Shown piece by piece: positions 1 to 64,000 of a stretch of DNA of 64,000 bases; within the stretch, counting starts at the first letter, position 1; the number at the start of each line of letters is the position of its first letter. Position numbers and translations under genes: made by a program. The notes under the pieces are model-generated. The model was not told where the DNA came from, did no database searches, and worked only from the letters and a program-made list of their open reading frames with translations. The DNA lies in IMG/VR virus record IMGVR_UViG_3300023174_000040, positions 62,001 through 126,000 of that record. One strand, given 5' to 3'.

Positions 1-696
1 AGTTGTTATACTCTCATATGTTATAACACAGAAGGTTTATCAGATGGAGATGTAATAAGCATAAGAATTAAATTATATAATCAGGACAGAACTTATGGTA
101 ATTCTTACGCAAGCAGTTGTGATTCTTTTTTACAATATTCTACTTTATTAAGCCCAACACAGCCAAGAGCAGAGTATGTAGAAAAGATACTAAATATTCC
201 TGTTTATCAATCAACAAGCATACCCAGAACAGACAGTGTGACAGACTTTAGTTTAGTTGCTAATACTTTAGATGCGTCATATCCAGAATATTTATATTTG
301 TGGATTATTCATCCAAAAGAATATATGTTTTTAGATGAAAATATATATATTAGAATAGAATATACAAAAAACAATGGTTTAAATTGGAATTTTTTAATTG
401 ACGCCTATTCTTCTGGGGGATGGCACAGCTTCATCAACTATGGTTGGGTATTTTTTGATTTAAAATCACAAATATTTTATACTCAATATGAACGTGCATC
501 ATCACAGGAAAATCATAATTCTCCAATAAGTTATTGTGATACTGTTCAGTTTAGATGCGCCACAGTAGACAAAAGTGGAGAGGTCGAATCTTTATCTAAT
601 TGGACTTATTCAAATGTTTTTTCTACTTTAAGCCGTTTTGGAGAAGACTGTTCCAATCAAGTTGAATCTAAAAGCCTATACATCTCTTTTGACTAA
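1..696 (+). CDS. hypothetical protein, 5'-truncated
   Basis: The frame of ORF 238..696 stays open back to base 1, so the true start lies upstream of the window. Confidence 0.75.
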   Translation, partial: SCYTLICYNTEGLSDGDVISIRIKLYNQDRTYGNSYASSCDSFLQYSTLLSPTQPRAEYVEKILNIPVYQSTSIPRTDSVTDFSLVANTLDASYPEYLYLWIIHPKEYMFLDENIYIRIEYTKNNGLNWNFLIDAYSSGGWHSFINYGWVFFDLKSQIFYTQYERASSQENHNSPISYCDTVQFRCATVDKSGEVESLSNWTYSNVFSTLSRFGEDCSNQVESKSLYISFD

Positions 697-705
697 GGAT
701 TTTTT

Positions 706-3700
706 ATGAATTTTGATCATTATGTTAAAAATTTATTTTTATTAAAAAAAGACGAAAATATAAAAAGTATTTCTGTTGGAGTAAAAACCATCTCTGGACA
801 ACCGTCCGAAGAAGAAGCAATAGTTTATTTTGTTGAAAAAAAAATTGATGAAAAAAAAATAGATCCTGATAAAATAATTCCAAAAACTTTAAAAATTAAT
901 GGCAAACAATATAAAACAGATGTTGTAGAAGGTAATTTTGAACTTATTGATTGTTATGCCTATAGCGATACTCAAAAACAATCTAATTATCTATGGTGTA
1001 CTGATTGTGAAAATCCTCCAGAATCTATACGTGCTCATAGAAAAAAAACAAGACCTTTAATAGGTGGAATTAGTATTGGAAATTCAACAATAGCAGGCGT
1101 AGGTTCAAATCTAACGGCTGGTGGTTATGGTTCTGCTGGTACATTAGGTTTAATTGCTATAGATAAAAGAGATGGCTGTGCAGTTGGAATAACTTGTGCC
1201 CACGTAGTTTGTTCTGATTATTTAATATCTAACGAAAAAAATAATGTAAATAATACAGCTGAACAAATTATTAATCAGCCAGCTTATTTTGACTGTCCTG
1301 GTGATATTTGCTCTGATACAGCTATTGGAAAAATAAAAAGACATTCCATAGCAAGTGCAAATCCAGATTATGAAAACTATATTGATTGTGCTTTAGTTTC
1401 AATAAATAATGGTTTATTAGATGAATCTTCTTTCGGTCAATTAGGATTTTCTTCACAAGAGTTAGATTGGGCCACAGAAGCAGAATGTAATAGTTTAATT
1501 ACCTCAAATATAAAATTATATAAAAGTGGTAGAACTACAGGCGCTATAGGAGGTGATGATTGTCCTATAGTTCCTTTTGCATTAAATGCATCATTAACGA
1601 CAGTAGCCCCTGCACAATATAAATATCCTAGTATTCTTTATCAGGGAGGTATAATTTTTAGGTATGCAGCAAATTCACCAGTGCCCGACCGCTGGGGCCA
1701 ACCGATGCCGAAAGAAGGGGTTGCAGTTGGGGGAGACTCTGGATCTGCTTTGATTGGGGATTTTAATGGAGTAAAAAAAATAGTCGGCATAATTTATGCG
1801 GCAGGCTCACAATATGATTATCAAGCAAATTTGAAAGTGGGTGTTTATGGCATAGCGTATCCAATATATAAACTGGCAGAAATTATGAATGTGGAACCAC
1901 TATCACAAACTCCTGGTAGAAATACTATAAATTATAGTAATTCAGAAAATTGGACATATAAAACTTTTGATTCTGATGAACCTTTTATTATTTTTGAAGG
2001 CAAAAAATATTGGCAGATAGGAACAGCAATAACTAGTGATACGCCCAAATTAAAATATGAAAAACCAACGACCAGTTTTTCTACAGAAACTTTTAAAATC
2101 TTTAAATTTTTAGATTCTAATTCTGCTAATTATTCCATACGAGATTATATGGGAGATCAATATAGTACTTTTACTACAAATGCATTTATAAACTATGTTC
2201 AAACAGTAGGAACTAATGGAGCCCCCAGTTATTATGGTACTTATGACCAATCTGGAAATGTTTTTGAATGGATAGACTCTTATGAAGCAAGTTTAGATGA
2301 TGTTAATACTGTGGGAATAAAACAAAGAGGTGGAAGTTTTGATTCTTTTTTTGACGAAATAGATAAAAATTATTATAGAATATTAGATGGAGCTTCTGAT
2401 AATTATTCTGTAGTTATCCCAAACGGAGGAGAAAGAATAAAAGGTGGACCAACGGTAGACGCAGGATTTAGACTATCTAGTAAAACCAATCCATTAAATT
2501 ATTTATTTAGAATTAATGAATTAACCAATGAGTTTGTGAATGTATCAGATGCTTCCAATCAGCCAGATTCAGATACTGGATTAGGAGTGGTTTCTTATAA
2601 TTATAGTATAATGAAATACACTGTGACTAATCAGGAGTATGTTGAATTTTTGAATTCAATAGACCCAGAGGGAACTAATTCAAGAAAGACATATCATATT
2701 GGAATGACATACGGGATAATAGATCAAAATTCTTATTCAATATTAACTAATAGCAGTAAACCAGGCGGTATAGATTTTATTAGCACCAATGGTAATGGAA
2801 ATAAATACAAAGTAAAATTAAATATGGCAAATAAACCAGCTATTTATGTTAGTTGGTATAGTGCTGCAAGATTTGCTAATTGGCTACACAATAGAGTTGA
2901 CAATCCTGATTCAATCGAAACAGAGACTGGCGCTTATAATCTTAATGGTATTTATTACAATGGATCTTCAAACCCCCCAGAGGCAAATTTTGAAGCAAGA
3001 TATAGAATACCAACAGAAAATGAGTGGTATAAAGCAGCATACTATAGTCCCATTAAAAATGTTTACCACAAATATGCAATGCAAAATAATAATATTCCTA
3101 GCAAGGTTTTTACAGCAATGTCTTATCAGCTATACAGGTTTACATTATTTGGATATGGATTATCTGATAAGGTTGTTTCTGGAAATGGTATGGAATTATT
3201 TCATCATTATAAATTTTATAGTAGCTATTTTCCAGAATATAATACGGGTACTTCTAGAATAAAGGGTGTTGAAGATTTGATTGATTCTGATGAAAATGAT
3301 GTTGGCACTGGGGTAGAGATTATATCTTCAAGTAATAATTCATTATTTTATACTCCAAATCAAATAAATTGTTTTAATAAAAATAAAAATATTTATATAT
3401 ATATGAATGAAAATTCCTCTCCTATAGCAACAATAAATTACGCAGAACCACTGGAAAAAACAGGTTTTGGATGGGATGGTATTTCTGGTGTCAATTTGAA
3501 AAATGGAAGCTTTAATGAATTTACATTTGTTACTATTAAAGATGGTATTAAAATTCAATATGATAGTTTTTTCAATAATCAAAATTTACATTTTTTAAAT
3601 TGGTCACAAGATTTTATTTCAGTAGAAATTTTACCAAAACCAATAAACTACAATAGATCATCAAATATCAAGAACGATTTTGGTAATTGGGGAATATTAA

Positions 3701-3735
3701 GAAGTGTCGTCAACAATAATATTTGGAATAATTAA
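706..3735 (+). CDS. trypsin-like serine protease fused to a circularly permuted FGE/SUMF1-like domain
   Basis: Protease motifs TCAHV, YIDCALV, GDSGSAL; FGE motifs YGTYDQSGNVFEW, RGGSF, GFRL, KYTVTNQEYVEFLN, VSWYSAARFANWL, RIPTENEWYKAA. Confidence 0.8.
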   Translation: MNFDHYVKNLFLLKKDENIKSISVGVKTISGQPSEEEAIVYFVEKKIDEKKIDPDKIIPKTLKINGKQYKTDVVEGNFELIDCYAYSDTQKQSNYLWCTDCENPPESIRAHRKKTRPLIGGISIGNSTIAGVGSNLTAGGYGSAGTLGLIAIDKRDGCAVGITCAHVVCSDYLISNEKNNVNNTAEQIINQPAYFDCPGDICSDTAIGKIKRHSIASANPDYENYIDCALVSINNGLLDESSFGQLGFSSQELDWATEAECNSLITSNIKLYKSGRTTGAIGGDDCPIVPFALNASLTTVAPAQYKYPSILYQGGIIFRYAANSPVPDRWGQPMPKEGVAVGGDSGSALIGDFNGVKKIVGIIYAAGSQYDYQANLKVGVYGIAYPIYKLAEIMNVEPLSQTPGRNTINYSNSENWTYKTFDSDEPFIIFEGKKYWQIGTAITSDTPKLKYEKPTTSFSTETFKIFKFLDSNSANYSIRDYMGDQYSTFTTNAFINYVQTVGTNGAPSYYGTYDQSGNVFEWIDSYEASLDDVNTVGIKQRGGSFDSFFDEIDKNYYRILDGASDNYSVVIPNGGERIKGGPTVDAGFRLSSKTNPLNYLFRINELTNEFVNVSDASNQPDSDTGLGVVSYNYSIMKYTVTNQEYVEFLNSIDPEGTNSRKTYHIGMTYGIIDQNSYSILTNSSKPGGIDFISTNGNGNKYKVKLNMANKPAIYVSWYSAARFANWLHNRVDNPDSIETETGAYNLNGIYYNGSSNPPEANFEARYRIPTENEWYKAAYYSPIKNVYHKYAMQNNNIPSKVFTAMSYQLYRFTLFGYGLSDKVVSGNGMELFHHYKFYSSYFPEYNTGTSRIKGVEDLIDSDENDVGTGVEIISSSNNSLFYTPNQINCFNKNKNIYIYMNENSSPIATINYAEPLEKTGFGWDGISGVNLKNGSFNEFTFVTIKDGIKIQYDSFFNNQNLHFLNWSQDFISVEILPKPINYNRSSNIKNDFGNWGILRSVVNNNIWNN

Positions 3736-3736
3736 A

Positions 3737-6700
3737 ATGAAAAGATATAATATAGCTTTAAAAAACAAATCAGATCAAGATAATTTTTGCAACGAAATGG
3801 TCTCTGTTGGGGCTACTAATAATTATGTTCCAGATAGATCTTGTGAACTTCTATCAAAATTTAAACACACATCAAATGCTACATTTATATTAACTGATGA
3901 TGAAGTAAAAAAATTGGAAAAAGATCCCAGAGTTTTAGCAATAAACCAACCATTTGCAGATAAAAATTATTTAATATTAACATGCGAACAACAAATAGAG
4001 GATGAAATTAAAAAATCTGAACCTCTTGGAATATTCAAATCTGATAGATTTTTTAAATATGAAAATCCTACAAAAAATCATCTTGATGCAATAAAAGAAT
4101 TAAAAAAAAGAATTTATAACCAACCAAATCAATCAATAAACACTATTCAATCATTGACATTAGAAGATAAAGAACTCACAATACAAAATTTGCCTGGTGG
4201 AGCAGATGTTGATATTATTATTTTTGATGAAGGACATCTAGATCCGGATAATCCAGAATATTCTATTAAAATTAATGGTATTGATAAAAGTAGAGTATTT
4301 CAAATAGACTGGTTTTCTCTTTTAGATACTGGAGTTTTTCCATCACGCACTGAAGATTTTCAGTATCCATATGGACCGACATATGCGGATCCCCCATACA
4401 GGAACCACGCATCTCATTGTGCAGGAATAGCAGCTGGAAAATTATTTGGATGGGCAAAAAAAGCAAATATTTATACCCTTTCTTATGGTTGGGTTGATAA
4501 TACAGGAAATTGGATAGGTCCAGAAGCGATACTAGAGTTTCATAACAACAAACCTATAAATCCTAGACACGGGAATAAAAATCCTACTATCGTAAACATG
4601 AGTTTTGGTTTTGCTGCATATAAGCCTATTAATAAAATTACTAAGGTCGTATATAGGGGAGTAACATATAATGCACCGAACGGAGGTTTCACTGGCGAAC
4701 AATTAGCTAATTATGGATTAATATCTTTTAATTCTTATATAATACATGGTGTAAGAGGTGATGCAACGATAGATAGTCAAATACAAGCAATGCTAGATGC
4801 AGGAATAATTTTAGTGGGAGCAGCTGGGAATTATTTTCATAAAATAGATGTGGTAGGAGGAGCTGATTATAATAATCATTACTATTATTTAGCGGACGGT
4901 CAAGAGCGAACAGAATACTATCATAGAGGATCTGGACCCACCTCAAATAATGGAGTAATTTGCGTAGGTAGTTTGTCTAATTATTTTAATGGATCTGAGG
5001 AATATAAGTCTGTTTTTAGTGAGACTGGACCTGGAGTGGATGTATATGCTCCGGGTGAAAATATTGTAAGTTGTATAGCAGGAAAATTTTCAGACAACAG
5101 TGATAAAGGCTATGACGGAGCCTGGTCCTCTTCTTATGTAGAACATCCAGATAATCCCAATTATAGAATAAGAAGAATGAGTGGAACAAGCATGGCTTGT
5201 CCTCAAGTTGTTGGAGCTTTGGCTTGCTATGCAGAGTCAAATAGAGAATTAACTCCAGAACAGGCAATGAATTTTATAAAAGATAATGCTATTTCTGCTA
5301 TAACAAGCGTAGGTTCAAATTATAATGATTTTAGAAATTTGCAAGGCGGAACAAATAAAATATTACATTATCCAAATATTAGTATAGCTACTTCTCTCTC
5401 AATCTTGACCAACGCTAGTTTTGAAACAACTACAGACGGAACTACCTCGCAATATATACCGGGATGGACTACGTATGGAGTTGCTAAATCTTCCATTTCT
5501 GTTGAGATTATTGACGGAGGCCCGGCACTAAAAATTTCCAGCACGAGCAAGGCATTCTGCTTTGAATTACCAATAGACCCTGCCCAAGACTATATTTTAA
5601 GCTTTAGAGCCAAAGCCAGTAATGCTAGACCGAAGGTAGAGTTTAATCCTACGTCTCCCTCACAATTCTGGATACCAGAACCAACACAATCTAATTTTGA
5701 CTGGAGGAATTTTACATTTACATGGTCCGCCTCAGCGAGAGGCAATGTAAAGGAAGTATGGATTGCTCTGCTACTGGAATGGGTTGGAAATGGGGCGACT
5801 GTATGGTTCAAGGATGTGAAATTAGAGCCTGTTGGCGGAGGCATCAATTCCATACCGAATTCTACCTTCTCGGAAACCGTGATAGAAACAACCGTGCCGA
5901 ATGGTTGGTCTATATATTCCGGAGTAGCGACAGTTTCGTTGGACCAGACCCAATCGACAAACAAATCTAGGAGTCTCAAGGTTAGCGGCGTCGGCCAGCC
6001 TGTAAGGATAGCTCAATCATTCAATTTGGATTCTGTCAAAACTCAAGGGATAAAGAGAGTAAAAATTTCTGCGTGGGGAAAATCAAATGGGCTCGGAAGT
6101 GATCGAGTAAAATTAGAAGTTTATGGAGCTAACACATCCTCTCCGACTATTTTAAATCTTTCCGGTGACACTGATTGGACAAAAGGAGAGATCATATTGA
6201 ATGTTGATCTCCAAAGTTCGTACCTTTTATTGTGGGTAAATGCTCCGAGACCGTTTTTGGGCGATGCATGGTTCGATGATATTCGTATAGAGGCTGTTGA
6301 AGATTCAGAGGTCGTGAATCTCCTTTCCAACCCTTCATTTTTACCTTCTGTTGCAAATCCTAATATTCCTGATTATTGGGGAGTTTGGGGAGATGCCACT
6401 TTAGGTATAGATCCTTGGACGCTTGATTTTTTTAGTATTGTAGATGAAATAAGTCCTGTAGCTTCTGCTGGCGTAATCAAAATAAGATATCCTTCTACAG
6501 GAAATTTTGTTCCAAAACCAGGCTCCAATCAACTTTCAATGTACTTGCTCACTGGCTCTCCACTATCGTTGGTTCCCGGAACCTATACTTTTTCAATTTA
6601 CGCAAAAGCGGATCGTTCAAATACTATTATTAATATCCAGCATCCATCAAAATTTTTTGCTACGGCACAGGTTGGTACAGAATGGCAGAGAATAACCGCT

Positions 6701-8389
6701 ACAAGTACGGACTTTGCTCTATTGCCATCAATTCATATTCAAGATCCAAATAGCACGGTTTGGTTTTCAGCTCCTCAGTTAGAAGCGGGCTCTAATGCTA
6801 CATCGTTCCGAAAGCCACCAGGCCAAGGAATTACTAGTAACCCAAGTCTCTCAAGTAATGTTTCTGCTACGCTAAAATCTACTATTCGAAACCATACTAT
6901 TAGTAAAATATACAGAGAAAGAGCAGCAAACGTAGTTCAACCGCTAACCATATATACAGAATATGATTATGTTCTAAATGAAACTAATGTTAGGGCAAGA
7001 TTGATCTGGTCTGGCAATGGTCAGACAACCATTCAGTGGAAACTCATAAGTGCTAATGGCACAGATTTAACAACAATACAATCAATAAATTTGAGTAAGC
7101 CAGGAATACACACATTCAATGTACCCATTTCTGGGTTGTCGGCTGGGGTCATTACAATTCAGGCTACGGCCTATTCTTCTGGTTCAGTAGTCGGCATGGC
7201 TTCAAATAACTTCAGAAAACTTAACAACGTGGCACGAGATGTTCGAGTGAATCGTTTCACTAGAAGTTTAAGAGTAAATAATGAACCATTTATTCCACTG
7301 TTTCTTCCAATCAACCCTACCGATGTTACAGATTGGCATTTGAATAGGTTTAAGACAGCAGGTTTTAATTGTTTAGTGGGAACACCAGGAACTCTACTTC
7401 AATCTGAAATTATAAACAACTCTGTACCACTCTCAAAAATTAATAACATAAATCAGCAGTTAGATAAATTGCATGCAGCAGGCATGGGTTTATTTTGGCC
7501 AATCCAATGGTCTCTCAATGACTGGTGGAATAATAAAAATTTTTATGATGGAAATATTTCGGGTTTAGCCAATACATATCAATGGATAGTCTCTACGTTT
7601 AAAAATCATCCCGCTATCTTGGGATGGTATATCATGGACGAACCTAGTGTATCTGATTGGGAAACCAACAGTGGTTTCTCTGAGTCAAATGTGAAAGATC
7701 TATGGCTTGCTGTTAAGACCTCCGATCCCGGCCGTCCGGCATACGTTAATTGGAATCATTCTTGGCAAATATCTCCTTATGGAGGATTTGAATGTACTGA
7801 CATATTGAGCCATGATGACTATTCTTTATCGGGAGAGACTTTTGATTATGGGGAATTATTATCTAATGTCAGGATGGTAAATAATTCTCAAGTAGGTCGA
7901 AAACCAACGTTCGAATTTATTTCGGGGTCGTATGACGAAGTTTTAATGAGACCATCTGCTGCGGCCCTGCGTGTTCATGCTTGGTTACATCTTGTTCACG
8001 GAACAAGAGGTTTTGGTTATTGGTCCAAGATTCCTATGGATCCTCAGGTATGGGCCGAAATGAGGACTTTCAATGAAAACTCTGCGGACTTACACAATCT
8101 TATTCTAGGAAATCCTGATGCTGTTTTGAGAACATCTAGTATTCCAAGTTCAACTATTCAGTATGCCATGTGGACGGTGGATGATTTTGCGTATTTGATC
8201 GCCGTGAATACTGCTTACTGTGATCAAACATTGAATATTGATGTCGCAAGCTTCTGCGAAAGGACGGTATCATCTGCAATTAAGCTTTATAGTTCAGGTA
8301 GTATTAATTCGGTTGATGGCATATTGAATGATAATATTGGACCATTAAATTATTGTGTTTATCGTTTCGTACTGGAACCAGGGACTTGA
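3737..8389 (+). CDS. S8 subtilase with carbohydrate-binding-like domains and a C-terminal glycoside-hydrolase-like domain
   Basis: Subtilisin motifs VDIIIFDEG, HASHCAGIAAG, AAGN, SGTSMACP; repeated N.SFE / WFDD.R.E galactose-binding-like segments; HPAILGWYIMDEP; ATG 3737 preferred to 3704. Confidence 0.85.
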   Translation: MKRYNIALKNKSDQDNFCNEMVSVGATNNYVPDRSCELLSKFKHTSNATFILTDDEVKKLEKDPRVLAINQPFADKNYLILTCEQQIEDEIKKSEPLGIFKSDRFFKYENPTKNHLDAIKELKKRIYNQPNQSINTIQSLTLEDKELTIQNLPGGADVDIIIFDEGHLDPDNPEYSIKINGIDKSRVFQIDWFSLLDTGVFPSRTEDFQYPYGPTYADPPYRNHASHCAGIAAGKLFGWAKKANIYTLSYGWVDNTGNWIGPEAILEFHNNKPINPRHGNKNPTIVNMSFGFAAYKPINKITKVVYRGVTYNAPNGGFTGEQLANYGLISFNSYIIHGVRGDATIDSQIQAMLDAGIILVGAAGNYFHKIDVVGGADYNNHYYYLADGQERTEYYHRGSGPTSNNGVICVGSLSNYFNGSEEYKSVFSETGPGVDVYAPGENIVSCIAGKFSDNSDKGYDGAWSSSYVEHPDNPNYRIRRMSGTSMACPQVVGALACYAESNRELTPEQAMNFIKDNAISAITSVGSNYNDFRNLQGGTNKILHYPNISIATSLSILTNASFETTTDGTTSQYIPGWTTYGVAKSSISVEIIDGGPALKISSTSKAFCFELPIDPAQDYILSFRAKASNARPKVEFNPTSPSQFWIPEPTQSNFDWRNFTFTWSASARGNVKEVWIALLLEWVGNGATVWFKDVKLEPVGGGINSIPNSTFSETVIETTVPNGWSIYSGVATVSLDQTQSTNKSRSLKVSGVGQPVRIAQSFNLDSVKTQGIKRVKISAWGKSNGLGSDRVKLEVYGANTSSPTILNLSGDTDWTKGEIILNVDLQSSYLLLWVNAPRPFLGDAWFDDIRIEAVEDSEVVNLLSNPSFLPSVANPNIPDYWGVWGDATLGIDPWTLDFFSIVDEISPVASAGVIKIRYPSTGNFVPKPGSNQLSMYLLTGSPLSLVPGTYTFSIYAKADRSNTIINIQHPSKFFATAQVGTEWQRITATSTDFALLPSIHIQDPNSTVWFSAPQLEAGSNATSFRKPPGQGITSNPSLSSNVSATLKSTIRNHTISKIYRERAANVVQPLTIYTEYDYVLNETNVRARLIWSGNGQTTIQWKLISANGTDLTTIQSINLSKPGIHTFNVPISGLSAGVITIQATAYSSGSVVGMASNNFRKLNNVARDVRVNRFTRSLRVNNEPFIPLFLPINPTDVTDWHLNRFKTAGFNCLVGTPGTLLQSEIINNSVPLSKINNINQQLDKLHAAGMGLFWPIQWSLNDWWNNKNFYDGNISGLANTYQWIVSTFKNHPAILGWYIMDEPSVSDWETNSGFSESNVKDLWLAVKTSDPGRPAYVNWNHSWQISPYGGFECTDILSHDDYSLSGETFDYGELLSNVRMVNNSQVGRKPTFEFISGSYDEVLMRPSAAALRVHAWLHLVHGTRGFGYWSKIPMDPQVWAEMRTFNENSADLHNLILGNPDAVLRTSSIPSSTIQYAMWTVDDFAYLIAVNTAYCDQTLNIDVASFCERTVSSAIKLYSSGSINSVDGILNDNIGPLNYCVYRFVLEPGT

Positions 8390-8504
8390 CGACACCTTCC
8401 ATGTCTAGCGTAAATGACCTCGATGGAAAAACATAAACAGACTGAGGCAAGTCAAGTGTGATATTTATGGGAAATTACTGTAACTAACAAACTATATTAT
8501 TTGG

Positions 8505-9170
8505 ATGCAAAACAAAGTTTGTTTTTTAATACCATCAACTTCAAATAAGTGCGATTATAAAAGTGTAGAATCTTCTACTTTATATTCCGAGTACTATAAA
8601 TCCATTAAAAAATTTGATATTGAAAAGTATAATTTTTTGATTGGCTTTGATAGCGATGATATCTTTTACAAAAATAATTTAGAAGAACTAAAGAAGTTGC
8701 TTCCAAATAACTTTGATTATTTTTTTATAGATAATCCTAAAAAAAGTTATGTTGAAATAGTCAATAAATTATCAATTATAGCTAAGAATTTCTACAATGC
8801 TGATTATCTTTTTGTGAATGGGGATGATCTCAATCTATCTAGATTAGATTTCATAGATTCTTTTATTGAATATATTAACTCCAATAAGCAGATAGGATTG
8901 GGACATGCCCAAGACTGCTCTAGCGTCTATGGTATTTGCACCAACCCTTTTGTTAGCATGGAACATGTCAACAGGTTAGGTTATTTTTATCCTAATGAAA
9001 TCAAGAATTGGTATTGCGATGATTGGATTCATTTACTATATCAAAAATTAGATAAAGTTATAAAAACAGAAGATTGCATAATAAAAAACAAAGTTATAGC
9101 AAGATATGATATTTTTAGTGTAAAAAATAGGTTAGATATTTTGGTTAATGAGGCATTTTCTAAGTTTTGA
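8505..9170 (+). CDS. GT-A fold glycosyltransferase-like protein
   Basis: FLIPST start, IGFDSDD, YLFVNGDD, NWYCDDWI resemble the GT2-like proteins of large phages. Confidence 0.6.
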   Translation: MQNKVCFLIPSTSNKCDYKSVESSTLYSEYYKSIKKFDIEKYNFLIGFDSDDIFYKNNLEELKKLLPNNFDYFFIDNPKKSYVEIVNKLSIIAKNFYNADYLFVNGDDLNLSRLDFIDSFIEYINSNKQIGLGHAQDCSSVYGICTNPFVSMEHVNRLGYFYPNEIKNWYCDDWIHLLYQKLDKVIKTEDCIIKNKVIARYDIFSVKNRLDILVNEAFSKF

Positions 9171-9326
9171 AATATATTCTGTGTTGTCATTTGTTTTTTT
9201 TTGAAAAAGTTTCTGGACTTTTTGTTTCTTTTGGGTACAGTTGACTGTTGCGACGATTGATCGTGTCAAGAGAGGTTAGAGTCTTATTGGGTTTCCCGCT
9301 GAAACGGAACCTTTTTAATCCTTTAA

Positions 9327-9345
9327 GTTTCTTTTTGGTACGGTT
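9327..9345 (+). promoter_or_regulatory. 19-nt conserved motif GTTTCYYTYYGGTACGGTW (candidate phage promoter)
   Basis: gtttctttttggtacggtt lies 66 nt upstream of ATG 9411; a degenerate copy is at 9224-9243. Confidence 0.65.
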
Positions 9346-9410
9346 GTTGGTCGTGCGACAGTCCTCATGTGAGGCTGGCACAAAGAATAGTTTTTAAAAG
9401 AGGTGTAATT

Positions 9411-9689
9411 ATGGCTCGTCCTAAGAAGTATGTTCGTGGTCGTCGTGCTGGTAAGAAGAGTGTTGATATGGAAACGTTCCTCACTACGGTTGCCAAGGTG
9501 GCTGCTGCTGGTGGTACGCAGTCGGAAGTTGCCGATAAACTCGGTCTGACCGCTGGTGCTGTCAGCCTGCGTTGCAAGGCTCTCCGTGATCGTGGTGTCA
9601 AGGTTCCGAAGTTCACCAAGGCTGGTACTGTCGGTCGCCGTATTGACGTTGCCGCCTGTAATGCTATTCTGGCCGCTGCGGCTGGTTGA
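9411..9689 (+). CDS. small basic helix-turn-helix DNA-binding protein
   Basis: GTQSEVADKLGLTAGAVSLRCKALR HTH pattern; aagagg RBS; paralog of 12547..12816. Confidence 0.75.
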   Translation: MARPKKYVRGRRAGKKSVDMETFLTTVAKVAAAGGTQSEVADKLGLTAGAVSLRCKALRDRGVKVPKFTKAGTVGRRIDVAACNAILAAAAG

Positions 9690-9696
9690 TCGTTAC

Positions 9697-9759
9697 AGCA
9701 GAGGTGGGGAGCCTGCAACAAGGTGGTTGTGGAACAGGTTCAATTCCTGTTATCTGCTT
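9697..9759 (+). ncRNA. compact tRNA-like element
   Basis: AGCAGA/TCTGCT closing stem, AACAGG-TTCAATT-CCTGTT T-arm and GCAAC/GTTGT hairpin; no canonical D-arm or anticodon loop. Confidence 0.35.
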
Positions 9760-9792
9760 AAGACCCGCCCTAAATTGATTAGGGCGGGTCTT
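9760..9792 (+). terminator. intrinsic terminator hairpin
   Basis: aagacccgccctaa / ttagggcgggtctt inverted repeat followed by atctttt. Confidence 0.7.
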
Positions 9793-9815
9793 ATCTTTTA
9801 ATAAATCGAGATTTT

Positions 9816-10265
9816 ATGCTTAGTGATAAAATAAAAGTATTTCAAAATTGTGCAGGAATTAATTTCGCAAAAGACGGGTATTTATCCCCGGCTCTTATCG
9901 CTGAATATACAGATTCTGAAATCAATGTATATTCAGCAGATTTTAATTCGCCTGATGATAAAGAAAAATTTGCCGACTTTATCAGATATCAGATAATTGA
10001 AAAACAACTTGTTGAGTATCTTTTTGTTGCTGAATCTTGGATGAGTCTTTATGAAAAAGATGGATCTTTTGTTAAAAAGATAGAAGCAATAACAATGACT
10101 CACTGCAGCAAGTTTCTTCCATATGAAACAGGCTATTATTCGGAAATAGAAAGATTTTCCGAAGATACTGCTATTCTTAAAGAATGGGTTGAATTTGGTA
10201 AAACATATGGTAGTGAAGGTAATTTTTCTAATTTATTTCTTAAATGTTCTCACGAATGGAATTGA
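9816..10265 (+). CDS. hypothetical protein
   Basis: 149-aa ORF co-oriented with its neighbours. Confidence 0.7.
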   Translation: MLSDKIKVFQNCAGINFAKDGYLSPALIAEYTDSEINVYSADFNSPDDKEKFADFIRYQIIEKQLVEYLFVAESWMSLYEKDGSFVKKIEAITMTHCSKFLPYETGYYSEIERFSEDTAILKEWVEFGKTYGSEGNFSNLFLKCSHEWN

Positions 10266-10282
10266 ATAATAAAGGAATCATA

Positions 10283-11368
10283 ATGTCTGTGATCGAATCT
10301 GCCAATCTGTATTATAAAGAAGGCGCCAGTGACAAAGTTTATCACGCTACCATTGAAGATATTAGCAATGGGTATGTTGTGAATTTTAGTTATGGACGTA
10401 GGGGAAGTGCCTTGAAAACAGGTAGTAAAACCCAAAGTCCAACTACTCTCGAAGATGCCAAGACTATTTTTAATAATCTTGTAAAAGAAAAAACGAGCAA
10501 GGGATATAGGTTTGTTGAAAATGCCAATCCCTCTGAAATTCCTGTTGTGAGTGATGATCTGCCTGATACTCCCAATGAGATACAGTGCGTTCTCTTAAAT
10601 CCAATTAGTCAAGATGAAGCTGAAAAGCTTATTAATGATGATAATTGGGCTCTCCAGCACAAACTTGATGGTGTCCGGTTTATGCTGGGCAAGGAAAAGG
10701 ATCAGTCTCCCCACGGAATTAATCGTAAAGGCAAAAGGATCAGCATTCCTACTGTGATTTGGAATGTTGTCACTAAGTTTGATGATAATTTCTTAGTTGA
10801 TGGTGAACTAATTGGTGAGACTTTGCACGTTTTTGACATTCTCGAATATCGTAGCGAATGTCTCAGGAAGAAAAGTTTGATTGAGAGGATGAAATATCTC
10901 AAGACTTTGTTTAAGTACATTGAATCTGAGAATATTATTCATACTCCTCTTTATCTTGAAAAGAAAGAAAAGCGTGAGGTTTATGACAGTTTGCTTAAAG
11001 AAAACAAAGAAGGAGTTGTCTTTAAGCATATTGATGCTCACTATAATATTGGTCGCCCTGCAAGTGGCGGAAACTATTTGAAGTACAAGTTCTATAGCAC
11101 TTGTAGTTGCGTGGTAACTGATATTAATAAAAAGCGTAGTGCCGCTATTGGTCTTTATAAGGGAAAGAAACTTGTGAAGGCTGGTAACGTAACCATTCCT
11201 GTTAATTTCGATGTGCCGAATGTGGGCGAAATCGTAGAGGTAAAATACCTCTACGCCAGAAAGCAATCTGGTTCTCTGTATCAACCTATTTATTTGGGTG
11301 TTAGGAATGACATCTCAAAAGAAGAGTGCCAGCAAACACAATTAAAGTTTAAAGCAGAAGAAGAATGA
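10283..11368 (+). CDS. lig: WGR-domain ATP-dependent DNA ligase
   Basis: N-terminal WGR-like SDKVY...FSYGRRG; adenylation motif QHKLDGVR, VDGE, FDIL, EGVVFK, LKYKF; OB fold with EVKYL and YLGVRND. Confidence 0.9.
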   Translation: MSVIESANLYYKEGASDKVYHATIEDISNGYVVNFSYGRRGSALKTGSKTQSPTTLEDAKTIFNNLVKEKTSKGYRFVENANPSEIPVVSDDLPDTPNEIQCVLLNPISQDEAEKLINDDNWALQHKLDGVRFMLGKEKDQSPHGINRKGKRISIPTVIWNVVTKFDDNFLVDGELIGETLHVFDILEYRSECLRKKSLIERMKYLKTLFKYIESENIIHTPLYLEKKEKREVYDSLLKENKEGVVFKHIDAHYNIGRPASGGNYLKYKFYSTCSCVVTDINKKRSAAIGLYKGKKLVKAGNVTIPVNFDVPNVGEIVEVKYLYARKQSGSLYQPIYLGVRNDISKEECQQTQLKFKAEEE

Positions 11369-11539
11369 TCAGTCTTTCTTTTTGAGGCTTTCATTCTCTA
11401 TCTGCAGTTTTCTGATTTGGCTTTCAAGTTCGTTGATTCCTCTTATGATTCGGAGAATTTGATCCCTTTTCTCTTCTTCATATGTGTTTGTTGCGATTCT
11501 TTTTAGTTCGCTCATATCCTGTGGCAAAATAGCTGGCAT
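11369..11539 (-). CDS. small hypothetical coiled-coil protein
   Basis: Likely coding part (MPAILPQ...) of ORF 11369..11689. Confidence 0.35.
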   Translation of the reverse strand: MPAILPQDMSELKRIATNTYEEEKRDQILRIIRGINELESQIRKLQIENESLKKKD

Positions 11540-11591
11540 ATAATTCCTTTTTGTTAAAAATCTTCCTAAAAATAAGATAGTAAAAACAAAA

Positions 11592-11610
11592 GTTTCTTTT
11601 TGGTACGTTG
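11592..11610 (+). promoter_or_regulatory. conserved 19-nt motif copy
   Basis: gtttctttttggtacgttg upstream of 11646. Confidence 0.6.
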
Positions 11611-11645
11611 AAGACTCGACCTCTCCACGGACGGAACTAATAATT

Positions 11646-12398
11646 GTGATATACAAAAACAAAAGCAAAGCAATCAAAGAAACTGGCATTAGTTACTTGG
11701 GCAGCGTCAATATGACTGCCAAGCATTCTAAGGCATTTAAATATAACGAACTTACATATTCTTTGTATTTATCTCCTGCAAACACATCTGGATTTGAAGT
11801 TTGTGCAGGAAGAACAAAAGAATGCACAATTGCTTGTTTGCACGAATCTGGACTTAATCGCATAGATCAGAAGCAGAATAATATCAATAAGTCTAGAATT
11901 GCAAAGACAAGGCTCTTTTTTCAAGAGCGTGATTATTTCATGAGTTGGATGATTGATGAAATTGAATCAACAAGAAGTAAGGCTAAGAAACTTGGATATA
12001 ATTTTAGTGTAAGATTAAATAACACAAGTGATTTATCTCCTGAAATCTTTACACTTGGAGATAAGAATATTCTCGAGATATTTGATGACTGCCAATTTTA
12101 TGAGTATAGCAAGATTTATCGAAGAATTGCCTTAACTAAGAAATATAAAAATTATGATCTAACTTTTTCATATAGTGGAAATAATATTGAAGAATGTCAA
12201 AAGGCAATCAATATCGATAATACTAGAGTGGCTGTGGTTTTTAAAGATAAGTTGCCTGAAAAGTTTATGGATCATGAGGTTATTAGTGGGGATGAATATG
12301 ATATGCGTTATCATGATCCAAAAAACGTAATAATTGGTTTGAAATTCAAAAAGGTTAGAAACGAAATCGATCTTAATAACAATTCTTTTGTTGTCTAA
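11646..12398 (+). CDS. Gp88-like phage protein
   Basis: EVCAGRTKECTIACL, VRLNNTSD, QFYEYSK, YDLTFSYS, VAVVF, GDEYDMR match the GP88 family pattern. Confidence 0.7.
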   Translation: MIYKNKSKAIKETGISYLGSVNMTAKHSKAFKYNELTYSLYLSPANTSGFEVCAGRTKECTIACLHESGLNRIDQKQNNINKSRIAKTRLFFQERDYFMSWMIDEIESTRSKAKKLGYNFSVRLNNTSDLSPEIFTLGDKNILEIFDDCQFYEYSKIYRRIALTKKYKNYDLTFSYSGNNIEECQKAINIDNTRVAVVFKDKLPEKFMDHEVISGDEYDMRYHDPKNVIIGLKFKKVRNEIDLNNNSFVV

Positions 12399-12546
12399 AT
12401 ATAAGTGTCCGCCACACACAACAGAAAAATCTCAAGAATCCACAGAAGAAAATTTTTTTCTAGATAGCCCCTTGTCTTTTGTTTTTTGTTGTGTATCGTT
12501 GATCTGAAGAGCATATCTGTGTGGTATGCGAAAGAACTAGAGACAA

Positions 12547-12816
12547 ATGGAGGATTTCACCATGTCCAAGAAAACAGCCGGCGATAAGAGAACATACGTC
12601 ACCATTGAGAATTTCCTCAGAGCGTATGAGAATCCTGCTTTTGGCTCTATTGGTGAAGTGGCAGACCATCTTGGCCTCAAGCCTAGTGCCGTGAGCCAAA
12701 GAGCTAGTAAGTTACGCCAGAAAGGTGTTGACCTTCGTAAGTTCAGTGGCAGTGGTCGCCCAAATGTTGTTGAAAAAGCAAACGAAATTCTGAAGCTGAT
12801 TCGCAGCAAGAAGTAA
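12547..12816 (+). CDS. small basic HTH DNA-binding protein
   Basis: SIGEVADHLGLKPSAVSQRASKLRQKGVDLRKF; paralog of 9411..9689. Confidence 0.75.
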   Translation: MEDFTMSKKTAGDKRTYVTIENFLRAYENPAFGSIGEVADHLGLKPSAVSQRASKLRQKGVDLRKFSGSGRPNVVEKANEILKLIRSKK

Positions 12817-12838
12817 GTTTGTAAAATAACTGAAATCC

Positions 12839-12888
12839 AATCCCCCATTGGTCATCTTAATTGCGACCAATGGGGGATTATTTTTTTT
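12839..12888 (+). terminator. intrinsic terminator
   Basis: aatcccccattggtc / gaccaatgggggatt followed by a T-run. Confidence 0.8.
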
Positions 12889-12956
12889 AGCATTGACAGA
12901 TCACCATTATTTTTGGTAGGCTCAAAGGTTTATTTGTTGCTCAAAGTCCCTGCCGT

Positions 12957-12975
12957 GTTTCTTTTTGGTACGGTT
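12957..12975 (+). promoter_or_regulatory. conserved 19-nt motif copy
   Basis: gtttctttttggtacggtt upstream of ATG 13003. Confidence 0.65.
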
Positions 12976-13002
12976 GTCCCCTGTCCCGACAAAGAGGAAA
13001 AA

Positions 13003-13116
13003 ATGTCTACAACTACTGCCCCTGTAAAAACGCCAGTTAGAAGCCCCGATAAGACACCCAGCAGCGATCCTTTTAAGAGTCCGAAACCAACTGTGATGCC
13101 CGAACCAAAAAACTAA
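13003..13116 (+). CDS. small Pro/Thr-rich peptide
   Basis: gagga RBS before ATG 13003; MSTTTAPVKTPVRSP. Confidence 0.55.
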   Translation: MSTTTAPVKTPVRSPDKTPSSDPFKSPKPTVMPEPKN

Positions 13117-13117
13117 T

Positions 13118-14131
13118 ATGTATAATAATTCTTTGCATGTGAATCCTGGTATTAGAAATTTTTGGACTAATCTCAGGAAGAATGATTCTGAATTTCATGT
13201 ATTCAAGAAAAATAGGAATCTAGTATATTTCGGTCACGATCTCAGTAAGAGTAGTTACGAGTTTGTTCAAGATAGAATGAACAATCTTGGGATAAAGTTT
13301 GACCATAATAATTTGACGATGAGTTTCCTTAAAGCCCTTGAAGTTGAAAAGGGCAAAGAAGAAGTTCTTAGGGATCTTGCAATCAAGGCAGTTTGTGAAG
13401 CATTTGAAATTCCAGAAGATTTGCTTGATGCGAGTCTCAATGATGATGAAAATATTGAAGTAAATAATACCGAAGAAAACTTCCCTGAAAATGTAGATTA
13501 TGATTCTCTTGATCAAAATATCAAAGATCTGATCAATAAAAGGATCTTGATCAATTCAATTATCCAAGGTGCCAGCATTCATGCTTTTTATACAATGCAC
13601 CATCTTGTGAAAAATGAATTGGATGAAGTATCCCCTGAATTGATTAAATTGTATGATGAAATCAGTGTGGGTACAGTTTTTTCTTATTGGAAGATTGACT
13701 ATTCAGCTATAGTTGATAAGATGGATCCCTCCATGCTGGTTCAGGGTAGTTCTAAGGTGGAATACGAAGAAGATTCAGATGAACCTTCTGTTGTTGCGGC
13801 CGCTAGAACATTTGCAGTTCTTTGCCAAGAATTAGTGAAGGGTGCAATTGAATGTATTGCACTTCATGGCAGCAGAGATATTTCGGAAGAAGAACTCAAA
13901 ATTGTTTATAGTTTTGCTGATAAAAGAAGCGACGAACCAAGATATATCCAAATTGGTTCAGAAGTTTGGCGTAAAATTCTTTGCCTGATCAAGCAGTATA
14001 GAGAAAATGAAAAGATTTCTCTTCCTGAGTTCATCATGAAAATCTGTGTTCTTGAGCCAAATGATATTGAAAATTTCTTTGAGTTCTTTATGTCTGGTGA
14101 GAATGATAAAGCTATTGCCCTCCTAGATTGA
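13118..14131 (+). CDS. hypothetical phage protein
   Basis: 337-aa ORF starting right after the previous stop; no motif recognised. Confidence 0.8.
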   Translation: MYNNSLHVNPGIRNFWTNLRKNDSEFHVFKKNRNLVYFGHDLSKSSYEFVQDRMNNLGIKFDHNNLTMSFLKALEVEKGKEEVLRDLAIKAVCEAFEIPEDLLDASLNDDENIEVNNTEENFPENVDYDSLDQNIKDLINKRILINSIIQGASIHAFYTMHHLVKNELDEVSPELIKLYDEISVGTVFSYWKIDYSAIVDKMDPSMLVQGSSKVEYEEDSDEPSVVAAARTFAVLCQELVKGAIECIALHGSRDISEEELKIVYSFADKRSDEPRYIQIGSEVWRKILCLIKQYRENEKISLPEFIMKICVLEPNDIENFFEFFMSGENDKAIALLD

Positions 14132-14141
14132 TTTGAGGGAG

Positions 14142-14160
14142 GTTTCTTTTTGGTACGGTA
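14142..14160 (+). promoter_or_regulatory. conserved 19-nt motif copy
   Basis: gtttctttttggtacggta upstream of 14211. Confidence 0.65.
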
Positions 14161-14210
14161 GAGTGTTGTCAGCGACGGACAAATAAAATTTTTACAAGGA
14201 GATCCATAAT

Positions 14211-16397
14211 ATGAAGATCAACACGAACGGTTCTAATCTCAAGACTAATAACTTTAATGCCGAATCCATTGAATTTGGAATTGGCGATGTTAGCACTATC
14301 ATTGATATCCTCCGAAATAGGCTTTATGCAAATCCTATTAGGACCTTGACCCAGGAATATCTTTGCAATGCACGGGATAGCCACCGTGATTCAGGCAATA
14401 GTGATACTCCGGTTTCTGTTACGCTTCCCACCAAGTTGGATAGCGTTCTTAAGATCAGGGATTATGGTACTGGTCTTAGTCCGGAACGTGTCAAGGATGT
14501 TTTCGTCAATTATGGAAGCAGCACAAAACGTGCCGATAATGTCCAAACTGGTGGTTTCGGTATCGGAGCCAAAAGTGCGTGGGCATACACCGATAGTTTT
14601 ACCATTCTTAGTTACTACAATGGTAAGCTTCGTTCATATATTGCCCATACCGGCAAGAATAGCAATGGTACTCTTGAACTCATTAGTGAGGATGACACCA
14701 ATGAACCCAATGGTGTCGAAGTTCAGATTCCAATTCGTGAGTCCGATATTGAACAGTTTGTCTATGCTGTTTATCGATGCACTTTCTTTTGGGATGTAAA
14801 GCCGGAATTGAAGGGAATCACCAAACTGGAGATTCCTGCTTCTTGGCTAGATTCTAGCAAGAATATTTCATTCAAGAACGGCAATTGGTTTATCCTTCAT
14901 AAGGATGATTTCATCAAGCGTCTTTTTGATTCTTATCACGCTGACATCTTTGTCCTTATTGATAAGATCCCATATAGCATCAATAAATTTGCATCTCATG
15001 AACTTTCTGCCAATGTAAATGCTCTCAGGAATTCTTCATATGCAACTCATATGAGTTTTGTTGAAGTTGATAACGGAATTCTTGAAATCAGTGCTACTCG
15101 TGAAAGTGTTAGCGACAAGGATGATAGCAAGAAGAAGGTAAATGATATTTGCGGTGAGGCCATCAAGAGTCTTGTATCTTGTGTTGATGATGAACTTGGC
15201 AAGGATTTTGCCACTATTGAAGAATATATCAAGTTCTACTTTAGTGTGAAGTGTATCTTTAACTTTGCATCACTTCCAACAAAGATTGAGTTTACCTTCA
15301 AGAAGGGTGGTTTTGATTATAAGTATAATAGCGGTCGTCTTGTTTCTACGAGTTTTGATGGTTGCCGTATCAATAAGTATCACCTCAAGCAACAGAAAAC
15401 TCGAAGCGTATTGAAGATTGAGGAAAACCATCCTATTGAGATTGATCAAGCCTTGAAGTCTTGTTTTATTCTTGATGATGGTCGAAACCCAAGATATACT
15501 ATCAAAGAAAAGATCAAGAAGTATTTTGCGGATAACCAGAGTGTTACTGCGGTATATTGCATCGAAGGTTATAACACCGATCAGCAAAAGCGTTTCACAG
15601 AACATCTTGGTGCTAAATATATGCTTGATCTTCCCCACAACAGGGTGAGTTACAAGCAAAAGAGAGAGGCTGGCAAGATTAGTTATCGGGAGATTATGCT
15701 TAGTAGTGCCTACAGCAGCAAGAAATTGGCTTCTGGCACTAAGAAGGATGTTACTCTCGATGAAATCGAAAGTTCATCTAATGAATTCGTTGTCGTTCCT
15801 TTCTCGGGCGACGAAATGTATCACGATGAAACTTTTGAAGATAATGTCAAGTTTATCATCAATCACGGCAAATATACCGTGATCAAGTGTTCTAAGAAGG
15901 ATTACGCCTTGATCGTTGGTTCTGCAGACAATGTTCATACTTACGAAGATGTAATTGAGAGTTTTCCTGATTATATCGAAGTGGATGATAAGGTTATTGA
16001 GAACTTTGTTTATCGTCAAGCAAGCAACACTCTTGATTTTATGAGGAAGTTCATTGATAGGGTCGAATGTCCCAAACTCAGGGAATACTTTGAAATCAAG
16101 GGTGGAATCAAGGAAACGGGTAGGGGCGGAATTCCGCCTGCTGCTCGTGCGGATATCCCCGACCGTATCATCAGCCTCTACCCACAGTATGCCACAATTA
16201 ATGGCAATCTTGATAAGATGAATAAATTGGAGAATGAAATCAACTCAAAGTATCCGCTTCTGAGGTGCATCTCGACCGGCATGAATTATGGTTATGGATA
16301 TTATGGTCACGGTCATGATCGTGATGAGGTTGGCCGTAAGAATAAGGAAATGAATGATCTTGTATTCTATATCAATAATAAGTCCAAGGTGAACTAA
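14211..16397 (+). CDS. rIIA: rIIA-like protein with an N-terminal GHKL (HSP90-like) ATPase domain
   Basis: LYANPIRTLTQEYLCNARDSH, IRDYGTGL, GGFGIGAKS, NGVEVQIP. Confidence 0.8.
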   Translation: MKINTNGSNLKTNNFNAESIEFGIGDVSTIIDILRNRLYANPIRTLTQEYLCNARDSHRDSGNSDTPVSVTLPTKLDSVLKIRDYGTGLSPERVKDVFVNYGSSTKRADNVQTGGFGIGAKSAWAYTDSFTILSYYNGKLRSYIAHTGKNSNGTLELISEDDTNEPNGVEVQIPIRESDIEQFVYAVYRCTFFWDVKPELKGITKLEIPASWLDSSKNISFKNGNWFILHKDDFIKRLFDSYHADIFVLIDKIPYSINKFASHELSANVNALRNSSYATHMSFVEVDNGILEISATRESVSDKDDSKKKVNDICGEAIKSLVSCVDDELGKDFATIEEYIKFYFSVKCIFNFASLPTKIEFTFKKGGFDYKYNSGRLVSTSFDGCRINKYHLKQQKTRSVLKIEENHPIEIDQALKSCFILDDGRNPRYTIKEKIKKYFADNQSVTAVYCIEGYNTDQQKRFTEHLGAKYMLDLPHNRVSYKQKREAGKISYREIMLSSAYSSKKLASGTKKDVTLDEIESSSNEFVVVPFSGDEMYHDETFEDNVKFIINHGKYTVIKCSKKDYALIVGSADNVHTYEDVIESFPDYIEVDDKVIENFVYRQASNTLDFMRKFIDRVECPKLREYFEIKGGIKETGRGGIPPAARADIPDRIISLYPQYATINGNLDKMNKLENEINSKYPLLRCISTGMNYGYGYYGHGHDRDEVGRKNKEMNDLVFYINNKSKVN

Positions 16398-16408
16398 GGA
16401 GATAAGCC

Positions 16409-16750
16409 GTGATCAAAGAAATATGGACAATCATTTGTGGTGGAAGAAGCTTTGATAAGAACGATGAATTTTTTCAAACTAAACATACTTTTAGACTTGA
16501 AAAATATAAAGATAAAATCGAATGTGATATATTTAAGAACTACTACAAGGTCAAAGAAAATTTAATGTCCTTGATGAAGGAATTGAATGTCTTGGAGGAT
16601 AGGATCAACGACAAATATCCGCTGATGCTGTGTGCGGGCATAAGCCCGAAAGGTTCCTTCCGGTACGGTATGACACCAGAGCAGGTGGACGAGGAAAACG
16701 AAAAGATTCTGAAAGAATTGATCTTTTATATTAACTCTAAGAAATCATGA
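16409..16750 (+). CDS. hypothetical protein resembling the rIIA C-terminus
   Basis: LNVLEDRINDKYPLM...KELIFYINSK vs rIIA MNKLENEINSKYPLL...NDLVFYINNK. Confidence 0.65.
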   Translation: MIKEIWTIICGGRSFDKNDEFFQTKHTFRLEKYKDKIECDIFKNYYKVKENLMSLMKELNVLEDRINDKYPLMLCAGISPKGSFRYGMTPEQVDEENEKILKELIFYINSKKS

Positions 16751-18072
16751 AATACTATCTTCTTTCTAATTCAATTGTTATAAATACTTCGGGTCAAACT
16801 TATACCATTAGCAATAATGACTATAGGTATGATAAGATTAAGACATACCTGAATGAAGGTAAGTTTGAATTGGTTGCGGATGCTATTAATCCTACCAAGA
16901 ATCTCAATAAAGATGGTTTCACGGTTATTGATGGACTTGTCCATTATGGCAAGGATCCTATCCCGAGCATATTGGGTAATCAGTTTCTTCTCTTCAAAGA
17001 AACAAGTTGGGTATTCAAAAGTCTTTTCAACTTCTGGTATAATCTGAAGAATAGGGTCGATGATCATGCTGCCTCTGAAATGATCCAGGCTCTTATTGAG
17101 AACAGTGCCTATCCTGTTACCGAGGATGGGTTCTATCTGATTTATTCAAACAACAATTCAGATCAGACAAATAGTGTTTTGAATAAAAAGAATCAATCTG
17201 ATTCTCATATTCATTTTTATAATATTGCTAATTGTCCCGAGAAATATTTCACAGCATTTAGCAATCGTAAAAATCTTGATGAGGTTCTTGAGAGTGTTTT
17301 CGGATTTAGTGCTAAGAAACTCAAGAAACTTGCACTGCAGAATATTTTCAAGCCTGATAATAATTTCTTGGACTATAGGTTTTTCTTTTTTGGAGAAGCC
17401 TTCAAGGATGCTCTTCATGCAGACAATCTTTATGAAGTTATTGAAAAGAATATCTTTAACGTTGACTTCGGAGATATTGCCGGCTATGGCGGTTTGAATA
17501 GTTTTATTAAAGATTACACAAGAGAAAAAGATGGATCTTACAATCAAAAGAAAATCCTTAATTTTCTCAAGAGTTCAACCCGTCAGGCCGCATTCATTGA
17601 AATCGGGGATCAATACCCAAGGTTGAAGGAAACCATTAACCTGGACGTTCAACAGGTTGGTCTTGTAAACAACGCAGATGAAATCCTTAACTATCTTAAC
17701 AAGGAAACTGCCAAGTTGCAGGATCCCGAATTCGATCTTAAAATCAAGGAAAATTTTCCTGACTTTTGGAGTCTCAATGAACATGAAGTTGACGATATGA
17801 GATTGTTGATGCCCAATACAAATTACGATCTCAAAGAGTGGACTAATATTATGCAGAACTGCATCCACGGTTATGCCGATAATGTTTTGAAGGCTAAGAC
17901 AGTTGTATTTGCAATCATGGACAAGAATACTAATGAAATGATTTATAATGTTGAAGTTGCAAGAAAGAACATTGTTCAGTTCAAGGCTCGTGGAAATAAT
18001 GAACCCAAAAAGGCAGATATGAAAAAGATTTGCAGCCTGTTGGCAGATCGTGGTTTGCTTTTCAAAGAGTGA
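16747..18072 (+). CDS. rIIB-like N-terminus fused to a PcfJ-like C-terminal domain
   Basis: Follows rIIA; LFNFWYNL...YPVTEDGFYLIY is rIIB-like; LKEWTNIMQNCIHGY...IVQFKARGNNEP is PcfJ-like. Confidence 0.6.
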   Translation: MKYYLLSNSIVINTSGQTYTISNNDYRYDKIKTYLNEGKFELVADAINPTKNLNKDGFTVIDGLVHYGKDPIPSILGNQFLLFKETSWVFKSLFNFWYNLKNRVDDHAASEMIQALIENSAYPVTEDGFYLIYSNNNSDQTNSVLNKKNQSDSHIHFYNIANCPEKYFTAFSNRKNLDEVLESVFGFSAKKLKKLALQNIFKPDNNFLDYRFFFFGEAFKDALHADNLYEVIEKNIFNVDFGDIAGYGGLNSFIKDYTREKDGSYNQKKILNFLKSSTRQAAFIEIGDQYPRLKETINLDVQQVGLVNNADEILNYLNKETAKLQDPEFDLKIKENFPDFWSLNEHEVDDMRLLMPNTNYDLKEWTNIMQNCIHGYADNVLKAKTVVFAIMDKNTNEMIYNVEVARKNIVQFKARGNNEPKKADMKKICSLLADRGLLFKE

Positions 18073-18296
18073 TGGATAAACGAGCGTCAGCGATGAAAAC
18101 AACCGAATTAGAATTAACAAAAACTGAACTTCGTTATTTAGCCGACTTGGTTATCAACAACATACAAGATGGTAATTATTGGGGCAATAAAGATCAATTT
18201 ACCAAAAATCAAAACAAAGTTTTTTCCAAATTGTGTGAAATTGGTATTGAGTTTGGTTTTGATATAGACTCATGGGTGACTAGGGAGCATTATTAA
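18072..18296 (+). CDS. hypothetical protein
   Basis: Start overlaps the upstream stop (alternative start 18093). Confidence 0.6.
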   Translation: MDKRASAMKTTELELTKTELRYLADLVINNIQDGNYWGNKDQFTKNQNKVFSKLCEIGIEFGFDIDSWVTREHY

Positions 18297-18308
18297 AGTT
18301 AAACAATA

Positions 18309-18566
18309 ATGGCTAAAAAAAATAAACTCATGGCGGGCTCCAAAAAACAATTGGAGGCTCTTAAGGCAAAATACGGTCATAGCATCAATCATGTTGATGT
18401 TACCCTCCCAATGACTTACAACGAAGTCCTGAGTTATTTTGGGCCTCCATGCGAAGAATACGAGCCTCTGTGTGGCTGTTGTCGTGCTTGGGTTGAATGG
18501 CAAACCTCCGGCCAGAGAGTCACCATCACTCTTGAAAGAGACGAAGTCATAAAAATGATATATTGA
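18309..18566 (+). CDS. hypothetical protein
   Basis: 85-aa ORF with C..Y.PLCGCC. Confidence 0.7.
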   Translation: MAKKNKLMAGSKKQLEALKAKYGHSINHVDVTLPMTYNEVLSYFGPPCEEYEPLCGCCRAWVEWQTSGQRVTITLERDEVIKMIY

Positions 18567-18597
18567 TTAAATGTATTAAATGTGCTATAATAAGCAC

Positions 18598-18825
18598 ATG
18601 CCAAAATACTATGTAAAATATAAAAATAAATCACTCATCACAGACCAATCAGATCCAGAAGAGGCAGCATATTGCCTTATTCTTATATTGGGTCCACAAT
18701 GGATATGCAGCCATTCAGACTACATTCATGTTGATGAACGTGGATTCAGAACAGAAGAAGCAGAAAATAAATTTGAATTTACAAGTTTATTAGAAAAAGT
18801 TTATAGAAAAAGGTATCCAGAGTGA
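18598..18825 (+). CDS. hypothetical protein
   Basis: ORF track 18580..18825; start at MPKYY. Confidence 0.6.
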   Translation: MPKYYVKYKNKSLITDQSDPEEAAYCLILILGPQWICSHSDYIHVDERGFRTEEAENKFEFTSLLEKVYRKRYPE

Positions 18826-18840
18826 TCTGGATACCTTTTT
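18807..18840. terminator. bidirectional terminator between convergent genes
   Basis: aaaaaggtatccaga / tctggataccttttt. Confidence 0.75.
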
Positions 18841-18848
18841 TTTTTAAT

Positions 18849-19097
18849 TTATTCATCGCTTTTGTAAATATTTTCTGCGAATGGGTTGTTTACTGCGACA
18901 ACCTTAACGTTATTATCTCCTATTGTAAGCATTCTAAAACGCTTAATTAATTGGTCTCTATTTGGCTCATCTTTTAGAGCAAACACAGCAATGTTCGAAT
19001 TGCTTGGCCAAGGAATTTTTTTGTTTATTCTTGAAACATAATAAACAAATGTTTCTTTATCCTTGCTTGAATCCACAATCTCTAAGTTATTGTTCAT
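18849..19097 (-). CDS. hypothetical protein
   Basis: 82-aa ORF; ggagg upstream on the minus strand. Confidence 0.6.
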   Translation of the reverse strand: MNNNLEIVDSSKDKETFVYYVSRINKKIPWPSNSNIAVFALKDEPNRDQLIKRFRMLTIGDNNVKVVAVNNPFAENIYKSDE

Positions 19098-19236
19098 CTT
19101 TACCTCCTTGATAAAAGTTTGAACTACATAGTATTTATCCTTCTGATAATAATTTTGAAATTTACTCTTTACTAAAATAAAATTTTACACTATAATATTT
19201 CAAGAACTCATTAATTTAAAAAGAAAGAAAGAAAAT

Positions 19237-19527
19237 ATGAGCAAAGTTAAACAGTGTTCACCATGTGGATATCAAGTATTACTTGAACTTTTAAGTGCCC
19301 AAGAAATGCTTGGCACAAAGATTATTTTAAATGAAGCCTCAAAGACAATGCGGGATTTCCAGGCAATTGTATTAGCGGTTGGACCAATGCTTAAAGAAGA
19401 TTATGGTTTTAAGGTCGGTGACAGAGTATTGCTATCTGGCACTGGCGTACCAGTCCCAAATTATGATGATAGTGAAAGAGATAAGGTTCTAATGGAACCA
19501 CAATCAATAAAAGCAGTTCTTTCTTGA
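19237..19527 (+). CDS. groES: co-chaperonin GroES-like protein
   Basis: GTKIIL...AIVLAVGP...FKVGDRVLL...IKAVL. Confidence 0.8.
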   Translation: MSKVKQCSPCGYQVLLELLSAQEMLGTKIILNEASKTMRDFQAIVLAVGPMLKEDYGFKVGDRVLLSGTGVPVPNYDDSERDKVLMEPQSIKAVLS

Positions 19528-19586
19528 TTTTTGATTTAAAAAAGACTATATTAAACTTTAACAATTTTTTAAAAAAGGAGTAAAAA

Positions 19587-19997
19587 ATGATTGATGTTTC
19601 TAATGTTAATGATGCGCTACCAATTTTAATGAAAGATGATTCAACGTTTGAATCACTTAAATCAGATTTCCCAGATATCCTTGCGGATTTAGTTACGTTT
19701 AGAACAAATCCAAACTGCAGTTGCAGAGGAAGAGTGGTCAAGTTCTTTACAACTAAATTAGAGGAATCCCCGGGAGTACTTAACAAGTATATTAAAGACC
19801 CTAATTCTCTAAATACTGAGCTTCAAAAAATAAAAACTCAGAGAATTGACAATAATTACTCAGGCAGAATTTTGACTGTCAGCAAGGGAGATGAGGCTTG
19901 GAAGACTTTTGCACAAGAAATTACAAGTGGTGGCAAGTATTTCCGTGCATTTAGTGTTGTTGAAAATGGAGATTCCCTAAAAGTATATTTTCTATGA
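19587..19997 (+). CDS. hypothetical protein
   Basis: aggag RBS; NPNCSCRG. Confidence 0.75.
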   Translation: MIDVSNVNDALPILMKDDSTFESLKSDFPDILADLVTFRTNPNCSCRGRVVKFFTTKLEESPGVLNKYIKDPNSLNTELQKIKTQRIDNNYSGRILTVSKGDEAWKTFAQEITSGGKYFRAFSVVENGDSLKVYFL

Positions 19998-20281
19998 TTT
20001 TCTTAATCTATTTAATAACTTGTTTGGGAGTTGCTTATGGTTGGAGCGATACTGATGCAAGTGTTCCTTTTAGGAACATGGTGGCAAAAGTTCCATACAT
20101 AAGGACAGCTTTATTGTGTCATGAATGCAGTAGTTTCTGGATCAGTTTATTTGTGAGTTTGTTTATCAATCCCCTCCAAGATGCTACATATCCAGGAGTG
20201 AGCAATATTTTTTCTGCTTTTTGTGGATTTTTTATAAATTTATATTTTGTCAGAAAAAAAATAATTCCATACAAGGATTAA
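19994..20281 (+). CDS. small membrane protein (DUF1360-like)
   Basis: Hydrophobic segments and LLCHECSSFW. Confidence 0.6.
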   Translation: MIFLIYLITCLGVAYGWSDTDASVPFRNMVAKVPYIRTALLCHECSSFWISLFVSLFINPLQDATYPGVSNIFSAFCGFFINLYFVRKKIIPYKD

Positions 20282-20325
20282 TTTTACCGACAGCATAAAT
20301 ATTATAAAGGAAAATTATAATATTT

Positions 20326-20922
20326 ATGCTGTCTTATTTTGAATTCTATAGCGAGCAAGGAAATCCAATAGTACAGAAGGGTCTGTTTAACAGAGCCACC
20401 AGTTTTAAATTATTGGATGAAGTAAATAAGCCGAAGCCCATATATGCCTCTAGGTGGATGATAAGAAGGGATATAGAGGCTGTTACTGAAATAGCCTGTC
20501 GTGGCAAGGCCCAATCTGAAAAGAAGCGAATAAAGAGAGATTTGGAAGATTCTTTAAGCGATCCTAATATGCTCGGATTGGTTTGTGAAGATAAAGATGG
20601 AGAAATAATAGGTTTTGTCATCTTTGCTTCAACAAATACATTTTATCAAATCTTGATTTTAAACACAAAAAAGGATGCAAAAAAAGTAATCGAAAGTTTA
20701 CTCTCTAGAATATTCGAAAAACTCGGCAGCCAAGGCACCCCAAGACAAAAATGTAAAGTGGTTGTAAAAGATAATAAAAATAGTCCATCTTGGTGGTATA
20801 AATTATTAAAGGATTACGGGTTCGATGGAAGAGAAGTAGGTGAACAATGGATGTTTACATACTATAGTCAAAAGGGTTTTGGAGATGACTTTGCTCAAGG
20901 ACTCCTTGAAGACAATAGTTAA
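20326..20922 (+). CDS. GNAT/RimI-like acetyltransferase-fold protein
   Basis: RWMIRRDIEAV, GLVCEDKDGEIIGFVIF, LLKDYGF. Confidence 0.55.
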   Translation: MLSYFEFYSEQGNPIVQKGLFNRATSFKLLDEVNKPKPIYASRWMIRRDIEAVTEIACRGKAQSEKKRIKRDLEDSLSDPNMLGLVCEDKDGEIIGFVIFASTNTFYQILILNTKKDAKKVIESLLSRIFEKLGSQGTPRQKCKVVVKDNKNSPSWWYKLLKDYGFDGREVGEQWMFTYYSQKGFGDDFAQGLLEDNS

Positions 20923-20929
20923 AGAAATC

Positions 20930-20948
20930 CTTTCCCTCCGGTACGGTT
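20930..20948 (+). promoter_or_regulatory. conserved 19-nt motif copy
   Basis: ctttccctccggtacggtt upstream of 20968. Confidence 0.65.
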
Positions 20949-20967
20949 CCTGTTCAGGAGAGAAGCC

Positions 20968-21507
20968 GTGCAAATTCTAGAAAACTATAAATTCAAATCA
21001 AAGTCTAGCGAAGTCTTTGTTAAAGACTATTCATTTAATAAATTCGTGAAAGACTTCCCTGAATTCTCTGATTTACTACTCAGAATGAAAACTCATCTGA
21101 AAAATAATCATAAATATTATCTTGTGGATCTAATCATTAAAGACCACAAGAAAAATCAAAAGACTTGTGTCGATGTTCGCTATCATGTTGATGGTGAATA
21201 TGAAAGCAATAATCAATATTGTCTTTGGGTTAGTGGGCCAAATAGAACTTTGTTCCCTAAAGAACAATTTAATTTAGAGAGTTTTCCAAGTTCAAGAAAC
21301 GACCAGAATAATTTTTTGGAATTGTTCCTCAAAGATAAGGAATCTTTCGAAGTGCCAGAGGAAACTTTTGTTGTATACTCCAGCAAAGATCCCCATAAAG
21401 GTGTGGTTTGCGAAAAGGATGGCCGACGAATCTTTGTGCGTTTAATGGCAACAGATTACATAAAGCCAAAGAATTTCATCAAGAAGGGTTTCTCTCAGGT
21501 ACGGTAG
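20968..21507 (+). CDS. putative 2OG-Fe(II) oxygenase-fold protein
   Basis: HVDG (HxD), distal H in DPHKG, and RIFVR. Confidence 0.5.
   Translation: MQILENYKFKSKSSEVFVKDYSFNKFVKDFPEFSDLLLRMKTHLKNNHKYYLVDLIIKDHKKNQKTCVDVRYHVDGEYESNNQYCLWVSGPNRTLFPKEQFNLESFPSSRNDQNNFLELFLKDKESFEVPEETFVVYSSKDPHKGVVCEKDGRRIFVRLMATDYIKPKNFIKKGFSQVR
21488..21506 (+). promoter_or_regulatory. conserved 19-nt motif copy
   Basis: gtttctctcaggtacggta followed by a gtctct/agagac hairpin; upstream of 21547. Confidence 0.6.
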
Positions 21508-21546
21508 TCTCTTGTTAGAGAGACTCAAAAAACAATAGAGAGAAAC

Positions 21547-21711
21547 ATGAAAGATAAAGATTGGATCGACCAGAAGGTTCTTGAAAAGGTCATTAAGAAG
21601 AATTACGTTAATAACAAGAATAGTTTTTGCAGCGAGTGCGGTGCGTATACAAAGGAAAAGGTTTGTAGGGATTGCCTTGTTGAAAATGAATACTTGGAGT
21701 ATGTAAAGTAA
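21547..21711 (+). CDS. small CxxC-CxxC protein
   Basis: 54-aa ORF read by hand (CSECG...CRDC), below the ORF track cutoff. Confidence 0.55.
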   Translation: MKDKDWIDQKVLEKVIKKNYVNNKNSFCSECGAYTKEKVCRDCLVENEYLEYVK

Positions 21712-21718
21712 AGTAATT

Positions 21719-22348
21719 ATGTACGATAGTTTTAAATATCTTTATCCGCCTCGCCCGGAAAATGCCCTGCCGCCGGATAGAATCCCGGTGTTTGAAAAGT
21801 CGGGGTATACTGGGCAATACAAGAAGAATGGCACTTGTAGCATCTTTGCAATCAATCATCCCAAAGATTTTATTGCAATGACTCGCCACAATGATAACCA
21901 TAAACAGTGGGAATTTTCCAACTATTTTAGGGATTGTTTCACAAAGTATCTTCCGGCCGATAAGTGGCACGTTCTTGTTGGTGAAGTAATTCACAGCAAA
22001 ACAACCAGCATCAAAGACACTGTTTATATCTTTGATATTATCGTATATAACTCCGAAGAACTTTATGGAAAGACTTTTACTGAACGGCAGAATCTTCTGA
22101 GGGATATTTTCCATCCTGAAAATAAAAAAGAAGAATACAGCCACTTTGAAATTGAGCCAAGATTTTGGCTTGCAAAAAATATCGAAGAAGGTATCCTAGA
22201 TCTCTTCAACAATATCAAAGATAAAGATGTTGATGAAGGCTTTGTGTTAAAAAAGAGAGATAGCGTCCTAAAGGATTGTGCTGGTCAAAAAAGCAATAAT
22301 AGTTGGCAAATAAAATTCCGTCATCCTTCAAGGAAGTATAGGTTCTAA
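21719..22348 (+). CDS. ATP-dependent ligase-family nucleotidyltransferase (adenylation domain only)
   Basis: Motif I QYKKNG, LVGE, IFDII, EGFVLK, WQIKFR; no OB domain. Confidence 0.7.
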   Translation: MYDSFKYLYPPRPENALPPDRIPVFEKSGYTGQYKKNGTCSIFAINHPKDFIAMTRHNDNHKQWEFSNYFRDCFTKYLPADKWHVLVGEVIHSKTTSIKDTVYIFDIIVYNSEELYGKTFTERQNLLRDIFHPENKKEEYSHFEIEPRFWLAKNIEEGILDLFNNIKDKDVDEGFVLKKRDSVLKDCAGQKSNNSWQIKFRHPSRKYRF

Positions 22349-22349
22349 A

Positions 22350-23072
22350 ATGCTTGAGTTTTACAAGAACAGCGATATTCGGGAAGAACTCAAGAATATT
22401 CTCAGCGATAGGCAACTGATCAGTTCGCTCTTTAGAAGCGTTCCTGAACTTGAGTCAATTGGTTTCTCTGTAACCAATGAGTATGACGATAGCAACTATT
22501 ATGATAGTGTAAGACTTGAAAGCGTCAATGGTTATTCTTGGAATCCTTATGAAGATGATTATGATGATGATTATGATTCAAGCAATAGCCCTACCGGCAA
22601 GAAGTTAGACGAGGAAATTGCACGGGCTTGTGCGAGTTTAATTGAAGAAGTAGGCAAAGATTTTGGATACGGAGATGAAAACTCTCTTCTAAGATCGGAT
22701 TACACCTCGCCCAGTTCTACAACTAAGCCCTACAGAGAATTTAATAGGTTTATTCTCGATCTTGCTGCTGGAAATAAGCTAAAGGACGAATCTATTCTGG
22801 CTAAGATCGCATCAAAATTTGATCCAAAGTGGGCCTTGTATTACGCCTTTGATCATGGAAGAATGAACAAAGAAATTGAGGACAAGATCTTCCTTAAAAA
22901 GGGAAACATGAGGGAAGCCTACCTTTATAGTGTTCATGTTTTAAAGGATGTTCTTCCAAAGAACATTGAGGATTTTCATATTCTTAATTCTTTTGGAAAG
23001 AAAAAGGAATCCTCTGATCAGGAATATCTTAATAAGTATCTTGAATTCAAGAAAACATTAGTTGTTGAATAA
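22350..23072 (+). CDS. hypothetical protein
   Basis: 240-aa ORF directly after the ligase-like gene. Confidence 0.75.
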   Translation: MLEFYKNSDIREELKNILSDRQLISSLFRSVPELESIGFSVTNEYDDSNYYDSVRLESVNGYSWNPYEDDYDDDYDSSNSPTGKKLDEEIARACASLIEEVGKDFGYGDENSLLRSDYTSPSSTTKPYREFNRFILDLAAGNKLKDESILAKIASKFDPKWALYYAFDHGRMNKEIEDKIFLKKGNMREAYLYSVHVLKDVLPKNIEDFHILNSFGKKKESSDQEYLNKYLEFKKTLVVE

Positions 23073-23425
23073 TTTTCAACCTTATCAAAAAATCTAACTT
23101 CGGCCAAATTTGATCCTACTACTTTTTTGTTTTCATATTCTTTTCCAATAACGATAATATTAACCCCTTGATCAGACAGTAGTTTCTCCATTTCCTCTTC
23201 ACTATCAAATACAAATACGCTATCTACGTGTTTGATGCTGAGGAGAAACTCTTTTCTATTTTCTTCTTTATTGAAAGGTCTATCTTTGCCTTTTAATAAA
23301 GAAACTCTTTGATCGCTATCTATTCCAACGATTAATCTGTCTCCAAGACTCTTTGCATATTCCATAAGTCTAATATGGCCTATATGTAAAATATCATAGC
23401 ATCCGTTAGTCCAAATTGTTTTCAT
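23018..23425 (-). CDS. cytidylyltransferase-family nucleotidyltransferase (RfaE domain II / HldC-like)
   Basis: MKTIWTNGCYDILHIGH, LIVGIDSD, KGKDRPFN, YSTT. Confidence 0.85.
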   Translation of the reverse strand: MKTIWTNGCYDILHIGHIRLMEYAKSLGDRLIVGIDSDQRVSLLKGKDRPFNKEENRKEFLLSIKHVDSVFVFDSEEEMEKLLSDQGVNIIVIGKEYENKKVVGSNLAEVRFFDKVENYSTTNVFLNSRYLLRYS

Positions 23426-24162
23426 GGAGTTGATACTCCAAATTGACTGACTACCTTCAAAGAGCATTGGTTTGCGAATCTTATGCTCTTTTCTATATTC
23501 TTGGTTTTCATATAGCCCACAACAAATGCAGCAAGAAAAGTATCTCCTGCGCCGCAAACATCCCTAATCTCAACTTTCCTTGTTGGATATTTTTTTATTT
23601 TTTGTTTGTGGAAGTGTATTGCCCCATTCTCCCCGTCTGTAACTACTAGGTGGCAACAATCAGGGAATTTTAAGCCTTGAATGTTATTCAGGTATTCTTT
23701 TTGATTTACCTTCAAGAAGTCAATAAAGGATAAATCTTTTGGTTTTCTTTTTGTATCCATGAACCTAACAGCACTGTTTTTGCATATAAGTTCTAAATCA
23801 GGTTCTTGTAAAAACCCTTTGTTATAATCTGATATTACTATTGCATCATATTTTTGATGTTTGTATTTTTTAGTGTTTATTCTTTCGCAACTATCGTGAA
23901 CATCTTCTCTAAAGACTATTGAATTATATCTTGTATCAATAAATCTTCTTTTTATTATCTTTTGTTTATTTGTTATTAAATCCACATCTGCAGAAGGCAA
24001 TAAAGAAAGAATATTTCTAACGACATTTGCCGCCATGCCATCTGTCGAGTTCTTCTTTCCATTATTTTTAAAACACAATGCAGGGGCTTCTGGACATACT
24101 CTTTCGCATGTCCCGTAGATGTATTCGTCAGAGCAGGATTCGCCAACTACTAATATTCTCAT
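23422..24162 (-). CDS. PfkB-family sugar kinase (RfaE domain I / HldA-like)
   Basis: ILVVGE...D.YIYG...RVCPEAP, AIVISDYNKG, LKVN, DVCGAGDTF. Confidence 0.85.
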   Translation of the reverse strand: MRILVVGESCSDEYIYGTCERVCPEAPALCFKNNGKKNSTDGMAANVVRNILSLLPSADVDLITNKQKIIKRRFIDTRYNSIVFREDVHDSCERINTKKYKHQKYDAIVISDYNKGFLQEPDLELICKNSAVRFMDTKRKPKDLSFIDFLKVNQKEYLNNIQGLKFPDCCHLVVTDGENGAIHFHKQKIKKYPTRKVEIRDVCGAGDTFLAAFVVGYMKTKNIEKSIRFANQCSLKVVSQFGVSTP

Positions 24163-24210
24163 ATCCCCATTTTTTGTTGACTATTTTAGTATCCACAGTA
24201 TAATAATAGC

Positions 24211-24555
24211 ATGAAATGCCCAATTTGTCAACAAAAGATGGATCTCGTAGTTACTAGTCACAAAAATAAACCTTTTGTGGATAATAATCTATATCCAAAG
24301 ATGTGTTTTGCTTGCTATAGTGTTCCTAAAACCCTAAAGCAGACTCTAGATAAAGAAGGAAATATAAAAGAACAAATAGAATTGGAATATTCTATAGAAA
24401 ATCTACATTCAGCCCAAGAACTTTTTGATCAAGGTTCTGCTGATAATCTTAATCAGGCAAAAAAATCAGTGCAGAGTGTAAAAGCTTTGAATGTTTTAAA
24501 AGTAAAAAAAGAAACTAAGAAAGATAAACCAAAATTAGACTGCCACTTGATCTAA
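24211..24555 (+). CDS. hypothetical zinc-finger protein
   Basis: CPICQ...CFAC. Confidence 0.65.
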   Translation: MKCPICQQKMDLVVTSHKNKPFVDNNLYPKMCFACYSVPKTLKQTLDKEGNIKEQIELEYSIENLHSAQELFDQGSADNLNQAKKSVQSVKALNVLKVKKETKKDKPKLDCHLI

Positions 24556-26400
24556 GTGCTTATTAATTAGATTTTCTATTTTGGCATAGTCCGACATTCT
24601 ATAGTCTGTGTGCTTTTGGTTCATGCTCTTATTGTTATCGGGATGCAGATAATAATCTTTCAATAATTTGGCTAATTCTTTTTGACCTTCGGTTCCCTTT
24701 TTTTCAAAAATTTCATCAAACATTCTGCTTATAGAATCGTGCCATAATTTACTTACATTTTCTTTACCAAGCATCTTGATCATTCTAAACATGTAATCAG
24801 ATGGCCTGTCGCTTCGCCACCCGTTTTCGTTAAGAAGTATCGCAGAAACTGAGCCCATATTGAACACCGATCCAGCATCCAGGAACTCTTTAACCAGATA
24901 TTCCATATTTTCTCGAGAATCTCTTGCTCGAAGATATTTGCTCCTAAACACTGAGTCAACTTCACTTGGAAGCAAACCTTTAATATTTTCTCTTCCAAGA
25001 ATATTAAGTGTTTCTTTGATATTATCCGAATGAACAATCCAACCCACAATCTCTCCTGGGCTTGTTTTTAATTTACTTATTACTTCAGGCCCTAATAGTT
25101 TTGCCATTTCTGTTTTATTTGTAGACCTTTTTATAATTCCAATTATATGAATCCCTTGCATTTTAGTTAGATTATTTTTACCAATAATATCCACCATTTG
25201 ATATGTATCTAATTTTGTATCAAGCCTGCTATTTCCCGAATGGGACTTTGCTTTCGCCAGTGGCGGCGAATTAGAAATGAGATCATGAATTTGCGATCCA
25301 ACCAATTCGCCCGTATGGTCAGCGACCATTTTCTTAACAGCAGGATTATTGATATTTGATGAATTTATATTCCAAAGAAAATCATGCATATTAAATGAAT
25401 CGAAATTAATATTTAAATCCTTGATCATAGATGCTATCTTGAAAAAATCATCTCTACGATACACTCCGGAGTTATTGTTAATAATTTCCGCTAAATTCCG
25501 GCCTGATATATTTTTCTTTAGATCTTTATCTATTAATGGATTCAAAAATGTGGAACTATCAAATTTTAACCTGATGTTATAACAACTGCTTGCTCCGTTT
25601 GCATATTTCTTTAAAAAGTCATAATATTTCACATCTAATTCTTCAACATGGTTGTCTTCAACATCCATGAATTGATGACTATCTTCTCCCTCATCTAAAC
25701 AATTCACAAATTGATACACTGGTTTATCTTTATCATGGATAATATAAATATTATTTCCTAAGTAGCTTTCATGATAATCTCCATCTGGTGCTGCGGTACA
25801 CCATTGGGTCCCTTTACCATAACTGCATAATATTCTTTTTCTGGCTTTTATTTCATTTTCATCTTTTGGTAATCCGTGTTCTGTTCCACTTCCCAACGCC
25901 GGTAGAAAATAAAGTTTTAAATCAGCGTCTGTGGCAACCAATTCTATTAGCTTATCATCACCCTCTAGTGTCTCGCCACTTTTTCTTAATTTTCTTTCTT
26001 GTCTATTGCTTATCTCTTGACTTGCTTTTATGTATTCTTCAACTTTTTCTTTGATTTCTTGTCCAACCTTAAACCAACCTTTAACTCCTATTTCACTTTT
26101 AGGCAATTTGCCGCTATCAATCATTTTTTTGGCAACATTGATTGAAATTTCCAAATCTTCTTTTCTGTATCTTTTTACGCTCCAATAACCCATTGCAAAA
26201 CTAAACCAATTAAAGTTTTCAAGATTCTTTTCTTTTAAAACCTGAATTATGATATCCTTAGGAGGAAATAATACTATTTGAGGATGAGCATCCAAATATC
26301 TTTTTTCTTCTGGTTTGGCGTATTTTACTAGATTAGCCAGGTACGCATCAAAGTCAGAAGCTATATTTTCGTTTAAAAAGAACCAGTTCTTAAAATTCAT
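24535..26400 (-). CDS. large hypothetical phage protein
   Basis: 621-aa ORF; MNFKNWFFLNE start, GTQWCTA motif, repetitive helical C-terminus. Confidence 0.8.
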   Translation of the reverse strand: MNFKNWFFLNENIASDFDAYLANLVKYAKPEEKRYLDAHPQIVLFPPKDIIIQVLKEKNLENFNWFSFAMGYWSVKRYRKEDLEISINVAKKMIDSGKLPKSEIGVKGWFKVGQEIKEKVEEYIKASQEISNRQERKLRKSGETLEGDDKLIELVATDADLKLYFLPALGSGTEHGLPKDENEIKARKRILCSYGKGTQWCTAAPDGDYHESYLGNNIYIIHDKDKPVYQFVNCLDEGEDSHQFMDVEDNHVEELDVKYYDFLKKYANGASSCYNIRLKFDSSTFLNPLIDKDLKKNISGRNLAEIINNNSGVYRRDDFFKIASMIKDLNINFDSFNMHDFLWNINSSNINNPAVKKMVADHTGELVGSQIHDLISNSPPLAKAKSHSGNSRLDTKLDTYQMVDIIGKNNLTKMQGIHIIGIIKRSTNKTEMAKLLGPEVISKLKTSPGEIVGWIVHSDNIKETLNILGRENIKGLLPSEVDSVFRSKYLRARDSRENMEYLVKEFLDAGSVFNMGSVSAILLNENGWRSDRPSDYMFRMIKMLGKENVSKLWHDSISRMFDEIFEKKGTEGQKELAKLLKDYYLHPDNNKSMNQKHTDYRMSDYAKIENLINKHLDQVAV

Positions 26401-26452
26401 GATACTTTATTTAGATATTTGAGTTTGTTTTTATTCTCTGTATAATAGGGGG

Positions 26453-26689
26453 ATGACCTACACAGAAAAAGAATACGAACTGGCGATGAGATATGTTAAT
26501 GGTGACATAAACGATGTCCAGTTGAATTATTTAGCCGTTCAGGGCAAAACAACTGAAAAAAGAATAAGAGAAATAGCCGAATATGTCAATTTCGTGAGTC
26601 CGTTTTTAATTGCATCCGGACTAATCTTGGCTTTTCTGGCTTTTCACCTAGTCTTTTGTTTTCTATGTGTTGTTTTTAATTTCAAATAA
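26453..26689 (+). CDS. small membrane protein
   Basis: C-terminal hydrophobic helix. Confidence 0.6.
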   Translation: MTYTEKEYELAMRYVNGDINDVQLNYLAVQGKTTEKRIREIAEYVNFVSPFLIASGLILAFLAFHLVFCFLCVVFNFK

Positions 26690-26729
26690 CTAATTTTTTC
26701 CGGGAAATCGTAGACGACCGGCAAACTGC

Positions 26730-27101
26730 TCAGTCTCTTATATTTTCGATATTAAATAGCCAGTTCTTAAAACTCTCTCTCCAATACATAGTAGATGCTA
26801 CCGGACTACTGAGAGTATAGTCCATATTTCTTCCGCTATTCTTTACAAATCCTAATTTTTTGTAGAATCTATTCAAAGCTTCTTTCTTACCTTTATCTGC
26901 TTCTGGTCTGATCACAATAGGCTTACCAACTCTTTTTGCATAATCCTGCAACATTCTGATTATATCTGAACCAACACCACTGTTTTGTTTTTCCTCTGGT
27001 ATTTTGACTGTCTCCAATTCGATTTTATGTTTATCTTCAAATGCAGAAACATTTGCGAACGGGTATTTTTGATTTATTTTGTCCAAAACAAGGTCTAGCA
27101 T
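26730..27101 (-). CDS. GNAT-family acetyltransferase
   Basis: QNSGVGSDIIRML (Q/RxxGxG) and LNRFYKKLGF; real start MLDLV, the upstream part is a shadow of the + strand gene. Confidence 0.75.
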   Translation of the reverse strand: MLDLVLDKINQKYPFANVSAFEDKHKIELETVKIPEEKQNSGVGSDIIRMLQDYAKRVGKPIVIRPEADKGKKEALNRFYKKLGFVKNSGRNMDYTLSSPVASTMYWRESFKNWLFNIENIRD

Positions 27102-27213
27102 AATATTATCTATCTTTTTATTCAAAAAAAATACAGAGATTGCTCTTGACCCTGAACGCCTTTTTGCTACAATGCTCACTGTTCGAGGACGATTTTTAAC
27201 CAAAGGAGTAGAT

Positions 27214-27603
27214 ATGATTAAGTTTCTTAGTTTTGTTTCTTGTTTAGTGGTTTGTGCTGGATCGTATGCCGGCCAGACCAGTATTGATAGCACCGATACA
27301 TCAGTTTCGGTTCTCAGGACCGATAGCATTGCCCCTGCTGCAACAACTGCCGCCCCAGTTGCTATCGCTAATTGCTGCAACACTTGCAATAGTTGTAATG
27401 ATGGTTGCATCAACAACTGTGATAGTTGCTGCAAGAAGCGTGAAAGGGCTTTCAGCCGCTCCCGCACTCATACTGAGAATGTAACCTGCCAGAACTGCCA
27501 GCAGGTTAAAGAGGAGACGGATACCGTTGAGACTAGTCGCAAGCGACTCAATGGTAGTGTAATCAAGAGAAGTCGTAGCCGTACTTCCGTTTCGGTACGG
27601 TAA
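27214..27603 (+). CDS. secreted Cys-rich, basic low-complexity protein
   Basis: aaggag RBS, signal peptide MIKFLSFVSCLVVCAGSYA, CCNTCNSC repeats, RSR-rich tail. Confidence 0.75.
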   Translation: MIKFLSFVSCLVVCAGSYAGQTSIDSTDTSVSVLRTDSIAPAATTAAPVAIANCCNTCNSCNDGCINNCDSCCKKRERAFSRSRTHTENVTCQNCQQVKEETDTVETSRKRLNGSVIKRSRSRTSVSVR

Positions 27604-27617
27604 CTGCTTGTCCCGCC

Positions 27618-27718
27618 ACCCCCTTGCTCGTGTCTCCCGTGTTCAACCCGCACGGTCAACGTAGCATATCACGGTTCTCCTGCACAACCAGATATGCCGA
27701 GACTCCGAGCAAGGGGGT
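27618..27718 (+). ncRNA. candidate structured non-coding RNA (three-way junction)
   Basis: 13-bp outer stem acccccttgctcg/cgagcaagggggt, plus gtctc/gagac, ccgtg/cacgg and gcatatc/gatatgc; follows a motif copy at 27584-27602 and ends in a T-run. Confidence 0.55.
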
Positions 27719-27735
27719 TTTTTATTTTAAAAAAT

Positions 27736-27933
27736 ATGAGAGAATTAAACTCTGAGGACTTGAGTAAGTTCGCAACCAATAACGGTTTCATCCTTAAAAA
27801 AAAAGATGAAGAATATGAACTTTATAGCAAAACAGAAGATAAGGTTCTGCTTTTCAAGAGTGTAAAAGAAACATTTAGAAGAATCTCTGACGAAATTAAT
27901 ACTTTAAAGAAAACGAAAAATGTCCTACATTGA
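27736..27933 (+). CDS. hypothetical protein
   Basis: Start MRELNSE within ORF 27694..27933. Confidence 0.6.
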   Translation: MRELNSEDLSKFATNNGFILKKKDEEYELYSKTEDKVLLFKSVKETFRRISDEINTLKKTKNVLH

Positions 27934-28291
27934 CAACAGTAAGGAAATCAAAGAGACTATTCTCAAGTTGAATAGCCTATGTGAAGCAAATAAAGAAATT
28001 TATATCAATCAACTAGATCACAAGGCTAATCTTAGTTCTGCTCTTTTCAAGATCAAGAATAATCTTGAAAGGCTAGTTAAGAATCCAAAAGACTTGCCAG
28101 AAGTTATTTTCAATTGCTTTGAAATTGCAAAGCCATTGACACCATACTATAGCACCGATCTTGGTAAAAACAAAATTGATCAGCCATTGACCAACGAAGA
28201 AAAATTAGGTTTTCTTGAGAAGTTGGAAAAGTTTCAAGTCACAGATGAAATGAAAGAAAAATATAAAGGAACAGTCAATCAAGGAGGTTAG
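27920..28291 (+). CDS. hypothetical protein
   Basis: 123-aa ORF. Confidence 0.7.
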   Translation: MSYIDNSKEIKETILKLNSLCEANKEIYINQLDHKANLSSALFKIKNNLERLVKNPKDLPEVIFNCFEIAKPLTPYYSTDLGKNKIDQPLTNEEKLGFLEKLEKFQVTDEMKEKYKGTVNQGG

Positions 28292-28292
28292 T

Positions 28293-28487
28293 GTGAACTC
28301 TGATTATCGGGTTGTAAATATTGGTGAGGTCAAGGACTATTTCATTATTCAAGAAGTTTACTATAATGATAATGAAGAAGTAATCAGTGCGACAAATGCA
28401 AGCCCCTGTGGAAATTCAATTGAAGAACTGGTACAATTTGCCGATTGTGTTTTAAAGGCAAGTAAAAAACCAGTCCTAAAATTGTAA
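28293..28487 (+). CDS. hypothetical phage protein (YRV...EVYY family)
   Basis: Resembles 54455..54691. Confidence 0.65.
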   Translation: MNSDYRVVNIGEVKDYFIIQEVYYNDNEEVISATNASPCGNSIEELVQFADCVLKASKKPVLKL

Positions 28488-28541
28488 AGAAGGGGATAAA
28501 AGGTTTAAAGGTTGATTTTGGTTTGATTTAGGTTGATTTTT

Positions 28542-28818
28542 GGCCCAGTAGCTCAATTGGATAAGAGCAACAGCCTTCGTGAAATAGGAGTGCTTAAAGA
28601 GAAATCTTTAATGTAGAATCGCTTAAATTCGGTGAAGGCTTAACTGCTAATACCGAGCCAAGCCTAAGCAATTAGGAAGGTGTAGAGACTTAACAGGCGA
28701 CACCTAAAGTTGAAAGACAATGGTGAAGATAAAGTCCAGACCACAAACAGTAATGGTAGTGAAAACTATAGTGGTACCGCTAAGCTGTAGGTTCCAAGTT
28801 CGATCCTTGGCTGGGTCA
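28542..28818 (+). tRNA. tRNA-Arg(UCU) interrupted by a group I intron
   Basis: Exons 28542-28577 and 28780-28818 join into a cloverleaf (GGCCCAG/CTGGGTC, ACAGC-CTTCTAA-GCTGT, TTCGATC loop). Confidence 0.9.
28578..28779 (+). ncRNA. group I self-splicing intron (202 nt, no ORF)
   Basis: Core motifs aaattcggtgaa, aataccgagcc, gtagagact, aaagtcc; terminal G; P1 CTTC/GGAG with a U-G wobble at U28577. Confidence 0.9.
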
Positions 28819-28876
28819 TTTTGTTTTGTTTTGAAAAAGAGCAAAGTATTTACTATTAATATTTTGTAGTAATCAC

Positions 28877-29016
28877 ACAAGAGTAGCTCAACGGGTAGAG
28901 CGTTTGACTGTCCAAAGCCACTGAATTGAAGCTCAAAAAAGCTGGCAATCTATCGGGTTCAATACCCAAACAGTGGATTAATCAAATGGTTGCAAGTTCG
29001 AATCTTGCCTCTTGTG
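28877..29016 (+). tRNA. tRNA-Asn(GUU) with a 67-nt anticodon-loop insertion
   Basis: ACAAGAG/CTCTTGT acceptor with G73, D- and T-arms intact; removing 28911-28977 restores TTTGA-CTGTTAA-TCAAA. Confidence 0.8.
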
Positions 29017-29017
29017 C

Positions 29018-29281
29018 TTAGTTTTTTCTATCATGATAATCAACAACTTCTCTACACAATTTAACAAATTCTTCTGAACTTAAAGTGTGTTTTGCTAAAT
29101 TGGCCTCCTTGAGAACAAGTTGACAATTATCTAGTGTGTTTTCTCCACCACTGTCAACCAGAGTCTCTAGTGGTGTTGGTTTTTTTATGCCTACTCCTGA
29201 AATGATTGAAAAGAGGAGGATTGAAGTATTAGAAATTCCTGAAGATATTTTGTCTGCTGCTCTTGGTAGCCCATCGGCCAA
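29018..29281 (-). pseudogene. HNH endonuclease C-terminal remnant
   Basis: SGGENTLDNCQLV...AN.AK resembles the HNH tail, but the catalytic His is absent and the 5' part overlaps a + strand gene. Confidence 0.4.
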
Positions 29282-29987
29282 GAATCACAAGAATAAATAC
29301 CCAATCATCAATGATTGGGCTTCTAATCAGGAAGTCGTAAAAGCACATTATGAAAGATACCAGGAAGTTGTAAGCGATAAAAGCAACTTCTTTATCAGAC
29401 CCGTAAGTGCAAACTACACAAACAATATTGCAAAGTCACTTTTGAATAAAAGTAGCCATTGCATTCTTGCACCAATATTATTTGATGCTCCCAATCCTTA
29501 TTGGGAGAGTGATTATCATGATATTTTGAAGAAACATCCTGATTTGGAGAAAAAGCTAATTCTTGTCCATATCAGCGACATGGAGTATGATGAAAGAATT
29601 GAGCAAAAAGAGAAGCATTCTCCAAAGGTTAAAAAGTCTTTATATAATCGTGAAGAGAATTGTTCTTCAAAGGTTGAAGAGCCTGTTTTGAAAGCTAAAG
29701 ATTCTTCTGGATCAGGGACTATTCACGTTCCCATTCGTTCTAAACACCCTGCTCAAGAGAAAACCATGAATCGTGCAGATATGTTGGTCGCCAAGGTCTT
29801 CGGATTGATATCTGCTAATCCAAGCCTTAACAGGAAGGAAATTCATAATCGGTGTGGCAACAATTTTAAGGCTGGGGAGTTGGATACAACTTTGCAAACG
29901 CTTATCGCCCAAGGCCGTATCTACCTTAAAAAGGTCTTGACCCGTGGGCGACCTGCGGAGCGATTCTGGCCGATTGGCTTGGAATGA
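29187..29987 (+). CDS. hypothetical protein with a possible C-terminal winged helix
   Basis: ORF 29136..29987; LNRKEIHNRCG...LQTLIAQGRI. Confidence 0.7.
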   Translation: MPTPEMIEKRRIEVLEIPEDILSAALGSPSAKNHKNKYPIINDWASNQEVVKAHYERYQEVVSDKSNFFIRPVSANYTNNIAKSLLNKSSHCILAPILFDAPNPYWESDYHDILKKHPDLEKKLILVHISDMEYDERIEQKEKHSPKVKKSLYNREENCSSKVEEPVLKAKDSSGSGTIHVPIRSKHPAQEKTMNRADMLVAKVFGLISANPSLNRKEIHNRCGNNFKAGELDTTLQTLIAQGRIYLKKVLTRGRPAERFWPIGLE

Positions 29988-30041
29988 TCTGAGATTACGA
30001 TAAGTGAGCTAGAGTAATGAACGATGAATCTAAGGTGAATC

Positions 30042-30428
30042 ATGAAACCTAAACTAATCGAACTCTTGGAAGAAATCATAGAATCTGCTGATTCTTATTA
30101 CACAGAATCAAATCCAGAAGTTCCAGTAATACTGGAAAAAATAGTTTTTAATGCTGCTAGAGTGATTAAGATATTATCAAAGGATAATAAAAAAATATCT
30201 ATCACAGAAGGTGACACTCTAGCAAACATCCGAACTACAGATTCTTATCGTGAAATGCCAAGTGGTCCGCCGCCTTCTTTATCTAAAAATGCAGAGATTA
30301 AGAGTTTGAAACTTACTGATAAAGAAATTGAGGCGATTGAACTGTCGATGGTTAAGCGACTGGATTTGGATGCTATATACACTCTCCGCAATCTACTTGA
30401 AAGAACAAAGGGAAAACATGAGTTTTGA
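30042..30428 (+). CDS. hypothetical protein with an LTDKEIEAI module
   Basis: ORF track; module shared with 30857..31312. Confidence 0.7.
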   Translation: MKPKLIELLEEIIESADSYYTESNPEVPVILEKIVFNAARVIKILSKDNKKISITEGDTLANIRTTDSYREMPSGPPPSLSKNAEIKSLKLTDKEIEAIELSMVKRLDLDAIYTLRNLLERTKGKHEF

Positions 30429-30567
30429 TGATTGGTTAAACTGTGATCGAAAAGGAGGCTCTTTCTCTGAAAATGTCAAAATTTTCATTGAACAAAAAAA
30501 CACAGATGGCATAATTAGCTTATTATCAGAAGCTTACAAACAAGGATATGATAATGGATGTTTTTGA
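30418..30567 (+). CDS. hypothetical protein
   Basis: Start MSFDDW within ORF 30328..30567. Confidence 0.5.
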   Translation: MSFDDWLNCDRKGGSFSENVKIFIEQKNTDGIISLLSEAYKQGYDNGCF

Positions 30568-30623
30568 AGTTCTTCTAGACCCCCACCAAAACTTGCTTCA
30601 GAGGCTTAACTTACGGAATGTGA

Positions 30624-30857
30624 ATGATGACTAACCTACCAGAAATAGAAAAAATATCAGTAATGAGTCTTAAACCAGATGATATACTGGTTTTTAGTAC
30701 CGATGAAAAAATACCTAGTGCTGATTATGCAAGAATAGACCAAAAAATAACTGACTGGAAGATTCAGAGCAATATAGCAAACAAACATTTGATACTAAAT
30801 TCTCTAAAACTAGAAGTATTGTCAAAAGAACAGGCTCAAAAACTGGAAAATAACTAA
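30624..30857 (+). CDS. hypothetical protein
   Basis: ORF track. Confidence 0.65.
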   Translation: MMTNLPEIEKISVMSLKPDDILVFSTDEKIPSADYARIDQKITDWKIQSNIANKHLILNSLKLEVLSKEQAQKLENN

Positions 30858-31312
30858 TGATTAATGAACCTATTGCATGGGCGGTCATGCAACCCGATTC
30901 TTATTCTGTTTTCGTATCATATGATAAAGCGGTTGCTCATCGTGATATTTGTGCTGGTGGTGATATTATTCCTCTTTATCGTTCACCCAACCCTACCGAT
31001 AAAGAAATTGAACGATTGAAACTTACAGATAAAGAAATTGAGGCGATTGATTGGGCGGAAATGGATGCAATTCTGCAAGCGGCAAACGAAACCTCTCCAG
31101 ATCAGATTCAATTGTGGCAAAAAAGAGCCACCATCCTCCGTAATCTATTAGAAAGAATAATGGATGAAAACATAATACCCACAGATGATTGGAAAAATGT
31201 TGCTTTGAAACTTGGCGAATTATTGTCAACCCAAGGCCCAGAAAAGTATTATACTTTTACTCCAGAACAATGGTTTGAGTGGGCAAAATCTACAATAGAG
31301 GGAAACAAATGA
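30857..31312 (+). CDS. hypothetical protein (EPIAW...IIPLYR and LTDKEIEAI modules)
   Basis: ORF track; stop/start overlap with neighbours. Confidence 0.7.
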   Translation: MINEPIAWAVMQPDSYSVFVSYDKAVAHRDICAGGDIIPLYRSPNPTDKEIERLKLTDKEIEAIDWAEMDAILQAANETSPDQIQLWQKRATILRNLLERIMDENIIPTDDWKNVALKLGELLSTQGPEKYYTFTPEQWFEWAKSTIEGNK

Positions 31313-31494
31313 ACGAAGATAATTTTATAGAATTGTCCGCACCCGTTTCTCTCAAGGATTTGACGAGAGAAGCAGAAGATTATTGTGAAGAACTAGGAGT
31401 TGAATATAATCCTAAAAAAATAATGGTTGGTACAGACTATGGAACTAGAGTAGTTTTATGGTATGATAATGAGGAAAACAATGATAAACAATGA
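31309..31494 (+). CDS. hypothetical protein, paralog of 41565..41750
   Basis: REAEDYCEEL...TDYG shared. Confidence 0.7.
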   Translation: MNEDNFIELSAPVSLKDLTREAEDYCEELGVEYNPKKIMVGTDYGTRVVLWYDNEENNDKQ

Positions 31495-31681
31495 TGAAGA
31501 GTATCAACAAACAATATTTAATATTAATGAACAAAAACAAAGACTTATTCAATATTCTCAAAATTGGGAAAAAGAAGGCTATTCAAAAGAGCAAGTCAAA
31601 AAACTACTAGAGCCATTAGAGTCTTTTCATATAGGGCTTGTTGAAGAAGCCGAAAATTATATGAATGGAAAAAATAAATGA
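31481..31681 (+). CDS. hypothetical protein
   Basis: gagga RBS; MINNDEE. Confidence 0.6.
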   Translation: MINNDEEYQQTIFNINEQKQRLIQYSQNWEKEGYSKEQVKKLLEPLESFHIGLVEEAENYMNGKNK

Positions 31682-31829
31682 AATATTATCTATTCACTAT
31701 ATTTTGTACCCTAATCTTAATGTTTTGGATATATGCTTTAGAAATTAAAGTGAACGATCTAGAAGAAAAAGTAAGAATTCAAAGAGTAGAAATTGATTCA
31801 CTAGTTAAAAATAAGGATTGGGTAGAAAA

Positions 31830-32072
31830 ATGACTAAATACAAAATTTGTAAATTTGTTGATGGTAACGGAAAAGAATGGTATCAAGTCAAGAAAAAAGG
31901 GTGGTTATTTTGGCGTTACTTGGATACATTTGAAAAAATGGCACTACGTTCTTATAGAGTTATTCTTAAACTTTCTAATGTAGAAGAAGCAAACAAATAT
32001 ATCGAAGAAGATAAATGGCGTGATAGATCATGGCAAGCTAAAAAAGTAGAATGTTGGAATTATAATGACTAA
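31830..32072 (+). CDS. hypothetical protein, paralog of 41740..42216
   Basis: KYKICK...EWYQVKKKGWLFW shared. Confidence 0.7.
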   Translation: MTKYKICKFVDGNGKEWYQVKKKGWLFWRYLDTFEKMALRSYRVILKLSNVEEANKYIEEDKWRDRSWQAKKVECWNYND

Positions 32073-32415
32073 AAATCAACCTAAAACATGGTTCATAGAT
32101 TTTGATGGCACTCTTGTGACTCAAAAAAGCCACATGAGTTCAGAAGATTTTATTCTTTCAACTACAAAATCCTTCTTTGAAGAAATAATAAAAGAAGAAG
32201 ACTTTGTAATTATTACCACCGCAAGAACATGCGATGATAAAGAAAGAATAGAAAAATTCCTTAAATATCATAATCTTAAATTTGATCTAATTGTTTGTGG
32301 AATCCCCAAAGGCTCAAGAATTTTAATAAATGACAAAAAGCCAGACGGGACTTTAACTGCTTATGCTCATAATTTAGAAAGAGACAAGGGAATTGATCTT
32401 TCCCTATTTGTTTAA
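32065..32415 (+). CDS. HAD-superfamily phosphatase
   Basis: WFIDFDGTL, IITTAR, RILINDK. Confidence 0.8.
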   Translation: MTKNQPKTWFIDFDGTLVTQKSHMSSEDFILSTTKSFFEEIIKEEDFVIITTARTCDDKERIEKFLKYHNLKFDLIVCGIPKGSRILINDKKPDGTLTAYAHNLERDKGIDLSLFV

Positions 32416-32453
32416 ATGAAAAATGTTGTATAATAAGTCAAAGGATTAAAAAA

Positions 32454-33149
32454 ATGCAAAGAAGAGATTTTCTAAAAACCAGTGCCTTATCATCAGGATT
32501 ATTTTTAAGTAATAATTTATTTAATAATAGTCATCAACCAAAAGATATTGATTTAATAATAGATGCTATAGAAAAACAAGCATCACTAAGTTATGTTCCT
32601 GTTTCTAGCGAATCACCAAAAGTTTTTAAATTATATGATTTTCAAAAAGAAATTATAAGAAATATTTATGAAAATGAACAAGTAATTATTATTAAATCTC
32701 GTCAAATAGGAATGTCAACAATTTTGAGAGCGATTGTAGAAATCAATGAGAAGCAATTTGTAAATTCTTCAAAATATCATTTTGATTTAAAGTATTATTT
32801 GGGCTTGCGTCATGATAGAAATATTTTCAGGAGGGTGGGTGATGAGTCGAGTGTCAAAAACATTTCCAAAGGCGAGAAGGCCATGGGTGTGATTGATGAA
32901 AATATTGCAGTTATTTGTAACCCGTCAGCCCTTATGCCTCTGCCATATATTAAAACTGTTATTGCTGGAAGTATTGATGGGCAAGGCCGTATGAAGTGGG
33001 TATACGATAATGCAGAAAAATACGGTTACAAAGTTTTTGTTTATCCGTATTATAAAACAACGCCTAGTTTAGAACGTTGTTTCTTGTATTTTAAAAAGAA
33101 CTTGTCTAAAAAGCATTGGCAACAAGAGTTTGAGTGCAAGTTTTCTTGA
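32454..33149 (+). CDS. twin-arginine-type leader fused to a terminase-ATPase-like fragment
   Basis: MQRRDFLKTSALSSG; LYDFQKEII, IIIKSRQIGMST, WQQEFECKF. Confidence 0.6.
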   Translation: MQRRDFLKTSALSSGLFLSNNLFNNSHQPKDIDLIIDAIEKQASLSYVPVSSESPKVFKLYDFQKEIIRNIYENEQVIIIKSRQIGMSTILRAIVEINEKQFVNSSKYHFDLKYYLGLRHDRNIFRRVGDESSVKNISKGEKAMGVIDENIAVICNPSALMPLPYIKTVIAGSIDGQGRMKWVYDNAEKYGYKVFVYPYYKTTPSLERCFLYFKKNLSKKHWQQEFECKFS

Positions 33150-33157
33150 GGACAAAA

Positions 33158-33730
33158 ATGAAAATAGAATATAATGAAAATCCATTAGCAAGTAAAGTAT
33201 TTCTTGACGATACTGAAAAACGGTTATTGTTTTGGAAATACAAATGGGACATGATCGGAGACAGTGTTTCTTGGATTGAATTTAACATAAAAGAAAAAAA
33301 AGAAACTAATTTGGATAATATCCAAAATAAATTGGCTGGTATTTCTGAAAAATTTATGGAAACAAAATATGATGAAGAATCTATAAAATATTTTATAGAA
33401 GAACTACAAAGTAGTCATTGTGGAGATTGTGTTTATGAGCCTCAAACTTGTGCAAAATGCTATGCGGAAGAACATCTTGGAATAGATAGCACACCCAACT
33501 TAAAACATTGGGGAGGAACGGCACGTAGGATCATGAGTGCATTTTCTAAAAACTCAACAATAGAACAGGCTATTGATATATTAAAAAATAAAAATTACGA
33601 CTCAGATGAATATAAAGATTCAGATGAATATAAAAATTGGTCTAAAGAACATATCGACAAGTGGAAACAAGAAGATATTTGGGCTATTGAATACTTAGAG
33701 TATTATAAAAAAGAGATATTGAAAAAATAG
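33158..33730 (+). CDS. hypothetical protein
   Basis: HCGDC...CAKC. Confidence 0.7.
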   Translation: MKIEYNENPLASKVFLDDTEKRLLFWKYKWDMIGDSVSWIEFNIKEKKETNLDNIQNKLAGISEKFMETKYDEESIKYFIEELQSSHCGDCVYEPQTCAKCYAEEHLGIDSTPNLKHWGGTARRIMSAFSKNSTIEQAIDILKNKNYDSDEYKDSDEYKNWSKEHIDKWKQEDIWAIEYLEYYKKEILKK

Positions 33731-33772
33731 AATATTATGAAAACTCATTTAGCAAAGAAACAGGAGAATTAA

Positions 33773-34348
33773 ATGTCTAGAGTGGGTATTGATTTAGATG
33801 GTGTTTGTTATGATTTTGCCGGATCTGTGTGGCGATATCTTTCAGATATAGGACACGCATCGGCTGAAATTGCTTCTAAAACAGGGAATCCCTCAGACCC
33901 AGATATTTGGGACTTTTACAAAAAATGGGGTATGGATCTTGATGATTTTTTAAAGCATGTGCATGAAGGAGTAGATAAAGGTTATATTTTCAGAGGGCCA
34001 TGTAGATTAGGAGTTAAAGAATCATTAAATTTACTTTTAGAACATGGTCATACTGTTGTTATAGTAACCGATAGAAGCCAAGGTTCTACTCCTGAATCTG
34101 CAAAGTCTGCAACAACACAATGGCTTTTAGAACATGAACTTCCTTATCACGAACTCCATTTTAGTGTTGACAAAACTGGATTTGATACTGAATATTTTGT
34201 TGAAGATCGTATAAAAAATTATGATGCACTAGAAGCAGCAGGAATAAAAACTTATCTTGTGGATAGACCTTGGAATCAAGAAAAAGACAATAGAAGAAGA
34301 GTTGATGGAATTAGGCACTTTGTTGAAAAAATAATTTTTCAATATTGA
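33773..34348 (+). CDS. 5'(3')-deoxyribonucleotidase (NT5C-like HAD)
   Basis: VGIDLDGV, VIVTDR, WLLEH, YFVEDR, LVDRPWN. Confidence 0.85.
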   Translation: MSRVGIDLDGVCYDFAGSVWRYLSDIGHASAEIASKTGNPSDPDIWDFYKKWGMDLDDFLKHVHEGVDKGYIFRGPCRLGVKESLNLLLEHGHTVVIVTDRSQGSTPESAKSATTQWLLEHELPYHELHFSVDKTGFDTEYFVEDRIKNYDALEAAGIKTYLVDRPWNQEKDNRRRVDGIRHFVEKIIFQY

Positions 34349-34349
34349 A

Positions 34350-34682
34350 ATGACAAAATTTCTAAGTCTAATATTTCTTGTTTTTTTAATTGGGTGCGAA
34401 CCCGGTGAATTTAGACAAGGCAAGGTTATAAATAAAGAGTTCTTAGCCGCACACAATGAAAAAGCGTCTGTGCTTGAGCCAAGTTTTGGATTTGGCTGGG
34501 ATGGTAAACCAAAAATAACTTGGAATATAGTTCAAAAAACTGTATTGATTCCAGACAGATTTTTAATTACAATAATGATACAAGACAAATCAGGCTGGTG
34601 GGGTGAAAAGATCTACTTGAGTAAAGAAGAATATGATTCTTTTACTTTAGGAGATCATTACCCTCATTTTGAAAAACCATGA
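34350..34682 (+). CDS. putative lipoprotein
   Basis: Lipobox-like FLIGC. Confidence 0.65.
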   Translation: MTKFLSLIFLVFLIGCEPGEFRQGKVINKEFLAAHNEKASVLEPSFGFGWDGKPKITWNIVQKTVLIPDRFLITIMIQDKSGWWGEKIYLSKEEYDSFTLGDHYPHFEKP

Positions 34683-35121
34683 AATTATGAAAACCTTAAT
34701 AGACTTTTTACCAGTAATTGCAATATTTTTAATATTGCTTTGGGCTTTGCGTTTACCAAGTTGTAGTCTTTATGATTATCTAAATGGAATAAAACCAAAT
34801 TCTATTAATGAAAAACAAAAACAAGGCGTTGTTGTGCATTGTAAAACTTGTAATGCAACGGGAGAGACCAATCAAGATGTTAATTTATTAATGTCTGAGG
34901 CGTCGTTTGCTATTTGGTATAATATTCATGTAAATTCAAACAAATGTGAAATTTGTTCAAAAAATAAACTTTGTGATGTTGCTCAACAAAAATATGATGA
35001 AATTATGGAAAAGTATAAAGAACTCGGACCAAAAATTGAAAAAGCAGTTTGTCCCGACTGTATGGGAATGGGAACTTACACCCAGTTTGATGGATATAGA
35101 TTTGGAAGAGAAAAATTATGA
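34669..35121 (+). CDS. membrane-anchored protein with DnaJ-type CxxCxGxG motifs
   Basis: CKTCNATG, CPDCMGMG. Confidence 0.65.
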   Translation: MKNHEIMKTLIDFLPVIAIFLILLWALRLPSCSLYDYLNGIKPNSINEKQKQGVVVHCKTCNATGETNQDVNLLMSEASFAIWYNIHVNSNKCEICSKNKLCDVAQQKYDEIMEKYKELGPKIEKAVCPDCMGMGTYTQFDGYRFGREKL

Positions 35122-35152
35122 ACGAACAAAACACTAAGAAAAGAAGATTCAA

Positions 35153-35653
35153 ATGAGATATTCAAATGACGTTATGGGAATGGTCAACTTCCCTGTTGAT
35201 TCTGAGGAATACAAATCCTCCGATGAAGGCGGAATGTTTGTTCAATTATGGTGCATAGAAGAAGAATTGCATTCTTGTGGAATTTGTTGTGGATATGATA
35301 GTATATTCACCACAAGGTCAGAAGTTTTAGTTGGAACAGAAACAGAAAAAAATACTGATAATTTTCATGAAATTGAAGAGGGCAAAAACCCTGTTGATTG
35401 GGAACAAAAGTTTTACTTAACAGAAAAATTGTTTGATAGACCTCTTGAAACTTGTGATGTTTGTAGATGTTCTTCAATTCCCCTAATTGCTTGTGTTACA
35501 ATGGGTAGCACAGGATGGAGTGGTTGGGATGGTGACGAATATTGGCGTTGTAAATATGAAGATTTAAATGACGCTGGACAAACAATATACAATTCACTTA
35601 AATCCGCATACCCAAAATCTAAACTTTTACTTGTAACTTGGTTGGACACATGA
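35153..35653 (+). CDS. hypothetical protein
   Basis: ORF track; LLLVTWLDT C-terminus. Confidence 0.7.
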   Translation: MRYSNDVMGMVNFPVDSEEYKSSDEGGMFVQLWCIEEELHSCGICCGYDSIFTTRSEVLVGTETEKNTDNFHEIEEGKNPVDWEQKFYLTEKLFDRPLETCDVCRCSSIPLIACVTMGSTGWSGWDGDEYWRCKYEDLNDAGQTIYNSLKSAYPKSKLLLVTWLDT

Positions 35654-36006
35654 AAATGAAAAAAATTAAAAGAAAACAAATAAAAGAATTAATAACCTCT
35701 GTGAGTCCTTGGGATTTGTCTGGAAGTCCAGAAGATATTTGTAAAAATTTAAGAACAACTCAAGATGCTTATTTAGAAGATCGAAATGATGTTATTGAAT
35801 CATGTTGGTCTTGGGAAAGTACTGCTTATAGTGATCATGGAGAATTTGAGTTAGTTATTACTAGACTAGAAAACGATAAAGAGTATAATGCTAGAGTTAA
35901 AGAGTTAATGAAAATTAAGGAAAAGAAGAAAGCCGATAAACAAAAGCAAGATGAATATGAACTACAGGAATATTTGAAACTAAAAAATAAATTTGATAAG
36001 GAATAA
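35650..36006 (+). CDS. hypothetical protein
   Basis: ORF 35638..36006; ATG overlaps the upstream stop. Confidence 0.7.
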   Translation: MKMKKIKRKQIKELITSVSPWDLSGSPEDICKNLRTTQDAYLEDRNDVIESCWSWESTAYSDHGEFELVITRLENDKEYNARVKELMKIKEKKKADKQKQDEYELQEYLKLKNKFDKE

Positions 36007-36187
36007 TATGAACTGGGAATGTAATCGTTGTGGCTATAGAGTTCAACCTGTTAAAGAGGTCGAACCTGATGGAATGGCTTGGCCTGCTGGTCGGGCTTGC
36101 TCTAGATGTCTGGGCGAAATGGTATATCGCCCAATTTATAAAGGTTTGGAGGTTTTCTTAAAATGTATAAAACAATATCGGATTTAG
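35993..36187 (+). CDS. small zinc-ribbon protein
   Basis: CNRCG...CSRC. Confidence 0.6.
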   Translation: MIRNNMNWECNRCGYRVQPVKEVEPDGMAWPAGRACSRCLGEMVYRPIYKGLEVFLKCIKQYRI

Positions 36188-36399
36188 GTAAAAAAAGTGG
36201 ATGGAACGCTAGAGTATTTCAGTGGGAAGATTCTGATGAAGTAAGGCGTATGCTTCCAAATCCACAGGATCATTCAAAATGGTACTATGTAGATTTTTAC
36301 ATGACGAATGATTATACTAACGGCACTCGTATAGAAGGAACAAAAGAAGATCTACAAAGAATAGTAGACATGTTAAATATTGCAATTAAAAGAACTTAA
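36163..36399 (+). CDS. hypothetical protein
   Basis: ORF track. Confidence 0.6.
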   Translation: MYKTISDLGKKSGWNARVFQWEDSDEVRRMLPNPQDHSKWYYVDFYMTNDYTNGTRIEGTKEDLQRIVDMLNIAIKRT

Positions 36400-36400
36400 A

Positions 36401-36688
36401 ATGAAAAATAAAATTTTCTTATTGTTAGTCCTTTGTTTTATTGGATGTAATAGTACAAATAAAAAATTCTACAAATACTCTGTTAAATTAACCAGACCAG
36501 ATGGAGTTGTTCATAAAACTTTTATTATAGAAAGTACGAGTCTACCTATAATACATTCCGCCTATGGTGGGCAGTCTGAATTTTTTGAAGCAGAAAAATA
36601 TAATGGAAAATGGACAGGAGCATGGAACAGACATTTGGCTCCTGTTGGTTGGCTTGTTGAAATTGAACCGCTGATGGAGAATCAGTAA
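36401..36688 (+). CDS. putative lipoprotein
   Basis: MKNKIFLLLVLCFIGC. Confidence 0.65.
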   Translation: MKNKIFLLLVLCFIGCNSTNKKFYKYSVKLTRPDGVVHKTFIIESTSLPIIHSAYGGQSEFFEAEKYNGKWTGAWNRHLAPVGWLVEIEPLMENQ

Positions 36689-37002
36689 TGAACTACGAAG
36701 AAGCAGTGAAATATAGTTTCTCTATTCCTTGGAAACTTGATGTTTGCCATGTTGGAGAAAGATGTTGGTGCAGACTAATCCTGCCAACTGAGGTTATTAA
36801 ATACACTCAAAAATATAGTACTGGAGAAGAAGAAACTGAACGAGAGATAGAGATAATGCCAGATGGCAGTATAGACAAAGAAACAGCAGAATACTTTGTT
36901 GATTTACACAATGAAAAACTTAAAAGAGACAAGCTCGTATCCGAAGGTATTGTAAAAGTTATAGAAACTCCTATTAACCAAGATTATGGAGAATCTCAAT
37001 AA
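36688..37002 (+). CDS. hypothetical protein
   Basis: CHVGERCWC, PDGSIDKETAEY. Confidence 0.7.
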   Translation: MNYEEAVKYSFSIPWKLDVCHVGERCWCRLILPTEVIKYTQKYSTGEEETEREIEIMPDGSIDKETAEYFVDLHNEKLKRDKLVSEGIVKVIETPINQDYGESQ

Positions 37003-37331
37003 TGTTTAAAAATGACCACTCAGCAGTTCTTGGTTTTATAATCGGGGTACTTAGTGTGCCTCTTATGATGGGAGTATTATCTATTTTCATTAAAGATGAC
37101 AAAATTAATGAAATAGAATATAAATTTCAAGACACTCTAGAATTTATAGACAAAGATACAGGAGAAACTATTGAGAGATTTGACAACGTAGAATTTAGAG
37201 TCTTAGGCCCAGAGGGTTATATGTATATGGTTAAAATGATAACAGGCCCATCACCAGAAGTTTTGGTCATGAATCAATTTCCGCCAAATACTTATCTGAG
37301 ATTTTATCAAACACCAGAGAAAGTAAAATGA
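37002..37331 (+). CDS. hypothetical membrane-anchored protein
   Basis: N-terminal hydrophobic helix. Confidence 0.65.
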   Translation: MFKNDHSAVLGFIIGVLSVPLMMGVLSIFIKDDKINEIEYKFQDTLEFIDKDTGETIERFDNVEFRVLGPEGYMYMVKMITGPSPEVLVMNQFPPNTYLRFYQTPEKVK

Positions 37332-37772
37332 ACTTAATAAGCGAATTAGGAAACAAAACAGAAAAATGAGTAAATACTTTGTTCTTGAAAAAGATGATAA
37401 ATTTTTAGTTTGCGAAATTTTGGATTTTGGTTCTGAATTTCCTAACTCTTTTTCAACAAAAGAAGAAGCAGAAGAGATGCTTAAAATTAAAGAGCAAAGT
37501 GACAAAATTGCTAAAGATGTCGAGAGAATATTCAATGAACCATGATGATATTTGGACAAAATCTCTCCAATTAAAAAAAGCAAGAAGAGAGCATATGTCA
37601 AAATGTATGGATAGTTATGATTCTAATATACACGATCCAGCATTAAAACAATTACAAGAAGAGTGTGAAAAATTGGGACACAAATTTGTTTTTCAACAAT
37701 TTACTGTTGGGCATTATGCGTATTACTCTTGTGATTATTGTGGTTTTGCAAAAATAGAAAAAGGATAAGAAA

Positions 37773-37991
37773 ATGAATTTCATATCAACATTTATTCAGA
37801 GTTTCATAGTATCGGTAGCATTTTTTGTGTTATTTATTTCAACTATAGGTCCAATAATTGCTAAAACTTTTAATTGGCACGGAGATGATCCTACTGCCTT
37901 ATTTGGACCAGAATGGATTTGGAACTGGGGTTTCTTTTTAACTATAGTTTTGTTCTTTATTGTAGCCTTATTTATTGAAAGGTCGAGGTAA
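37773..37991 (+). CDS. small two-helix membrane protein
   Basis: Two hydrophobic segments. Confidence 0.6.
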   Translation: MNFISTFIQSFIVSVAFFVLFISTIGPIIAKTFNWHGDDPTALFGPEWIWNWGFFLTIVLFFIVALFIERSR

Positions 37992-38233
37992 ACCATGCCA
38001 AAGTGTATTATCGGACCAAATGGAGTAGCACATGGCTTAATGTGCAAAGATGGCAAATTATGTGGACAAAAAGGAAATATTCTACAAAGTTATTTAAAAG
38101 ATTCTAAGACAAAATCAGATCTACTCCTTATAGGTCCAATGTCATATGTTTCAAAAAAACCTTTATGGCCAATTTTGTGAATTCGCTATTTTACAAAAAA
38201 AGAAGATATTCAAAAATTAGTGGAGTAAAAAAC

Positions 38234-39193
38234 ATGATAACAATATTTGATGACAATAGAAATTTTTATCCTTATGAATTAATGAACTTCCCAGAAGGTG
38301 AAAGTTTTGTTAAACTAAATATTAATTCAAAAAACCCTGTAAATATACTTTGGAAGTATGAGAATGACCAAGAATTATTTGTTTTGGGTTTAATTATTGA
38401 TGTTATTTGTCACGATGGGGGTGTACTTAAAAATCTTTATATTCCTTATTTTCCTCACGCAAGACAAGATAGAAACACATCAAAAAATCAACCTTTTTCA
38501 CTAAGAGTATTTGTTGGATGTTTGAAGGAAATTCTTTTTGGCTACCTTACGAATGGGCCGTATCTGGAAAAAATAAAAATTCATAGTTTAGATATTCACT
38601 CTGGCGTTTTGAGTTCTCTAATTAACAATAATCCTTACTTAGTATGGCTATCAAACCCAGAGTTATTTAAATCATTAGATTCTTGTGAATTAATTCAGCA
38701 TTTTAATTTTAGCCATATAAATTGTATAATTTGCCCAGATAAAGGAGCGAAAGATAGATCAACACAATGGGCAGATAAATTAAACTTGCCAATTTTATAT
38801 TGCGAAAAAACAAGAGATCCAAGTACTGGTAGATTAAGTGATCCTGTTATTGTTAATATGGAAAATTTAAGGTCTGAATGGGCATACCTTCTAGTTGATG
38901 ATATTGGCACAGGATTTGGAACTCATATTCAATTGGCTAATTTTATTAAATCTAAAATTAATGTTCCAATAGAAATTTTTGTTTCTCATGCTGGATTTTC
39001 TAATGGAATCGAACCAGTATTAAATGTTTTTGATAGAATTTATACAACAAACAGTCTGGTCAAGGGACACAACAAAATATTAGACTTGCAAAGACAAAAC
39101 AACCCGCTACAATGGGGGAGTATATTTGTTGTTGATGTTGAAAAAATCTTTGAAAAACAAATGCAAGAGCGGCGAGGAGCAGACCATGAATAA
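38234..39193 (+). CDS. prs: ribose-phosphate pyrophosphokinase-like protein (candidate Adps)
   Basis: NFPEGES, IPYFPHARQDR, LDIHS, CPDKGA, KTRD, LLVDDIGTGFGT, VSHAGF. Confidence 0.9.
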   Translation: MITIFDDNRNFYPYELMNFPEGESFVKLNINSKNPVNILWKYENDQELFVLGLIIDVICHDGGVLKNLYIPYFPHARQDRNTSKNQPFSLRVFVGCLKEILFGYLTNGPYLEKIKIHSLDIHSGVLSSLINNNPYLVWLSNPELFKSLDSCELIQHFNFSHINCIICPDKGAKDRSTQWADKLNLPILYCEKTRDPSTGRLSDPVIVNMENLRSEWAYLLVDDIGTGFGTHIQLANFIKSKINVPIEIFVSHAGFSNGIEPVLNVFDRIYTTNSLVKGHNKILDLQRQNNPLQWGSIFVVDVEKIFEKQMQERRGADHE

Positions 39194-39644
39194 AACCGAC
39201 AACGAGCCGTCTCCTGGTTCTCACGGGTGGTATCGCATTGTCGTCGATAGTCAAACAGGCAAAGTCATCAGGCGAGAAGACTGCGGCGATTCTCCGCTAA
39301 AGGTTGAACGTGAAGCAAACGACGATGACGACAAATCGCACACGCTGATAGCGTCCGCTGTGGTTTCTCTTGTCGCCTCTCTTGTTACTTCGGCGTGTTT
39401 TATTTCTTGCCAACGGCAGGACGTTGACGGCCGACTTCATCCGGCTCTCTTGAAACTGACGGACCAACAGAACGACCTAAACATCCATGACATCCAGTTG
39501 GAGCGGCTGTGGAGCAATATTGTTCTCACCACAATCTCGGCCGCTTTGTCCCGTAGACCTCAAGCCAAGACGAAATCAAGCGTCTGCGACTTACCCACTT
39601 GGAGCGGCAGGTGCCTGATATTAGCCAAACTTATAAATTATTAA
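39186..39644 (+). CDS. hypothetical protein on a GC-rich patch
   Basis: MNKTDNEPSPGSHG start; about 53% GC in a sampled 60-nt line. Confidence 0.5.
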   Translation: MNKTDNEPSPGSHGWYRIVVDSQTGKVIRREDCGDSPLKVEREANDDDDKSHTLIASAVVSLVASLVTSACFISCQRQDVDGRLHPALLKLTDQQNDLNIHDIQLERLWSNIVLTTISAALSRRPQAKTKSSVCDLPTWSGRCLILAKLINY

Positions 39645-39877
39645 ATATTGCTCTTGAGAAAAGCTTAATAATTAGAGATTGTCGGCAGGTTTTCTGCGAT
39701 GAAAAATTGTATAATGAAATTTATGATATAATACAACACACTACTACCATTGACACACTAGATCAAATGGCAGATGAAGTGCATTGTTTGGCAAATAACG
39801 GTTATATTGATGATGATGCGGAGCGTTTTTTGATAATGAAAATTAGTGATCAAAAAATTTCACTTTCTAATACTTAA
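39599..39877 (+). CDS. hypothetical protein
   Basis: ORF track. Confidence 0.55.
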   Translation: MERQVPDISQTYKLLNIALEKSLIIRDCRQVFCDEKLYNEIYDIIQHTTTIDTLDQMADEVHCLANNGYIDDDAERFLIMKISDQKISLSNT

Positions 39878-39895
39878 AACAAAAAGGAGTTATAA

Positions 39896-41521
39896 ATGAA
39901 CACTTTGCCAATTTTACTCAGCGACAGTTACAAACAATTTCATTGGATGATGTATCCAAAAGGAATTACTAAATTGTATAGTAATATGACCCCAAGAAAT
40001 TTTAAGCACCTTAAAACAGATCGTGCATTATTTTTTGGGCTGCAATATTATATTAAGGAATACCTTATCACACAATGGAACGAAAACTTTTTCAAAAAAC
40101 CAAAAGAAGAAGTTGTTAAAGAATTTAAAAGATTTCATAAACATTTTAGTAACTATGATATGCCAACAGAGCATATTGAAAAATTGCATGATTTAGGCTA
40201 TATGCCAATTCTTATCAAAGCATTACCAGAAGGTAGTCTTGTTGAAGAAAAAGTGCCATTTTTTACTATCACAAACACCCACCCAGACTTTGCTTGGTTG
40301 GTTAACTTTCTTGAAACTCAAATGAGTACAAGTATTTGGGATTTTTGTGTTGTAGCAACCATTGCTTATGAATATCGTAAAATATTAAATAAATGGGCAA
40401 ATAAAACTTGCGATAATAGAAATTTTGTTCAATGGCAAGGTCATGATTTCGCACAACGAGGAAGAAGTAGCCAAGAAAGCACACTAAACCAAGCAGGACA
40501 TTTGCTTAGTTTTACCGGCACTGATACCATTCCCAGTGTTTTAATGCTGGAAAAATATTATAATGCCAATATGGAAAAAGAGTTAATCGCAAGTAGTGTC
40601 CCGGCTACAGAACACAGCATTATGACTAGTTATGGAAAAGAAAATGAAATTGATGCTTTTGAAAGAATCTTGGATCAATTTCCAACTGGTATTGTGAGCA
40701 TAGTTAGCGACAGTTTTGATCTGTGGCAAGTATGCACTAGTTTTTGTACTCAACTTAAGGATAAAATCTTAAGCAGAGATGGAAAAATGGTCATCAGACC
40801 TGACAGTGGAGATCCTGCTGATATCGTGTGCGGATTAAATATACTTAAATTTGATAATTTTAAAAAAGCCGAAGAATGTTTTCATTTTCATATAGATAAT
40901 GGTAAAAATCTGTTTATAGTTGATGACAAGTGCTACAAGGTTAAAATTCATTCTGGTAGTGAGTTTATCTACGAGCCATATAATCTAAACCCTTCGGAAA
41001 AGGGAGTTGTAGAACTTCTTTGGGACGTTTTCGGTGGTACAATTAACAGTAAGGGATATAAGGAACTAGATTCTCATATCGGAGTAATCTACGGCGATAG
41101 CATTAGCCGAGAAAGAGCAGAAGATATTTGCTCTAGGCTAGAAAAGAAAGGTTTCGCTAGTAATAATATCGTTTTTGGCATAGGAAGTTACACATATAAT
41201 TATAACACTAGAGATAGTCTTGGTATTGCTGTTAAAAGCACCTATTGCGAAGTAGATGGTATTCCTAGGGAGATTTTCAAAGACCCTGTAACGGATGACG
41301 GCGTTAAAAAGAGTGCAAGAGGATTACTGAAAATAGACTCAAATGAAAATAGAGACTATATTCTTAAAGATTGTGTTTCTAAAGAAGAAGAAACTCAAGG
41401 TTATTTGAAGCCAGTGTTTTCTGACGGCAAACTTTTAGTAGATGATGAATTGAGTGTCATTAGAACAAGAATAAACCATGCAGAACTCTGGCTCTGTCCA
41501 GCGATTAAAGATGAACAATGA
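39896..41521 (+). CDS. nadV: nicotinamide phosphoribosyltransferase-family protein (candidate Namat)
   Basis: LLSDSYKQFH, FFGLQY, HDFAQRG, FTGTDT, VPATEHS, SIVSDSFD, VIRPDSGDP, IYGDSI, FGIGS, KDPVTDDGVKKSARG. Confidence 0.95.
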   Translation: MNTLPILLSDSYKQFHWMMYPKGITKLYSNMTPRNFKHLKTDRALFFGLQYYIKEYLITQWNENFFKKPKEEVVKEFKRFHKHFSNYDMPTEHIEKLHDLGYMPILIKALPEGSLVEEKVPFFTITNTHPDFAWLVNFLETQMSTSIWDFCVVATIAYEYRKILNKWANKTCDNRNFVQWQGHDFAQRGRSSQESTLNQAGHLLSFTGTDTIPSVLMLEKYYNANMEKELIASSVPATEHSIMTSYGKENEIDAFERILDQFPTGIVSIVSDSFDLWQVCTSFCTQLKDKILSRDGKMVIRPDSGDPADIVCGLNILKFDNFKKAEECFHFHIDNGKNLFIVDDKCYKVKIHSGSEFIYEPYNLNPSEKGVVELLWDVFGGTINSKGYKELDSHIGVIYGDSISRERAEDICSRLEKKGFASNNIVFGIGSYTYNYNTRDSLGIAVKSTYCEVDGIPREIFKDPVTDDGVKKSARGLLKIDSNENRDYILKDCVSKEEETQGYLKPVFSDGKLLVDDELSVIRTRINHAELWLCPAIKDEQ

Positions 41522-41564
41522 AATTTGGCAACGATATTTAAAAAAAGAAAGAGAAAGATTTTAG

Positions 41565-41750
41565 ATGAATGAGGAAGAAGCCTGGGGCTGGGCATATAAT
41601 AATCCAACTCTTAGCAAGCTAATAAGAGAAGCCGAAGACTTTTGCGAAGAATTACGTAAGCCTTTAGACTACACAAAAATAAAAATCAGTACAGATTACG
41701 GAAGAAAGGTAGTTATGTATTATGAAGAAGAGGAAGAAAATGAAATATAA
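41565..41750 (+). CDS. hypothetical protein, paralog of 31309..31494
   Basis: REAEDFCEEL...TDYG. Confidence 0.7.
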   Translation: MNEEEAWGWAYNNPTLSKLIREAEDFCEELRKPLDYTKIKISTDYGRKVVMYYEEEEENEI

Positions 41751-42216
41751 AATTTGTAAACTAATGGGCTGGGATGGCAGTGAGTGGTATCAAGTTAAGA
41801 AAAAAGGTTGGTTATTTTGGAATTGGGTTGGGAAATGTGAAGGCCCAATAGAATTGCCGTTATTTGTTGAGTTAAAATTTTCTACTTTTGAAGACGCTGC
41901 GAAGTGGATAGAACAACATGAAAAATTGATTAATAATAGAAAACCAAAAATATTAGAAGAAGTTACATATAATGAATCAGTTGAACAGGCAAGTCGTTTA
42001 GGCTATATCAACAATCATAAATATGGAACGGAAAAAGTGGAAAAAGATTTTGCAGACACAGAGACTCTGATACTGCTGGAATTAGTTCAATTAAAAATTG
42101 CCGTAAGGTCTTTGCTGGATGATGTTAACGAAAGATACCCAGATAAAAATCCAAGAGAATGGACTTGCAAACATATGCAATTACTGGATGACTTAATACA
42201 GAAGGACGTTGTGTAA
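41740..42216 (+). CDS. hypothetical protein, N-terminal half paralogous to 31830..32072
   Basis: KYKICK...WYQVKKKGWLFW. Confidence 0.65.
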   Translation: MKYKICKLMGWDGSEWYQVKKKGWLFWNWVGKCEGPIELPLFVELKFSTFEDAAKWIEQHEKLINNRKPKILEEVTYNESVEQASRLGYINNHKYGTEKVEKDFADTETLILLELVQLKIAVRSLLDDVNERYPDKNPREWTCKHMQLLDDLIQKDVV

Positions 42217-42493
42217 GAAAGGCCAACAACAGATGAAAATTCCTCATTCAAGAACAAGAGAGCAAATTATAATTTCAATGTGTTTTACTTATCGCCATGA
42301 TTATGGTCTTGCTAAAAGTCCCGGTGTTAGTGGAATGATTAGTGGCGGAATGACCGAAGAACAAAGAAAACTTTTGTATAATCAAATGGCTCAAATATTT
42401 GATAATGATATTGCTCCATATGTAGACTTGAAATGTTTTGGTGAAAATATTCCATGTTCAACTAAAAAATTTCGTGATCAACCATTTCACTAG
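42209..42493 (+). CDS. hypothetical protein
   Basis: MCFTYRHDYGL...LYNQMAQIFDNDIAP. Confidence 0.65.
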   Translation: MCKKGQQQMKIPHSRTREQIIISMCFTYRHDYGLAKSPGVSGMISGGMTEEQRKLLYNQMAQIFDNDIAPYVDLKCFGENIPCSTKKFRDQPFH

Positions 42494-42519
42494 TTCCAAA
42501 ATGATATGTGGAGAAAACA

Positions 42520-42822
42520 ATGAACACACTAATTAATGTGCTAGGAGGTATCAATATTATTCTAGCCGTCATGAGTTTTTTGCCATGTTTAATGGGAGGA
42601 CTAATGATATTTGATGCTCCTGGCTCAACAGAAAAAATATCGAATCATATAGTATCATTTTTGTTTTTAAGTTTTCCAGTAGTTTGTTTAGTTTGTGGAA
42701 TAATGTCTTTGTTTGTTAATAATAAATACCCCATTTATTTTGCACTATTTCCTATAGTTGAAGGAACAACATTCGTTTCAATATTGTATTTAATTTCATG
42801 GCAACGGAAAAGAATTAAGTGA
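42520..42822 (+). CDS. three-helix membrane protein
   Basis: Hydrophobic; FDAPGS motif. Confidence 0.7.
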   Translation: MNTLINVLGGINIILAVMSFLPCLMGGLMIFDAPGSTEKISNHIVSFLFLSFPVVCLVCGIMSLFVNNKYPIYFALFPIVEGTTFVSILYLISWQRKRIK

Positions 42823-42859
42823 AATAATAGGCCTAAACACATTACTTTAGAGGAATAAC

Positions 42860-43780
42860 ATGGATGAAAAAATCAAAATCACCACAGAAGGTAAATCTGT
42901 AGTTGCTACTCATAAAAATAAAGTTATTCGCAAATGGGATACTTTTTTCTACTTTAGCACAAAACTAGTGCTTCAATCACTTTCTCGGCCTTGGCATGAA
43001 AAGCAATTAACTGAAGAAGAATTTAAATCTAAAAATCCTCTCTTTTCTTTTGTTAAAAAAGATGTTTTATCAAAAGTATATCGTGCCTACTTAATAAAAA
43101 ATAATTACAGTTCTTTTAAAGAAGAATATGGAATAACCGCCTCTACCGCTAGAAAAATCATAAATTCAAAAATGAAGGAGATTTGGGTTGTAGACCCATA
43201 TCTTTTTACAAAGTTTTGTTTTAATTTAAAAAGAAAACCAAGCGCCGATAAAGTTCATAGACTCAGTGAGACAGTAGATCTATTAAAGCAAGTTAAAATA
43301 AAAAATCATTTACCTTTGGTTTTTTATTTTGGAGTCAAAGAATCCGAACTACCTTCTTTATTTGGTGAAGATTCTTGGAAAGAAATTTCCAAAAACAGTG
43401 AGTATAGAAACCATGTTTTGTGCAAAAGAGTTTGTAATATTTCTGCTGACTCTTTTTTGCCGCAAAATAGGTTAGAGTATGCTAAAAGATTCAAAGAATT
43501 TAACAAAATAAAAAAAACCGGTGCCCTAGAAAAATTTTATTACGAAAGCAATTTTGAATTGATTTATATTGTTTGTAACATATTTAAAATAAAAGAAATA
43601 AAAGATATCTGTAGTTCAAAATGCTTTGGTTTGCCTCTATGGGGTCAAGTTAACTCTAGTGATCACTATAATTTATTTGTATGTATAAAAGATTTCCTAG
43701 ATCTAGCTAAGAAGCATAAATATAAATACGATATCAATTGGACGAGAGAACAATGGGAAAAAACATTAAAAACCTCATAG
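42860..43780 (+). CDS. hypothetical protein
   Basis: 306-aa ORF with gagga RBS. Confidence 0.75.
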   Translation: MDEKIKITTEGKSVVATHKNKVIRKWDTFFYFSTKLVLQSLSRPWHEKQLTEEEFKSKNPLFSFVKKDVLSKVYRAYLIKNNYSSFKEEYGITASTARKIINSKMKEIWVVDPYLFTKFCFNLKRKPSADKVHRLSETVDLLKQVKIKNHLPLVFYFGVKESELPSLFGEDSWKEISKNSEYRNHVLCKRVCNISADSFLPQNRLEYAKRFKEFNKIKKTGALEKFYYESNFELIYIVCNIFKIKEIKDICSSKCFGLPLWGQVNSSDHYNLFVCIKDFLDLAKKHKYKYDINWTREQWEKTLKTS

Positions 43781-43782
43781 AT

Positions 43783-43895
43783 GTGGCCAAAATAACGGCC
43801 AAAGTGAATTTTCCCGCTCGGTACATTTATGGTAATTTTAAGCCAAAATACTAGAAAATTTCCCGCTCGGGAAAGTGGCCAAAATAACGGCCAAA
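43783..43895. repeat. intergenic direct-repeat cluster
   Basis: Perfect 21-nt gtggccaaaataacggccaaa at 43783-43803 and 43875-43895 flanking two tttcccgctcgg copies, one of which forms the hairpin tttcccg-ctc-gggaaa. Confidence 0.85.
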
Positions 43896-43916
43896 TAATG
43901 GAGCTTGGAACAAAAA

Positions 43917-44219
43917 ATGAGTGACGTTCCTGAATTAGACCGTTTAATCGAAGAAAACGAAAATTTTCGATGCAATATGAAATGGCGTCGAAGAGACAGA
44001 TCTTCTAAACTCTTTATGTTATTCATGATTTTACTTTTTCCAGTATATTTTTTTAATATTTTTATTTTTGGTGTAGAAGTTGCATCGATATTAATGGTTG
44101 TACTTTTTATTTTATCTCTTTCGCCATTAATTTACGAATGTTCACTTGATATATTTGAAGGTCTTCTTAAAGATAGTTATAAAAATATGGACATGACTAA
44201 AAAGTATAATAGAAAGTGA
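43917..44219 (+). CDS. two-helix membrane protein
   Basis: ORF 43905..44219. Confidence 0.65.
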   Translation: MSDVPELDRLIEENENFRCNMKWRRRDRSSKLFMLFMILLFPVYFFNIFIFGVEVASILMVVLFILSLSPLIYECSLDIFEGLLKDSYKNMDMTKKYNRK

Positions 44220-44321
44220 AGATCTTTACAAAATAAAATTTTTGATTATACTCACCTATTATGTTCCCGATCGGTATTGTTTTCGTTGTTTACAGGACGG
44301 AAATGGGGTAGAGTTGCTCCA

Positions 44322-44390
44322 GATGGCCTAAATGTTCCCGTTCGGGAACACATCAGGCTCGAGAAGACCAAGGAATTCGAGGAAACCATC
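44322..44390 (+). ncRNA. candidate structured RNA 5' of the tRNA-His-like gene
   Basis: gatgg/ccatc, cct/agg, tgttccc/gggaaca and ctcga/tcgag helices in a GC-rich intergenic segment. Confidence 0.35.
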
Positions 44391-44392
44391 AT

Positions 44393-44492
44393 GGTGAATG
44401 TAGCGTAGTGGTAGCGTGAGGGAAGTTCCGAACTGCGACAGCAGAGTAGGCAAACAAATGCCCTTGTGGTGGTTCGATTCCACCCATTCGCC
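44393..44492 (+). tRNA. tRNA-His-like gene with an aberrant, expanded anticodon arm
   Basis: G-1:C73, GTGAATG/CATTCGC acceptor and GGTGG-TTCGATT-CCACC T-arm; the anticodon loop is replaced by about 38 nt with no GTG. Confidence 0.6.
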
Positions 44493-44511
44493 CTGACCAA
44501 AGAAAAAAACA

Positions 44512-44700
44512 ATGACCGAAAAATTTACTGAATTCAAAGAAAGGCTATCTTCTATTGTTAAGGAAGAATATGCAAACGATTGGTTGCAAACCCCAAATAA
44601 AGCTTTTAACGGTAAAAAACCTATTGATTTAATTAATGAAGGAAATTTTGATCCTTTGTTTGAAATGCTGTATAGATTAGAGAGTGGAATACCGGGATAA
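44512..44700 (+). CDS. antitoxin Xre/MbcA C-terminal-like small protein
   Basis: WLQTPNKAFNGKKPIDLI resembles the DUF2384 toxin-binding domain. Confidence 0.5.
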   Translation: MTEKFTEFKERLSSIVKEEYANDWLQTPNKAFNGKKPIDLINEGNFDPLFEMLYRLESGIPG

Positions 44701-44760
44701 ACAAAAGCAGAACCAAAATGATATCTGACTATCAAGTTGAAGCTGAAATAGAGCCGTGAG

Positions 44761-45645
44761 GTGAAAATGACTAGTTACTCAGAAAAATATCACCAGTTCA
44801 TCTCAAACGTTACTTATGAGGATGTTGATTGTTTCATTAAAAATGGAACTATGATTAATGGGGAAAAGCCCAACAATATTCAAAAGATAGCTTTGTTTTC
44901 AATTATTAAGACAGAACCATATTATGCTTACTGCTATGCTAGGGATGTAATTAAAGACCGGTGGATTGAAGTTGAAGAAATCATAAAGAATAGCCGTCCA
45001 GAATATATCCATCATTATGCCAAAGATGTTATCAAGGGACGGTGGATTGAGTGCGAAGAGATTATCAAGAGTGATCCCCAGTATGCTTATCTTTATTCCA
45101 GAGATGTAATTAAAAATCGTTGGAATGAAGCAGAAGAGATTATTAAGACTGACCCATATTATGCCTATCTCTATGCTAGAGATATAATTAAAGATCGCTG
45201 GATTGAAGCAGAAAAAATTATTAAAACTAGTCCTGCATATGTTTACTATTACACCAAAGATGTCCTAAAAGATAGATGGATTGAAGCTGAGAGAGTTCTA
45301 ATCCACTATATGTATCTTTACGCCAAAGATATAATTAAAGGCAGATGGATCGAATCAGAAGGGATTATTAAAACTGATCCACGATATGCCTATTATTATG
45401 CTAGAGACGTAATCGAAGGTCGCTGGGTTGACGCAGAAGAAACCATAAAAACTAGTCCAGAGTATGCCTGTGGTTACGCTAAAGATGTAATTAAAGGAAG
45501 ATGGATTGAAGCAGAAGAAGTCATCAAGACTAGTCCAGAATTTCTTTATCAATATGCAGTCGAAGTAATCAAAGGAAGATTATCAGAAGAACTTGAAAGT
45601 GTTTTTGAAACACTCGAGTTTCCTTCCGGTACGGTTGGAGAGTAG
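44761..45645 (+). CDS. tandem-repeat (about 25-aa) helical solenoid protein
   Basis: About 9 copies of P.YAY.YARDVIKGRW.EAE.IIK. Confidence 0.85.
   Translation: MKMTSYSEKYHQFISNVTYEDVDCFIKNGTMINGEKPNNIQKIALFSIIKTEPYYAYCYARDVIKDRWIEVEEIIKNSRPEYIHHYAKDVIKGRWIECEEIIKSDPQYAYLYSRDVIKNRWNEAEEIIKTDPYYAYLYARDIIKDRWIEAEKIIKTSPAYVYYYTKDVLKDRWIEAERVLIHYMYLYAKDIIKGRWIESEGIIKTDPRYAYYYARDVIEGRWVDAEETIKTSPEYACGYAKDVIKGRWIEAEEVIKTSPEFLYQYAVEVIKGRLSEELESVFETLEFPSGTVGE
45618..45636 (+). promoter_or_regulatory. conserved 19-nt motif copy
   Basis: gtttccttccggtacggtt upstream of 45679. Confidence 0.65.
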
Positions 45646-45678
45646 CGAACCTCCTAAACCTCCCATTAAATAATTAAT

Positions 45679-45939
45679 ATGCCTAAATTTGAAATTACTA
45701 TTGAGCGTGAAGTCCCTAGTGTTAGGGAACGTGCCAAGATTGTGGTAATTGCAGATAGCGTAGAAGATATTAAAGATAACTTTGATCTCGATATGATTAA
45801 TGATGATGATATTGAACTTGAGTGGGAAGAGGTTATGGAGGGTCACGGTGGATTTCCCTGTGATTATGATATTCATAGCATCGACCCCGTGGATGACTCA
45901 GTTGAGGCAGATATTGAACTAACTGATTCTGACGAATAA
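45679..45939 (+). CDS. acidic hypothetical protein
   Basis: D/E-rich 86-aa ORF. Confidence 0.7.
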   Translation: MPKFEITIEREVPSVRERAKIVVIADSVEDIKDNFDLDMINDDDIELEWEEVMEGHGGFPCDYDIHSIDPVDDSVEADIELTDSDE

Positions 45940-45951
45940 TAAAACAAACAA

Positions 45952-45970
45952 GTTTCCTTCCGGTACGGTT
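45952..45970 (+). promoter_or_regulatory. conserved 19-nt motif copy upstream of the Tas-like operon
   Basis: gtttccttccggtacggtt upstream of ATG 46005. Confidence 0.65.
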
Positions 45971-46004
45971 GAGAGTAGTCTCCATAAAACAAAAGAAACA
46001 AAAC

Positions 46005-46367
46005 ATGAAAACAGTTACTAAAAAGCAAGTAATGATTGGTAATTTGGAAGTTGTTGGTGACGTTCATCTTCTTGAGCAGTGTCACGGCTGCTTGAGTCTT
46101 AATTGGCAGGGAAATGTTGAACGTGTATTGACGCCCACTACAACCAATACGTTCAACGTGCCTCCCGGCAAACGATGGTACGAGCCTATCGACAAGGGCG
46201 GAATCCCGCTGTATGGGTTTAACGAAGCCGGGAATGTAATTTGTTGTATGGTTCTTTTAGCCAAGGGTGAACAAGACCATAAGGGCAACAAGTACAATAG
46301 CGATGTTATTTTGGTTGCACCAGCCGAACGAACAGATACTTGGGGCTGGGACGTTTTGCAGAAGTAG
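46005..46367 (+). CDS. hypothetical protein
   Basis: Start MKTVTKK within ORF 45969..46367. Confidence 0.7.
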   Translation: MKTVTKKQVMIGNLEVVGDVHLLEQCHGCLSLNWQGNVERVLTPTTTNTFNVPPGKRWYEPIDKGGIPLYGFNEAGNVICCMVLLAKGEQDHKGNKYNSDVILVAPAERTDTWGWDVLQK

Positions 46368-46401
46368 TGATCCCCATAATTTCATAGAAAGATAAAATAA
46401 T

Positions 46402-47328
46402 ATGTCAAAGGAAAGTGCAACAAAGAAGAAGTGTCCCACTTGCGGCAAGGGCATTTCAAGCAAGAAGATTGCAGATAGCCTAATGCCAGATAGCCTGACA
46501 AGTCTTGGGACTGTTGCTAGGCTCAATAAAGATCTCACTAATAAGATCAAGACCCTCACCAAGGATGAAGTGAGGTATATTGTCGATTACTATTATATGA
46601 TTCAAGAGAATCGTAAGCGAAGCACTAATCAGATCACCGCTTTTGGCAAGGATAAAGAGCCTCATGAACTCTTTAGTTTCTTGAACGATCAAACAGAAGT
46701 TCTTGAAACTCAAATCAAACGGGCTATGGATCACTGGACTGATAGTTTTTTGATTGCAAAGATTTTGAAGGATAAGGTTTACGGAATCGGTCCTGTGATT
46801 ACTGCTGGTCTTGTTGCTCATATTGACATCAATAAGGCAAAGACCGCTGGTGCTATTTGGCGTTATGCTGGTCTTGATCCCACAAGTAAGTGGGAAAAGG
46901 GTCAAAAGCGTCCCTGGAACGCCAGCCTTAAAACCCTGTGCTGGAAGGTTGGACAGAGTTTCATGAAGTTCTCTGGTAAGGAAGAGTGCTTCTATGGTAA
47001 GCTTTACAAGTCCCAGAAGGAGTTTCTTGTAAAAAAGAACCTTGAAGGCGGATTCAAGGAACTTGCTGATTCTGTCTTGAATTCAAAGAACTTCAAGAAC
47101 AAGGAAGTTATCGCTAAGTATAAGAGTGGAATTCTGCCAGATGGTCATGTGGATGCTATGGCAAGGCGTTGGGTGGTTAAGTTGTTCCTGAGTAATGTCC
47201 ATGAACTTTGGTGCAAGGTTGAGGGAATTGATTGCCCCAAGCCTTATGTCATGGCTCATTTGGGACACACCCATCATATCATTCAGCCAAATCTTTTGGA
47301 TATTGATGAGTATTTGAAGAAGGATTAA
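46402..47328 (+). CDS. Nop-domain / IS110-related RNA-binding protein, TasA-like (no RuvC or HNH domain)
   Basis: Coiled coil, then VYGIGPVITAGLVAHIDI...GAIWRYAGLDP...WNASLKTLCW...HVDAMARRWVVKLFL (Transposase_20/Nop-like); no N-terminal DEDD RuvC domain and no IS110 SG serine motif; linked to 36-nt dual-repeat arrays. Confidence 0.8.
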   Translation: MSKESATKKKCPTCGKGISSKKIADSLMPDSLTSLGTVARLNKDLTNKIKTLTKDEVRYIVDYYYMIQENRKRSTNQITAFGKDKEPHELFSFLNDQTEVLETQIKRAMDHWTDSFLIAKILKDKVYGIGPVITAGLVAHIDINKAKTAGAIWRYAGLDPTSKWEKGQKRPWNASLKTLCWKVGQSFMKFSGKEECFYGKLYKSQKEFLVKKNLEGGFKELADSVLNSKNFKNKEVIAKYKSGILPDGHVDAMARRWVVKLFLSNVHELWCKVEGIDCPKPYVMAHLGHTHHIIQPNLLDIDEYLKKD

Positions 47329-47331
47329 AAC

Positions 47332-47490
47332 ATGAATTACTATATTGAAAAGCATGATATGGAAATTATTCTTGATGCTTTAGAATGTCTGAGTGAACAT
47401 ATCAAGACTAATAACAATAGTCCATATCCTTGGACTGTTGAAGATGTTGATGCACTTTTTCAAAGTTTTGATAATAGCAGGTCAGAGTAA
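47332..47490 (+). CDS. small hypothetical protein
   Basis: 52-aa ORF read by hand (MNYYIEKHD...). Confidence 0.5.
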   Translation: MNYYIEKHDMEIILDALECLSEHIKTNNNSPYPWTVEDVDALFQSFDNSRSE

Positions 47491-47536
47491 CAGATTATTG
47501 AAAAACTGTTTAAGTCAATGTCTGGGTAAGTAAACA

Positions 47537-47848
47537 ATGAATAAAAAGTTAAATTTTTTTAAAGATTTCACTTTAGGCGATGTCCTAAACAGTATAAATG
47601 AAAAATTTTTAGTTGATATGTCTAAAGATGAAGAAGAATACTTTCTCTGCCAAATAGAAATAGATAAAGTCGAACAGAATGATGTTGGAATTTTTGATGG
47701 AAAAAATTGTATGCGTTGTCTTTCCTCAAAAGATGTTCTTAAATTAATTGATCATATTTTAACAAAAGTCAAGAGTGAACCAGGTTTCTTGATTTTAACA
47801 TGCGTCATGAGTGAACCAGAAGCCCAGATAGGTTTATTGATAACATGA
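47537..47848 (+). CDS. hypothetical protein whose 3' end is TIGR-like repeat DNA
   Basis: ORF track; the last ~30 codons overlap the satellite array. Confidence 0.55.
   Translation: MNKKLNFFKDFTLGDVLNSINEKFLVDMSKDEEEYFLCQIEIDKVEQNDVGIFDGKNCMRCLSSKDVLKLIDHILTKVKSEPGFLILTCVMSEPEAQIGLLIT
47756..47829 (+). repeat. two-unit satellite TIGR-like array
   Basis: ATTTTAACA-aaagtcaag-AGTGAACC-aggtttcttg-ATTTTAACA-tgcgtcatg-AGTGAACC-agaagcccag-AT. Confidence 0.85.
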
Positions 47849-47926
47849 AAAAATAGTAGAGATCCGGCCGATTCCTTTTACCATTCGGCCCGAGAATAAA
47901 GAAACAAAAAGAAAACCTTAAAAATT

Positions 47927-48382
47927 ATGAATACTATTAAAATAGCCGCTGAAAAAGACTTGAATGTTGTAAATAAAATTTTTGAATGTTGGGACTTTCT
48001 TAAACTTTATGGATTTGTTCACGAGTTTGATGAAGATGAAGAGCAAATTTTAAAGTTTCTAACCGAGACTAAAAAGACTATTGAGAATTTATCAAACAAC
48101 CCAATTCAGACATTGATGGAATCCGATCCACATAATGAAGTTGTAGAAATTAATTTAAGCGGAAACAACGACCCGCTCAAAAGTTTTGTTCAAAATTTAG
48201 AAGATACTAATAAGAACAAAGTATTTTTCTTTTATGCGGATGTTTACGACCAAGTTCCAAATTTTGATTGGCCTAAAATTTGGGAAAAAATTGCCAAAAA
48301 TACAATCGAAGCACTACTGATGGAAAAGTATGAAGTAAAGTGGATGACCGGCGGATACGTTGGCAAATTTCCGGTTGAATAA
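47927..48382 (+). CDS. hypothetical protein
   Basis: ORF track. Confidence 0.7.
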   Translation: MNTIKIAAEKDLNVVNKIFECWDFLKLYGFVHEFDEDEEQILKFLTETKKTIENLSNNPIQTLMESDPHNEVVEINLSGNNDPLKSFVQNLEDTNKNKVFFFYADVYDQVPNFDWPKIWEKIAKNTIEALLMEKYEVKWMTGGYVGKFPVE

Positions 48383-48488
48383 AACCACATCGTCTGACTT
48401 GTGGTCAAAGATTGGAATTGTTTGGAACAATGTTATAAGTTAGACACCAGGTGATCTTTGAAAATCTTTAAATAAAGGAAAAGAAAAA

Positions 48489-48794
48489 ATGAACAATAAG
48501 ACTGGTTCAATGGTTTATGCTAAGATTACAGGTCGAGGTGAGTTTCCTATTGATATGTTAAGGTATGATTTGTGTAGTCCTGCAACAGAAGAAGATAGCA
48601 ATTTGATTCGCAGGACATTTTATGGTCTTAATTATAACTGGATTGTGATTGTTAAGCGACCTTTGCTTGAACGACGGCTTAAGAACAATCCTGTTTTTAC
48701 TTATGGTCGTTGGCAGAGTTTTGGTTGTAATATTGTTGAAGTTAATTCTTGTTACGAAAGTCGGATGGTAAAACCGGAAGTAATTGCCGGGTAA
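48489..48794 (+). CDS. hypothetical phage protein
   Basis: GRGEFPIDMLRYD...GRWQSFG. Confidence 0.75.
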   Translation: MNNKTGSMVYAKITGRGEFPIDMLRYDLCSPATEEDSNLIRRTFYGLNYNWIVIVKRPLLERRLKNNPVFTYGRWQSFGCNIVEVNSCYESRMVKPEVIAG

Positions 48795-48813
48795 TTTAAA
48801 ACTGGAGAAAAAA

Positions 48814-49140
48814 ATGCTAACCGAAATTAGTGTTGTTGCAAGCGATGATGAAACTTTTGAAAAGTATGGTGACGAAATAGACTTTAACATTGAAGTTGAA
48901 TGGGACGAATCAACAATAAGTTGGGAAAGTGATATTTGGAATACTTACGTTGGACCAACTGGAATTTTAGAAGAGTTTGTTGATGCTAAACTTAAGCAAG
49001 CCAAGTTAGATGGCGAACTTATGCCCCTGACTGAAGATCTTGAAAAGTTTGCAATCAAGAAACTGAGGGAGGGATGGCTTAAGGCCACAAATACATCAAA
49101 TGGCTATAGTGGTGAAATCTTAGATATGTATGAAGAATAA
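48814..49140 (+). CDS. acidic hypothetical protein
   Basis: ggaga RBS. Confidence 0.7.
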   Translation: MLTEISVVASDDETFEKYGDEIDFNIEVEWDESTISWESDIWNTYVGPTGILEEFVDAKLKQAKLDGELMPLTEDLEKFAIKKLREGWLKATNTSNGYSGEILDMYEE

Positions 49141-49767
49141 ATGATAAAACAAGCAATGAACGAGTTGTCTATTGAAGAAATTCAAAAAAATTTGAATTTT
49201 ACTGTCCCCAATATCACAGATTTTGTAGAAAAATACAAAAATCATTTTGAAGAATTTCTAAAAGATCCGACAGAACTTGTCACAAAAATAATTCGTGCAA
49301 TAGTGTCTAAAAAAAATTATGAGCATTTAGCAGAAGAATTAGATTTGCCGCCTTCATATGTTTATAGTATTGGCGTAATGATGAAAAATAATTCAGAATT
49401 TATAAAAAATTCTAATTCATTTGAGTCTATGCTTTGTTCTTTTTCAAAAAATATAAATTACGAATCTTTTTTACATTCAACAAAAGCAAAAAAAGAAAGC
49501 GAATTTATAATCAATATTTACAATTTTGAATTTCCAGATTGGTTTGACGAATCTGAACCATTGGTGATAACTTATCCTTGTGATATTTCTAATTACTTTG
49601 AATTACAAGATAATTTACATTTGAGGATTTTTGAAAACAATCATTGGGAATGTCCTTTGAGAAATCAAACTGGAGATAAACATCATTACATTACTGCTGA
49701 AACCAATCTTCAAAAAGAAGAAATGTTGCAATTTTTATTGTTGGGCTGTAAATATTTATTTTATTGA
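49141..49767 (+). CDS. hypothetical protein
   Basis: ORF track. Confidence 0.7.
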   Translation: MIKQAMNELSIEEIQKNLNFTVPNITDFVEKYKNHFEEFLKDPTELVTKIIRAIVSKKNYEHLAEELDLPPSYVYSIGVMMKNNSEFIKNSNSFESMLCSFSKNINYESFLHSTKAKKESEFIINIYNFEFPDWFDESEPLVITYPCDISNYFELQDNLHLRIFENNHWECPLRNQTGDKHHYITAETNLQKEEMLQFLLLGCKYLFY

Positions 49768-49779
49768 GAAGAAAAATTT

Positions 49780-50184
49780 ATGAATATCGGAAAACTTATT
49801 AAAGAAAATCGCAAAAAATTAAATATGACCCAAAAAGAGTTGGCACAAACTCTTGGAATTAGTCATATCACAGTTTGCAGATGGGAAACTAATTTTATAG
49901 TTCCAACAAATTATAACTGGATAGTTCTACAAAATTTATTCGGACTACGAAAAGACAATTTAATAATGCCAACTAAAGGCTTTACACCAGTAAAAGTTAG
50001 AATTATTAAGCCTTTGAAAAAATTCAAGAAAATAAATAAAACCGCTGAAAGAAACAAACAAATTATCGAAAATTATAAAAAAGGAATACCAATAGACAAT
50101 TTAGCAAAATTCTACTCCATAAAGGAAAGTACAATAAAAAGTATTCTACTTAGTCAAAAAATAAAATTAAATGTAAGAGAATAA
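49780..50184 (+). CDS. XRE/Cro-family HTH transcriptional regulator
   Basis: IKENRKKLNMTQKELAQTLGISHITVCRWE; second HTH-like tail IDNLAKFYSIKESTI. Confidence 0.85.
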   Translation: MNIGKLIKENRKKLNMTQKELAQTLGISHITVCRWETNFIVPTNYNWIVLQNLFGLRKDNLIMPTKGFTPVKVRIIKPLKKFKKINKTAERNKQIIENYKKGIPIDNLAKFYSIKESTIKSILLSQKIKLNVRE

Positions 50185-50211
50185 GATTTTGATTCCCAGC
50201 CAGTGGCTGGG

Positions 50212-50840
50212 ATTTTAACAAGAGTCAAGAGTGAACCAGAAGCCCAGATTTTTTCATTTTGCCGGAGTGAACCAACCTGATTGATTTTAACAAGGACGAG
50301 AAGTGAACCATTATTAACGATTTTAACATGAACGTTGAGTGAGTCATCAGACTGGATTTTTACATACTGCCGGAGCGAACCAAGCCCGACGATTTTAACA
50401 AGGTGATCAAGTGAACCAGCGATGGTGATTTTTAACAAAAGAACCATCATTCGATATTTAACAAGGTAGTTGAGTGAACCAATGTGAGAGATTTTGCATG
50501 TATAGTGAGTGAACCTTCGACCCGGATTTTAACACTGATCAAGAGTGAACCTAGCCCTTCGATTTTAACAAGGTAGTTGAGTGAACCACAGTCGGGAATT
50601 TTAACAAATTTGGTGAGTGAACCATCATTCGATATTTTAACAAGGTAGTTGAGTGAACCACAGACCCGGATTTTAAACAGTGATCAACAGTGAACCAATT
50701 TGCTTGATTTTAACAAGGTGAAAGAGTGAACCTAGTGCCGGTATTTTAACAATGTGCGAGAGTGAACCAAATAAGAAGATTTTAACATGATGGTTTAGTG
50801 AACCTAGCTGTGCGATTTTAACAATGTGCGAGAGTGAACC
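50212..50840 (+). repeat. TIGR-like tandem interspaced guide RNA array (18 units, 36-nt period)
   Basis: Alternating ATTTTAACA and AGTGAACC blocks separated by variable 9-nt and 10-nt segments; one unit partly deleted. Confidence 0.88.
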
Positions 50841-50891
50841 AAAAAATTCTACTTGAAAAAAGTTTAAAAGTGTGTTAAAGTGAAAAACCAA

Positions 50892-50910
50892 GTTTCCCTC
50901 CGGTACGGTT
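50892..50910 (+). promoter_or_regulatory. conserved 19-nt motif copy
   Basis: gtttccctccggtacggtt just downstream of the array. Confidence 0.65.
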
Positions 50911-51024
50911 GGAGGGAACTTTGTGAGCGTGACTTGGGGCTGCCTCTCCTAAATCTATAGTCCGTAAAAAGTGTAAAAATAATCAGTGCAGAATAACCCA
51001 CAAACACTCAAAGGAGAAATTAAA

Positions 51025-51369
51025 ATGAAATGGACAAATTGTTATACGCAAGAAAGTGCCAAGTATATTGCTAACTGCCCTACTATTGCAAGGGCTTATG
51101 GATATTCCACCAATTATAAGCCTAATCAATCATACAAAATTTTAGAATTTAAAAATGGTCTTGGAGATATTTGGTGTGAAATACAAATAAAAGGTATTTT
51201 CTTTAATAAATGTTTTAAGTGTTGGCATCCGTCTGAATATGGCCCAACATCTTTTATACCATCCTTCAAAAGTAAAGAAGATATTAAAGATTTTTTCATT
51301 GCTCTTGAAAAAGAATATAGTAATTATAAATTAAAAAACACAATTACAATTCAAGAATCATCAATGTGA
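51025..51369 (+). CDS. hypothetical protein
   Basis: aaggag RBS. Confidence 0.7.
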   Translation: MKWTNCYTQESAKYIANCPTIARAYGYSTNYKPNQSYKILEFKNGLGDIWCEIQIKGIFFNKCFKCWHPSEYGPTSFIPSFKSKEDIKDFFIALEKEYSNYKLKNTITIQESSM

Positions 51370-51381
51370 ACTCCAAAATAA

Positions 51382-51466
51382 GCTGAAGTGGCGAAACTGG
51401 CGAAACGCAGGGGACTTAAAATCCCCCACATTAGAAACACTGCGGGTTCGAATCCCGCCTTCAGCA
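51382..51466 (+). tRNA. tRNA-Leu(UAA)
   Basis: GCTGAAG/CTTCAGC acceptor, GGGGA-CTTAAAA-TCCCC anticodon arm, long variable arm, TTCGAAT loop. Confidence 0.95.
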
Positions 51467-51482
51467 CTGTAAATAAAAACAA

Positions 51483-51842
51483 GGGGGCGTAAAGGTATCG
51501 ACTGGATAAAAAGATTTATAACTGCATGTCGAGGTTAGTCGAACGGCCTCGTTAAAATTCGACTAAAGCCTTAACTGGCACTGTTAATTACGCAATGGCT
51601 GCCTGATAAAAAGGGCAACCACGAATCTAGGAAGCTAATGTTGGATGCGTCCTAAAATTCGTCGTCAAATCCAACTGGTTTTCTGGTGGTCAACTTACCT
51701 GAAAACGAGAAAATAGGTTGAGAGATTTTAAAGACTTTTGTTTATTGTAATCTTTAAAATCTATTTGAACAATAAACCAAACATGTGAAGAAGTTATATT
51801 TTGATTTATTTCAGGACAGGAGTTCGACTCTCCTCGCCTCCA
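51483..51842 (+). ncRNA. ssrA: tmRNA; tag (A)GTVNYAMAA*
   Basis: 5' GGGGGCG pairs with 3' CGCCTCC-A, G-U at position 3, T-arm caggag-ttcgact-ctcct; tag ORF ggc act gtt aat tac gca atg gct gcc tga. Confidence 0.92.
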
Positions 51843-51867
51843 TTTATAATTTCAACTAAAGGAAAAC

Positions 51868-52074
51868 ATGAAAAAAATCGTTAATAACAACAACAATCTA
51901 AAAATAAAAAAGATCGTTGGTTCTACCCTTTGCTTTTTGATTTTATCTTCTGCCGTTATTGCAATTGCAGGTATTTGGGGTGGATTGACAGGAGAAATTG
52001 TTTGGCAATGTCTCCTTACATTTGGTGTAGCAGGATCATCAATTGCCTTGGGTGCTGCTGTCTACTTTAAATAA
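51868..52074 (+). CDS. two-helix membrane protein
   Basis: aagga RBS; hydrophobic. Confidence 0.7.
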   Translation: MKKIVNNNNNLKIKKIVGSTLCFLILSSAVIAIAGIWGGLTGEIVWQCLLTFGVAGSSIALGAAVYFK

Positions 52075-52078
52075 TATA

Positions 52079-52176
52079 GGTTGATTTCCCGACTTTAAAT
52101 AATCTGGATTGGTCAAAGGGGTTTGACTGTAAATCAAATGCTATTAGCTTCGCAGGTTCGAATCCTGCATCAACCA
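52079..52176 (+). tRNA. tRNA-Tyr(GUA) with an enlarged D-loop
   Basis: GGTTGAT/ATCAACC acceptor, TTTGA-CTGTAAA-TCAAA, long variable arm; about 16 extra nt in the D-loop. Confidence 0.85.
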
Positions 52177-52324
52177 GTTTATTTTTCCTCTGCCCTCTCC
52201 CTAGTGCCTCTCTCGCCCCACCGTTGGCCCTCTCCCGCCCGTTTCCCGCTTCTCGTTCCACAGACTCCATGAGCAGCAAAAACCTTCACAGTCACCTTTT
52301 TAAGAAGCTCTTTTAAGGGAAAAA

Positions 52325-52573
52325 ATGAAACCTATTGAAGTTGGATTTGATGGAAGTTTTCAGATATGGTCAAAACACTTACCATCTAAAACCACAGACA
52401 TAAGACTGGCAGAGTTGCCAACATCTGAAAACTTTTCAGAATCATCGAATCCAAATTTTCAATTACCCAATACATTTTTATGGATCAGATCAGAAGATCC
52501 AAGGTTATTATACAGAAACAAGGATGGCACACTTTATAATGTTAATTTTGAGTCTATAGCAAAATCTGTTTGA
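52325..52573 (+). CDS. hypothetical protein
   Basis: ORF track. Confidence 0.6.
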   Translation: MKPIEVGFDGSFQIWSKHLPSKTTDIRLAELPTSENFSESSNPNFQLPNTFLWIRSEDPRLLYRNKDGTLYNVNFESIAKSV

Positions 52574-52824
52574 ATCAACCACTAAACAAGAAAGGACTTT
52601 TTGTTGTGAGTTCTGTTAAAGCCAGTAAGTCAGTAAGGAATTGGGTTGTTGCAACATACTGCGATTATGGTCAAGAGAATAAAAAGAGAGTTCTTAGACT
52701 TAGTTATAGTCTAAAATCAAGTAAGGGTGCTTGGGATAAACTCAAGAATTATTTCAGCAAGAATGGTTATCGTTGTTGGCAAGAGGATAAAAAGGGAAAT
52801 ATCCTAAACGACAGTAGGTCATAG
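52570..52824 (+). CDS. hypothetical protein
   Basis: ORF track (TTG start). Confidence 0.55.
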   Translation: MNQPLNKKGLFVVSSVKASKSVRNWVVATYCDYGQENKKRVLRLSYSLKSSKGAWDKLKNYFSKNGYRCWQEDKKGNILNDSRS

Positions 52825-52827
52825 ATC

Positions 52828-53502
52828 ATGGAACATTTACAACAAAAATATTGTTTTTCATTATTAAAAAAATTCAATATTCCTATTGAAACAATAATAG
52901 ATGTGGGAGTATTTGTTGACACTCCTGTTTTAAGAAGTTTTTTCCCAGATAAAACTCACATATTATTTGAACCAATAGAAGAATTTCGGCCAATTATAGA
53001 AAATACATACAGAGATATTCAACACAAACTTTATAGTTTTCCTTTATATGAAGAAGACTGTGAAGTGAAAATGAAAATTAGTCTTGATGAAAATAAAAAA
53101 ATTAAACATTCAAGAATAACAAAAGAAGATTGTAAAAATTTTCGTGTAATGCAGGCTAAAAAGCTAGATTCAGTACTAAAAGACACCGATTTTAAAAAAC
53201 CTTACTTTCTAAAATTAGATGTCGATGATGCCGAATTAGAAATATTAAAAGGTGCAGTTGAAACTCTAAAATACTGTTCTGTTATACAGATAGAGATGCA
53301 CCCGAGAGATTTTCTGGAACGTTCTAATTTTATAGAACAACATGGTTTTAAATTGTTTGACATAGTGGATAATATTTACTATGAGGGACAATTAAGACAA
53401 TTCGATATGTTTTTTGTAAAAAGAGATATTTTAATAGAATATAATAGAGATTTTGAGAGTATGAAACTATTTGATCCAAATCTGTGGAAATCATTTAGAT
53501 GA
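52828..53502 (+). CDS. FkbM-family methyltransferase
   Basis: IIDVGV, LFEP, KLD, FLKLDVDDAELEILKGA, IQIE. Confidence 0.85.
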   Translation: MEHLQQKYCFSLLKKFNIPIETIIDVGVFVDTPVLRSFFPDKTHILFEPIEEFRPIIENTYRDIQHKLYSFPLYEEDCEVKMKISLDENKKIKHSRITKEDCKNFRVMQAKKLDSVLKDTDFKKPYFLKLDVDDAELEILKGAVETLKYCSVIQIEMHPRDFLERSNFIEQHGFKLFDIVDNIYYEGQLRQFDMFFVKRDILIEYNRDFESMKLFDPNLWKSFR

Positions 53503-53539
53503 AGTAGTATAATCCATCAAGGAAGATGGAGGTAGTAAT

Positions 53540-53791
53540 ATGAAGTACGGAAACTGTCTTTTTGGTGCATTTGTTTTATTGTGGACCGAAAGAAAAAATA
53601 ATCCACGATTTATAGTTAGGTACAGACCAGAGACCAGAATCCCGCACTTTATGGTAATTACCAAGGACTGTCTTTATCATTACAAGACTATTAAAGATAT
53701 TTTGCCTTGGCCACTATGCTATATTGTTTTCTTGGGAGAGTTTCAAAAACTTGAGCACGATAAAGAATACTTATTTCAAAAAAGAATATGA
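53540..53791 (+). CDS. hypothetical protein
   Basis: GNCLFGA...IPHF. Confidence 0.7.
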   Translation: MKYGNCLFGAFVLLWTERKNNPRFIVRYRPETRIPHFMVITKDCLYHYKTIKDILPWPLCYIVFLGEFQKLEHDKEYLFQKRI

Positions 53792-53855
53792 AGAAATGTA
53801 TTGAAGTTTCTTGTAGTTTCTTGTATATTTGCTATTGAATTCAAGGAGTAATTAA

Positions 53856-54296
53856 ATGAAAAAAATAGTTGCAAAAAAGTGGATTAAGGCTCTTAGAAGT
53901 GGAAAATATAAACGAGGAGAAGGTTTTCTCAAGCACTTCAACAGCAGGAATCAACCAAGGCACTGTTGTTTGGGAGTTCTTTGTGAGTTATATAATGAGT
54001 CAATGAAAAATAATCACAAGAAAACTCTTGCGGTTAAAACCTCTAATAGTGGTCGGCCTGCCCACGCCGACCGTCCCGAAAATGGATATGTTATATTCGG
54101 TGGCAAATATGGTAATTTGCCTGCTAATGTAAGAAGGTGGGCAGGAATGAAAGACTCTAATGGTGGGTTTACTTACATAGGAAAAGATCAATATGGTGAG
54201 TATAAAAAATTTGAGAGTCTATCTATATTAAATGATACTGGTAAGACATTCAAAACTATTGCTAACATTATTGAAAATAATATAGAGAGCATATGA
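53856..54296 (+). CDS. conserved hypothetical phage protein
   Basis: KKWIKALRSGKY...HCCLGVLCE...LNDTGKTFKTIANIIE. Confidence 0.8.
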   Translation: MKKIVAKKWIKALRSGKYKRGEGFLKHFNSRNQPRHCCLGVLCELYNESMKNNHKKTLAVKTSNSGRPAHADRPENGYVIFGGKYGNLPANVRRWAGMKDSNGGFTYIGKDQYGEYKKFESLSILNDTGKTFKTIANIIENNIESI

Positions 54297-54437
54297 GAGA
54301 CCTATCGCCAGAAGATATCAACGATTTGGACTGATGAGTTTGAATATATCATTCCAGATGGAAGTATAGATAAAGAAACGGCTGAATATGATTTACATAA
54401 TAGATCAGTAAAAGATTACAAGCATTACAAAAATTAA
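54293..54437 (+). pseudogene. decayed paralog of 36688..37002
   Basis: Encodes IPDGSIDKETAEYDLHN with no intact 5' frame. Confidence 0.55.
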
Positions 54438-54454
54438 GAATTAGGATTATATTA

Positions 54455-54691
54455 ATGAGTTGGAACTATCGAGTCATTAAAAAAGCAACCAAGATTCCTG
54501 GGGGAGGAATTGATATTACTTATATTGTGCATAATGTATATCATGATGAAAATCTAGACATTGTAAACATTGGTAAAATATCACTTCCCGTGTCAGATAA
54601 TGTCGAAGGATTAAAGCACAACTTGAAGAAAATGCTAGAGGCTTGTAAAAAGTCAGTTATTGACTATAATACTGGAGAAGAAGTGAATTAA
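54455..54691 (+). CDS. hypothetical phage protein (WNYRV family)
   Basis: Resembles 28293..28487. Confidence 0.7.
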   Translation: MSWNYRVIKKATKIPGGGIDITYIVHNVYHDENLDIVNIGKISLPVSDNVEGLKHNLKKMLEACKKSVIDYNTGEEVN

Positions 54692-54819
54692 CACTCACCT
54701 TTGAGTTGATCGCCAAGGGTAACGTTCTGTGCCTCTAATTCCTATGATCCTGCTATATGCTGGTTCGCTATGGTTCAATGCACAATAATGGGGGCGTTTT
54801 TTAATACAAAGTAAACAAT

Positions 54820-55083
54820 ATGAAAAATTTTAATTGTGGAAAATTTACTTTTGTTGTTTCTTCTCAACAAGCAGATGAAATAAAAAAACAACTAGTAAAT
54901 CTTGGTACTGATGAGAGCACTATTGACATAAAATTTGCATCGGGGCCAGAACAATATTTAGTAAAAATTGGCTCTAATAATTGCAATTTTGAATTTCCTG
55001 AGCCGTTAAAACATTTTTTTTATGACAATGAATGGACTAGTTTTAGAAAAATAATAAAATTATCAGATGGAACATATTTGTAA
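54820..55083 (+). CDS. hypothetical protein
   Basis: ORF track. Confidence 0.65.
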   Translation: MKNFNCGKFTFVVSSQQADEIKKQLVNLGTDESTIDIKFASGPEQYLVKIGSNNCNFEFPEPLKHFFYDNEWTSFRKIIKLSDGTYL

Positions 55084-55091
55084 AGGATAAT

Positions 55092-55361
55092 ATGAAAAAA
55101 TATAAAAGTATTGAAGTTCACGAAGATACATTTTGCGATATCTGTGGGAACTCATGCAAAGATAAATTGGGTAACTATGAAAGTGCATCCCTAAGTGCAG
55201 ATTGGGGATATTCTAGTGGTAAAGATGGAACCAGATATGACATTGATCTATGCGAAAAATGTTTTGATGAAACAATAGAGTTCTTGAAAAGCAAGACATC
55301 TCCATCTTTGCCATTAGATCCCCTTCCCCTGAAGGGTCACGACGCCCACAATGGATTCTAA
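55092..55361 (+). CDS. zinc-binding hypothetical protein
   Basis: CDICG...DLCEKCF. Confidence 0.7.
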   Translation: MKKYKSIEVHEDTFCDICGNSCKDKLGNYESASLSADWGYSSGKDGTRYDIDLCEKCFDETIEFLKSKTSPSLPLDPLPLKGHDAHNGF

Positions 55362-55746
55362 TATGCTCAATAAAGAAGCTGCACTTAATAGTTTTGTAGA
55401 AGTCAAGAAGATTCACCTTGATGTTTTACTTTGGGAAAGTAAGCCAAAGAGGCCGAGCGAAAAACTTTCTAAAACATTTGCTTTTGTGAGAATATTTATA
55501 AATGATTCTCTTGTTCACAAGTATGGACCAAAAGAACAATATCTAATGGAGAGAATCGGTGGAGAAGAAGAACAACGTTTATCATACATAGATGATTGTA
55601 AAGAATACCTGATAAAAGTTGGTTTTATAGATCCAAGATTCAGTGCAATTCAACATCTAACCCTCGATAATGACTTTTGCGAATGGAAAAATATACCTTT
55701 TTCTTCTAACATTAATGAAGTTAAACTAAAGAGGGAATTGGTTTAA
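55351..55746 (+). CDS. hypothetical protein
   Basis: ORF track. Confidence 0.65.
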   Translation: MDSNMLNKEAALNSFVEVKKIHLDVLLWESKPKRPSEKLSKTFAFVRIFINDSLVHKYGPKEQYLMERIGGEEEQRLSYIDDCKEYLIKVGFIDPRFSAIQHLTLDNDFCEWKNIPFSSNINEVKLKRELV

Positions 55747-55786
55747 ATATTTGATATGAAGATCTAAAAATCAAGACCACCAGAAT

Positions 55787-56116
55787 ATGAACGATATGCT
55801 AAAAGAAAAAATAAGTGAAAAGCCAGTCAGGATGATTGAAAAGGCTTGCTATTTCAATCAAATGAGGTCAGATGGAGACACTTGGCGTATTCATGGCGTT
55901 GTGGATGGAACGGAATTGATGCCTAGTCGCCCAATCGGTTTCGATAAAGATAAAAATATATTCGAAACCAAGAACACAATTTACAAGGTTGTTTCTTGGG
56001 GTACTATGACCAAGTGCATTGACGAAGAATTCTGGAAGCAAGTAGAAGCTGATATTAAAGAGATTAGGCAGCGACTTAATAGCTACCACAATTTAAAAAG
56101 GTTCAGTCTTGATTAA
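55787..56116 (+). CDS. hypothetical phage protein
   Basis: IFETKNTIYKV motif. Confidence 0.65.
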   Translation: MNDMLKEKISEKPVRMIEKACYFNQMRSDGDTWRIHGVVDGTELMPSRPIGFDKDKNIFETKNTIYKVVSWGTMTKCIDEEFWKQVEADIKEIRQRLNSYHNLKRFSLD

Positions 56117-56762
56117 GATTATCAAAGAAATTGTTTCAAAAGAAACTCATTGCTATGTTGCCGTAAGCATGGGTGTCGATAGCGTATCTTCTTTATTTTG
56201 GTTGAGAAGCAAGGGATACAACATTACTCCATTGCACTTTAATCATAATCTAAGAGAACAGAACCATGCCATGGAAAATAAGTTCCATGAACTTTGTGGT
56301 AAATTAGGATTAAAAGGTATTGTGGGCAGAGGTGAAAACTTAAAAACAGAAAAAGATTGCAGAGATGCCCGCTTAAATTTTTATAAAGAGGTTGTGGATT
56401 ACGAAGGTTATGTAATCACTGCTCATCATCTCAATGATTATGTGGAAAGCTATTTAATTAATTGTTTTCGTGGACAACCCAATCACAATCCTTTTGAATT
56501 AATTAGCGAGTTCGATGGATTCAAGATCATCCATCCTTTTCTATTAAGTAAGAAAAAAGATTTTCAAGAGTACGTTGACAGGAATAAATGGAACTGCTAT
56601 ACTGTGGAGGACGAAACCAATAAGGTTGTCAAAGGAAGCAGAAGAAATTGGATTCGTCAAATAATCATTCCAGAAATGAAAAAACAAAAGTTAAGTCTAG
56701 AAAAATATTGTTCAAGGAGAATTGAAAAGAACTTGAAGAATAAGACGGTAATTCTAGACTAG
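56109..56762 (+). CDS. tilS: tRNA(Ile)-lysidine synthetase, catalytic domain only
   Basis: VAVSMGVDS (PP-loop), HFNHNLR, RDARLNF, ITAHHLNDYVESYL, HPFL, EDETN, RNWIR. Confidence 0.9.
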   Translation: MIKIIKEIVSKETHCYVAVSMGVDSVSSLFWLRSKGYNITPLHFNHNLREQNHAMENKFHELCGKLGLKGIVGRGENLKTEKDCRDARLNFYKEVVDYEGYVITAHHLNDYVESYLINCFRGQPNHNPFELISEFDGFKIIHPFLLSKKKDFQEYVDRNKWNCYTVEDETNKVVKGSRRNWIRQIIIPEMKKQKLSLEKYCSRRIEKNLKNKTVILD

Positions 56763-56778
56763 CACAGTTGGTTAATTT

Positions 56779-57042
56779 CCGAAGGTAGCAAAACGGTTAA
56801 TGCAACAAACTCATGAATTTTCGTGCCATACGATTGGAAACTTCGTATGGGATGTCGTCAAATTCGGTGAAACCTAAATGCGTGAGCATATGGCAATGCC
56901 GAGCGAAGCCCGTAAGGGAACGTGTAGAGACTTAACGGCGACCACCTAAATCGTAAGATATGGTGAAGACAAAGTCCAAGGAGTGGTGAAAATCACACAA
57001 ACTTGAATTTGTAGACTGTGGGTTCGAATCCCACCCTTCGGA
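56779..57042 (+). tRNA. tRNA(CAU), probably Ile2, interrupted by a group I intron
   Basis: Exons 56779-56814 and 57006-57042 give CCGAAGG/CCTTCGG-A and ACAAA-CTCATAA-TTTGT; lies 16 nt after tilS. Confidence 0.88.
56815..57005 (+). ncRNA. group I self-splicing intron (191 nt, no ORF)
   Basis: aaattcggtgaa, caatgccgagc, gtagagact, aaagtcc; terminal G; P1 CATGAA/TTCGTG with a U-G wobble at the 5' splice site. Confidence 0.9.
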
Positions 57043-57046
57043 CGTA

Positions 57047-57087
57047 ACACGAGGCCGCTTGACAATATCAAGCGGCCTCGTGTCTTT
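57047..57087 (+). terminator. intrinsic terminator
   Basis: 16-bp inverted repeat acacgaggccgcttga / tcaagcggcctcgtgt followed by tttt. Confidence 0.8.
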
Positions 57088-57205
57088 TAATAGCTCTTAA
57101 GGACATAAATTATGATTTGATTTCATAATTTATATAGTATTTAGCCCTCCATTTTATGCGTTGTATTATACTTGAAAAACTTACCACCCAAGCTATAATA
57201 AATCC

Positions 57206-57682
57206 ATGTCTCAAAAAAAAATACAAACTGAAGAACCTGATGAACACTGGTCTTTTTTAGATTTTAAAGATAAAGTTGTTTTGGATTTGGGTTGTGGCAA
57301 ATTTTATTCATCAATATCCACCGCCCAGTGGTTTTTGAATAAAGGCGCACTTAAGGTTATTGGTGTAGATTTAAGTAAAGAAAATATTGATAACGATAGG
57401 TTTGTATCTTATGCCAAGGCAATAAGATCCTCAAAAGATCTGGAATATTTTTTAAAATATGAGCCAGAAGTAATTAAGTGTGATATAGAGGGTGCCGAGA
57501 TATACTTTAGAGATATTCCCTCTTTGCCTTCTGTCAAGCAAATCGCTTTTGAGTATCACTGTCCTGCTACAAAGAAGGTTTGCGAAGAATCTTTCATTAG
57601 ATGGGGTTTTGAAAACATAGTTCAGTACCAACTTTTTAACGAGAGTACGGACAGAATTGGAGTATACTATGCTTCCAAATAA
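57206..57682 (+). CDS. class I SAM-dependent methyltransferase-like protein
   Basis: VLDLGCG, VIGVD, IKCDIEGAE. Confidence 0.7.
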   Translation: MSQKKIQTEEPDEHWSFLDFKDKVVLDLGCGKFYSSISTAQWFLNKGALKVIGVDLSKENIDNDRFVSYAKAIRSSKDLEYFLKYEPEVIKCDIEGAEIYFRDIPSLPSVKQIAFEYHCPATKKVCEESFIRWGFENIVQYQLFNESTDRIGVYYASK

Positions 57683-57950
57683 ATCAGTCTTAATCTTATC
57701 TTCTTCTTTGGTTCTTGGCATCCTTTTTGTTTTCTTTTTGGAAACTAGGATATCTAGATCCACTATAGAAGAAAAACAAGCACTTTATCAAAGTGGTTTA
57801 AAAGAGGGCAAACTAGCCTTCTCTGCGAAAGAAAACATGTTTCCAATTGATGATAATATGGTTTATACCAATTGCACAACCTTCTTAAAATCAAAAGAAG
57901 AAGTTGAAGGATTTATAGAGGGATATACTTCTTTTTCAAAATCTAATTAA
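57657..57950 (+). CDS. membrane-anchored hypothetical protein
   Basis: N-terminal hydrophobic helix. Confidence 0.6.
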   Translation: MEYTMLPNKSVLILSSSLVLGILFVFFLETRISRSTIEEKQALYQSGLKEGKLAFSAKENMFPIDDNMVYTNCTTFLKSKEEVEGFIEGYTSFSKSN

Positions 57951-58744
57951 TTTTTTATTATATCTTTGACTTCTATCTTTCCAAAGTAGGTATTGGGATC
58001 AGAGGCGTAATTGTTGGCCAAGTGATATGAATAGCACAATTCGCTTATTTGATTGTTTTCTATTCTAATCATGGGAGTTTTACCTAATCCCCACATAGGA
58101 TAAGAAGCAGCATTTTCTCTTGATGTATCTAGCTTAGTAAAATTTGGAGTTATGCTTTCTTTTAGTTGTTTCTTCGGCATAATCCAAAAAGCATGATATG
58201 GTTGTGATAAAGTCATGAAAGATTTACCATTAACTGATGTTGTATTGATTGATTGTTGACTGGTAATGTCAGTTACGAATTTCTTTCCATTGTGATGTTC
58301 AACTCTAATAAAAGATGGAACACGTCCCAATTTCCATAATTCATCAAAATTTGATATGTATTCATTGAATGCATCGTAGGTCACCAACATATCATCTTCA
58401 ACATACATGAAATAATCATAATTATCAATATTATCTATAAAGTGTTTTCTGTGCACCCATGTTAAATGATAAGGATGCTCTAAATTATGCACACATACTT
58501 TAGCGTTTAAATTTACATGTTTATTAGAATCTACAATAATATCAACATCTGCTTTGTAGGTAGCGTAATTATTCAATAATTGTTTTACGTAATCTATCCT
58601 TTTTTCAACATAGTGAAATGCAATGCAAACTAATATTTTAGATTTTACTTCCATGTGTTTATGTATTATTTTATAAAATTTTTTAAAAACCATCAAACTT
58701 GCACCTAAAGTTTCTTTTTGGTACGGTCTGGTCGCAGCCTCCAA
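57947..58744 (-). CDS. glycosyltransferase-like hypothetical protein
   Basis: YDYFMYVEDD DxD-like motif; real start probably downstream of the ORF-track start. Confidence 0.55.
   Translation of the reverse strand: MEAATRPYQKETLGASLMVFKKFYKIIHKHMEVKSKILVCIAFHYVEKRIDYVKQLLNNYATYKADVDIIVDSNKHVNLNAKVCVHNLEHPYHLTWVHRKHFIDNIDNYDYFMYVEDDMLVTYDAFNEYISNFDELWKLGRVPSFIRVEHHNGKKFVTDITSQQSINTTSVNGKSFMTLSQPYHAFWIMPKKQLKESITPNFTKLDTSRENAASYPMWGLGKTPMIRIENNQISELCYSYHLANNYASDPNTYFGKIEVKDIIKN
58710..58728 (+). promoter_or_regulatory. conserved 19-nt motif copy
   Basis: gtttctttttggtacggtc upstream of ATG 58768. Confidence 0.65.
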
Positions 58745-58767
58745 CCAAAAATCAAAGGACTACAGAT

Positions 58768-59040
58768 ATGAAGATTGTTGCTGCTTTTATCCTGATGATC
58801 GTTGCTTGTGCTTCGGTTCACACTTCTTATGCTTCTGATCCCATCAAGATTAGCGACTCTGATATTAATAAGATTTTGAAGGCGAAGGAAATTGTTCGGG
58901 GAATGGTGAACTATCCCGATACCCTTGTTTTTCATGAGTTCGCCACCAAGGTTAATGGCAATACTGTGACGCTCAAGTTTACTGCGAAGAACGCATATGG
59001 AGTGTCTGAGACTCATACCAAGGACATTAAGGTTGACTGA
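58768..59040 (+). CDS. small secreted protein
   Basis: Signal peptide MKIVAAFILMIVACAS; FTAKNAYG. Confidence 0.75.
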   Translation: MKIVAAFILMIVACASVHTSYASDPIKISDSDINKILKAKEIVRGMVNYPDTLVFHEFATKVNGNTVTLKFTAKNAYGVSETHTKDIKVD

Positions 59041-59082
59041 AGTTGGCATAATTAACTTTCTACAAAATTAGCCCGCAAGATC

Positions 59083-59120
59083 CGCTAGGCCCATAGAGAA
59101 ATTTATGGGCCTAGCGTTTG
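59083..59120 (+). terminator. terminator hairpin
   Basis: cgctaggcccata / tatgggcctagcg followed by ttt. Confidence 0.65.
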
Positions 59121-59136
59121 GGCATTTATACCTATC

Positions 59137-59640
59137 ATGAAAATTGAAAAAGATTGGATTACAAAGGCTGGTCTTAGAGCCATTGTAATATTTAACCAAA
59201 ATGGACAATATCGCTGTGGTTATGTGGGTGTAGAAAAAGATAGCGGCTACTATGGGGTGGAAAACACTGATATTGATGAATACTTAACTGTTCATGGTGG
59301 TGTTACATTTTCTAGCCATTTAAACGGCCTGCCGGAAAATATTTGGTGGATCGGTTATGATTGTGCCCACAGCGGCGATCTTGTTAAATGGACAGATTCT
59401 TGGTCAAAGGGAGTAGAACGCTCCTTGAAATACTGTGTAAAAGAATGTGAAAGCCTTGCACTTCAGCTTTCCTATATTCCAATGAAAAATTATTTTTATG
59501 CCATTAATATTTCAAAAGGCAAACTTCCAGAAGATATGCACAAACAAATGCTTCTTCTTTCATTGGAAGCTCCCAATGGTTGCTTTTTAAAAGATTACTT
59601 TGTAAAATCTTACTTTCAATTTATTGGAGAAAAAGTTTGA
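59137..59640 (+). CDS. conserved hypothetical phage protein
   Basis: RCGYVGV...VHGGVTF...WIGYDCAH. Confidence 0.8.
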   Translation: MKIEKDWITKAGLRAIVIFNQNGQYRCGYVGVEKDSGYYGVENTDIDEYLTVHGGVTFSSHLNGLPENIWWIGYDCAHSGDLVKWTDSWSKGVERSLKYCVKECESLALQLSYIPMKNYFYAINISKGKLPEDMHKQMLLLSLEAPNGCFLKDYFVKSYFQFIGEKV

Positions 59641-60143
59641 ACAAGAGAGTTGCTAAAACTTTTCATCAACTGATGAAAAATGGCTGGTCTCCAGTAAGTT
59701 ACAAACATCATCCTGAGCATATCAAGAAAGCAATAAGTCTTGCTCACTTTCGGCCTGCTGCCAAACAGTGCTTTGCAAATAGTCAAAAACTATTAACCGA
59801 CCAGAATATAATTGAACTATTGTATGCGGAAGGTATTGTGGTTGGATTAAGTGGTATTTTTATTGAGCATGCTTGGGTAATAGATTCAAATGGTATCAAT
59901 CATGATATTACTTTGGACCCTGCTCCTAAAATAATTTGCAATCAAATTTTTTCTACCAAAGAGATTTACGCAAATATGGTGAAAACTGGTTGTTATACAC
60001 CATTGGATCAAAATTGGCTTGATATTATGAAGACCGCATGTTATTTTGGTGTTCCTACAAATCTTCCTCTAGGGGAAGTAGAAGAAAAAGTTAAAAATCA
60101 ATTTCAATTTCTCAAAGATATGAACCAAGAAATAGTGAAGTAA
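59637..60143 (+). CDS. hypothetical protein
   Basis: CFANS...YAEG...IEHAW. Confidence 0.7.
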   Translation: MNKRVAKTFHQLMKNGWSPVSYKHHPEHIKKAISLAHFRPAAKQCFANSQKLLTDQNIIELLYAEGIVVGLSGIFIEHAWVIDSNGINHDITLDPAPKIICNQIFSTKEIYANMVKTGCYTPLDQNWLDIMKTACYFGVPTNLPLGEVEEKVKNQFQFLKDMNQEIVK

Positions 60144-60144
60144 A

Positions 60145-60240
60145 ATGGAACACCTAAAAGACTTAAAGATTCTTCCTACCGATTATTTTGAGTATGGAGG
60201 ACAAATTGAACGATGGAAAGGTGAACTACCCACCCCCTAA
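60145..60240 (+). pseudogene. short ORF apparently truncated by the TnpB element
   Basis: MEHLKDLKILPTDYFEYGGQIERWK runs into the element end at 60221 and stops within it. Confidence 0.45.
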
Positions 60241-61430
60241 AGGGAGTGGGCTTCAAGTTTCATAGCCTTGTCTAACGACAACGACTCCACTTGTTTTTGT
60301 TTATTGAGCGACTTGGTTCCCAAACCACTCATATTCAAACCTTGTTTTAGTATGTTGAGACTGGCGTTGTGGTCTCGGTCAATGTTCTTCCCACAAACGC
60401 ACTTCCATTCACGATCTTTCAGCGATAATTCTTGATTGATGTATCCACAATCAAAGCAAGTTTTACTGCTTGGGAAAAATCGGTCTATCTTAATCAGTGT
60501 TCGTCCATACCATTCTGCTTTGTAGGATAGTTGACGAACGAATTCTCCCCAACCGCAATTCATCACCGATTTTGCCAACTTATGATTACTCATCATGCCC
60601 TTTACATTAAGGTCTTCTACGCATATGATTTGGTTTTCGTCAATCAACTTTCTGGAAAGTTTATGCAAGAAGTCCGTTCTATTGTTGGTGATTTTTTCAT
60701 ATATCTTGGCTACTTTAAGTCTTTGTTTTCCTCTGGTGGTTCCTCCTTTTGTCTTTTTGCTCAATTGTCTTTGGTTGTATTTTAACTTTTTCTCTAACTT
60801 GTGGTAGTGTTTAGGGTTGTCAAAAACTTCGGCGTTGGAGCAAACAGCAAAGCTTTTGATGCCCAAATCAACACCTATTTTGTTTTTGTTTTTCTTGAGT
60901 TTATTTTGCTCAACTTCACAAGTAAGTGAAACAAAATACTTGTTTGTTGAAGTCTTGGATATGGTGATGAACCTTATCTCACCAAATTCACGATGGATGT
61001 TTAGTCTGATTCCTTCCTTGAATTTGGGAAAATATATTCTGTCATTCTTGACAGAGATGTGTTGTGGAACTCTGAAACTTTGCTTTTTGTGTTTTGACTT
61101 GAAGATTGGAAACTTGGTTTCTTTCCTGAAAAACTTGTTGTATGCTGTGTCCAAGTCACGCAATGTGTGTTGCAATGTTTGGCTGTTGACTTCCCTAAGC
61201 CAGTTGTATTCGGTCTTCTTTTTAACCTTGGTCAGTTCGTTGGCACAATCGTAGTAGTTCAATGTCTTCTTGTTGTCTAAATACTCTTCTTTTCGTCTGT
61301 TCAAGAAATAATTCCACACGAACCTTCTGCAACCAAAGTGTTGACTCAGTTTTTCTTTTTGGTCTTTTGTGGGTAGTAGTTGAAACTTAAACGATTTGAG
61401 CATACAATGGTATGTATGCAGGTCAGTCCA
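60221..61430 (-). mobile_element. TnpB-only IS200/IS605-family (IS1341-like) element
   Basis: Right end reads ...gaagcccactccctttagggggtgggtagttcac on the minus strand; left boundary is approximate; no tnpA. Confidence 0.75.
60237..61403 (-). CDS. tnpB: RNA-guided endonuclease TnpB
   Basis: N-terminal HTH_OrfB-like region, RuvC IGVDLG / VEDL / DRDHNA, zinc finger CFDCG...CVCG. Confidence 0.95.
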   Translation of the reverse strand: MLKSFKFQLLPTKDQKEKLSQHFGCRRFVWNYFLNRRKEEYLDNKKTLNYYDCANELTKVKKKTEYNWLREVNSQTLQHTLRDLDTAYNKFFRKETKFPIFKSKHKKQSFRVPQHISVKNDRIYFPKFKEGIRLNIHREFGEIRFITISKTSTNKYFVSLTCEVEQNKLKKNKNKIGVDLGIKSFAVCSNAEVFDNPKHYHKLEKKLKYNQRQLSKKTKGGTTRGKQRLKVAKIYEKITNNRTDFLHKLSRKLIDENQIICVEDLNVKGMMSNHKLAKSVMNCGWGEFVRQLSYKAEWYGRTLIKIDRFFPSSKTCFDCGYINQELSLKDREWKCVCGKNIDRDHNASLNILKQGLNMSGLGTKSLNKQKQVESLSLDKAMKLEAHSL

Positions 61431-61490
61431 AATTTATACGGGAATTATGGTTTTTGTAGATTTTACTGGGTACGGTTGTTTTGAGAAGTA

Positions 61491-61509
61491 GTTTCCCTCC
61501 GGTACGGTT
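61491..61509 (+). promoter_or_regulatory. conserved 19-nt motif copy
   Basis: gtttccctccggtacggtt upstream of 61531; a degenerate copy is at about 61460-61477. Confidence 0.65.
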
Positions 61510-61530
61510 TGAGACTGCGGGGACACCAAA

Positions 61531-61971
61531 ATGAAAATCATTTTCTTAGATGTTGATGGGGTTCTAAACACTCCAAAAACAATAAAAAAGTTTGGTTTTG
61601 ATTTTATTGATAACATTCTTGTGGCTCTTGTCGCAAGAATCGTCAGAGAAACAGAAGCAAAAATTGTTCTTTCTTCAACTTGGAGAGTTCAAGAAAAAGA
61701 TAAAAATATTGTTATTCAAGCACTCAGTCAACATGGACTTGAACTTTTTGATTGCACTCCTGTAATTGAAAGGTCAGGAGGATGGACAGAAGGTGGATGG
61801 GTCAGGAGAAATGAAGAAATACAGGCATGGCTAAATAACAATCAAGCACAAAAGTTTGCAATATTAGATGATTTTGATGATGCTTGTATTGAAGGAAGTT
61901 TTTTTCAAACCGATGAAAACATAGGATTGACCGTTCCGATTACAGAAAAAATTATTGAACACCTAAAATAA
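61531..61971 (+). CDS. HAD phosphatase (Swiss-army-knife RNA repair-like)
   Basis: IIFLDVDGVLN, IVLSSTWR, FAILDD. Confidence 0.85.
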   Translation: MKIIFLDVDGVLNTPKTIKKFGFDFIDNILVALVARIVRETEAKIVLSSTWRVQEKDKNIVIQALSQHGLELFDCTPVIERSGGWTEGGWVRRNEEIQAWLNNNQAQKFAILDDFDDACIEGSFFQTDENIGLTVPITEKIIEHLK

Positions 61972-61975
61972 TATT

Positions 61976-62404
61976 ATGAAAAATCCAATGAAAAAGTCAG
62001 AAATTTTGGCGAGTCTTAAAAAGAATTATCCCAACACTGGATTCATTACTATCTCTTATGAGGGAAGTGGAGATAGTTTCAATGATTTCTACGACTGCAA
62101 TGCCTATGCTAAGTGTAGTTTGAAAAATCCTAAACTTTTGGATAGTTTTAGTGAAAAAGGCCGACCGCAAAGTGAAGACCTTAAAGATATAAGCAAAGAT
62201 CTTCATGAGACTAAAAACATTCTGGATAGTTGTATTTGGAGTGTTCTTGAGAGTCATGATGAAGTGAATTTTAACAACGATGGTTGCGAGGGCGAAATTA
62301 CATTTGATCTAGATAATGATAAGATCATTGTTTATAATCGTTACCGTGTAACAGAAACAGTGGACTCTCCTGACTACGAATACAAGGCAGGTGATTTTGA
62401 ATAA
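61976..62404 (+). CDS. hypothetical protein (DUF6878-like)
   Basis: ISYEGSGDS...NNDGCEGEI. Confidence 0.65.
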   Translation: MKNPMKKSEILASLKKNYPNTGFITISYEGSGDSFNDFYDCNAYAKCSLKNPKLLDSFSEKGRPQSEDLKDISKDLHETKNILDSCIWSVLESHDEVNFNNDGCEGEITFDLDNDKIIVYNRYRVTETVDSPDYEYKAGDFE

Positions 62405-63119
62405 TATAAATCCGGCTCCAGGCGTCATTAACGCAAATTATCTTAACAACAACAATCACTCAACCAATAATTATAAAATGAATAATACTAAAGCGGCTCC
62501 CAAACTTTCCCCTAGTCAAGAAGCACTTGTAGCCGCCCTTAATGAAGGAAAGCGAAACAAGGATCTTGAAAAGATTATCCTTGAGGATGCTCAGTGCTGT
62601 GTTGATTATGCAAGGTATATAATCAAGGGTCGTTGGCCGGAAGCAGAAGATATCATTGTTAATGCCTCCCTTAATACTAAGGTGCTTGGAGAAAAGTCTT
62701 GGGGTCGTACCAAGACTTTAGTTTATGTTTATGCGAACTTGATTAAAGATCGCTTCCATAAAGCAGAAGAAAAGATGACTAATGATAAGAGTTGGTATGG
62801 GCATAATTACGCCTACACTAAACTTATTCTTAGGCTTAAGGGTGAAATTGTAGATTTCAATAAGCCCGGTATTGTTGTGTGGCTGATGGATGATATTAAT
62901 AAGGGTAAAATTGGCAAGCGAATCAAGACTGAAAAGAAGTGGGAAATTCTCGATCAACTCTACAAGAGAATTACCTTGTTCGCTTTTAGCCACCCAGGGG
63001 ATCGTAATATTAAGAAATATGTCAATGAGCAGAAAAAGTTCAAGCAATCTATGATGCTCGAACTTCGTCGGCAAGATAAAGATATGACTGTCGAACAGTT
63101 GATTGAAAAGTTGAAGTAA
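62391..63119 (+). CDS. hypothetical protein with one copy of the YAR.IIKGRW.EAE module
   Basis: DYARYIIKGRWPEAEDII matches the repeat unit of 44761..45645. Confidence 0.7.
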   Translation: MILNNINPAPGVINANYLNNNNHSTNNYKMNNTKAAPKLSPSQEALVAALNEGKRNKDLEKIILEDAQCCVDYARYIIKGRWPEAEDIIVNASLNTKVLGEKSWGRTKTLVYVYANLIKDRFHKAEEKMTNDKSWYGHNYAYTKLILRLKGEIVDFNKPGIVVWLMDDINKGKIGKRIKTEKKWEILDQLYKRITLFAFSHPGDRNIKKYVNEQKKFKQSMMLELRRQDKDMTVEQLIEKLK

Positions 63120-63200
63120 TGGAATATCCTGACTTACAACCTTGGTTTGATAATCCCTCTGATGAATATCATGAGTTGGTTTGTGTAGAAGAATTTCCAT

Positions 63201-64000
63201 ATGATGAATAAGCGTGGAACCACCCTTGTTGAACTGCTGGTTAGCGTAACCATCATTGCAGTTTTATCTGGGCTGGTTCTCAGTGCTGTTCAAGCAACAA
63301 GAAAGTCTGCTGGTTACGTTGTTCATCTAAATTGGCTTAGACAGCGTAAATTAGATAATGCTCCCTATAGCAAGACATTAAAAATAGTCTTTATCGGTAA
63401 TAGCCATACATATTTCTCTGATATTCCAGGGGTTATTGTTGAGTTCGCAAAAACAGTAGGAGTGGAAATAAAGACTAAGGTAGTTGTTGTTGGGGGTCAA
63501 TCTTTAGAGGGTCATTGGAGTGGCCCTGATGCTCAAAACGCAATAACAAGTGAATTGAGTAATTTTGTTGTATTGCAAGATATTAGTCAGCGACCATATA
63601 CAGACCCGGATTTATATCAAGAATATGTAAAGAAATTCTGTGATCTGATCGACAATAAATCTGTTCCGATATTATACTTAGTTTGGGCACATAAAACTAA
63701 TTTATGGGTTCAAGGAAGTTTAACTGCTCAAGCTGTTCAAGCTATGAAAGACAATACCTATAGCGAAGTTTGTTTTGTTGGCGAAGCATGGAAAATAGTT
63801 CGTAATGAAAAACCAGATCTTGAATTATTTCTTGATGAAGTTCATGAAAATCCTACCGGGGCTTATTTGACAGCATGTGTTTTTCACAGTATAATTCATA
63901 GATTAGATCCAAGGGGATTGCCTTGCGAAGTTACTACTGAATCGGGGTCTACGGTTAGCGTTAGTCCTGAACTTGCAAATTATTTTCAAACAGTTGCTTG
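63201..64000 (+). CDS. prepilin-type N-terminal methylation motif fused to an SGNH/GDSL hydrolase; 3'-truncated
   Basis: Translated by hand (absent from the ORF track): RGTTLVELLVSVTIIAVL...AVQATR, FIGNSHT, VVLQD, DEVH; open to the window end. Confidence 0.85.
   Translation, partial: MMNKRGTTLVELLVSVTIIAVLSGLVLSAVQATRKSAGYVVHLNWLRQRKLDNAPYSKTLKIVFIGNSHTYFSDIPGVIVEFAKTVGVEIKTKVVVVGGQSLEGHWSGPDAQNAITSELSNFVVLQDISQRPYTDPDLYQEYVKKFCDLIDNKSVPILYLVWAHKTNLWVQGSLTAQAVQAMKDNTYSEVCFVGEAWKIVRNEKPDLELFLDEVHENPTGAYLTACVFHSIIHRLDPRGLPCEVTTESGSTVSVSPELANYFQTVA

What the first reader, a model, noticed from the sequence alone, without database searches (positions are those of the whole stretch)
28911..28977. 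tRNA-shaped 67-nt insert nested in the anticodon loop of tRNA-Asn
Seen: the insert has no group I core. Its ends can pair (tcca/tgga or ccactg/cagtgg). It holds a D-arm-like agct-caaaaa-agct and a T-arm-like gggt-tcaat-accc, so it resembles a tRNA lacking an anticodon arm inside another tRNA. Precise removal restores CUGUUAA, with a 1-nt register ambiguity. Inference: it is a non-canonical intron needing an unknown splicing route, a shield against anticodon nucleases, or a tRNA-mimic decoy. The window does encode a stand-alone ligase-family protein and an RNA-repair-type HAD.
Basis: partly seen in the sequence, partly recalled or inferred. Interest (0 to 1): 0.75.

Follow-up and report, generated by a model that had tools for sequence, protein, structure and literature searches.

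The report
tRNA-shaped mini-intron in phage tRNA-Asn
A huge freshwater phage carries a tRNA-Asn gene whose anticodon is split by a conserved 67-base RNA that folds like the top half of a tRNA. It belongs to no known intron or ribozyme class, so it probably represents a new way of interrupting and repairing a tRNA.

Summary
Window 28877-29016 is a tRNA-Asn(GUU) gene interrupted by a 67-nt insert.

I found seven variants of the insert (64-69 nt) in huge-phage contigs. Each sits at the same site and occurs once per genome. None was found in 36 other phage records that carry uninterrupted tRNA-Asn genes.

The insert folds as a three-way junction: a 6-bp closing stem, a D-arm-like hairpin followed by an invariant GG, and a canonical T-arm. 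Four base pairs show compensatory changes, and the G-U wobbles fit only the + strand.

It has no group I core, no BHB motif, and no match to any Rfam ribozyme.

In one allele group the exons differ at 2-4 of 72 positions while the inserts differ at 8-18 of about 66. The interrupted gene is therefore under selection, and the insert is probably removed.

In the other group near-identical inserts sit in very different exons, next to a free-standing HNH endonuclease gene. That gene is decayed in this window. This pattern suggests homing-like spread.

The splicing route is unknown. My best guess is RNase P/RNase Z-type excision followed by sealing with the phage T4-Rnl1-like ligase. No RNA data exist.

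The parts
28877..28911 (+). tRNA-Asn(GUU) 5' exon: acceptor 5' strand, D arm, anticodon-stem 5' strand, loop C32-U35
   Evidence: Rfam tRNA alignment. Exon helices covary and are 100% paired across alleles. About 90% identical uninterrupted phage tRNA-Asn genes exist.
28912..28978 (+). 67-nt intervening sequence, a new structured RNA family of 64-69 nt across 7 variants
   Evidence: One copy per genome. No Rfam family at E<=10 except a weak antisense hit.
28912..28917 (+). 5' spacer: two free-varying bases (CC here) followed by an invariant AAAG
   Evidence: Alignment A3. Columns 1-2 vary; columns 3-6 are invariant in 7 of 7.
28918..28923 (+). P1 5' strand CCACUG, pairing with 28971-28976 (acceptor-like stem)
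   Evidence: 6 bp, 100% paired in 7 sequences, with one U-A to U-G change.
28925..28949 (+). P2 arm: P2a AUUG/CAAU (28925-28928 with 28946-28949), P2b AGCU/AGCU (28930-28933 with 28940-28943), A-rich loop, invariant GG (28944-28945). D-arm-like.
   Evidence: P2a has two pairs with double compensatory changes (L155 ACC/GGU), although P2a was not in the model used to align. P2b changes from U-A to C-G in L154 and L156.
28953..28969 (+). P3, a T-arm mimic: 5-bp stem and 7-nt loop UUCAAUA closed by G-C
   Evidence: Loop UUCAA is invariant. The stem changes from U-A to C-G in L156 and from G-C to G-U in L155.
28971..28978 (+). P1 3' strand CAGUGG, an invariant A, then one free-varying last base (U here)
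   Evidence: Alignment A3.
28979..29016 (+). tRNA-Asn 3' exon: U36 A37 A38, anticodon-stem 3' strand, variable loop, T arm, acceptor 3' strand, G73. No encoded CCA.
29018..29152 (-). Remnant (last 45 residues) of a free-standing HNH endonuclease gene, convergent with the tRNA. The catalytic DH motif is lost here.
   Evidence: tblastn gives 91% identity to the intact 210-aa HNH of L011. Also phrog endonuclease VII, translation, and intact copies in L011 and L002 with Pfam HNH_4/HNH.
28542..28819 (+). Context: tRNA-Arg(UCU) interrupted by an ORF-less group I intron, 57 nt upstream
   Evidence: Rfam RF00028 at 60.2 bits. ARAGORN with introns allowed.
21719..22348 (+). Context: stand-alone ligase-family nucleotidyltransferase (209 aa, motifs I, III, IIIa, IV, V, no OB domain). 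Candidate sealing enzyme.
   Evidence: Pfam PF01068. Sequence motifs. Phage-only family, part of which also matches RNA_ligase. Present in G001, G002 and G005 but in only 1 of 20 controls.

Best explanation
The insert is a real intervening sequence of a new kind. It is a 64-69-nt RNA placed between U35 and U36 of a functional phage tRNA-Asn(GUU).

It folds on its own into a mimic of the tRNA top half: an acceptor-like stem stacked on a canonical T-arm, plus a D-arm-like hairpin whose GG could close the elbow.

At the DNA level it behaves as a mobile element. It spreads into different tRNA-Asn alleles, in some phages together with a neighbouring free-standing HNH endonuclease gene.

At the RNA level it must be taken out for the tRNA to decode. 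The route I think most likely is as follows.
1. The host's tRNA end-processing enzymes treat it as a tRNA. RNase P cuts 5' of the acceptor-like stem (AAA|G, 28916|28917). An RNase Z-type activity cuts after the unpaired base that follows the stem (28978|28979).
2. This leaves a 3'-OH and a 5'-phosphate.
3. The five leftover bases (NNAAA) are trimmed.
4. The nick in the anticodon loop is sealed by the phage's T4-Rnl1-type RNA ligase, or by its stand-alone ligase-family protein.

Shown: the structure, its conservation, the insertion site, selection on the exons, and the gene content. Inferred: removal of the insert, the enzymes, the cut sites and the end chemistry.
For: Structure and family:
- Seven variants sit at the identical site.
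- 96.8% of cells are paired.
- Four pairs show double compensatory changes, against at most 1 in the slid controls.
- The G-U wobbles are valid only on the + strand.

tRNA mimicry:
- The T-loop UUCAA is invariant, with a G-C closing pair.
- A 4-bp D-like stem is followed by an invariant GG.
- The P3 3' strand runs straight into the P1 3' strand in 4 of 7 variants.
- The insert's model picks up a real tRNA as its only other structured hit.

Functional host gene:
- Within L007, L154, L155 and L156 the exons differ at 2-4 of 72 positions and the inserts at 8-18 of about 66. Fisher p is as low as 2e-4.
- The only stem change in those exons is the pair 3-70, as G-U, G-C and A-U.
- It is the only tRNA-Asn in G000, G002 and G005.

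Known routes not seen:
- No group I core.
- No Rfam ribozyme.
- No EndA or RtcB in the three phage records searched (G000-G002).

Ligase and end chemistry:
- A T4 Rnl1 homologue (phrog_562 at 1e-59; PDB 2C5U at 2e-7; KLDG motif) is present in all three sufficiently complete insert-bearing records. It is present in 3 of 20 controls.
- G002 and G005 have no polynucleotide-kinase-type (AAA_33) domain. G000, G001 and G002 have no PNK3P phosphatase domain. This fits ends that need no healing.
- No phage tRNA gene encodes CCA, and tRNAs lie 3 nt apart. RNase P cleavage followed by 3' trimming is therefore already the normal path for these clusters.

Mobility:
- Inserts are 90-96% identical inside exons that are 64-72% identical.
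- An intact HNH gene lies next door in L002 and L011, with a remnant here.
Against: - No RNA evidence exists. The two RNA runs that share any words with the region hold only foreign group I cores.
- An RNase P cut at the base of the acceptor-like stem leaves five extra bases (NNAAA) on U35. Their precise removal has no known mechanism, and a design built for RNase P would not need that conserved spacer.
- The insert alone does not score as tRNA in Rfam. Its 1-72 position would be a G-A mismatch.
- The ligase co-occurrence may only reflect lineage. G007 has Rnl1, the mini-ligase and group I introns, but an uninterrupted tRNA-Asn.
- The host and its enzymes are unknown.
- All records are incomplete contigs (3-88% complete).
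Confidence: 0.35

Rival explanations
1. The insert is autocatalytic. It would be a new small ribozyme that cuts itself out, either by true self-splicing or by self-cleavage at both ends followed by sealing with Rnl1 or a host RtcB.
For: - Unpaired bases next to the splice sites are invariant: AAAG before P1 and A after it.
- The 5' exon end CUGU can pair with the (A/G)C(A/G)G of the P1 3' strand in all seven variants. The two splice sites could therefore be brought together (read).
- No splicing endonuclease is encoded.
- The neighbouring tRNAs use self-splicing introns.
Against: - 64-69 nt with one variable linker is far below any known self-splicing RNA.
- Most conserved unpaired bases are already explained by tRNA mimicry (GG and the T-loop).
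- No match to any Rfam ribozyme at E<=10.
- The last base is A or U, not G.
- The intron's first two bases and its last base vary freely, which is unusual for a catalytic site.
Confidence: 0.15
2. A dedicated but unrecognised protein endonuclease, from phage or host, docks on the tRNA-like fold or on the tRNA body. It measures to both splice sites in the manner of archaeal or eukaryal splicing endonucleases, and a ligase joins the exons.
For: - The bases that flank both cuts on the intron side vary freely. That is what is expected when position is set by structure rather than sequence.
- Three ligase-family genes are shared by G000, G002 and G005: Rnl1, the WGR-ligase and the mini-ligase. About a dozen further proteins shared by the three are of unknown function.
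Against: - No EndA family member.
- No BHB: the sites lie in a 10-nt/5-nt asymmetric internal loop with no conserved helix between them.
- No gene is conserved next to the tRNA or next to Rnl1 in all three genomes.
Confidence: 0.2
3. The insert is never removed. It would be a selfish DNA insertion that protects the gene from the neighbouring HNH endonuclease at the cost of a dead tRNA. Alternatively, the transcript is cut into tRNA halves plus a tRNA-like small RNA that act as a decoy or regulator.
For: - The HNH gene is adjacent in L002 and L011, and a remnant survives in the window.
- Exon covariation between the distant alleles could pre-date recent insertions.
- No spliced RNA has been seen.
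Against: - In the L007/L154/L155/L156 group the insert has drifted by 12-27% while the exons changed at only five columns. None of those changes breaks a pair, and the loop halves CUGU and UAA are intact. A dead gene would not be held like that.
- It is the only tRNA-Asn gene in each genome.
- The HNH gene is absent near the gene in G002 and G005.
Confidence: 0.15

Closest known systems
Group I introns in bacterial and phage tRNA anticodon loops (Rfam RF00028; e.g. the tRNA-Arg and tRNA(CAU) introns of this same window)
   Same: - Sits inside the anticodon itself; the neighbouring tRNA-Arg intron here sits at 34/35.
- The 5' exon ends in U.
- ORF-less.
- Highly similar copies occur in genomes whose proteins are only 35-40% identical, which indicates lateral spread.
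   Different: - 64-69 nt against about 190-220 nt.
- No P3-P9 core and no Rfam match.
- The last base is A or U, not G.
- tRNA-like three-way junction instead.
Bulge-helix-bulge tRNA introns of archaea and eukaryotes (EndA/Sen endonuclease plus RtcB or Trl1 ligase)
   Same: - Short and non-catalytic-looking.
- Boundary bases are free to vary.
- Exon joining probably depends on a protein ligase. The Rnl1 family (PF09511) also contains the yeast tRNA-splicing ligase domain.
   Different: - No BHB motif.
- Position 35/36 rather than 37/38.
- No EndA or RtcB in the phage records.
- The setting is a virus of bacteria.
tRNA-like processing signals cut by RNase P and RNase Z (mascRNA from MALAT1, plant mitochondrial t-elements, mitochondrial 'tRNA punctuation')
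   Same: An acceptor/T-arm mimic embedded in a longer transcript, which would be released by the tRNA end-processing enzymes. From established knowledge; see PMC1920247 for t-elements.
   Different: Those elements separate independent RNAs and nothing is rejoined. Here the element splits a tRNA, whose halves would have to be religated.
T4 PrrC / Pnkp / Rnl1 anticodon-loop break-and-repair
   Same: A nick in the anticodon loop of a tRNA is sealed by an Rnl1-family ligase. These phages encode a clear Rnl1 homologue.
   Different: In T4 the break is an attack by a host nuclease, and the ends need healing by Pnkp. Here the break would be programmed by the gene itself. No kinase-type (AAA_33) domain was found in G002 or G005, and no PNK3P domain in G000-G002.
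Collaborative homing of an ORF-less intron with a free-standing endonuclease (F-CphI with the cyanophage psbA intron, PMC6083498; T4 mobE with I-TevIII, PMC2790892)
   Same: - An endonuclease gene lies beside, not inside, the intron.
- The same site is occupied in some alleles and empty in many homologous genes.
- The flanking exons are mosaic.
- The endonuclease gene has decayed in one genome.
   Different: - The intron is not group I.
- Cleavage of uninterrupted tRNA-Asn DNA by this HNH protein is untested.
- Several carriers lack the HNH gene.

Membership tests
Group I intron | Conserved catalytic core (P3-P9) recognisable by RF00028 | tested here: not met
   No RF00028 match on the insert, while both real group I introns of the window score 59-60 bits. 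Alignment to 7 local group I introns scores no better than shuffles.
Group I intron | U at the end of the 5' exon and G as the last intron base | tested here: not met
   The 5' exon ends in U35, but the last intron base is U or A in all 7 variants.
BHB (archaeal/eukaryal) tRNA intron | Two 3-nt bulges holding the splice sites, separated by a 4-bp helix | tested here: not met
   The splice sites lie in an asymmetric 10-nt/5-nt internal loop between the anticodon stem and P1. The one helix predicted there in the window (GUCCA/UGGAU) is absent in the homologues.
BHB (archaeal/eukaryal) tRNA intron | EndA-type splicing endonuclease and RtcB ligase available | tested here: inconclusive
   PF01974 and PF01139 are absent from G000, G001 and G002, with positive controls matching. 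The records are 50-75% complete and the host is unknown.
tRNA (inner element as a true nested tRNA) | Four-arm cloverleaf scoring with RF00005 | tested here: not met
   No RF00005 hit on the insert alone at E<=10. No anticodon arm. No parent tRNA found in G000, G002 or G005. It keeps only the acceptor-like stem, the D-like stem with GG, and the T-arm.
tRNA-Asn(GUU) (outer gene) | Cloverleaf, loop CUGUUAA after removal of the insert, discriminator G73 | tested here: met
   57.9 bits with the insert skipped. 21 exon pairs are 100% paired, and 16 of them show double changes. Uninterrupted phage tRNA-Asn genes about 90% identical exist. ARAGORN calls the G005 copy Asn(gtt) with a 64-nt intron.
Known small self-cleaving ribozymes (hammerhead, twister, twister-sister, pistol, hatchet, HDV-like, hairpin) | Match to the family covariance model | tested here: not met
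   All-Rfam scan of the 67 nt at E<=10. The only hit is a weak antisense match to RF04354 (18.9 bits; gathering score 65.7).
MITE / IS-derived repeat | Many copies per genome, terminal inverted repeats with target duplication | tested here: not met
   Exactly one copy in each of G000-G005 and none in 36 other records. Always the same tRNA site.
Mobile intron with free-standing homing endonuclease (collaborative homing) | Endonuclease gene adjacent; the same site occupied or empty among homologous genes | tested here: met
   Intact HNH gene beside the gene in L002 and L011, with a remnant at 29018-29152. Many empty-site homologues exist. However, there is no HNH gene near the gene in G002 or G005.
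Mobile intron with free-standing homing endonuclease (collaborative homing) | The endonuclease cuts the uninterrupted allele and not the interrupted one | not testable with these tools
   Needs a cleavage assay.
T4 Rnl1 RNA ligase family (candidate sealing enzyme, G000:C1:53885-54940, outside the window) | PF09511 domain with KxDG motif; similarity to T4 gp63 | tested here: met
   PF09511 at 55 bits (cut-off 28.3). phrog_562 at 1.3e-59. PDB 2C5U at 2e-7. KLDG motif seen in the alignment.

The most novel reading that the evidence does not exclude
This would be a third route of tRNA splicing. The intron is shaped like a tRNA so that the cell's own tRNA end-processing enzymes (RNase P and RNase Z) excise it, and a phage T4-Rnl1-type ligase reseals the anticodon loop. 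That would give Rnl1 a housekeeping role beyond repair of nuclease damage. It would also show that a 65-nt ORF-less RNA can be a mobile intron without being a ribozyme.
Probability: 0.25. Interest if true: 0.9.

Novelty: categorically new. Interest (0 to 1): 0.8.

Why it matters
- **A new intron type.** Bacterial and phage tRNA introns are known only as group I introns, with a few group II cases. Protein-spliced tRNA introns are thought to be confined to archaea and eukaryotes. A conserved, covarying, tRNA-shaped 65-nt intervening sequence in a phage tRNA fits neither. If it is spliced it defines a new intron type and probably a new splicing route.
- **A direct experiment.** It makes an open question testable: can tRNA end-processing enzymes plus an RNA-repair ligase act as a splicing machine, and is that why many phages carry Rnl1?
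- **Gene conflict at tRNA genes.** It links tRNA gene evolution to homing-endonuclease conflict. Exons are reshuffled around a constant insert.
- **Annotation.** Standard tRNA finders miss or mis-name these genes (not found, then called Asp or Ile), so phage tRNA sets are under-counted.
- **Possible tool.** A compact excisable tRNA-shaped cassette could be useful in synthetic biology.

Tried and rejected
**RNA evidence**
- Two run searches and one read-laying were done.
- RNA runs X25 and X26 cover only 28588-28779, with foreign group I cores. None covers the tRNA-Asn.
- DNA runs X3 and X7 hold the insert and show no insert-less joint.

**Wider searches for the insert**
- Eight scans of viral contigs, one of metagenome contigs and one of genome contigs.
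- All other pattern hits were chance matches or ordinary tRNAs.
- No bacterial genome held it.
- INPHARED phages matched only the group I region.

**Origin of the insert**
- Derivation from a group I intron is rejected.
- Derivation from a tRNA of the same genomes: only the T-arm is similar.

**P2a pairing** first looked unsupported in L007. It was rescued by L155 and L156.

**The 5-bp helix GUCCA/UGGAU** in the window's minimum-energy fold is not conserved.

**Enzymes looked for and not found in the phage records**
- RtcB, EndA and the PNK3P phosphatase were absent from G000-G002.
- HAD_2 and the RNase Z-like metallo-beta-lactamase were absent from G000, G001, G002 and G005.
- An AAA_33 kinase is present only in G000 and G001.

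**Ligase co-occurrence**
- It is suggestive: Rnl1 in 3 of 3 against 3 of 20, and the mini-ligase in 4 of 4 against 1 of 20.
- It is confounded by lineage. G007 has both ligases and group I introns but an uninterrupted tRNA-Asn. G012 and G013 have neither ligase, no Rfam group I match and no insert.

**Other negative results**
- No gene neighbours of Rnl1 are conserved.
- RIIA as a probe for relatives found only G001.
- Two weak hits of model R2 were a real tRNA and a TPR coding region.
- The sigma-70 promoter scan gave nothing above chance.
- Literature searches found no description of such an insert.

Full report
**Setting**

The window is bases 62001-126000 of a 323-kb IMG/VR phage contig (G000) from lake water. 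CheckV rates it 64% complete, and its G+C content is 36%. It encodes RIIA, NAD-salvage enzymes, several ligase-family proteins, a tmRNA and about ten tRNAs. None of the tRNA genes encodes CCA.

**The observation**

Rfam's tRNA model matches 28877-29016 at 57.9 bits, with 70 nt in place of 3 in the anticodon loop. ARAGORN misses the gene by default and calls it Asp when introns are allowed.

The exons fold as:
- acceptor stem ACAAGAG/CUCUUGU
- D arm
- anticodon stem UUUGA/UCAAA
- T arm GCAAG/CUUGC
- discriminator G73

Taking out 67 nt gives the loop CUGUUAA.

In L007 and L011 the base before UAA is A, so only the cut CUGU|...|UAA restores CUGUUAA. Dozens of uninterrupted phage tRNA-Asn genes are about 90% identical to those exons, and all read CTGTTAA with G73. 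The insert is therefore 28912-28978, between U35 and U36.

**Homologues**

Pattern scans found the same insert at the same site in six further contigs:
- L002/G001 (251 kb)
- L007/G002 (188 kb)
- L011 (5.9 kb)
- L154/G003
- L155/G004
- L156/G005 (204 kb)

Covariance models R1 and R2 find exactly one copy in each of G000-G005. They find none in 36 other phage records that carry an uninterrupted tRNA-Asn. Two weak hits turned out to be a real tRNA and a TPR coding region. No bacterial genome contig and no GenBank phage held the insert. It is therefore a rare, single-copy, site-specific element and not a repeat.

**Structure**

Across the seven variants the insert reads as follows:
- two variable bases
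- an invariant AAAG
- P1, CCACUG/CAGUGG
- P2a, 4-5 bp
- P2b, AGCU/AGCU, with an A-rich loop
- an invariant GG
- a linker of variable length
- P3, a 5-bp stem with the loop UUCAANN closed by G-C
- zero or one A
- the P1 3' strand
- an invariant A
- one variable base

Pairing is 96.8%. Four pairs show changes on both sides:
- two in P2a (UU/AA to CC/GG in L155)
- one in P2b (U-A to C-G in L154 and L156)
- one in P3 (U-A to C-G in L156)

The slid controls show at most one such pair. P2a was not part of the model that made the alignment, so its covariation is independent evidence. The G-U wobbles in P1, P2a, P2b and P3 are pairs only on the + strand. Selection therefore acts on the sense RNA.

The T-loop consensus, the G-C closing pair, the 4-bp stem followed by GG, and the direct run of the P3 3' strand into the P1 3' strand all mimic the acceptor/T-arm/elbow half of a tRNA. 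There is no anticodon arm. In 4 of 7 variants no base at all separates P3 from P1. Counting a G-A pair at the base of P1, the stack is twelve layers.

The mimicry is partial. The insert alone does not score with Rfam's tRNA model. Its only Rfam hit is a weak antisense match to a family whose consensus contains the complement of a T-arm.

**What it is not**

| Candidate | Result |
|---|---|
| Group I intron | No core match, no similarity to the phage's own group I introns, last base A or U rather than G |
| BHB intron | Splice sites lie in a 10-nt/5-nt asymmetric internal loop |
| Rfam ribozyme | No match |
| Repeat or MITE | One copy per genome |

**Is the interrupted gene alive?**

Exon helices covary strongly across all alleles. 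All 21 pairs are 100% paired, and 16 of them show double changes. Taken alone, that could pre-date recent insertions.

The stronger argument comes from L007, L154, L155 and L156. Their exons differ at only 2-4 of 72 positions. The variable columns are the pair 3-70 (seen as G-U, G-C and A-U), position 26, and two variable T-loop positions. Their inserts differ at 8-18 of about 66 positions, with compensatory changes. Fisher p reaches 2e-4.

So the exons are held more tightly than the insert, over a time in which the insert diverged by 12-27%. It is the only tRNA-Asn gene in G000, G002 and G005. I conclude, with about 0.8 confidence, that the tRNA is used and the insert is removed.

**Mobility**

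The window, L002 and L011 show the opposite pattern. Their inserts are 90-96% identical while their exons are only 64-72% identical. The exons are also mosaic: L011 has L002's acceptor stem, L007's anticodon stem and the window's T arm.

A free-standing HNH endonuclease gene (Pfam HNH_4 and HNH) lies convergent with, and directly 3' of, the tRNA in L002 and L011. In the window only its last 45 codons remain (29018-29152) and the DH motif is gone.

The Rnl1 proteins of G000, G002 and G005 are only 35-40% identical, yet the inserts are 78-87% identical. The group I introns of these phages behave in the same way. The G000 tRNA(CAU) intron is 98% identical to one in G002. One intron family also sits in Arg, Leu, Gln and CAU tRNAs.

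Lateral spread of introns among tRNA genes is therefore active in this phage community. The 67-nt insert takes part in it, in a pattern like collaborative homing (PMC6083498, PMC2790892). G002 and G005 lack the HNH gene near the tRNA.

**How it might be removed**

No RNA data exist. The RNA runs found hold only foreign group I cores, and the DNA runs show no insert-less allele.

Gene content of the phage records:
- RtcB, EndA and the PNK3P phosphatase are absent from G000-G002.
- HAD_2 and an RNase Z-like enzyme are absent from G000, G001, G002 and G005.
- An AAA_33 kinase is present only in G000 and G001.
- A clear T4 Rnl1 homologue is present in G000 (just outside the window), G002 and G005.
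- In G001 the contig ends about 13 kb before the expected Rnl1 position. This is inferred from the collinear positions of RIIA and the mini-ligase.
- Rnl1 occurs in 3 of 20 control records.
- The 209-aa stand-alone ligase-family protein at 21719-22348 has motifs I, III, IIIa, IV and V and no OB domain. It occurs in G001, G002 and G005 and in 1 of 20 controls.

The co-occurrence is confounded by lineage:
- G007 has both ligases and group I introns but an uninterrupted tRNA-Asn.
- G012 and G013 are about as close to G000 as G002 and G005 are, judged by one shared phosphoesterase.
- They have neither ligase, no Rfam group I match and no insert.

Putting the anatomy and the gene content together, the route I rank first is this:
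1. RNase P cuts 5' of the acceptor-like stem.
2. An RNase Z-type enzyme cuts after the unpaired base that follows it. This lands exactly on the 3' boundary and precedes a U.
3. The ends are 3'-OH and 5'-phosphate, which need no healing.
4. Rnl1 or the mini-ligase seals the loop.

In these phages tRNAs lie as little as 3 nt apart and lack CCA. RNase P cleavage followed by 3' trimming is therefore already routine for their tRNA clusters.

The weak point is the conserved NNAAA left on U35. Its exact trimming is unexplained. I give this route about 0.3. I give an unknown protein endonuclease 0.2, a new small ribozyme 0.15, and no removal at all 0.15.

**Verdict**

The feature is real and conserved, and it is a structured RNA. 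It is not a member of any known intron, ribozyme or repeat family. The evidence favours a mobile intron of a new type in a working tRNA-Asn. The splicing chemistry remains to be shown at the bench.

Noticed in passing
window 44394-44492 (+): A 99-nt tRNA-like gene (Rfam tRNA, 38.2 bits) with normal acceptor, D and T arms. The middle section has 38 nt in place of 9 and folds into three small hairpins. ARAGORN calls it tRNA-Gly(UCC) with a 27-nt intron at 37/38, but the anticodon stem then has an A-G mismatch. It is 100% identical in G001 and absent from G002, so no comparative test was possible.
   Followed up: partly
window 28542-28819 and 56779-57043; G002 and G001 loci L047-L055: One family of ORF-less group I introns sits in tRNA-Arg(UCU), tRNA(CAU), tRNA-Leu(UAA) and tRNA-Gln(UUG). 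It is shared across genomes whose proteins are about 40% identical. The G000 tRNA(CAU) intron is 98% identical over 235 nt to one in G002, and the Arg intron is 86-93% identical to introns in other tRNAs. This points to recent lateral spread.
   Followed up: partly
window 56109-56762 (+) and 56779-57043 (+): A PP-loop ATPase (PF01171, the TilS-type family) lies directly upstream of the intron-containing tRNA with anticodon CAU. That tRNA may therefore be a lysidine-modified tRNA-Ile2 rather than tRNA-Met. The protein is conserved at 63-64% in G002 and G005.
   Followed up: no
window 51382-51467 and 51483-51845 (+): tRNA-Leu(UAA) is followed by a phage tmRNA with the tag GTVNYAMAA. G002 carries the same tag and G005 carries GTNSYAMAA.
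   Followed up: no
window 10244-11368 (+): A 374-aa protein combines a WGR domain with an ATP-dependent ligase or capping-enzyme nucleotidyltransferase domain. It is 77% identical in G002 and 59% in G005. Counting Rnl1, the 424-aa DNA ligase at G000:47914-49188 and the 209-aa mini-ligase, the phage has four ligase-family genes.
   Followed up: partly
window 60237-61403 (-): A transposase of the IS200/IS605 type (phrog_506, E = 1.5e-135) lies inside the phage genome.
   Followed up: no
G000:C1:174436-175143 (-), outside the window; G002 about 102640; G005 about 133512: A second HNH endonuclease family is shared by the three phages and always lies among tRNA genes. It sits next to tRNA-Glu in G000, and next to intron-bearing tRNA-Gln and tRNA-Leu in G002 and G005.
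   Followed up: no
L002:2016-2327 (-) and L029:1724-2050 (+): A 103-108-aa ORF (MTRCLCLIDDKW...) next to the tRNA-Asn is 93% identical between G001 and G002. It lies on the other side of the tRNA and in the other orientation, and it is absent from G000. This is a local exchange or inversion around the tRNA-Asn gene.
   Followed up: partly
G000:C1:205666-206097 and 232394-232822, outside the window: Two genes of the tRNA nucleotidyltransferase / poly(A) polymerase family (441 and 416 aa) are present in G000 and G001, and one in G005. This fits the lack of encoded CCA in every phage tRNA gene.
   Followed up: no
window 38165-41521 (+): Ribose-phosphate pyrophosphokinase and nicotinamide phosphoribosyltransferase genes lie close together, forming an NAD salvage module.
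   Followed up: no

What the first reader, a model, noticed from the sequence alone, without database searches (positions are those of the whole stretch)
38234..41521. PRS-like plus NAMPT-like pair: candidate NARP1 NAD+ reconstitution (anti-defence) pathway
Seen: a PRPP-synthetase-like gene and a NAMPT-like gene lie about 700 nt apart, with no NMN adenylyltransferase in the window. Established: phage NARP1 uses a PRS homolog (Adps) and a NAMPT homolog (Namat) to rebuild NAD+ from ADP-ribose and nicotinamide after depletion by Thoeris, DSR or SIR2-type defences. Inference: this phage counters NAD-depleting immunity.
Basis: partly seen in the sequence, partly recalled or inferred. Interest (0 to 1): 0.62.

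Follow-up and report, generated by a model that had tools for sequence, protein, structure and literature searches.

The report
Phage NARP1 NAD+ rebuilding gene pair
A large freshwater phage carries the known two-enzyme NARP1 pathway (Adps plus Namat), which rebuilds NAD+ from the pieces left by NAD-destroying bacterial defences; it is an ordinary new member of that system, except that a piece of foreign DNA has split the first gene.

Summary
A PRPP-synthetase-like gene (38234-39193, +) and a NAMPT-like gene (39896-41521, +) lie 702 nt apart. The held 323-kb virus record (CheckV 64% complete) encodes no Nmnat.

- **Namat:** the NAMPT-like protein falls in the Namat clade (100/100 support), with SPbetaL1 and ICP1 Namat and apart from KVP40-type and bacterial Nampt. 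It carries the Namat-specific adenine-clamp motif (GSYTYNYNTRD) and all catalytic residues.
- **Adps:** the PRS-like protein falls on the Adps side of a 100/100 split from cellular Prs. It scores below the Prs family cut-off, as characterised Adps do, and keeps the acceptor and catalytic residues. All six relatives' loci inspected have a NAMPT-family gene next to it.
- **Other pathways:** no Macro, RyR, NUDIX or PnuC gene was found, so this is plain NARP1, not NARP1-AP, NARP2 or NARP3.

The 702-nt gap is not empty. A 445-nt GC-rich foreign cassette (39167-39611) sits in the linker of what is one longer adps gene in near-identical relatives. The result is an Adps core, a 152-aa cassette ORF and a separate 88-aa ORF.

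Enzyme activity and anti-defence function are inferred, not tested. Verdict: new member of a known kind.

The parts
38234..39193 (+). adps: Adps (ADP-ribose pyrophosphokinase-type, PRPS fold) catalytic core, 319 aa. The last 9 codons and the stop (from 39167) come from the inserted cassette.
   Evidence: phrog_619 E 2e-47 and TIGR01251 72 bits against a cut-off of 113; characterised Adps score 98-114 and E. coli Prs 423 on the same model. Lies on the Adps side of the 100/100 split from cellular Prs. R, H, D, K(EKTRD) and DD residues are conserved. GGAG precedes ATG 38234.
39167..39611 (.). 445-nt foreign GC-rich cassette inserted in the linker between the Adps core and its former C-terminal module. 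It has GAGCGGC direct repeats at both ends.
   Evidence: GC is 53% against 30-34% in the flanks. The near-isogenic contig L015 (98-99.8% identical flanks) has a single A in its place. An independent run, X2, holds a contig that skips exactly 39167-39611 with A between. The probable source run X1 spans the cassette in one contig, and runs X3 and X4 from other studies hold cassette sequence. The cassette is 83% identical to GC-rich RusA-bearing contigs L097 and L098. There is no Rfam match and no second copy in the record.
39186..39644 (+). Cassette ORF, 152 aa, with one hydrophobic (membrane-like) segment. It has its own GAGGAG ribosome-binding site, and its start overlaps the adps stop. Function unknown.
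   Evidence: Sequence read. One homologue is known (P0193, 75% identity, in GC-rich contigs). Run X3 shows indels of +12 and -3 nt that net to a multiple of three. No Pfam, PHROG, PADLOC or Atlas match.
39611..39877 (+). 88-aa helical ORF with a GTG start and GGAG 6 nt upstream, supplied by the cassette end. In close relatives it is the C-terminal module of a longer Adps. Function unknown.
   Evidence: P0009 (97% identical, 393 aa) and P0010 (80%, 414 aa) read straight from the Adps core into this sequence. The model of P0009 shows a low-confidence linker at about residues 300-335 followed by helices. The only family hint is a sub-threshold Pfam hit, pP_pnuc_2, E 4e-4. The Atlas gave nothing.
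39896..41521 (+). namat: nicotinamide ADP-ribose transferase (Namat), 541 aa.
   Evidence: The best solved relatives are 9W5X and 9W5W, SPbetaL1 Namat, at E 1e-151, against human NAMPT at about 1e-71 (PDB ids from PMC12774641). Identity is 47.7% to SPbetaL1, 45.8% to ICP1 and 34% to KVP40 Nampt. Falls in the 100/100 Namat clade.
40613..40615 (+). Codon of His240, the residue that aligns with SPbetaL1 His245 in the conserved ATEHS motif, where NAMPT-family enzymes carry their catalytic histidine. The relatives L011 and L012 carry a 323-aa intein-like insertion just upstream, after codon 237 (nt 40606).
   Evidence: Residue map. The L011 protein aligns with the window protein up to A237 (SVPA) and again from T238 (TEHS), with 323 extra residues between. 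The insert begins CYDKETEVLTDIG and ends GN, followed by T.
40832..40996 (+). Lineage-specific insertion in Namat (residues 313-367), about 45 residues longer than the 8-residue loop of SPbetaL1 Namat. It is predicted to be a small beta-rich subdomain.
   Evidence: Alignment gap against 9W5X. Conserved in L011. Model pLDDT is 55-75 here against 82 overall.
41183..41215 (+). Selectivity-clamp helix motif GSYTYNYNTRD (residues 430-440), the Namat signature that stacks on the adenine of ADPR-PP and NAD+.
   Evidence: The consensus GS-X-phi-X-phi-X-phi-TRD with aromatic X is from PMC12774641. It is present in all 7 NARP1-type rows and in none of the 21 Nampt-type rows. KVP40 has G, G, L and Q at the equivalent positions.

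Best explanation
The locus is a NARP1 module. Adps (38234-39193) would take the ADP-ribose released by host NADase defences (Thoeris, DSR1, DSR2, SIR2-HerA and similar) and transfer the beta,gamma-pyrophosphate of ATP onto its distal ribose, giving ADPR-PP. Namat (39896-41521) would then displace that pyrophosphate with nicotinamide and give NAD+ directly, so no NMN adenylyltransferase is needed. The four co-oriented, tightly packed ORFs (adps core, cassette ORF, 88-aa ORF, namat) are most likely transcribed together. The cassette landed in a disordered linker after the complete catalytic fold, so the Adps core should still work. Shown here: homology, clade membership, motif and residue conservation, gene neighbourhood, absence of the alternative pathways' genes from the held record, and the reality of the insertion. 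Inferred: substrates, expression and the anti-defence effect.
For: **Namat**
- Its closest solved structure is SPbetaL1 Namat, E 1e-151, against 1e-71 for NAMPT.
- It lies in a 100/100 clade with SPbetaL1 and ICP1 Namat, apart from KVP40-type, other phage and bacterial Nampt.
- The SCH motif GSYTYNYNTRD matches the published Namat consensus.
- The SCL third residue is Lys37 followed by His38, which fits the stated rule.
- All residues that contact nicotinamide and the NMN moiety are conserved except Ser190 (Ala186 here), and His240 of the ATEHS motif is present.

**Adps**
- It lies on the Adps side of a 100/100 split from cellular Prs.
- TIGR01251 gives 72 bits, like SPbetaL1 (106) and ICP1 (98), against 423 for E. 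coli Prs.
- The equivalents of ICP1 F18, R87, H121, D161, K185 and D212/D213 are conserved.
- The model of the 97%-identical P0009 has a confident PRPS fold (pLDDT 87; TM 0.70-0.76 to PRPS structures).

**Neighbourhood**
- All six relatives' loci inspected pair the two genes. Osterman et al. report that 97% of Adps-clade genes have a Namat homologue within ten genes.

**Alternatives absent**
- No Nmnat, NUDIX, PnuC, Macro or RyR gene is found in the 323-kb record.

**Core intact**
- The insertion lies at residue 305/306 of the fused form, in the low-confidence linker.
- P0011 and the SPbetaL1 and ICP1 Adps lack the C-terminal module altogether.
Against: - No biochemistry or expression data exist; no RNA run holds the stretch.
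- The Adps is very divergent: at most 33% identical to any named phage protein and further from the Prs and PHROG profiles than the characterised Adps.
- Its PP-loop (DDIGTGFGTH) differs from the ICP1 donor loop (DDICDGAASF) that the structural paper treats as family-typical. SPbetaL1 (DDLSSFGGTF) differs from ICP1 as well.
- ICP1 F92, an adenine contact, is Thr here.
- The Prs outgroup was Gammaproteobacteria only, and the deep order inside the Adps-type clade is unresolved.
- Namat enzymes also accept PRPP in vitro.
- adps has been cut from its usual C-terminal module by the cassette.
- The record is about 64% complete, so an Nmnat elsewhere in the genome cannot be excluded.
Confidence: 0.82

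Rival explanations
1. Plain nicotinamide salvage or a NARP2-like route. The PRS-like enzyme makes PRPP from ribose-5-phosphate, the NAMPT-like enzyme makes NMN, and a host Nmnat or an unsequenced phage Nmnat finishes NAD+.
For: Both proteins belong to the Prs and Nampt superfamilies. Namat converts PRPP and nicotinamide to NMN at about half the rate of human Nampt (PMC12774641). The record is only about 64% complete. The PP-loop of this Adps subclade is unlike that of ICP1.
Against: Namat clade membership at 100/100 and the adenine-clamp motif, which is absent from all 21 Nampt-type sequences. The PRS-like protein scores 72 bits against a 113-bit Prs cut-off and sits with the characterised Adps. 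No Nmnat or NUDIX gene is present in 323 kb. Osterman et al. found that 94% of phages with a KVP40-type Nampt encode an Nmnat and found no phage with both pathways.
Confidence: 0.07
2. The module is damaged. The cassette insertion has crippled Adps by removing its C-terminal module and adding a foreign 9-residue tail, so this strain has lost NARP1 function or keeps only the Nampt-like side activity of Namat.
For: The closest relatives (97% and 80% identical) encode a single fused 393-414 aa protein. The insertion-free allele is found in another sample (X2 and L015).
Against: The insertion point lies after the last core element, in a low-confidence linker. Characterised Adps (272 and 280 aa) and the 73% relative P0011 have no such module. 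All four ORFs are open, with ribosome-binding sites and overlapping stop and start codons. Cassette sequence with its phage junctions turns up in runs from two further studies.
Confidence: 0.07
3. The 445-nt insertion is a self-splicing intron or an assembly artefact, so the real product is the fused Adps.
For: It interrupts a reading frame that is continuous in relatives and is GC-rich like many structured RNAs.
Against: No Rfam family matches at E up to 1. The 5' flank ends in A, not the U expected for a group I intron, and 445 nt is far too short for a group II intron; both points rest on general knowledge of intron structure. It holds a 152-codon ORF with its own ribosome-binding site. It is homologous to ordinary coding DNA in GC-rich RusA-bearing contigs, with a 47-nt inverted piece at its 3' end. 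The probable source run assembles it at the same depth as its flanks, and other studies hold it.
Confidence: 0.03

Closest known systems
NARP1 of Bacillus phage SPbetaL1, coliphage Bas63 and Vibrio phage ICP1 (Adps + Namat; Osterman et al., bioRxiv 10.1101/2024.02.11.579819; PMC12774641; PMC13586617)
   Same: The same two enzyme families in the same order and orientation. Namat is 46-48% identical to the characterised enzymes and has an identical clamp-motif pattern and catalytic residues. Adps is on the same side of the Prs/Adps split, with the acceptor and catalytic residues conserved. No Nmnat is present.
   Different: Adps is far more divergent, with a PP-loop of DDIGTGFGTH. The genes are not adjacent: a foreign cassette ORF and an 88-aa ORF lie between them. 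In the closest relatives Adps carries an extra C-terminal helical module that is absent from the characterised enzymes. Namat has a roughly 45-residue extra subdomain. The host is unknown, and the source is a freshwater phage record of at least 323 kb.
NARP2 of Vibrio phage KVP40 (Nampt NadV + bifunctional Nmnat NatV)
   Same: A NAMPT-superfamily enzyme that uses nicotinamide, and the same end product, NAD+.
   Different: The window protein is only 34% identical to KVP40 Nampt and lies across a 100/100 branch from it. KVP40 lacks the aromatic clamp residues. No Nmnat or NUDIX gene is found here, and a PRS-like gene is present.
NARP1-AP (Adps-Adpp-Namat of Vibrio phage Gary) and RyDEP-assisted NARP1 (mycobacteriophage DyoEdafos)
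   Same: A NARP1 operon with extra genes lying within or beside the pair.
   Different: The extra genes here have no Macro or RyR domain. One is a recent foreign insertion, and the other is a detached piece of adps with an unknown fold family.
Cellular PRPP synthetase (Prs) with nicotinamide phosphoribosyltransferase (NadV/Nampt) salvage
   Same: The same folds. The model of the Adps relative superposes on PRPS structures (TM 0.70-0.76, 14-20% identity).
   Different: The score is below the Prs family cut-offs. The proteins fall in phage-specific clades. The adenine-clamp motif is present. The two genes are linked, which Osterman et al. report to be very rare for cellular prs genes.

Membership tests
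Namat (NARP1 step 2) | Falls in the Namat clade, distinct from the Nampt clade, in a Namat/Nampt tree | tested here: met
   IQ-TREE careful search, 28 rows. A 100/100 branch puts the window protein with SPbetaL1 Namat, ICP1 Namat and four Adps-adjacent homologues, against 21 Nampt-type rows (KVP40, other phages, bacteria).
Namat (NARP1 step 2) | [quoted passage not shown] | tested here: met
   GSYTYNYNTRD at residues 430-440, with Y432 and Y436 aligned to F392 and Y396 of SPbetaL1.
Namat (NARP1 step 2) | Selectivity-clamp loop whose third residue is Arg, Lys or Tyr; with Lys or Tyr, the next residue does the stacking | tested here: met
   Lys37 aligns with Arg40 of SPbetaL1 and is followed by His38, and the loop has the same length. 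Whether His38 stacks on adenine was not tested.
Namat (NARP1 step 2) | Nampt-like catalytic core, including the histidine of the ATEHS motif | tested here: met
   D10, Y12, F185, R188, D210, A237, H240, R301, D303, G400, D401, G430 and S431 are conserved. SPbetaL1 S190 is A186 here.
Namat (NARP1 step 2) | Prefers ADPR-PP over PRPP and makes NAD+ directly | not testable with these tools
   Needs an enzyme assay.
Adps (NARP1 step 1) | Falls in the phage Adps clade, separate from cellular Prs | tested here: met
   Careful tree of 39 rows: a 100/100 split of 7 cellular Prs from 32 phage-type rows that include SPbetaL1 Adps, ICP1 Adps and the window protein (quick 74-row tree). Caveats: the outgroup is Gammaproteobacteria only, and the deep order inside the clade is unresolved.
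Adps (NARP1 step 1) | A Namat homologue within ten genes (97% of the clade, Osterman et al.) | tested here: met
   Namat starts 702 nt downstream, two ORFs away. The same pairing occurs in six relatives' loci.
Adps (NARP1 step 1) | Conserved acceptor and catalytic residues (ICP1 F18, R87, H121, D161, K185, D212, D213) | tested here: met
   All are conserved in the multiple alignment. F92 is Thr here and Ser in SPbetaL1.
Adps (NARP1 step 1) | Remodelled PP-loop donor site as in ICP1 (C215-S220) (PMC13586617) | tested here: inconclusive
   The window has DDIGTGFGTH, ICP1 has DDICDGAASF, SPbetaL1 has DDLSSFGGTF and E. coli Prs has DDMIDTGGTL. The window form is the consensus of its 41-sequence alignment. 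No strict rule could be derived from the two characterised enzymes.
Adps (NARP1 step 1) | Converts ADPR + ATP to ADPR-PP + AMP | not testable with these tools
   Needs LC-MS of the purified enzyme.
NARP2 | KVP40-type Nampt plus an Nmnat in the same genome | tested here: not met
   The NAMPT-like protein is not in the KVP40 clade. The only PF01467 gene in 323 kb is RfaE-II-like. No NUDIX gene is present. The record is 64% complete.
NARP3 | PnuC-like transporter plus NadR-like enzyme | tested here: not met
   No PF04973 match and no NadR-type PF01467 protein.
NARP1-AP / RyDEP-assisted NARP1 | Macro-domain ADPR-1P phosphatase (Adpp) or RyR-domain glycosidase in or near the operon | tested here: not met
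   No PF01661 or PF02026 match in the record. The two intervening ORFs have no such domain.

The most novel reading that the evidence does not exclude
The material between adps and namat may be new NARP1 accessory equipment, comparable to Adpp or RyDEP. This covers the 88-aa helical module that the closest relatives fuse to Adps, and possibly the imported 152-aa membrane-type ORF. Such accessories could widen the range of defence products the pathway can recycle, or add a second counter-defence. Alternatively, the conserved DDIGTGFGTH donor loop of this freshwater Adps subclade may mark a changed donor or acceptor specificity.
Probability: 0.1. Interest if true: 0.6.

Novelty: new member of a known kind. 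Interest (0 to 1): 0.3.

Why it matters
It extends NARP1 to an AT-rich phage of at least 323 kb that recurs in lake and other freshwater metagenomes, and to an Adps subclade much more divergent than the enzymes studied so far. That subclade is useful for testing the sequence rules proposed for annotating Adps and Namat.

The Namat clamp motif worked as a clean classifier here. The proposed Adps PP-loop rule did not.

The locus also shows how such operons change in nature. A linker hot-spot appears in three states across relatives: nothing after the core, a fused module, or a foreign cassette that re-splits the gene. A relative also carries an intein-like insertion at the Namat catalytic motif.

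For the biology of the phage, the module predicts that its hosts deploy NAD-depleting defences. This prediction is untested.

Tried and rejected
**Searches that found nothing**
- Megablast of the locus against 50,697 phage records: no match.
- The search for related loci with the Adps in IMG/VR: nothing.
- The cassette ORF and the 88-aa ORF have no match in Pfam above cut-off, PHROGs, PADLOC or the ESM Atlas.
- The PDB copy holds no Adps structure; ICP1 Adps finds only Prs. No direct structural comparison with Adps was therefore possible.

**Outgroup problems**
- With E. coli Prs alone it returned only Gammaproteobacteria, so the Prs outgroup is narrow.

**Readings rejected or uninformative**
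- Intron reading of the 445-nt insert: rejected (no Rfam match; boundaries and ORF content).
- Mobile-repeat reading of the insert: no second copy in the record.
- Nmnat reading of the PF01467 gene: rejected; it is RfaE-II-like.
- The promoter and terminator scans were not clearly above the shuffled expectation and are not used.
- PHROG membership does not discriminate Adps from Prs, because E. coli Prs also matches phrog_619.

**Not run**
- The large representative-protein search, because the word search and family scans were sufficient.
- Complex prediction, because Adps and Namat are reported not to form a stable complex.

- Only genetic code 11 was used.
- Read laying was given 1,401 letters.


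Full report
**1. What is there**

The window is bases 62001-126000 of a 323,267-bp IMG/VR virus record that CheckV rates 64% complete. It is AT-rich, at 29-39% GC. It carries phage hallmarks such as RIIA/RIIB-like genes and a DNA ligase-like gene, and ARAGORN reports one tRNA and a tmRNA candidate. Near-identical sequence occurs in lake and other freshwater metagenomes from nine studies.

At the reported place there are two co-oriented genes. The PRS-like ORF is listed as 38165-39193. Every homologue begins at the internal MITIFDD, and GGAG lies 8 nt upstream of ATG 38234. The NAMPT-like gene is 39896-41521, preceded by AAGGAG. The family scans agree with both names.

**2. Is the NAMPT-like protein a Namat or a Nampt?**

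- **Solved structures.** The best matches by sequence are 9W5X and 9W5W at E 1e-151. These are the SPbetaL1 Namat crystal structures (PMC12774641). Human NAMPT follows at about 1e-71.
- **Identity.** It is 47.7% identical to SPbetaL1 Namat, 45.8% to ICP1 Namat and 34% to KVP40 Nampt, the NARP2 enzyme.
- **Tree.** I built a careful IQ-TREE tree of 28 sequences. They were the window protein; SPbetaL1 and ICP1 Namat; an Ounavirinae homologue; three metagenomic homologues that lie next to Adps-like genes; and 21 Nampt-type proteins found with KVP40 Nampt (Vibrio and Cronobacter phages, Arcicella, Flectobacillus, and one row labelled eukaryotic that is nearly identical to the Arcicella sequences). 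A 100/100 branch separates the seven NARP1-type rows, the window protein among them, from all 21 Nampt-type rows.
- **Signature motif.** The structural paper defines a Namat signature, the selectivity-clamp helix GS-X-phi-X-phi-X-phi-TRD, with aromatic residues that stack on adenine. The window protein has GSYTYNYNTRD. All seven NARP1-type rows have the motif and no Nampt-type row does.
- **Residue map.** Y432 and Y436 stand at the positions of F392 and Y396, where KVP40 has G and Q. Lys37-His38 fit the stated rule for the clamp loop. All nicotinamide and NMN contacts are conserved except Ser190 (Ala186 here), and His240 of the ATEHS motif is present.

Every sequence-level feature of Namat is met.

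**3. Is the PRS-like protein an Adps or a Prs?**

It is very divergent: at most 33% identical to any protein in 50,697 phage records.

| Protein | TIGR01251 score (cut-off 113 bits) |
|---|---|
| Window protein | 72 |
| ICP1 Adps | 98 |
| SPbetaL1 Adps | 106 |
| Ounavirinae homologue | 114 |
| E. coli Prs | 423 |

In the multiple alignment the equivalents of ICP1 F18, R87, H121, D161, K185 (in EKTRD) and D212/D213 are conserved. These are the acceptor and catalytic residues identified in PMC13586617.

The donor PP-loop is DDIGTGFGTH. ICP1 has DDICDGAASF, SPbetaL1 has DDLSSFGGTF and E. coli Prs has DDMIDTGGTL. The window form is the consensus of its alignment of 41 relatives. Because the two characterised enzymes differ from each other, I rate this feature inconclusive.

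A careful tree of 39 rows gives a 100/100 split. Seven cellular Prs fall on one side. On the other are 32 phage-type proteins that include SPbetaL1 Adps, ICP1 Adps and the window protein. A quick tree of 74 rows agrees. Two caveats apply. The only cellular Prs I could fetch were gammaproteobacterial. The deep order inside the phage clade is unresolved.

The model of the 97%-identical relative P0009 has a confident PRPS fold (pLDDT 87; Foldseek TM 0.70-0.76 to PRPS1 and bacterial Prs at 14-20% identity). The PDB copy holds no Adps structure.

**4. Neighbourhood and alternatives**

Each of the six relatives' loci that I fetched has a NAMPT-family gene immediately after the Adps-like gene. Their Adps-like proteins are 97%, 80%, 73% and about 43% identical to the window protein; the 80% protein lies on two contigs. 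Osterman et al. report this pairing for 97% of the Adps clade and very rarely for cellular prs.

The one PF01467 gene in the record (window 23018-23557, minus strand) matches RfaE domain II at E 6e-31. It lies beside an RfaE domain I-like kinase, and together they look like a split HldE for ADP-heptose synthesis. No NUDIX, PnuC, Macro or RyR gene is present. NARP2, NARP3, NARP1-AP and RyDEP assistance are therefore not supported for the held 323 kb.

**5. The gap between the genes**

The 702-nt gap is not a spacer. Relatives P0009 (393 aa) and P0010 (414 aa) read from the Adps core straight into an 88-residue helical module. That module is identical to the window ORF 39611-39877.

- **The insertion.** Against the near-isogenic contig L015 (98-99.8% identical flanks), the window has 445 extra bases, 39167-39611, in place of a single A. 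The insert is 53% GC against 30-34% for its flanks. It begins and ends with GAGCGGC.
- **Its ORF.** It carries its own GAGGAG ribosome-binding site and ATG (39186). The ORF is 152 codons long, has one hydrophobic segment, and its start overlaps the new adps stop. The right end of the insert supplies GGAG 6 nt before a GTG that restarts the 88-aa ORF.
- **Read evidence.** Contigs from public runs show the following. The probable source run X1 spans the insert in one 4,807-nt contig with no differences. X2, from another study, has a contig that skips exactly 39167-39611 with A between. X3 and X4, from two further studies, hold cassette sequence that runs 22 and 17 nt into the phage flanks. That is below the tool's 31-letter bridging rule, so it is partial independent support. 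X3 carries indels of +12 and -3 nt in the ORF, a net change that is a multiple of three.
- **Origin.** The only homologue of the ORF (P0193, 75% identity) lies in GC-rich contigs L097 and L098. They match window 39164-39512 at 83%, with the next 47 nt inverted. They also carry a RusA gene, so they are phage-like.

The insert is therefore a piece of foreign phage-like DNA that entered by illegitimate recombination. It is not an intron: there is no Rfam match, the flanking base is wrong for group I, and it holds coding content. It is not a repeat either, because the record has no second copy.

In the P0009 model the insertion point, residue 305/306, lies in the low-confidence linker after the last core element. 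SPbetaL1 Adps (272 aa), ICP1 Adps (280 aa) and the 73% relative P0011 have no C-terminal module. I therefore expect the Adps core to be active. This is an inference.

The 88-aa module has only a sub-threshold Pfam hit (pP_pnuc_2, E 4e-4) and no Atlas neighbour. Its function is unknown.

**6. Other features of Namat**

Residues 313-367 are an insertion relative to SPbetaL1 Namat. The insertion is conserved in L011 and modelled as a small beta-rich subdomain of modest confidence.

In L011 and L012 the Namat homologue is 865 aa. A 323-residue insert sits between SVPA and TEHS. It begins with Cys and ends in GN followed by Thr, as an intein would. Pfam gave no intein or endonuclease domain for it. 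The window allele lacks this insert.

**7. Mechanism and confidence**

The best explanation is NARP1. Adps pyrophosphorylates the ADP-ribose released by NADase defences, and Namat joins ADPR-PP to nicotinamide to give NAD+ without an Nmnat (pathway as described in 10.1101/2024.02.11.579819, PMC12774641 and PMC13586617). Homology, clade membership, motifs and gene context were tested here. Substrate use, expression and defence rescue were not. I put the confidence at 0.82.

The rivals are plain salvage or a NARP2-like route (0.07), a module crippled by the cassette (0.07), and an intron or assembly artefact (0.03).

**8. Novelty**

NARP1 was found in 4.3% of sequenced phages, so this is a new member of a known kind. 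The new elements are minor:
- a divergent freshwater Adps subclade with its own PP-loop;
- an optional C-terminal module;
- a cassette that re-splits the gene;
- an intein-like insertion in a relative.

Only genetic code 11 was used.

Noticed in passing
window 23018-24162, minus strand: Two adjacent genes look like a split HldE: an RfaE domain II-like adenylyltransferase (E 6e-31) and an RfaE domain I / PfkB-like kinase (E 6e-31). This suggests phage-encoded ADP-heptose synthesis. The first is the only cytidylyltransferase-fold gene in the 323-kb record.
   Followed up: partly
L011:6908-9505 and L012:7251-9848 (relatives; site equals window nt 40606): The Namat homologue of the 80% relative is 865 aa because of a 323-residue intein-like insertion between SVPA and TEHS, just upstream of the conserved histidine. 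The insert begins with Cys and ends in GN followed by Thr. Pfam gave no intein or endonuclease domain for it. The window allele lacks the insert.
   Followed up: partly
L097 and L098 (GC-rich metagenome contigs): These donor-like contigs hold the cassette ORF homologue (P0193) among small ORFs, two of which are preceded by a shared ACACGCAGGA-type sequence, plus a RusA gene. A GC-rich phage-like element therefore shares DNA with a phage of about 30% GC.
   Followed up: partly
L015:5283-5384 (near-isogenic relative): The Namat gene of L015 has about 100 extra bases, and window 40451-40505 matches it twice. The gene is called only from residue ~200 onward. This could be a real duplication or an assembly error.
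   Followed up: no
run X3, joints at window 39513/39565 and 39603/39929: One freshwater run holds a variant in which the 3' part of the cassette is inverted and the 88-aa ORF region is replaced by 168 other letters. This is a further state of the linker hot-spot, alongside the three described in the report.
   Followed up: no
window 51382-51842, plus strand: A tRNA-Leu (TAA) is followed 15 nt later by a predicted tmRNA with tag peptide GTVNYAMAA. An odd tRNA-like call lies at 56976-57043. All are ARAGORN calls only.
   Followed up: no
window 60237-61403, minus strand: A 388-aa ORF matches a PHROG transposase family strongly (phrog_506, E 1.5e-135). Separately, the relative L011 carries an OrfB_IS605 / Cas12f-like TnpB gene a few kb upstream of its adps.
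   Followed up: no
window 706-8389 and 14211-18072, plus strand: Two very large ORFs (1009 and 1561 aa) have protease-family PHROG hits. An RIIA-like gene is followed by an ORF with a weak RIIB-family hit.
   Followed up: no
L006 (Hafnia phage SarahDanielle, Ounavirinae) 3438-7137: This relative of the Bas63 group also has two small unrelated ORFs between its PRS-like gene and its NAMPT-like gene (592 aa). Non-adjacent NARP1 genes are therefore not unusual.
   Followed up: partly

Follow-up and report, generated by a model that had tools for sequence, protein, structure and literature searches.

What is a phage with a 323-kb genome doing with a gene whose product carries an IS110/Nop-type core, and with an array of short repeats nearby? 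The window (the whole stretch of DNA analysed, 64 kb) holds both, and the original prediction read them together as a nuclease-free, RNA-guided system of the TIGR-Tas family, which was described in 2025. Overall, we think it probable that this is a TIGR-TasA system in which processed tigRNAs guide nuclease-free TasA to bind and block DNA, foreign DNA more likely than the phage's own. It is not a new kind of system, and both the family and the present clade are already in the published Tas catalogue: Faure et al. have the clade motif at least 92 times in their supplement, and neither the exact TasA protein nor the IMG sample ids are found among the entries listed there. The locus shows that a TIGR-TasA can be recognised by a reader from raw sequence alone, and it adds an annotated huge-phage example for which a tigRNA register can be predicted, with 17 distinct guides and a close relative to compare.

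The tasA gene and its product

46402..47328, + strand: tasA, encoding a nuclease-free Tas protein of 308 aa (NCBIfam, PDB sequence, AF2, Foldseek)

The product of 46402..47328 is a Tas protein of the TasA subtype. The 308-aa ORF lies on the plus strand, as had been proposed, and residues 127-160 carry the IS110/Nop-type core, YGIGPVITAGLVAHID...WRYAGLDP. It matches NCBIfam NF052498.1 (TIGR_Tas_endo) at 184.8 bits (cut-off 100), residues 57-270 aligning with profile positions 1-214 of 215, and phmmer against the PDB finds TasH (E 1.1e-16) and TasR (E 7.9e-12). The AF2 model (pLDDT 86.3) is all-helical, without beta strands. Its N-terminus is disordered over about the first 30 residues, and two long helices of coiled-coil type (54-83 and 89-115, pLDDT >90) stand before the Nop-type RNA-binding domain and align with the coiled-coil region of TasH and TasR; in Tas proteins a central coiled coil serves dimerisation, and the present helices may do the same. 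A comparison of the predicted structure had been suggested as a check, and the fold search retrieves only these proteins from the PDB: TasH and TasR take the top 11 places in Foldseek (probability 1.0), ahead of a next match at E 0.6.

The closest solved relative is SpTIGR-TasH of the Salicola phage CGphi29 (PDB 9W03, 9W04 and 21KL; phmmer E as above, BLASTP E 2e-23, Foldseek TM up to 0.73 by target), likewise phage-borne, although only 24% identical. SpTasH cuts DNA with an active N-terminal HNH nuclease, whereas the corresponding region here is short and disordered, and R40 aligns with the catalytic H54. Because the model is all-helical and its N-terminus short and disordered, there is no HNH or RuvC domain, which places the protein in the TasA type; Pfam and NCBIfam likewise find no HNH, RuvC or DEDD domain in it, in keeping with the claim that the RuvC DEDD domain is missing. 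A CPTCG at the N-terminus is absent from 80%-identical homologues, and the CxxC is not conserved. What is conserved is the processing pair: Y289 and H296, with which SpTasH processes pre-tigRNA, line up with Y282 and H289 here, and a Y/H processing loop is typical of dual-repeat systems (PMC13421893). P281, H289 and H291 are invariant across 36 homologues.

IS110 recombinases, which use a bridge RNA, also have a Nop-like RNA-binding domain, and this common domain accounts for the weak Pfam match to Transposase_20 (the IS110 C-terminal RNA-binding domain; sub-threshold, 20.9 vs 21.3 bits) and for the 'transposase' labels on homologues. We rejected an identity as an IS110 RNA-guided transposase: transpos_IS110 reaches 26.7 bits where its cut-off is 140, over residues 69-162 only, and Pfam does not find the DEDD transposase domain (DEDD_Tnp_IS110). 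Unlike IS110 enzymes, the present TasA has neither a DEDD/RuvC-like domain nor a catalytic serine domain, and where they have one bridge RNA, this locus has a guide array.

Two arrays and their predicted guides

47755..47836, + strand: small TIGR array, one complete predicted tigRNA between two partial units (k-mer detector, L007 homology)
47837..50192, + strand: array-splitting cassette, 2.4 kb, five ORFs (without counterpart in L007)
47927..48382, + strand: cassette ORF, no annotated family match
48489..48794, + strand: cassette ORF, no annotated family match
48784..49140, + strand: cassette ORF, no annotated family match
49141..49767, + strand: cassette ORF, no annotated family match
49780..50184, + strand: cassette ORF, HTH (XRE-type) regulator (HTH_3, 33.6 bits)
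50193..50877, + strand: main TIGR array, 18 inter-edge intervals, of which one carries a deletion and 17 are intact (repeat pattern, column information)

The pattern GAGTGAACCA-N8-GATTTTAACA occurs 15 times at up to three mismatches, always on the plus strand, against 0.01 expected from shuffles. Unit starts in the main array are spaced by 36 nt with a few slips to 35 or 37, and per-column information content shows each unit to consist of a 10-nt repeat and an 8-nt variable block, twice over (10-8-10-8), a layout that displaces the alternating N9 and N10 spacers first proposed. It lies in the range of dual-repeat TIGR arrays, in which repeats and spacers measure 8-12 nt and a unit about 36 nt. 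The edge repeat, GAGTGAACCA, and the loop repeat, GATTTTAACA, both start with GA and end with CA and agree at 7 of 10 positions; box D nucleotides open each repeat and box C nucleotides close it, in agreement between edge and loop, and the Sp repeats, for comparison, read AAG...CCA in edge and loop alike. The likeness to SpTIGR extends to the array itself (10-nt edge, 8-nt spacer, 10-nt loop, 8-nt spacer, 36-nt tigRNAs) and to an edge pattern common to both, RAGYGARCCA, with the Y/H pair conserved beside it. The SpTIGR array lies directly 3' of its gene, whereas here the array is split, and part of it is 2.9 kb away.

The 5' edge of that main array, which begins 2.9 kb past the tasA stop, is degenerate (TTCCCAGCCA), and a likewise degenerate terminal unit stretches the array to about 50877. 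Exact 8-nt spacers and near-consensus repeats are found in 17 of the 18 intervals; the remaining unit, at about 50426-50452, has lost roughly 10 nt, and in several units the loop repeat measures 9 or 11 nt. The 18 units, the 36-nt period and the gap from the gene thus stand as originally predicted, with the 3' end moved to about 50877, and a second array, of two units, at 47755-47836, had been missed. Tandem Repeats Finder at min_score 40 reports nothing even in SpTIGR; a period-36 k-mer detector recovers both SpTIGR and the main array, and it reveals the small one. The latter falls inside the 3' end of ORF 47537..47848, and its complete predicted tigRNA (47778-47813) has the spacers GGTTTCTT and TGCGTCAT. 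Together the two arrays hold 18 intact guides, 17 of them distinct, with one whole guide duplicated.

By homology to published tigRNAs, among them SpTasH tigRNA5 (AGCCA-8-AAGACAACCA-8-AAGCG), the processed edge repeat would be GAGTG|AACCA and the loop GATTTTAACA. The predicted tigRNA is therefore centred on GAUUUUAACA (DNA GATTTTAACA) rather than on GAGUGAACCA, and the register first placed on AGTGAACC gives way to it. The opposite assignment, with GATTTTAACA as the edge repeat, had been drawn from the array ends; it was reversed by the published SpTasH and TaTasR tigRNAs, by the end of the array in relative L004 (a truncated GAGTGA, then a terminator) and by the spacer pairs that are kept together from one relative to another.

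A CRISPR-Cas identity was also rejected, given two alternating 10-nt repeats with 8-nt spacers rather than a single family of 25-36-nt repeats. Among the flanking ORFs no Cas family is found at E <=1e-3, the sole Cas-named match being Cas12k at 15.4 bits against a cut-off of 150. The nearest parallel on that side is nuclease-free CRISPR (type IV, type V-M), in which repeat-spacer arrays likewise yield guides for DNA binding without cutting, on mobile elements and with fast guide turnover. The differences are that the alternating 10-nt repeats here flank split 8-nt spacers pairing with opposite DNA strands, and that cas genes, Cas1/Cas2 and a PAM are all lacking.

Guide turnover and the search for targets

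Period-36 arrays accompany tasA in 78 of 80 viral relatives in IMG/VR. This pairing, together with the family profile score, the likeness to TasH and TasR in sequence and fold, the lack of a nuclease and the 36-nt dual-repeat array, bears out the assignment to a TasA-type TIGR system. Three relatives with 81-86% identical TasA have no array within the fetched flanks, which reach up to 10 kb.

The 99%-identical relative, L007, has a single contiguous array, whose first units are homologous to our small array; the 2.4-kb cassette in the present phage therefore sits within an array. No counterpart of the cassette was found in L007 or in any other fetched locus. One might read such a locus as decaying or idle, its cassette-disrupted array no longer expressed or used, and the split, the deleted unit, the several off-length loops and the array-less flanks of some close relatives would fit. 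We consider this very improbable: the ORF of tasA is unbroken, and its product retains the Tyr/His pair and every residue invariant in the family; spacers are exact and repeats near-consensus in all but one interval; and L007 keeps 11 of the 17 guides intact although the arrays have been rearranged. A second relative, L008, with 93% identical TasA, has none of the 17 in common. From this we suggest, tentatively and at less than even confidence, that the arrays evolve without adaptation machinery: recombination would shuffle, duplicate and lose whole guides, mostly at edge repeats, a cassette would have been captured, and the guide set would be replaced completely over short evolutionary distances. 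If true, this suggests that the phage is in an arms race, against competing phages or against hosts, fought through a non-cutting binder. Natural TIGR guide targets, and how arrays gain and lose guides, are the field's open questions; on the second, this locus with L007 and L008 makes a small comparative set, and on the first it yields a negative result only and reveals no new mechanism.

That negative result was obtained with a target rule (both spacers, on opposite strands) that was checked against the TaTasR target oligo. With at most one mismatch, no site is found in the 64-kb window under either register or either half-site order, and none turns up when 113 guides from five arrays are run against about 200 kb of DNA from the relatives' loci. 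At two mismatches the window has 2 sites, against 1.1 in a non-cognate control. Exact 16-mer scans of IMG/VR, five in all, brought up 4-24 matches each; these look like chance, because none falls on the contig of the phage itself and no locus is matched by a second guide, and a follow-up of the matches by clustering and tblastx stayed at chance level.

These searches bear on whether the guides serve self-regulation, with tigRNAs sending TasA to promoters or coding regions of the 323-kb genome for temporal control. TasA and dead TasR do repress transcription, that of a chromosomal gene included (bioRxiv 10.64898/2026.09.09.750476), the locus lies among early-type genes and adjoins an HTH regulator, and one of the two 2-mismatch sites falls within cassette ORF 47927..48382. 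The window count is nevertheless close to that of the control, with no site at one mismatch or fewer, and four L007-conserved guides have no exact match on the phage's own IMG/VR contig. Moreover, the complete replacement of guides in L008, at 93% TasA identity, would be unexpected for regulators of conserved genes, and we regard self-regulation as unlikely.

Destruction of the target in place of steric blocking, with TasA as the targeting module that recruits a nuclease or other effector, appears less likely still. A ParB-like partner is operonic with some TasA loci (PMC12045711), and the neighbouring ORFs here are without known function. Against it, no nuclease or ParB domain was detected among nearby ORFs, no gene beside tasA is conserved beyond the huge-phage relatives, and published TasA RNPs are binders that act alone (bioRxiv 10.64898/2026.09.09.750476). 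Megablast of the locus against GenBank phages gives no match, and a scan of 185,579 species' genomes finds only 17 relatives, all at <=52% identity, so that no host can be inferred.

A probable nuclease-free DNA binder

We thus return to the reading of TasA as a guided binder acting chiefly on foreign DNA. Consider the pathway that homology would predict. The arrays are probably transcribed on the plus strand together with tasA. TasA would bind the precursor and, by analogy with SpTasH, cut within each GAGTG|AACCA edge via Y282 and H289, releasing a 36-nt tigRNA made up of AACCA, 8-nt spacer A, GAUUUUAACA, 8-nt spacer B and GAGUG. A TasA dimer with one tigRNA would then recognise a 16-bp site in which spacer A precedes the reverse complement of spacer B; the two spacers would pair with different DNA strands, and no PAM would be needed. 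Since TasA has no nuclease domain, we expect it to bind and bend this DNA and to block transcription or replication rather than to cut. Foreign DNA, whether of competing phages, other mobile elements or the host, is the likelier target than the phage's own genes, given the fast guide turnover and the lack of a match in the available phage DNA.

Characterised TasA proteins bind processed tigRNAs; MbTasA and PlTasA also bind DNA, and MbTasA represses transcription (PMC12045711; bioRxiv 10.64898/2026.09.09.750476, 10.64898/2026.08.11.744272). By their descriptions, FpTasA, PlTasA and MbTasA have the same solo architecture of coiled coil and Nop domain without a nuclease, but none comes from a huge phage, PlTasA has a stem-loop array and FpTasA has 9-nt spacers. 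The role suggested in the original prediction, a repressor or a competition factor, would agree with this published work; for the present locus we infer it, because the searches found no target.

45950..45974, + strand: 25-nt motif AGTTTCCYTCCGGTACGGTTGRAG, 450 nt upstream of tasA (repeated motif)
50890..50914, + strand: second flanking copy of the 25-nt motif, just past the array, forming a 9-bp hairpin (repeated motif)

The main array stands behind five inserted ORFs and a hairpin, 2.9 kb from tasA, so that its co-transcription with the gene is not assured. A scan of 45600-51500 for sigma-70 promoters and terminators gives counts not above those of shuffles, and the early promoter first proposed at 45952 is one copy of the 25-nt motif, without a match to the sigma-70 consensus. 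The copy at 45950..45974 may mark the start of a transcription unit and is a candidate only; the motif itself occurs in four copies, all on the plus strand, where none is expected.

A Tas-family protein in a mainly viral clade

The protein under study is encoded by a single open reading frame:

46402..47328 (+): tasA, 308 aa, motif run YGIGPVITAGLVAHID...WRYAGLDP

This frame and its Nop-type motif run are present as originally predicted, and several independent lines of evidence place the product in the Tas family. Against the NCBIfam model NF052498.1 (TIGR_Tas_endo), whose cut-off is 100, the protein reaches 184.8 bits, its residues 57-270 spanning the whole profile, and phmmer matches among PDB sequences are SpTasH, from Salicola phage CGphi29 (E 1.1e-16), and TaTasR, a characterised TasR (E 7.9e-12). 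An AlphaFold2 model built on an alignment of 36 homologues (mean pLDDT 86.3) has helices throughout, with residues 1-30 disordered and long helices at 54-83 and 89-115 lying N-terminal of the Nop domain. When this model was compared with the PDB by Foldseek, a check that the original prediction had proposed, the best 11 matches were all TasH or TasR chains (probability 1.0), and the twelfth had an E-value of 0.6. An IS110 transposase identity was rejected, as the corresponding NCBIfam model scores 26.7 bits, far under its cut-off of 140.

The protein had also been called a nuclease-less TasA, and here too sequence and fold support the call. The catalytic H54 of the SpTasH HNH domain aligns pairwise with R40 of TasA, and the N-terminal CPTCG motif of TasA is absent from 80%-identical homologues; these results show a Tas protein with no nuclease domain. 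Residues Y289 and H296, with which SpTasH cuts pre-tigRNA (PMC13421893), align pairwise with TasA Y282 and H289, the latter invariant across the family alignment of 36 homologues. GC content across tasA (0.43 at 46000-46999 of the window, against ~0.29-0.37 in neighbouring kilobases) hints at horizontal acquisition.

The TasA clade is mainly viral, since a scan of one genome from each of 185,579 species returned only 17 relatives. Period-36 arrays occur in 78 of 80 IMG/VR loci with TasA relatives (43-100% identity), nearly all adjoining the gene; in three relatives with 81-86% identical TasA, no array was found in the flanking DNA retrieved, which extended to at most 10 kb. TIGR-Tas was first described in 2025 (PMC12045711), and by late 2026 the catalogue stood at 6,685 arrays and repression by TasA had been demonstrated. 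The clade motif GLDPTSKWEKGQKRPWNA is present in at least 92 proteins in the accessible part of the Faure et al. supplement, and a curated NCBI model already names this protein. The locus is thus a known system, correctly recognized; what it adds is modest and comes from the split array and from comparing it with its near relatives.

Array layout and the predicted tigRNA

The repeats lie in two arrays, the smaller of which was overlooked in the original prediction and emerged from a k-mer periodicity scan:

47755-47836 (+): small array, 2 units, within the 3' end of ORF 47537..47848
47837-50192: 2.4-kb cassette of five ORFs, one of them an XRE-type HTH regulator, separating the small from the main array
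50193-50877 (+): main array, 36-nt period, starting 2.9 kb 3' of tasA

The pattern GAGTGAACCA-N8-GATTTTAACA occurs in 15 copies with at most 3 mismatches, every one of them on the + strand; shuffled sequences predict 0.01. The 36-nt pattern originally described therefore stands; its division into N9 and N10 spacers is not the biological partition, because per-column information content resolves a pair of conserved blocks of 10 nt and a pair of variable ones of 8 nt, the same 10-8-10-8 layout as in the SpTIGR array of CGphi29. In the Faure et al. supplement, the synthetic SpTasH tigRNA5 reads AGCCA, 8 nt, AAGACAACCA, 8 nt, AAGCG, and the native TaTasR unit has the edge TGCG|AGCCA. GAGTGAACCA is patterned like these edges, and is therefore likely the processed (edge) repeat, with GATTTTAACA as the loop. 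Three further observations agree with this register: the array of L004, a relative with 80% identical TasA, breaks off at a truncated GAGTGA, after which come a hairpin and a T-run; the guide TCATTCGA/AGGTAGTT is duplicated in the window as a whole unit; and spacer pairings conserved with relative L007 are mostly those around GATTTTAACA. From the edge and loop assignment, the predicted tigRNA would be AACCA, spacer A, GAUUUUAACA, spacer B, GAGUG. Of the guides so defined, 18 are intact and 17 of these distinct; one further unit is broken, and the terminal unit is degenerate.

Guide turnover and the search for targets

In L007, a 251-kb contig with 99% identical TasA, the units that the window divides between a small and a main array run on in one uninterrupted array, and the cassette has no counterpart in any other fetched locus. 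The L004 array is broken at 11170-11290 by ~120 nt comprising a GC-rich hairpin and T-run terminator, after which the same repeats resume; this is a further case of foreign DNA within a TIGR array. L007 has 11 of the 17 window guides, and neither L004 nor L008 (44 guides; TasA 93% identical in this comparison) has any, so that guide sharing drops quickly with growing distance between relatives. Within L008, four pairs of near-duplicate guides (at most 3 mismatches; 0.01 expected) point to segmental duplication followed by divergence. One identical guide, with spacers TATCCGCT and ACGGAAAA, is common to L008 (12510-12560) and L010 (5910-5960), with a chance probability of ~2e-7. Both are huge phages, each with TasA ~61% identical to the query in this second comparison, and their tas-array arrangements are unlike, the L010 arrays lying upstream.

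The searches took a target to be spacer A joined to the reverse complement of spacer B, a rule checked on the TaTasR target oligo. Within the 64-kb window no site comes within 1 mismatch of any guide, and sites at 2 mismatches number 2, against 1.1 for non-cognate spacer pairs. Nor does any site in ~200 kb of DNA from related phages come within 1 mismatch of one of 113 guides from five arrays. Exact searches of IMG/VR, five in all, yielded between 4 and 24 matches apiece, none in the phage's own contig, none at a locus matched by a second guide, and none at a locus similar to the window. The TATCCGCT/ACGGAAAA guide has 24 exact matches to its predicted target in IMG/VR, spread over 14 unrelated lineages, and its target is therefore not assignable.

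By homology with known Tas systems, TasA would process the array transcript, assemble with one 36-nt tigRNA into a dimeric RNP, and attach to double-stranded DNA at 16-bp sites without cleaving it. RNA-guided repression of transcription has been demonstrated for TasA and catalytically dead TasR (bioRxiv 10.64898/2026.09.09.750476). Such binding might regulate the phage's own genes, a role against which both the fast turnover of guides and the lack of self-matches in these searches argue; for the same two reasons, we favour foreign DNA as the probable target.

Candidate transcription signals and neighbouring elements

A 25-nt motif, AGTTTCCYTCCGGTACGGTTGRAG, occurs in four + strand copies (0 expected), each 40-100 nt 5' of an ORF:

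45616 (+): copy of AGTTTCCYTCCGGTACGGTTGRAG
45950 (+): copy of AGTTTCCYTCCGGTACGGTTGRAG, bracketing the tasA-array unit with the next
50890 (+): copy of AGTTTCCYTCCGGTACGGTTGRAG
61489 (+): copy of AGTTTCCYTCCGGTACGGTTGRAG

Looser copies of its core lie at 9334, 12964, 16659, 20937 and 21495, and the motif may serve as a promoter or processing signal specific to the phage. A sigma-70 scan of 45600-51500 gave nothing above chance, and the arrays are presumably transcribed from the tasA unit.

Over 10 kb the window matches IMGVR_UViG_3300023174_000040, a viral contig of 323,267 bp, at 100% identity. It also codes for homologues of RIIA and RIIB, for NAMPT, for an enzyme like PRPP synthetase and for a DNA ligase; all this fits a huge lytic phage. 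No gene co-travelling with tasA was found outside huge-phage relatives; among these (L002, L007, L008 and L010), a 294-aa protein (44761-45645, +) in which a 26-aa repeat recurs in tandem about eight times, with a period of 78 nt in the DNA, is conserved upstream of tasA; it is assigned to no family. About 500 nt 3' of the array, at 51382-51845 (+), a tRNA-Leu (TAA) is directly followed by a full-length tmRNA (139.6 bits for Rfam RF00023, whose gathering score is 47), with the ARAGORN tag peptide GTVNYAMAA; the tmRNA of L008 is 91% identical, and L007 has none at the corresponding position. At 56805-57043 (+), a group I intron (59.2 bits for Rfam RF00028, whose gathering score is 50) adjoins or overlaps an ARAGORN call (56976-57043) that resembles a tRNA but has an unusual anticodon loop, and the whole may be an intron-containing tRNA gene. 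A TnpB-type gene (60237-61403, -), with OrfB_IS605, Cas12f1-like TNB and HTH_OrfB_IS605 domains that each pass their Pfam cut-offs, adds to the window a second gene from a family of RNA-guided nucleases.
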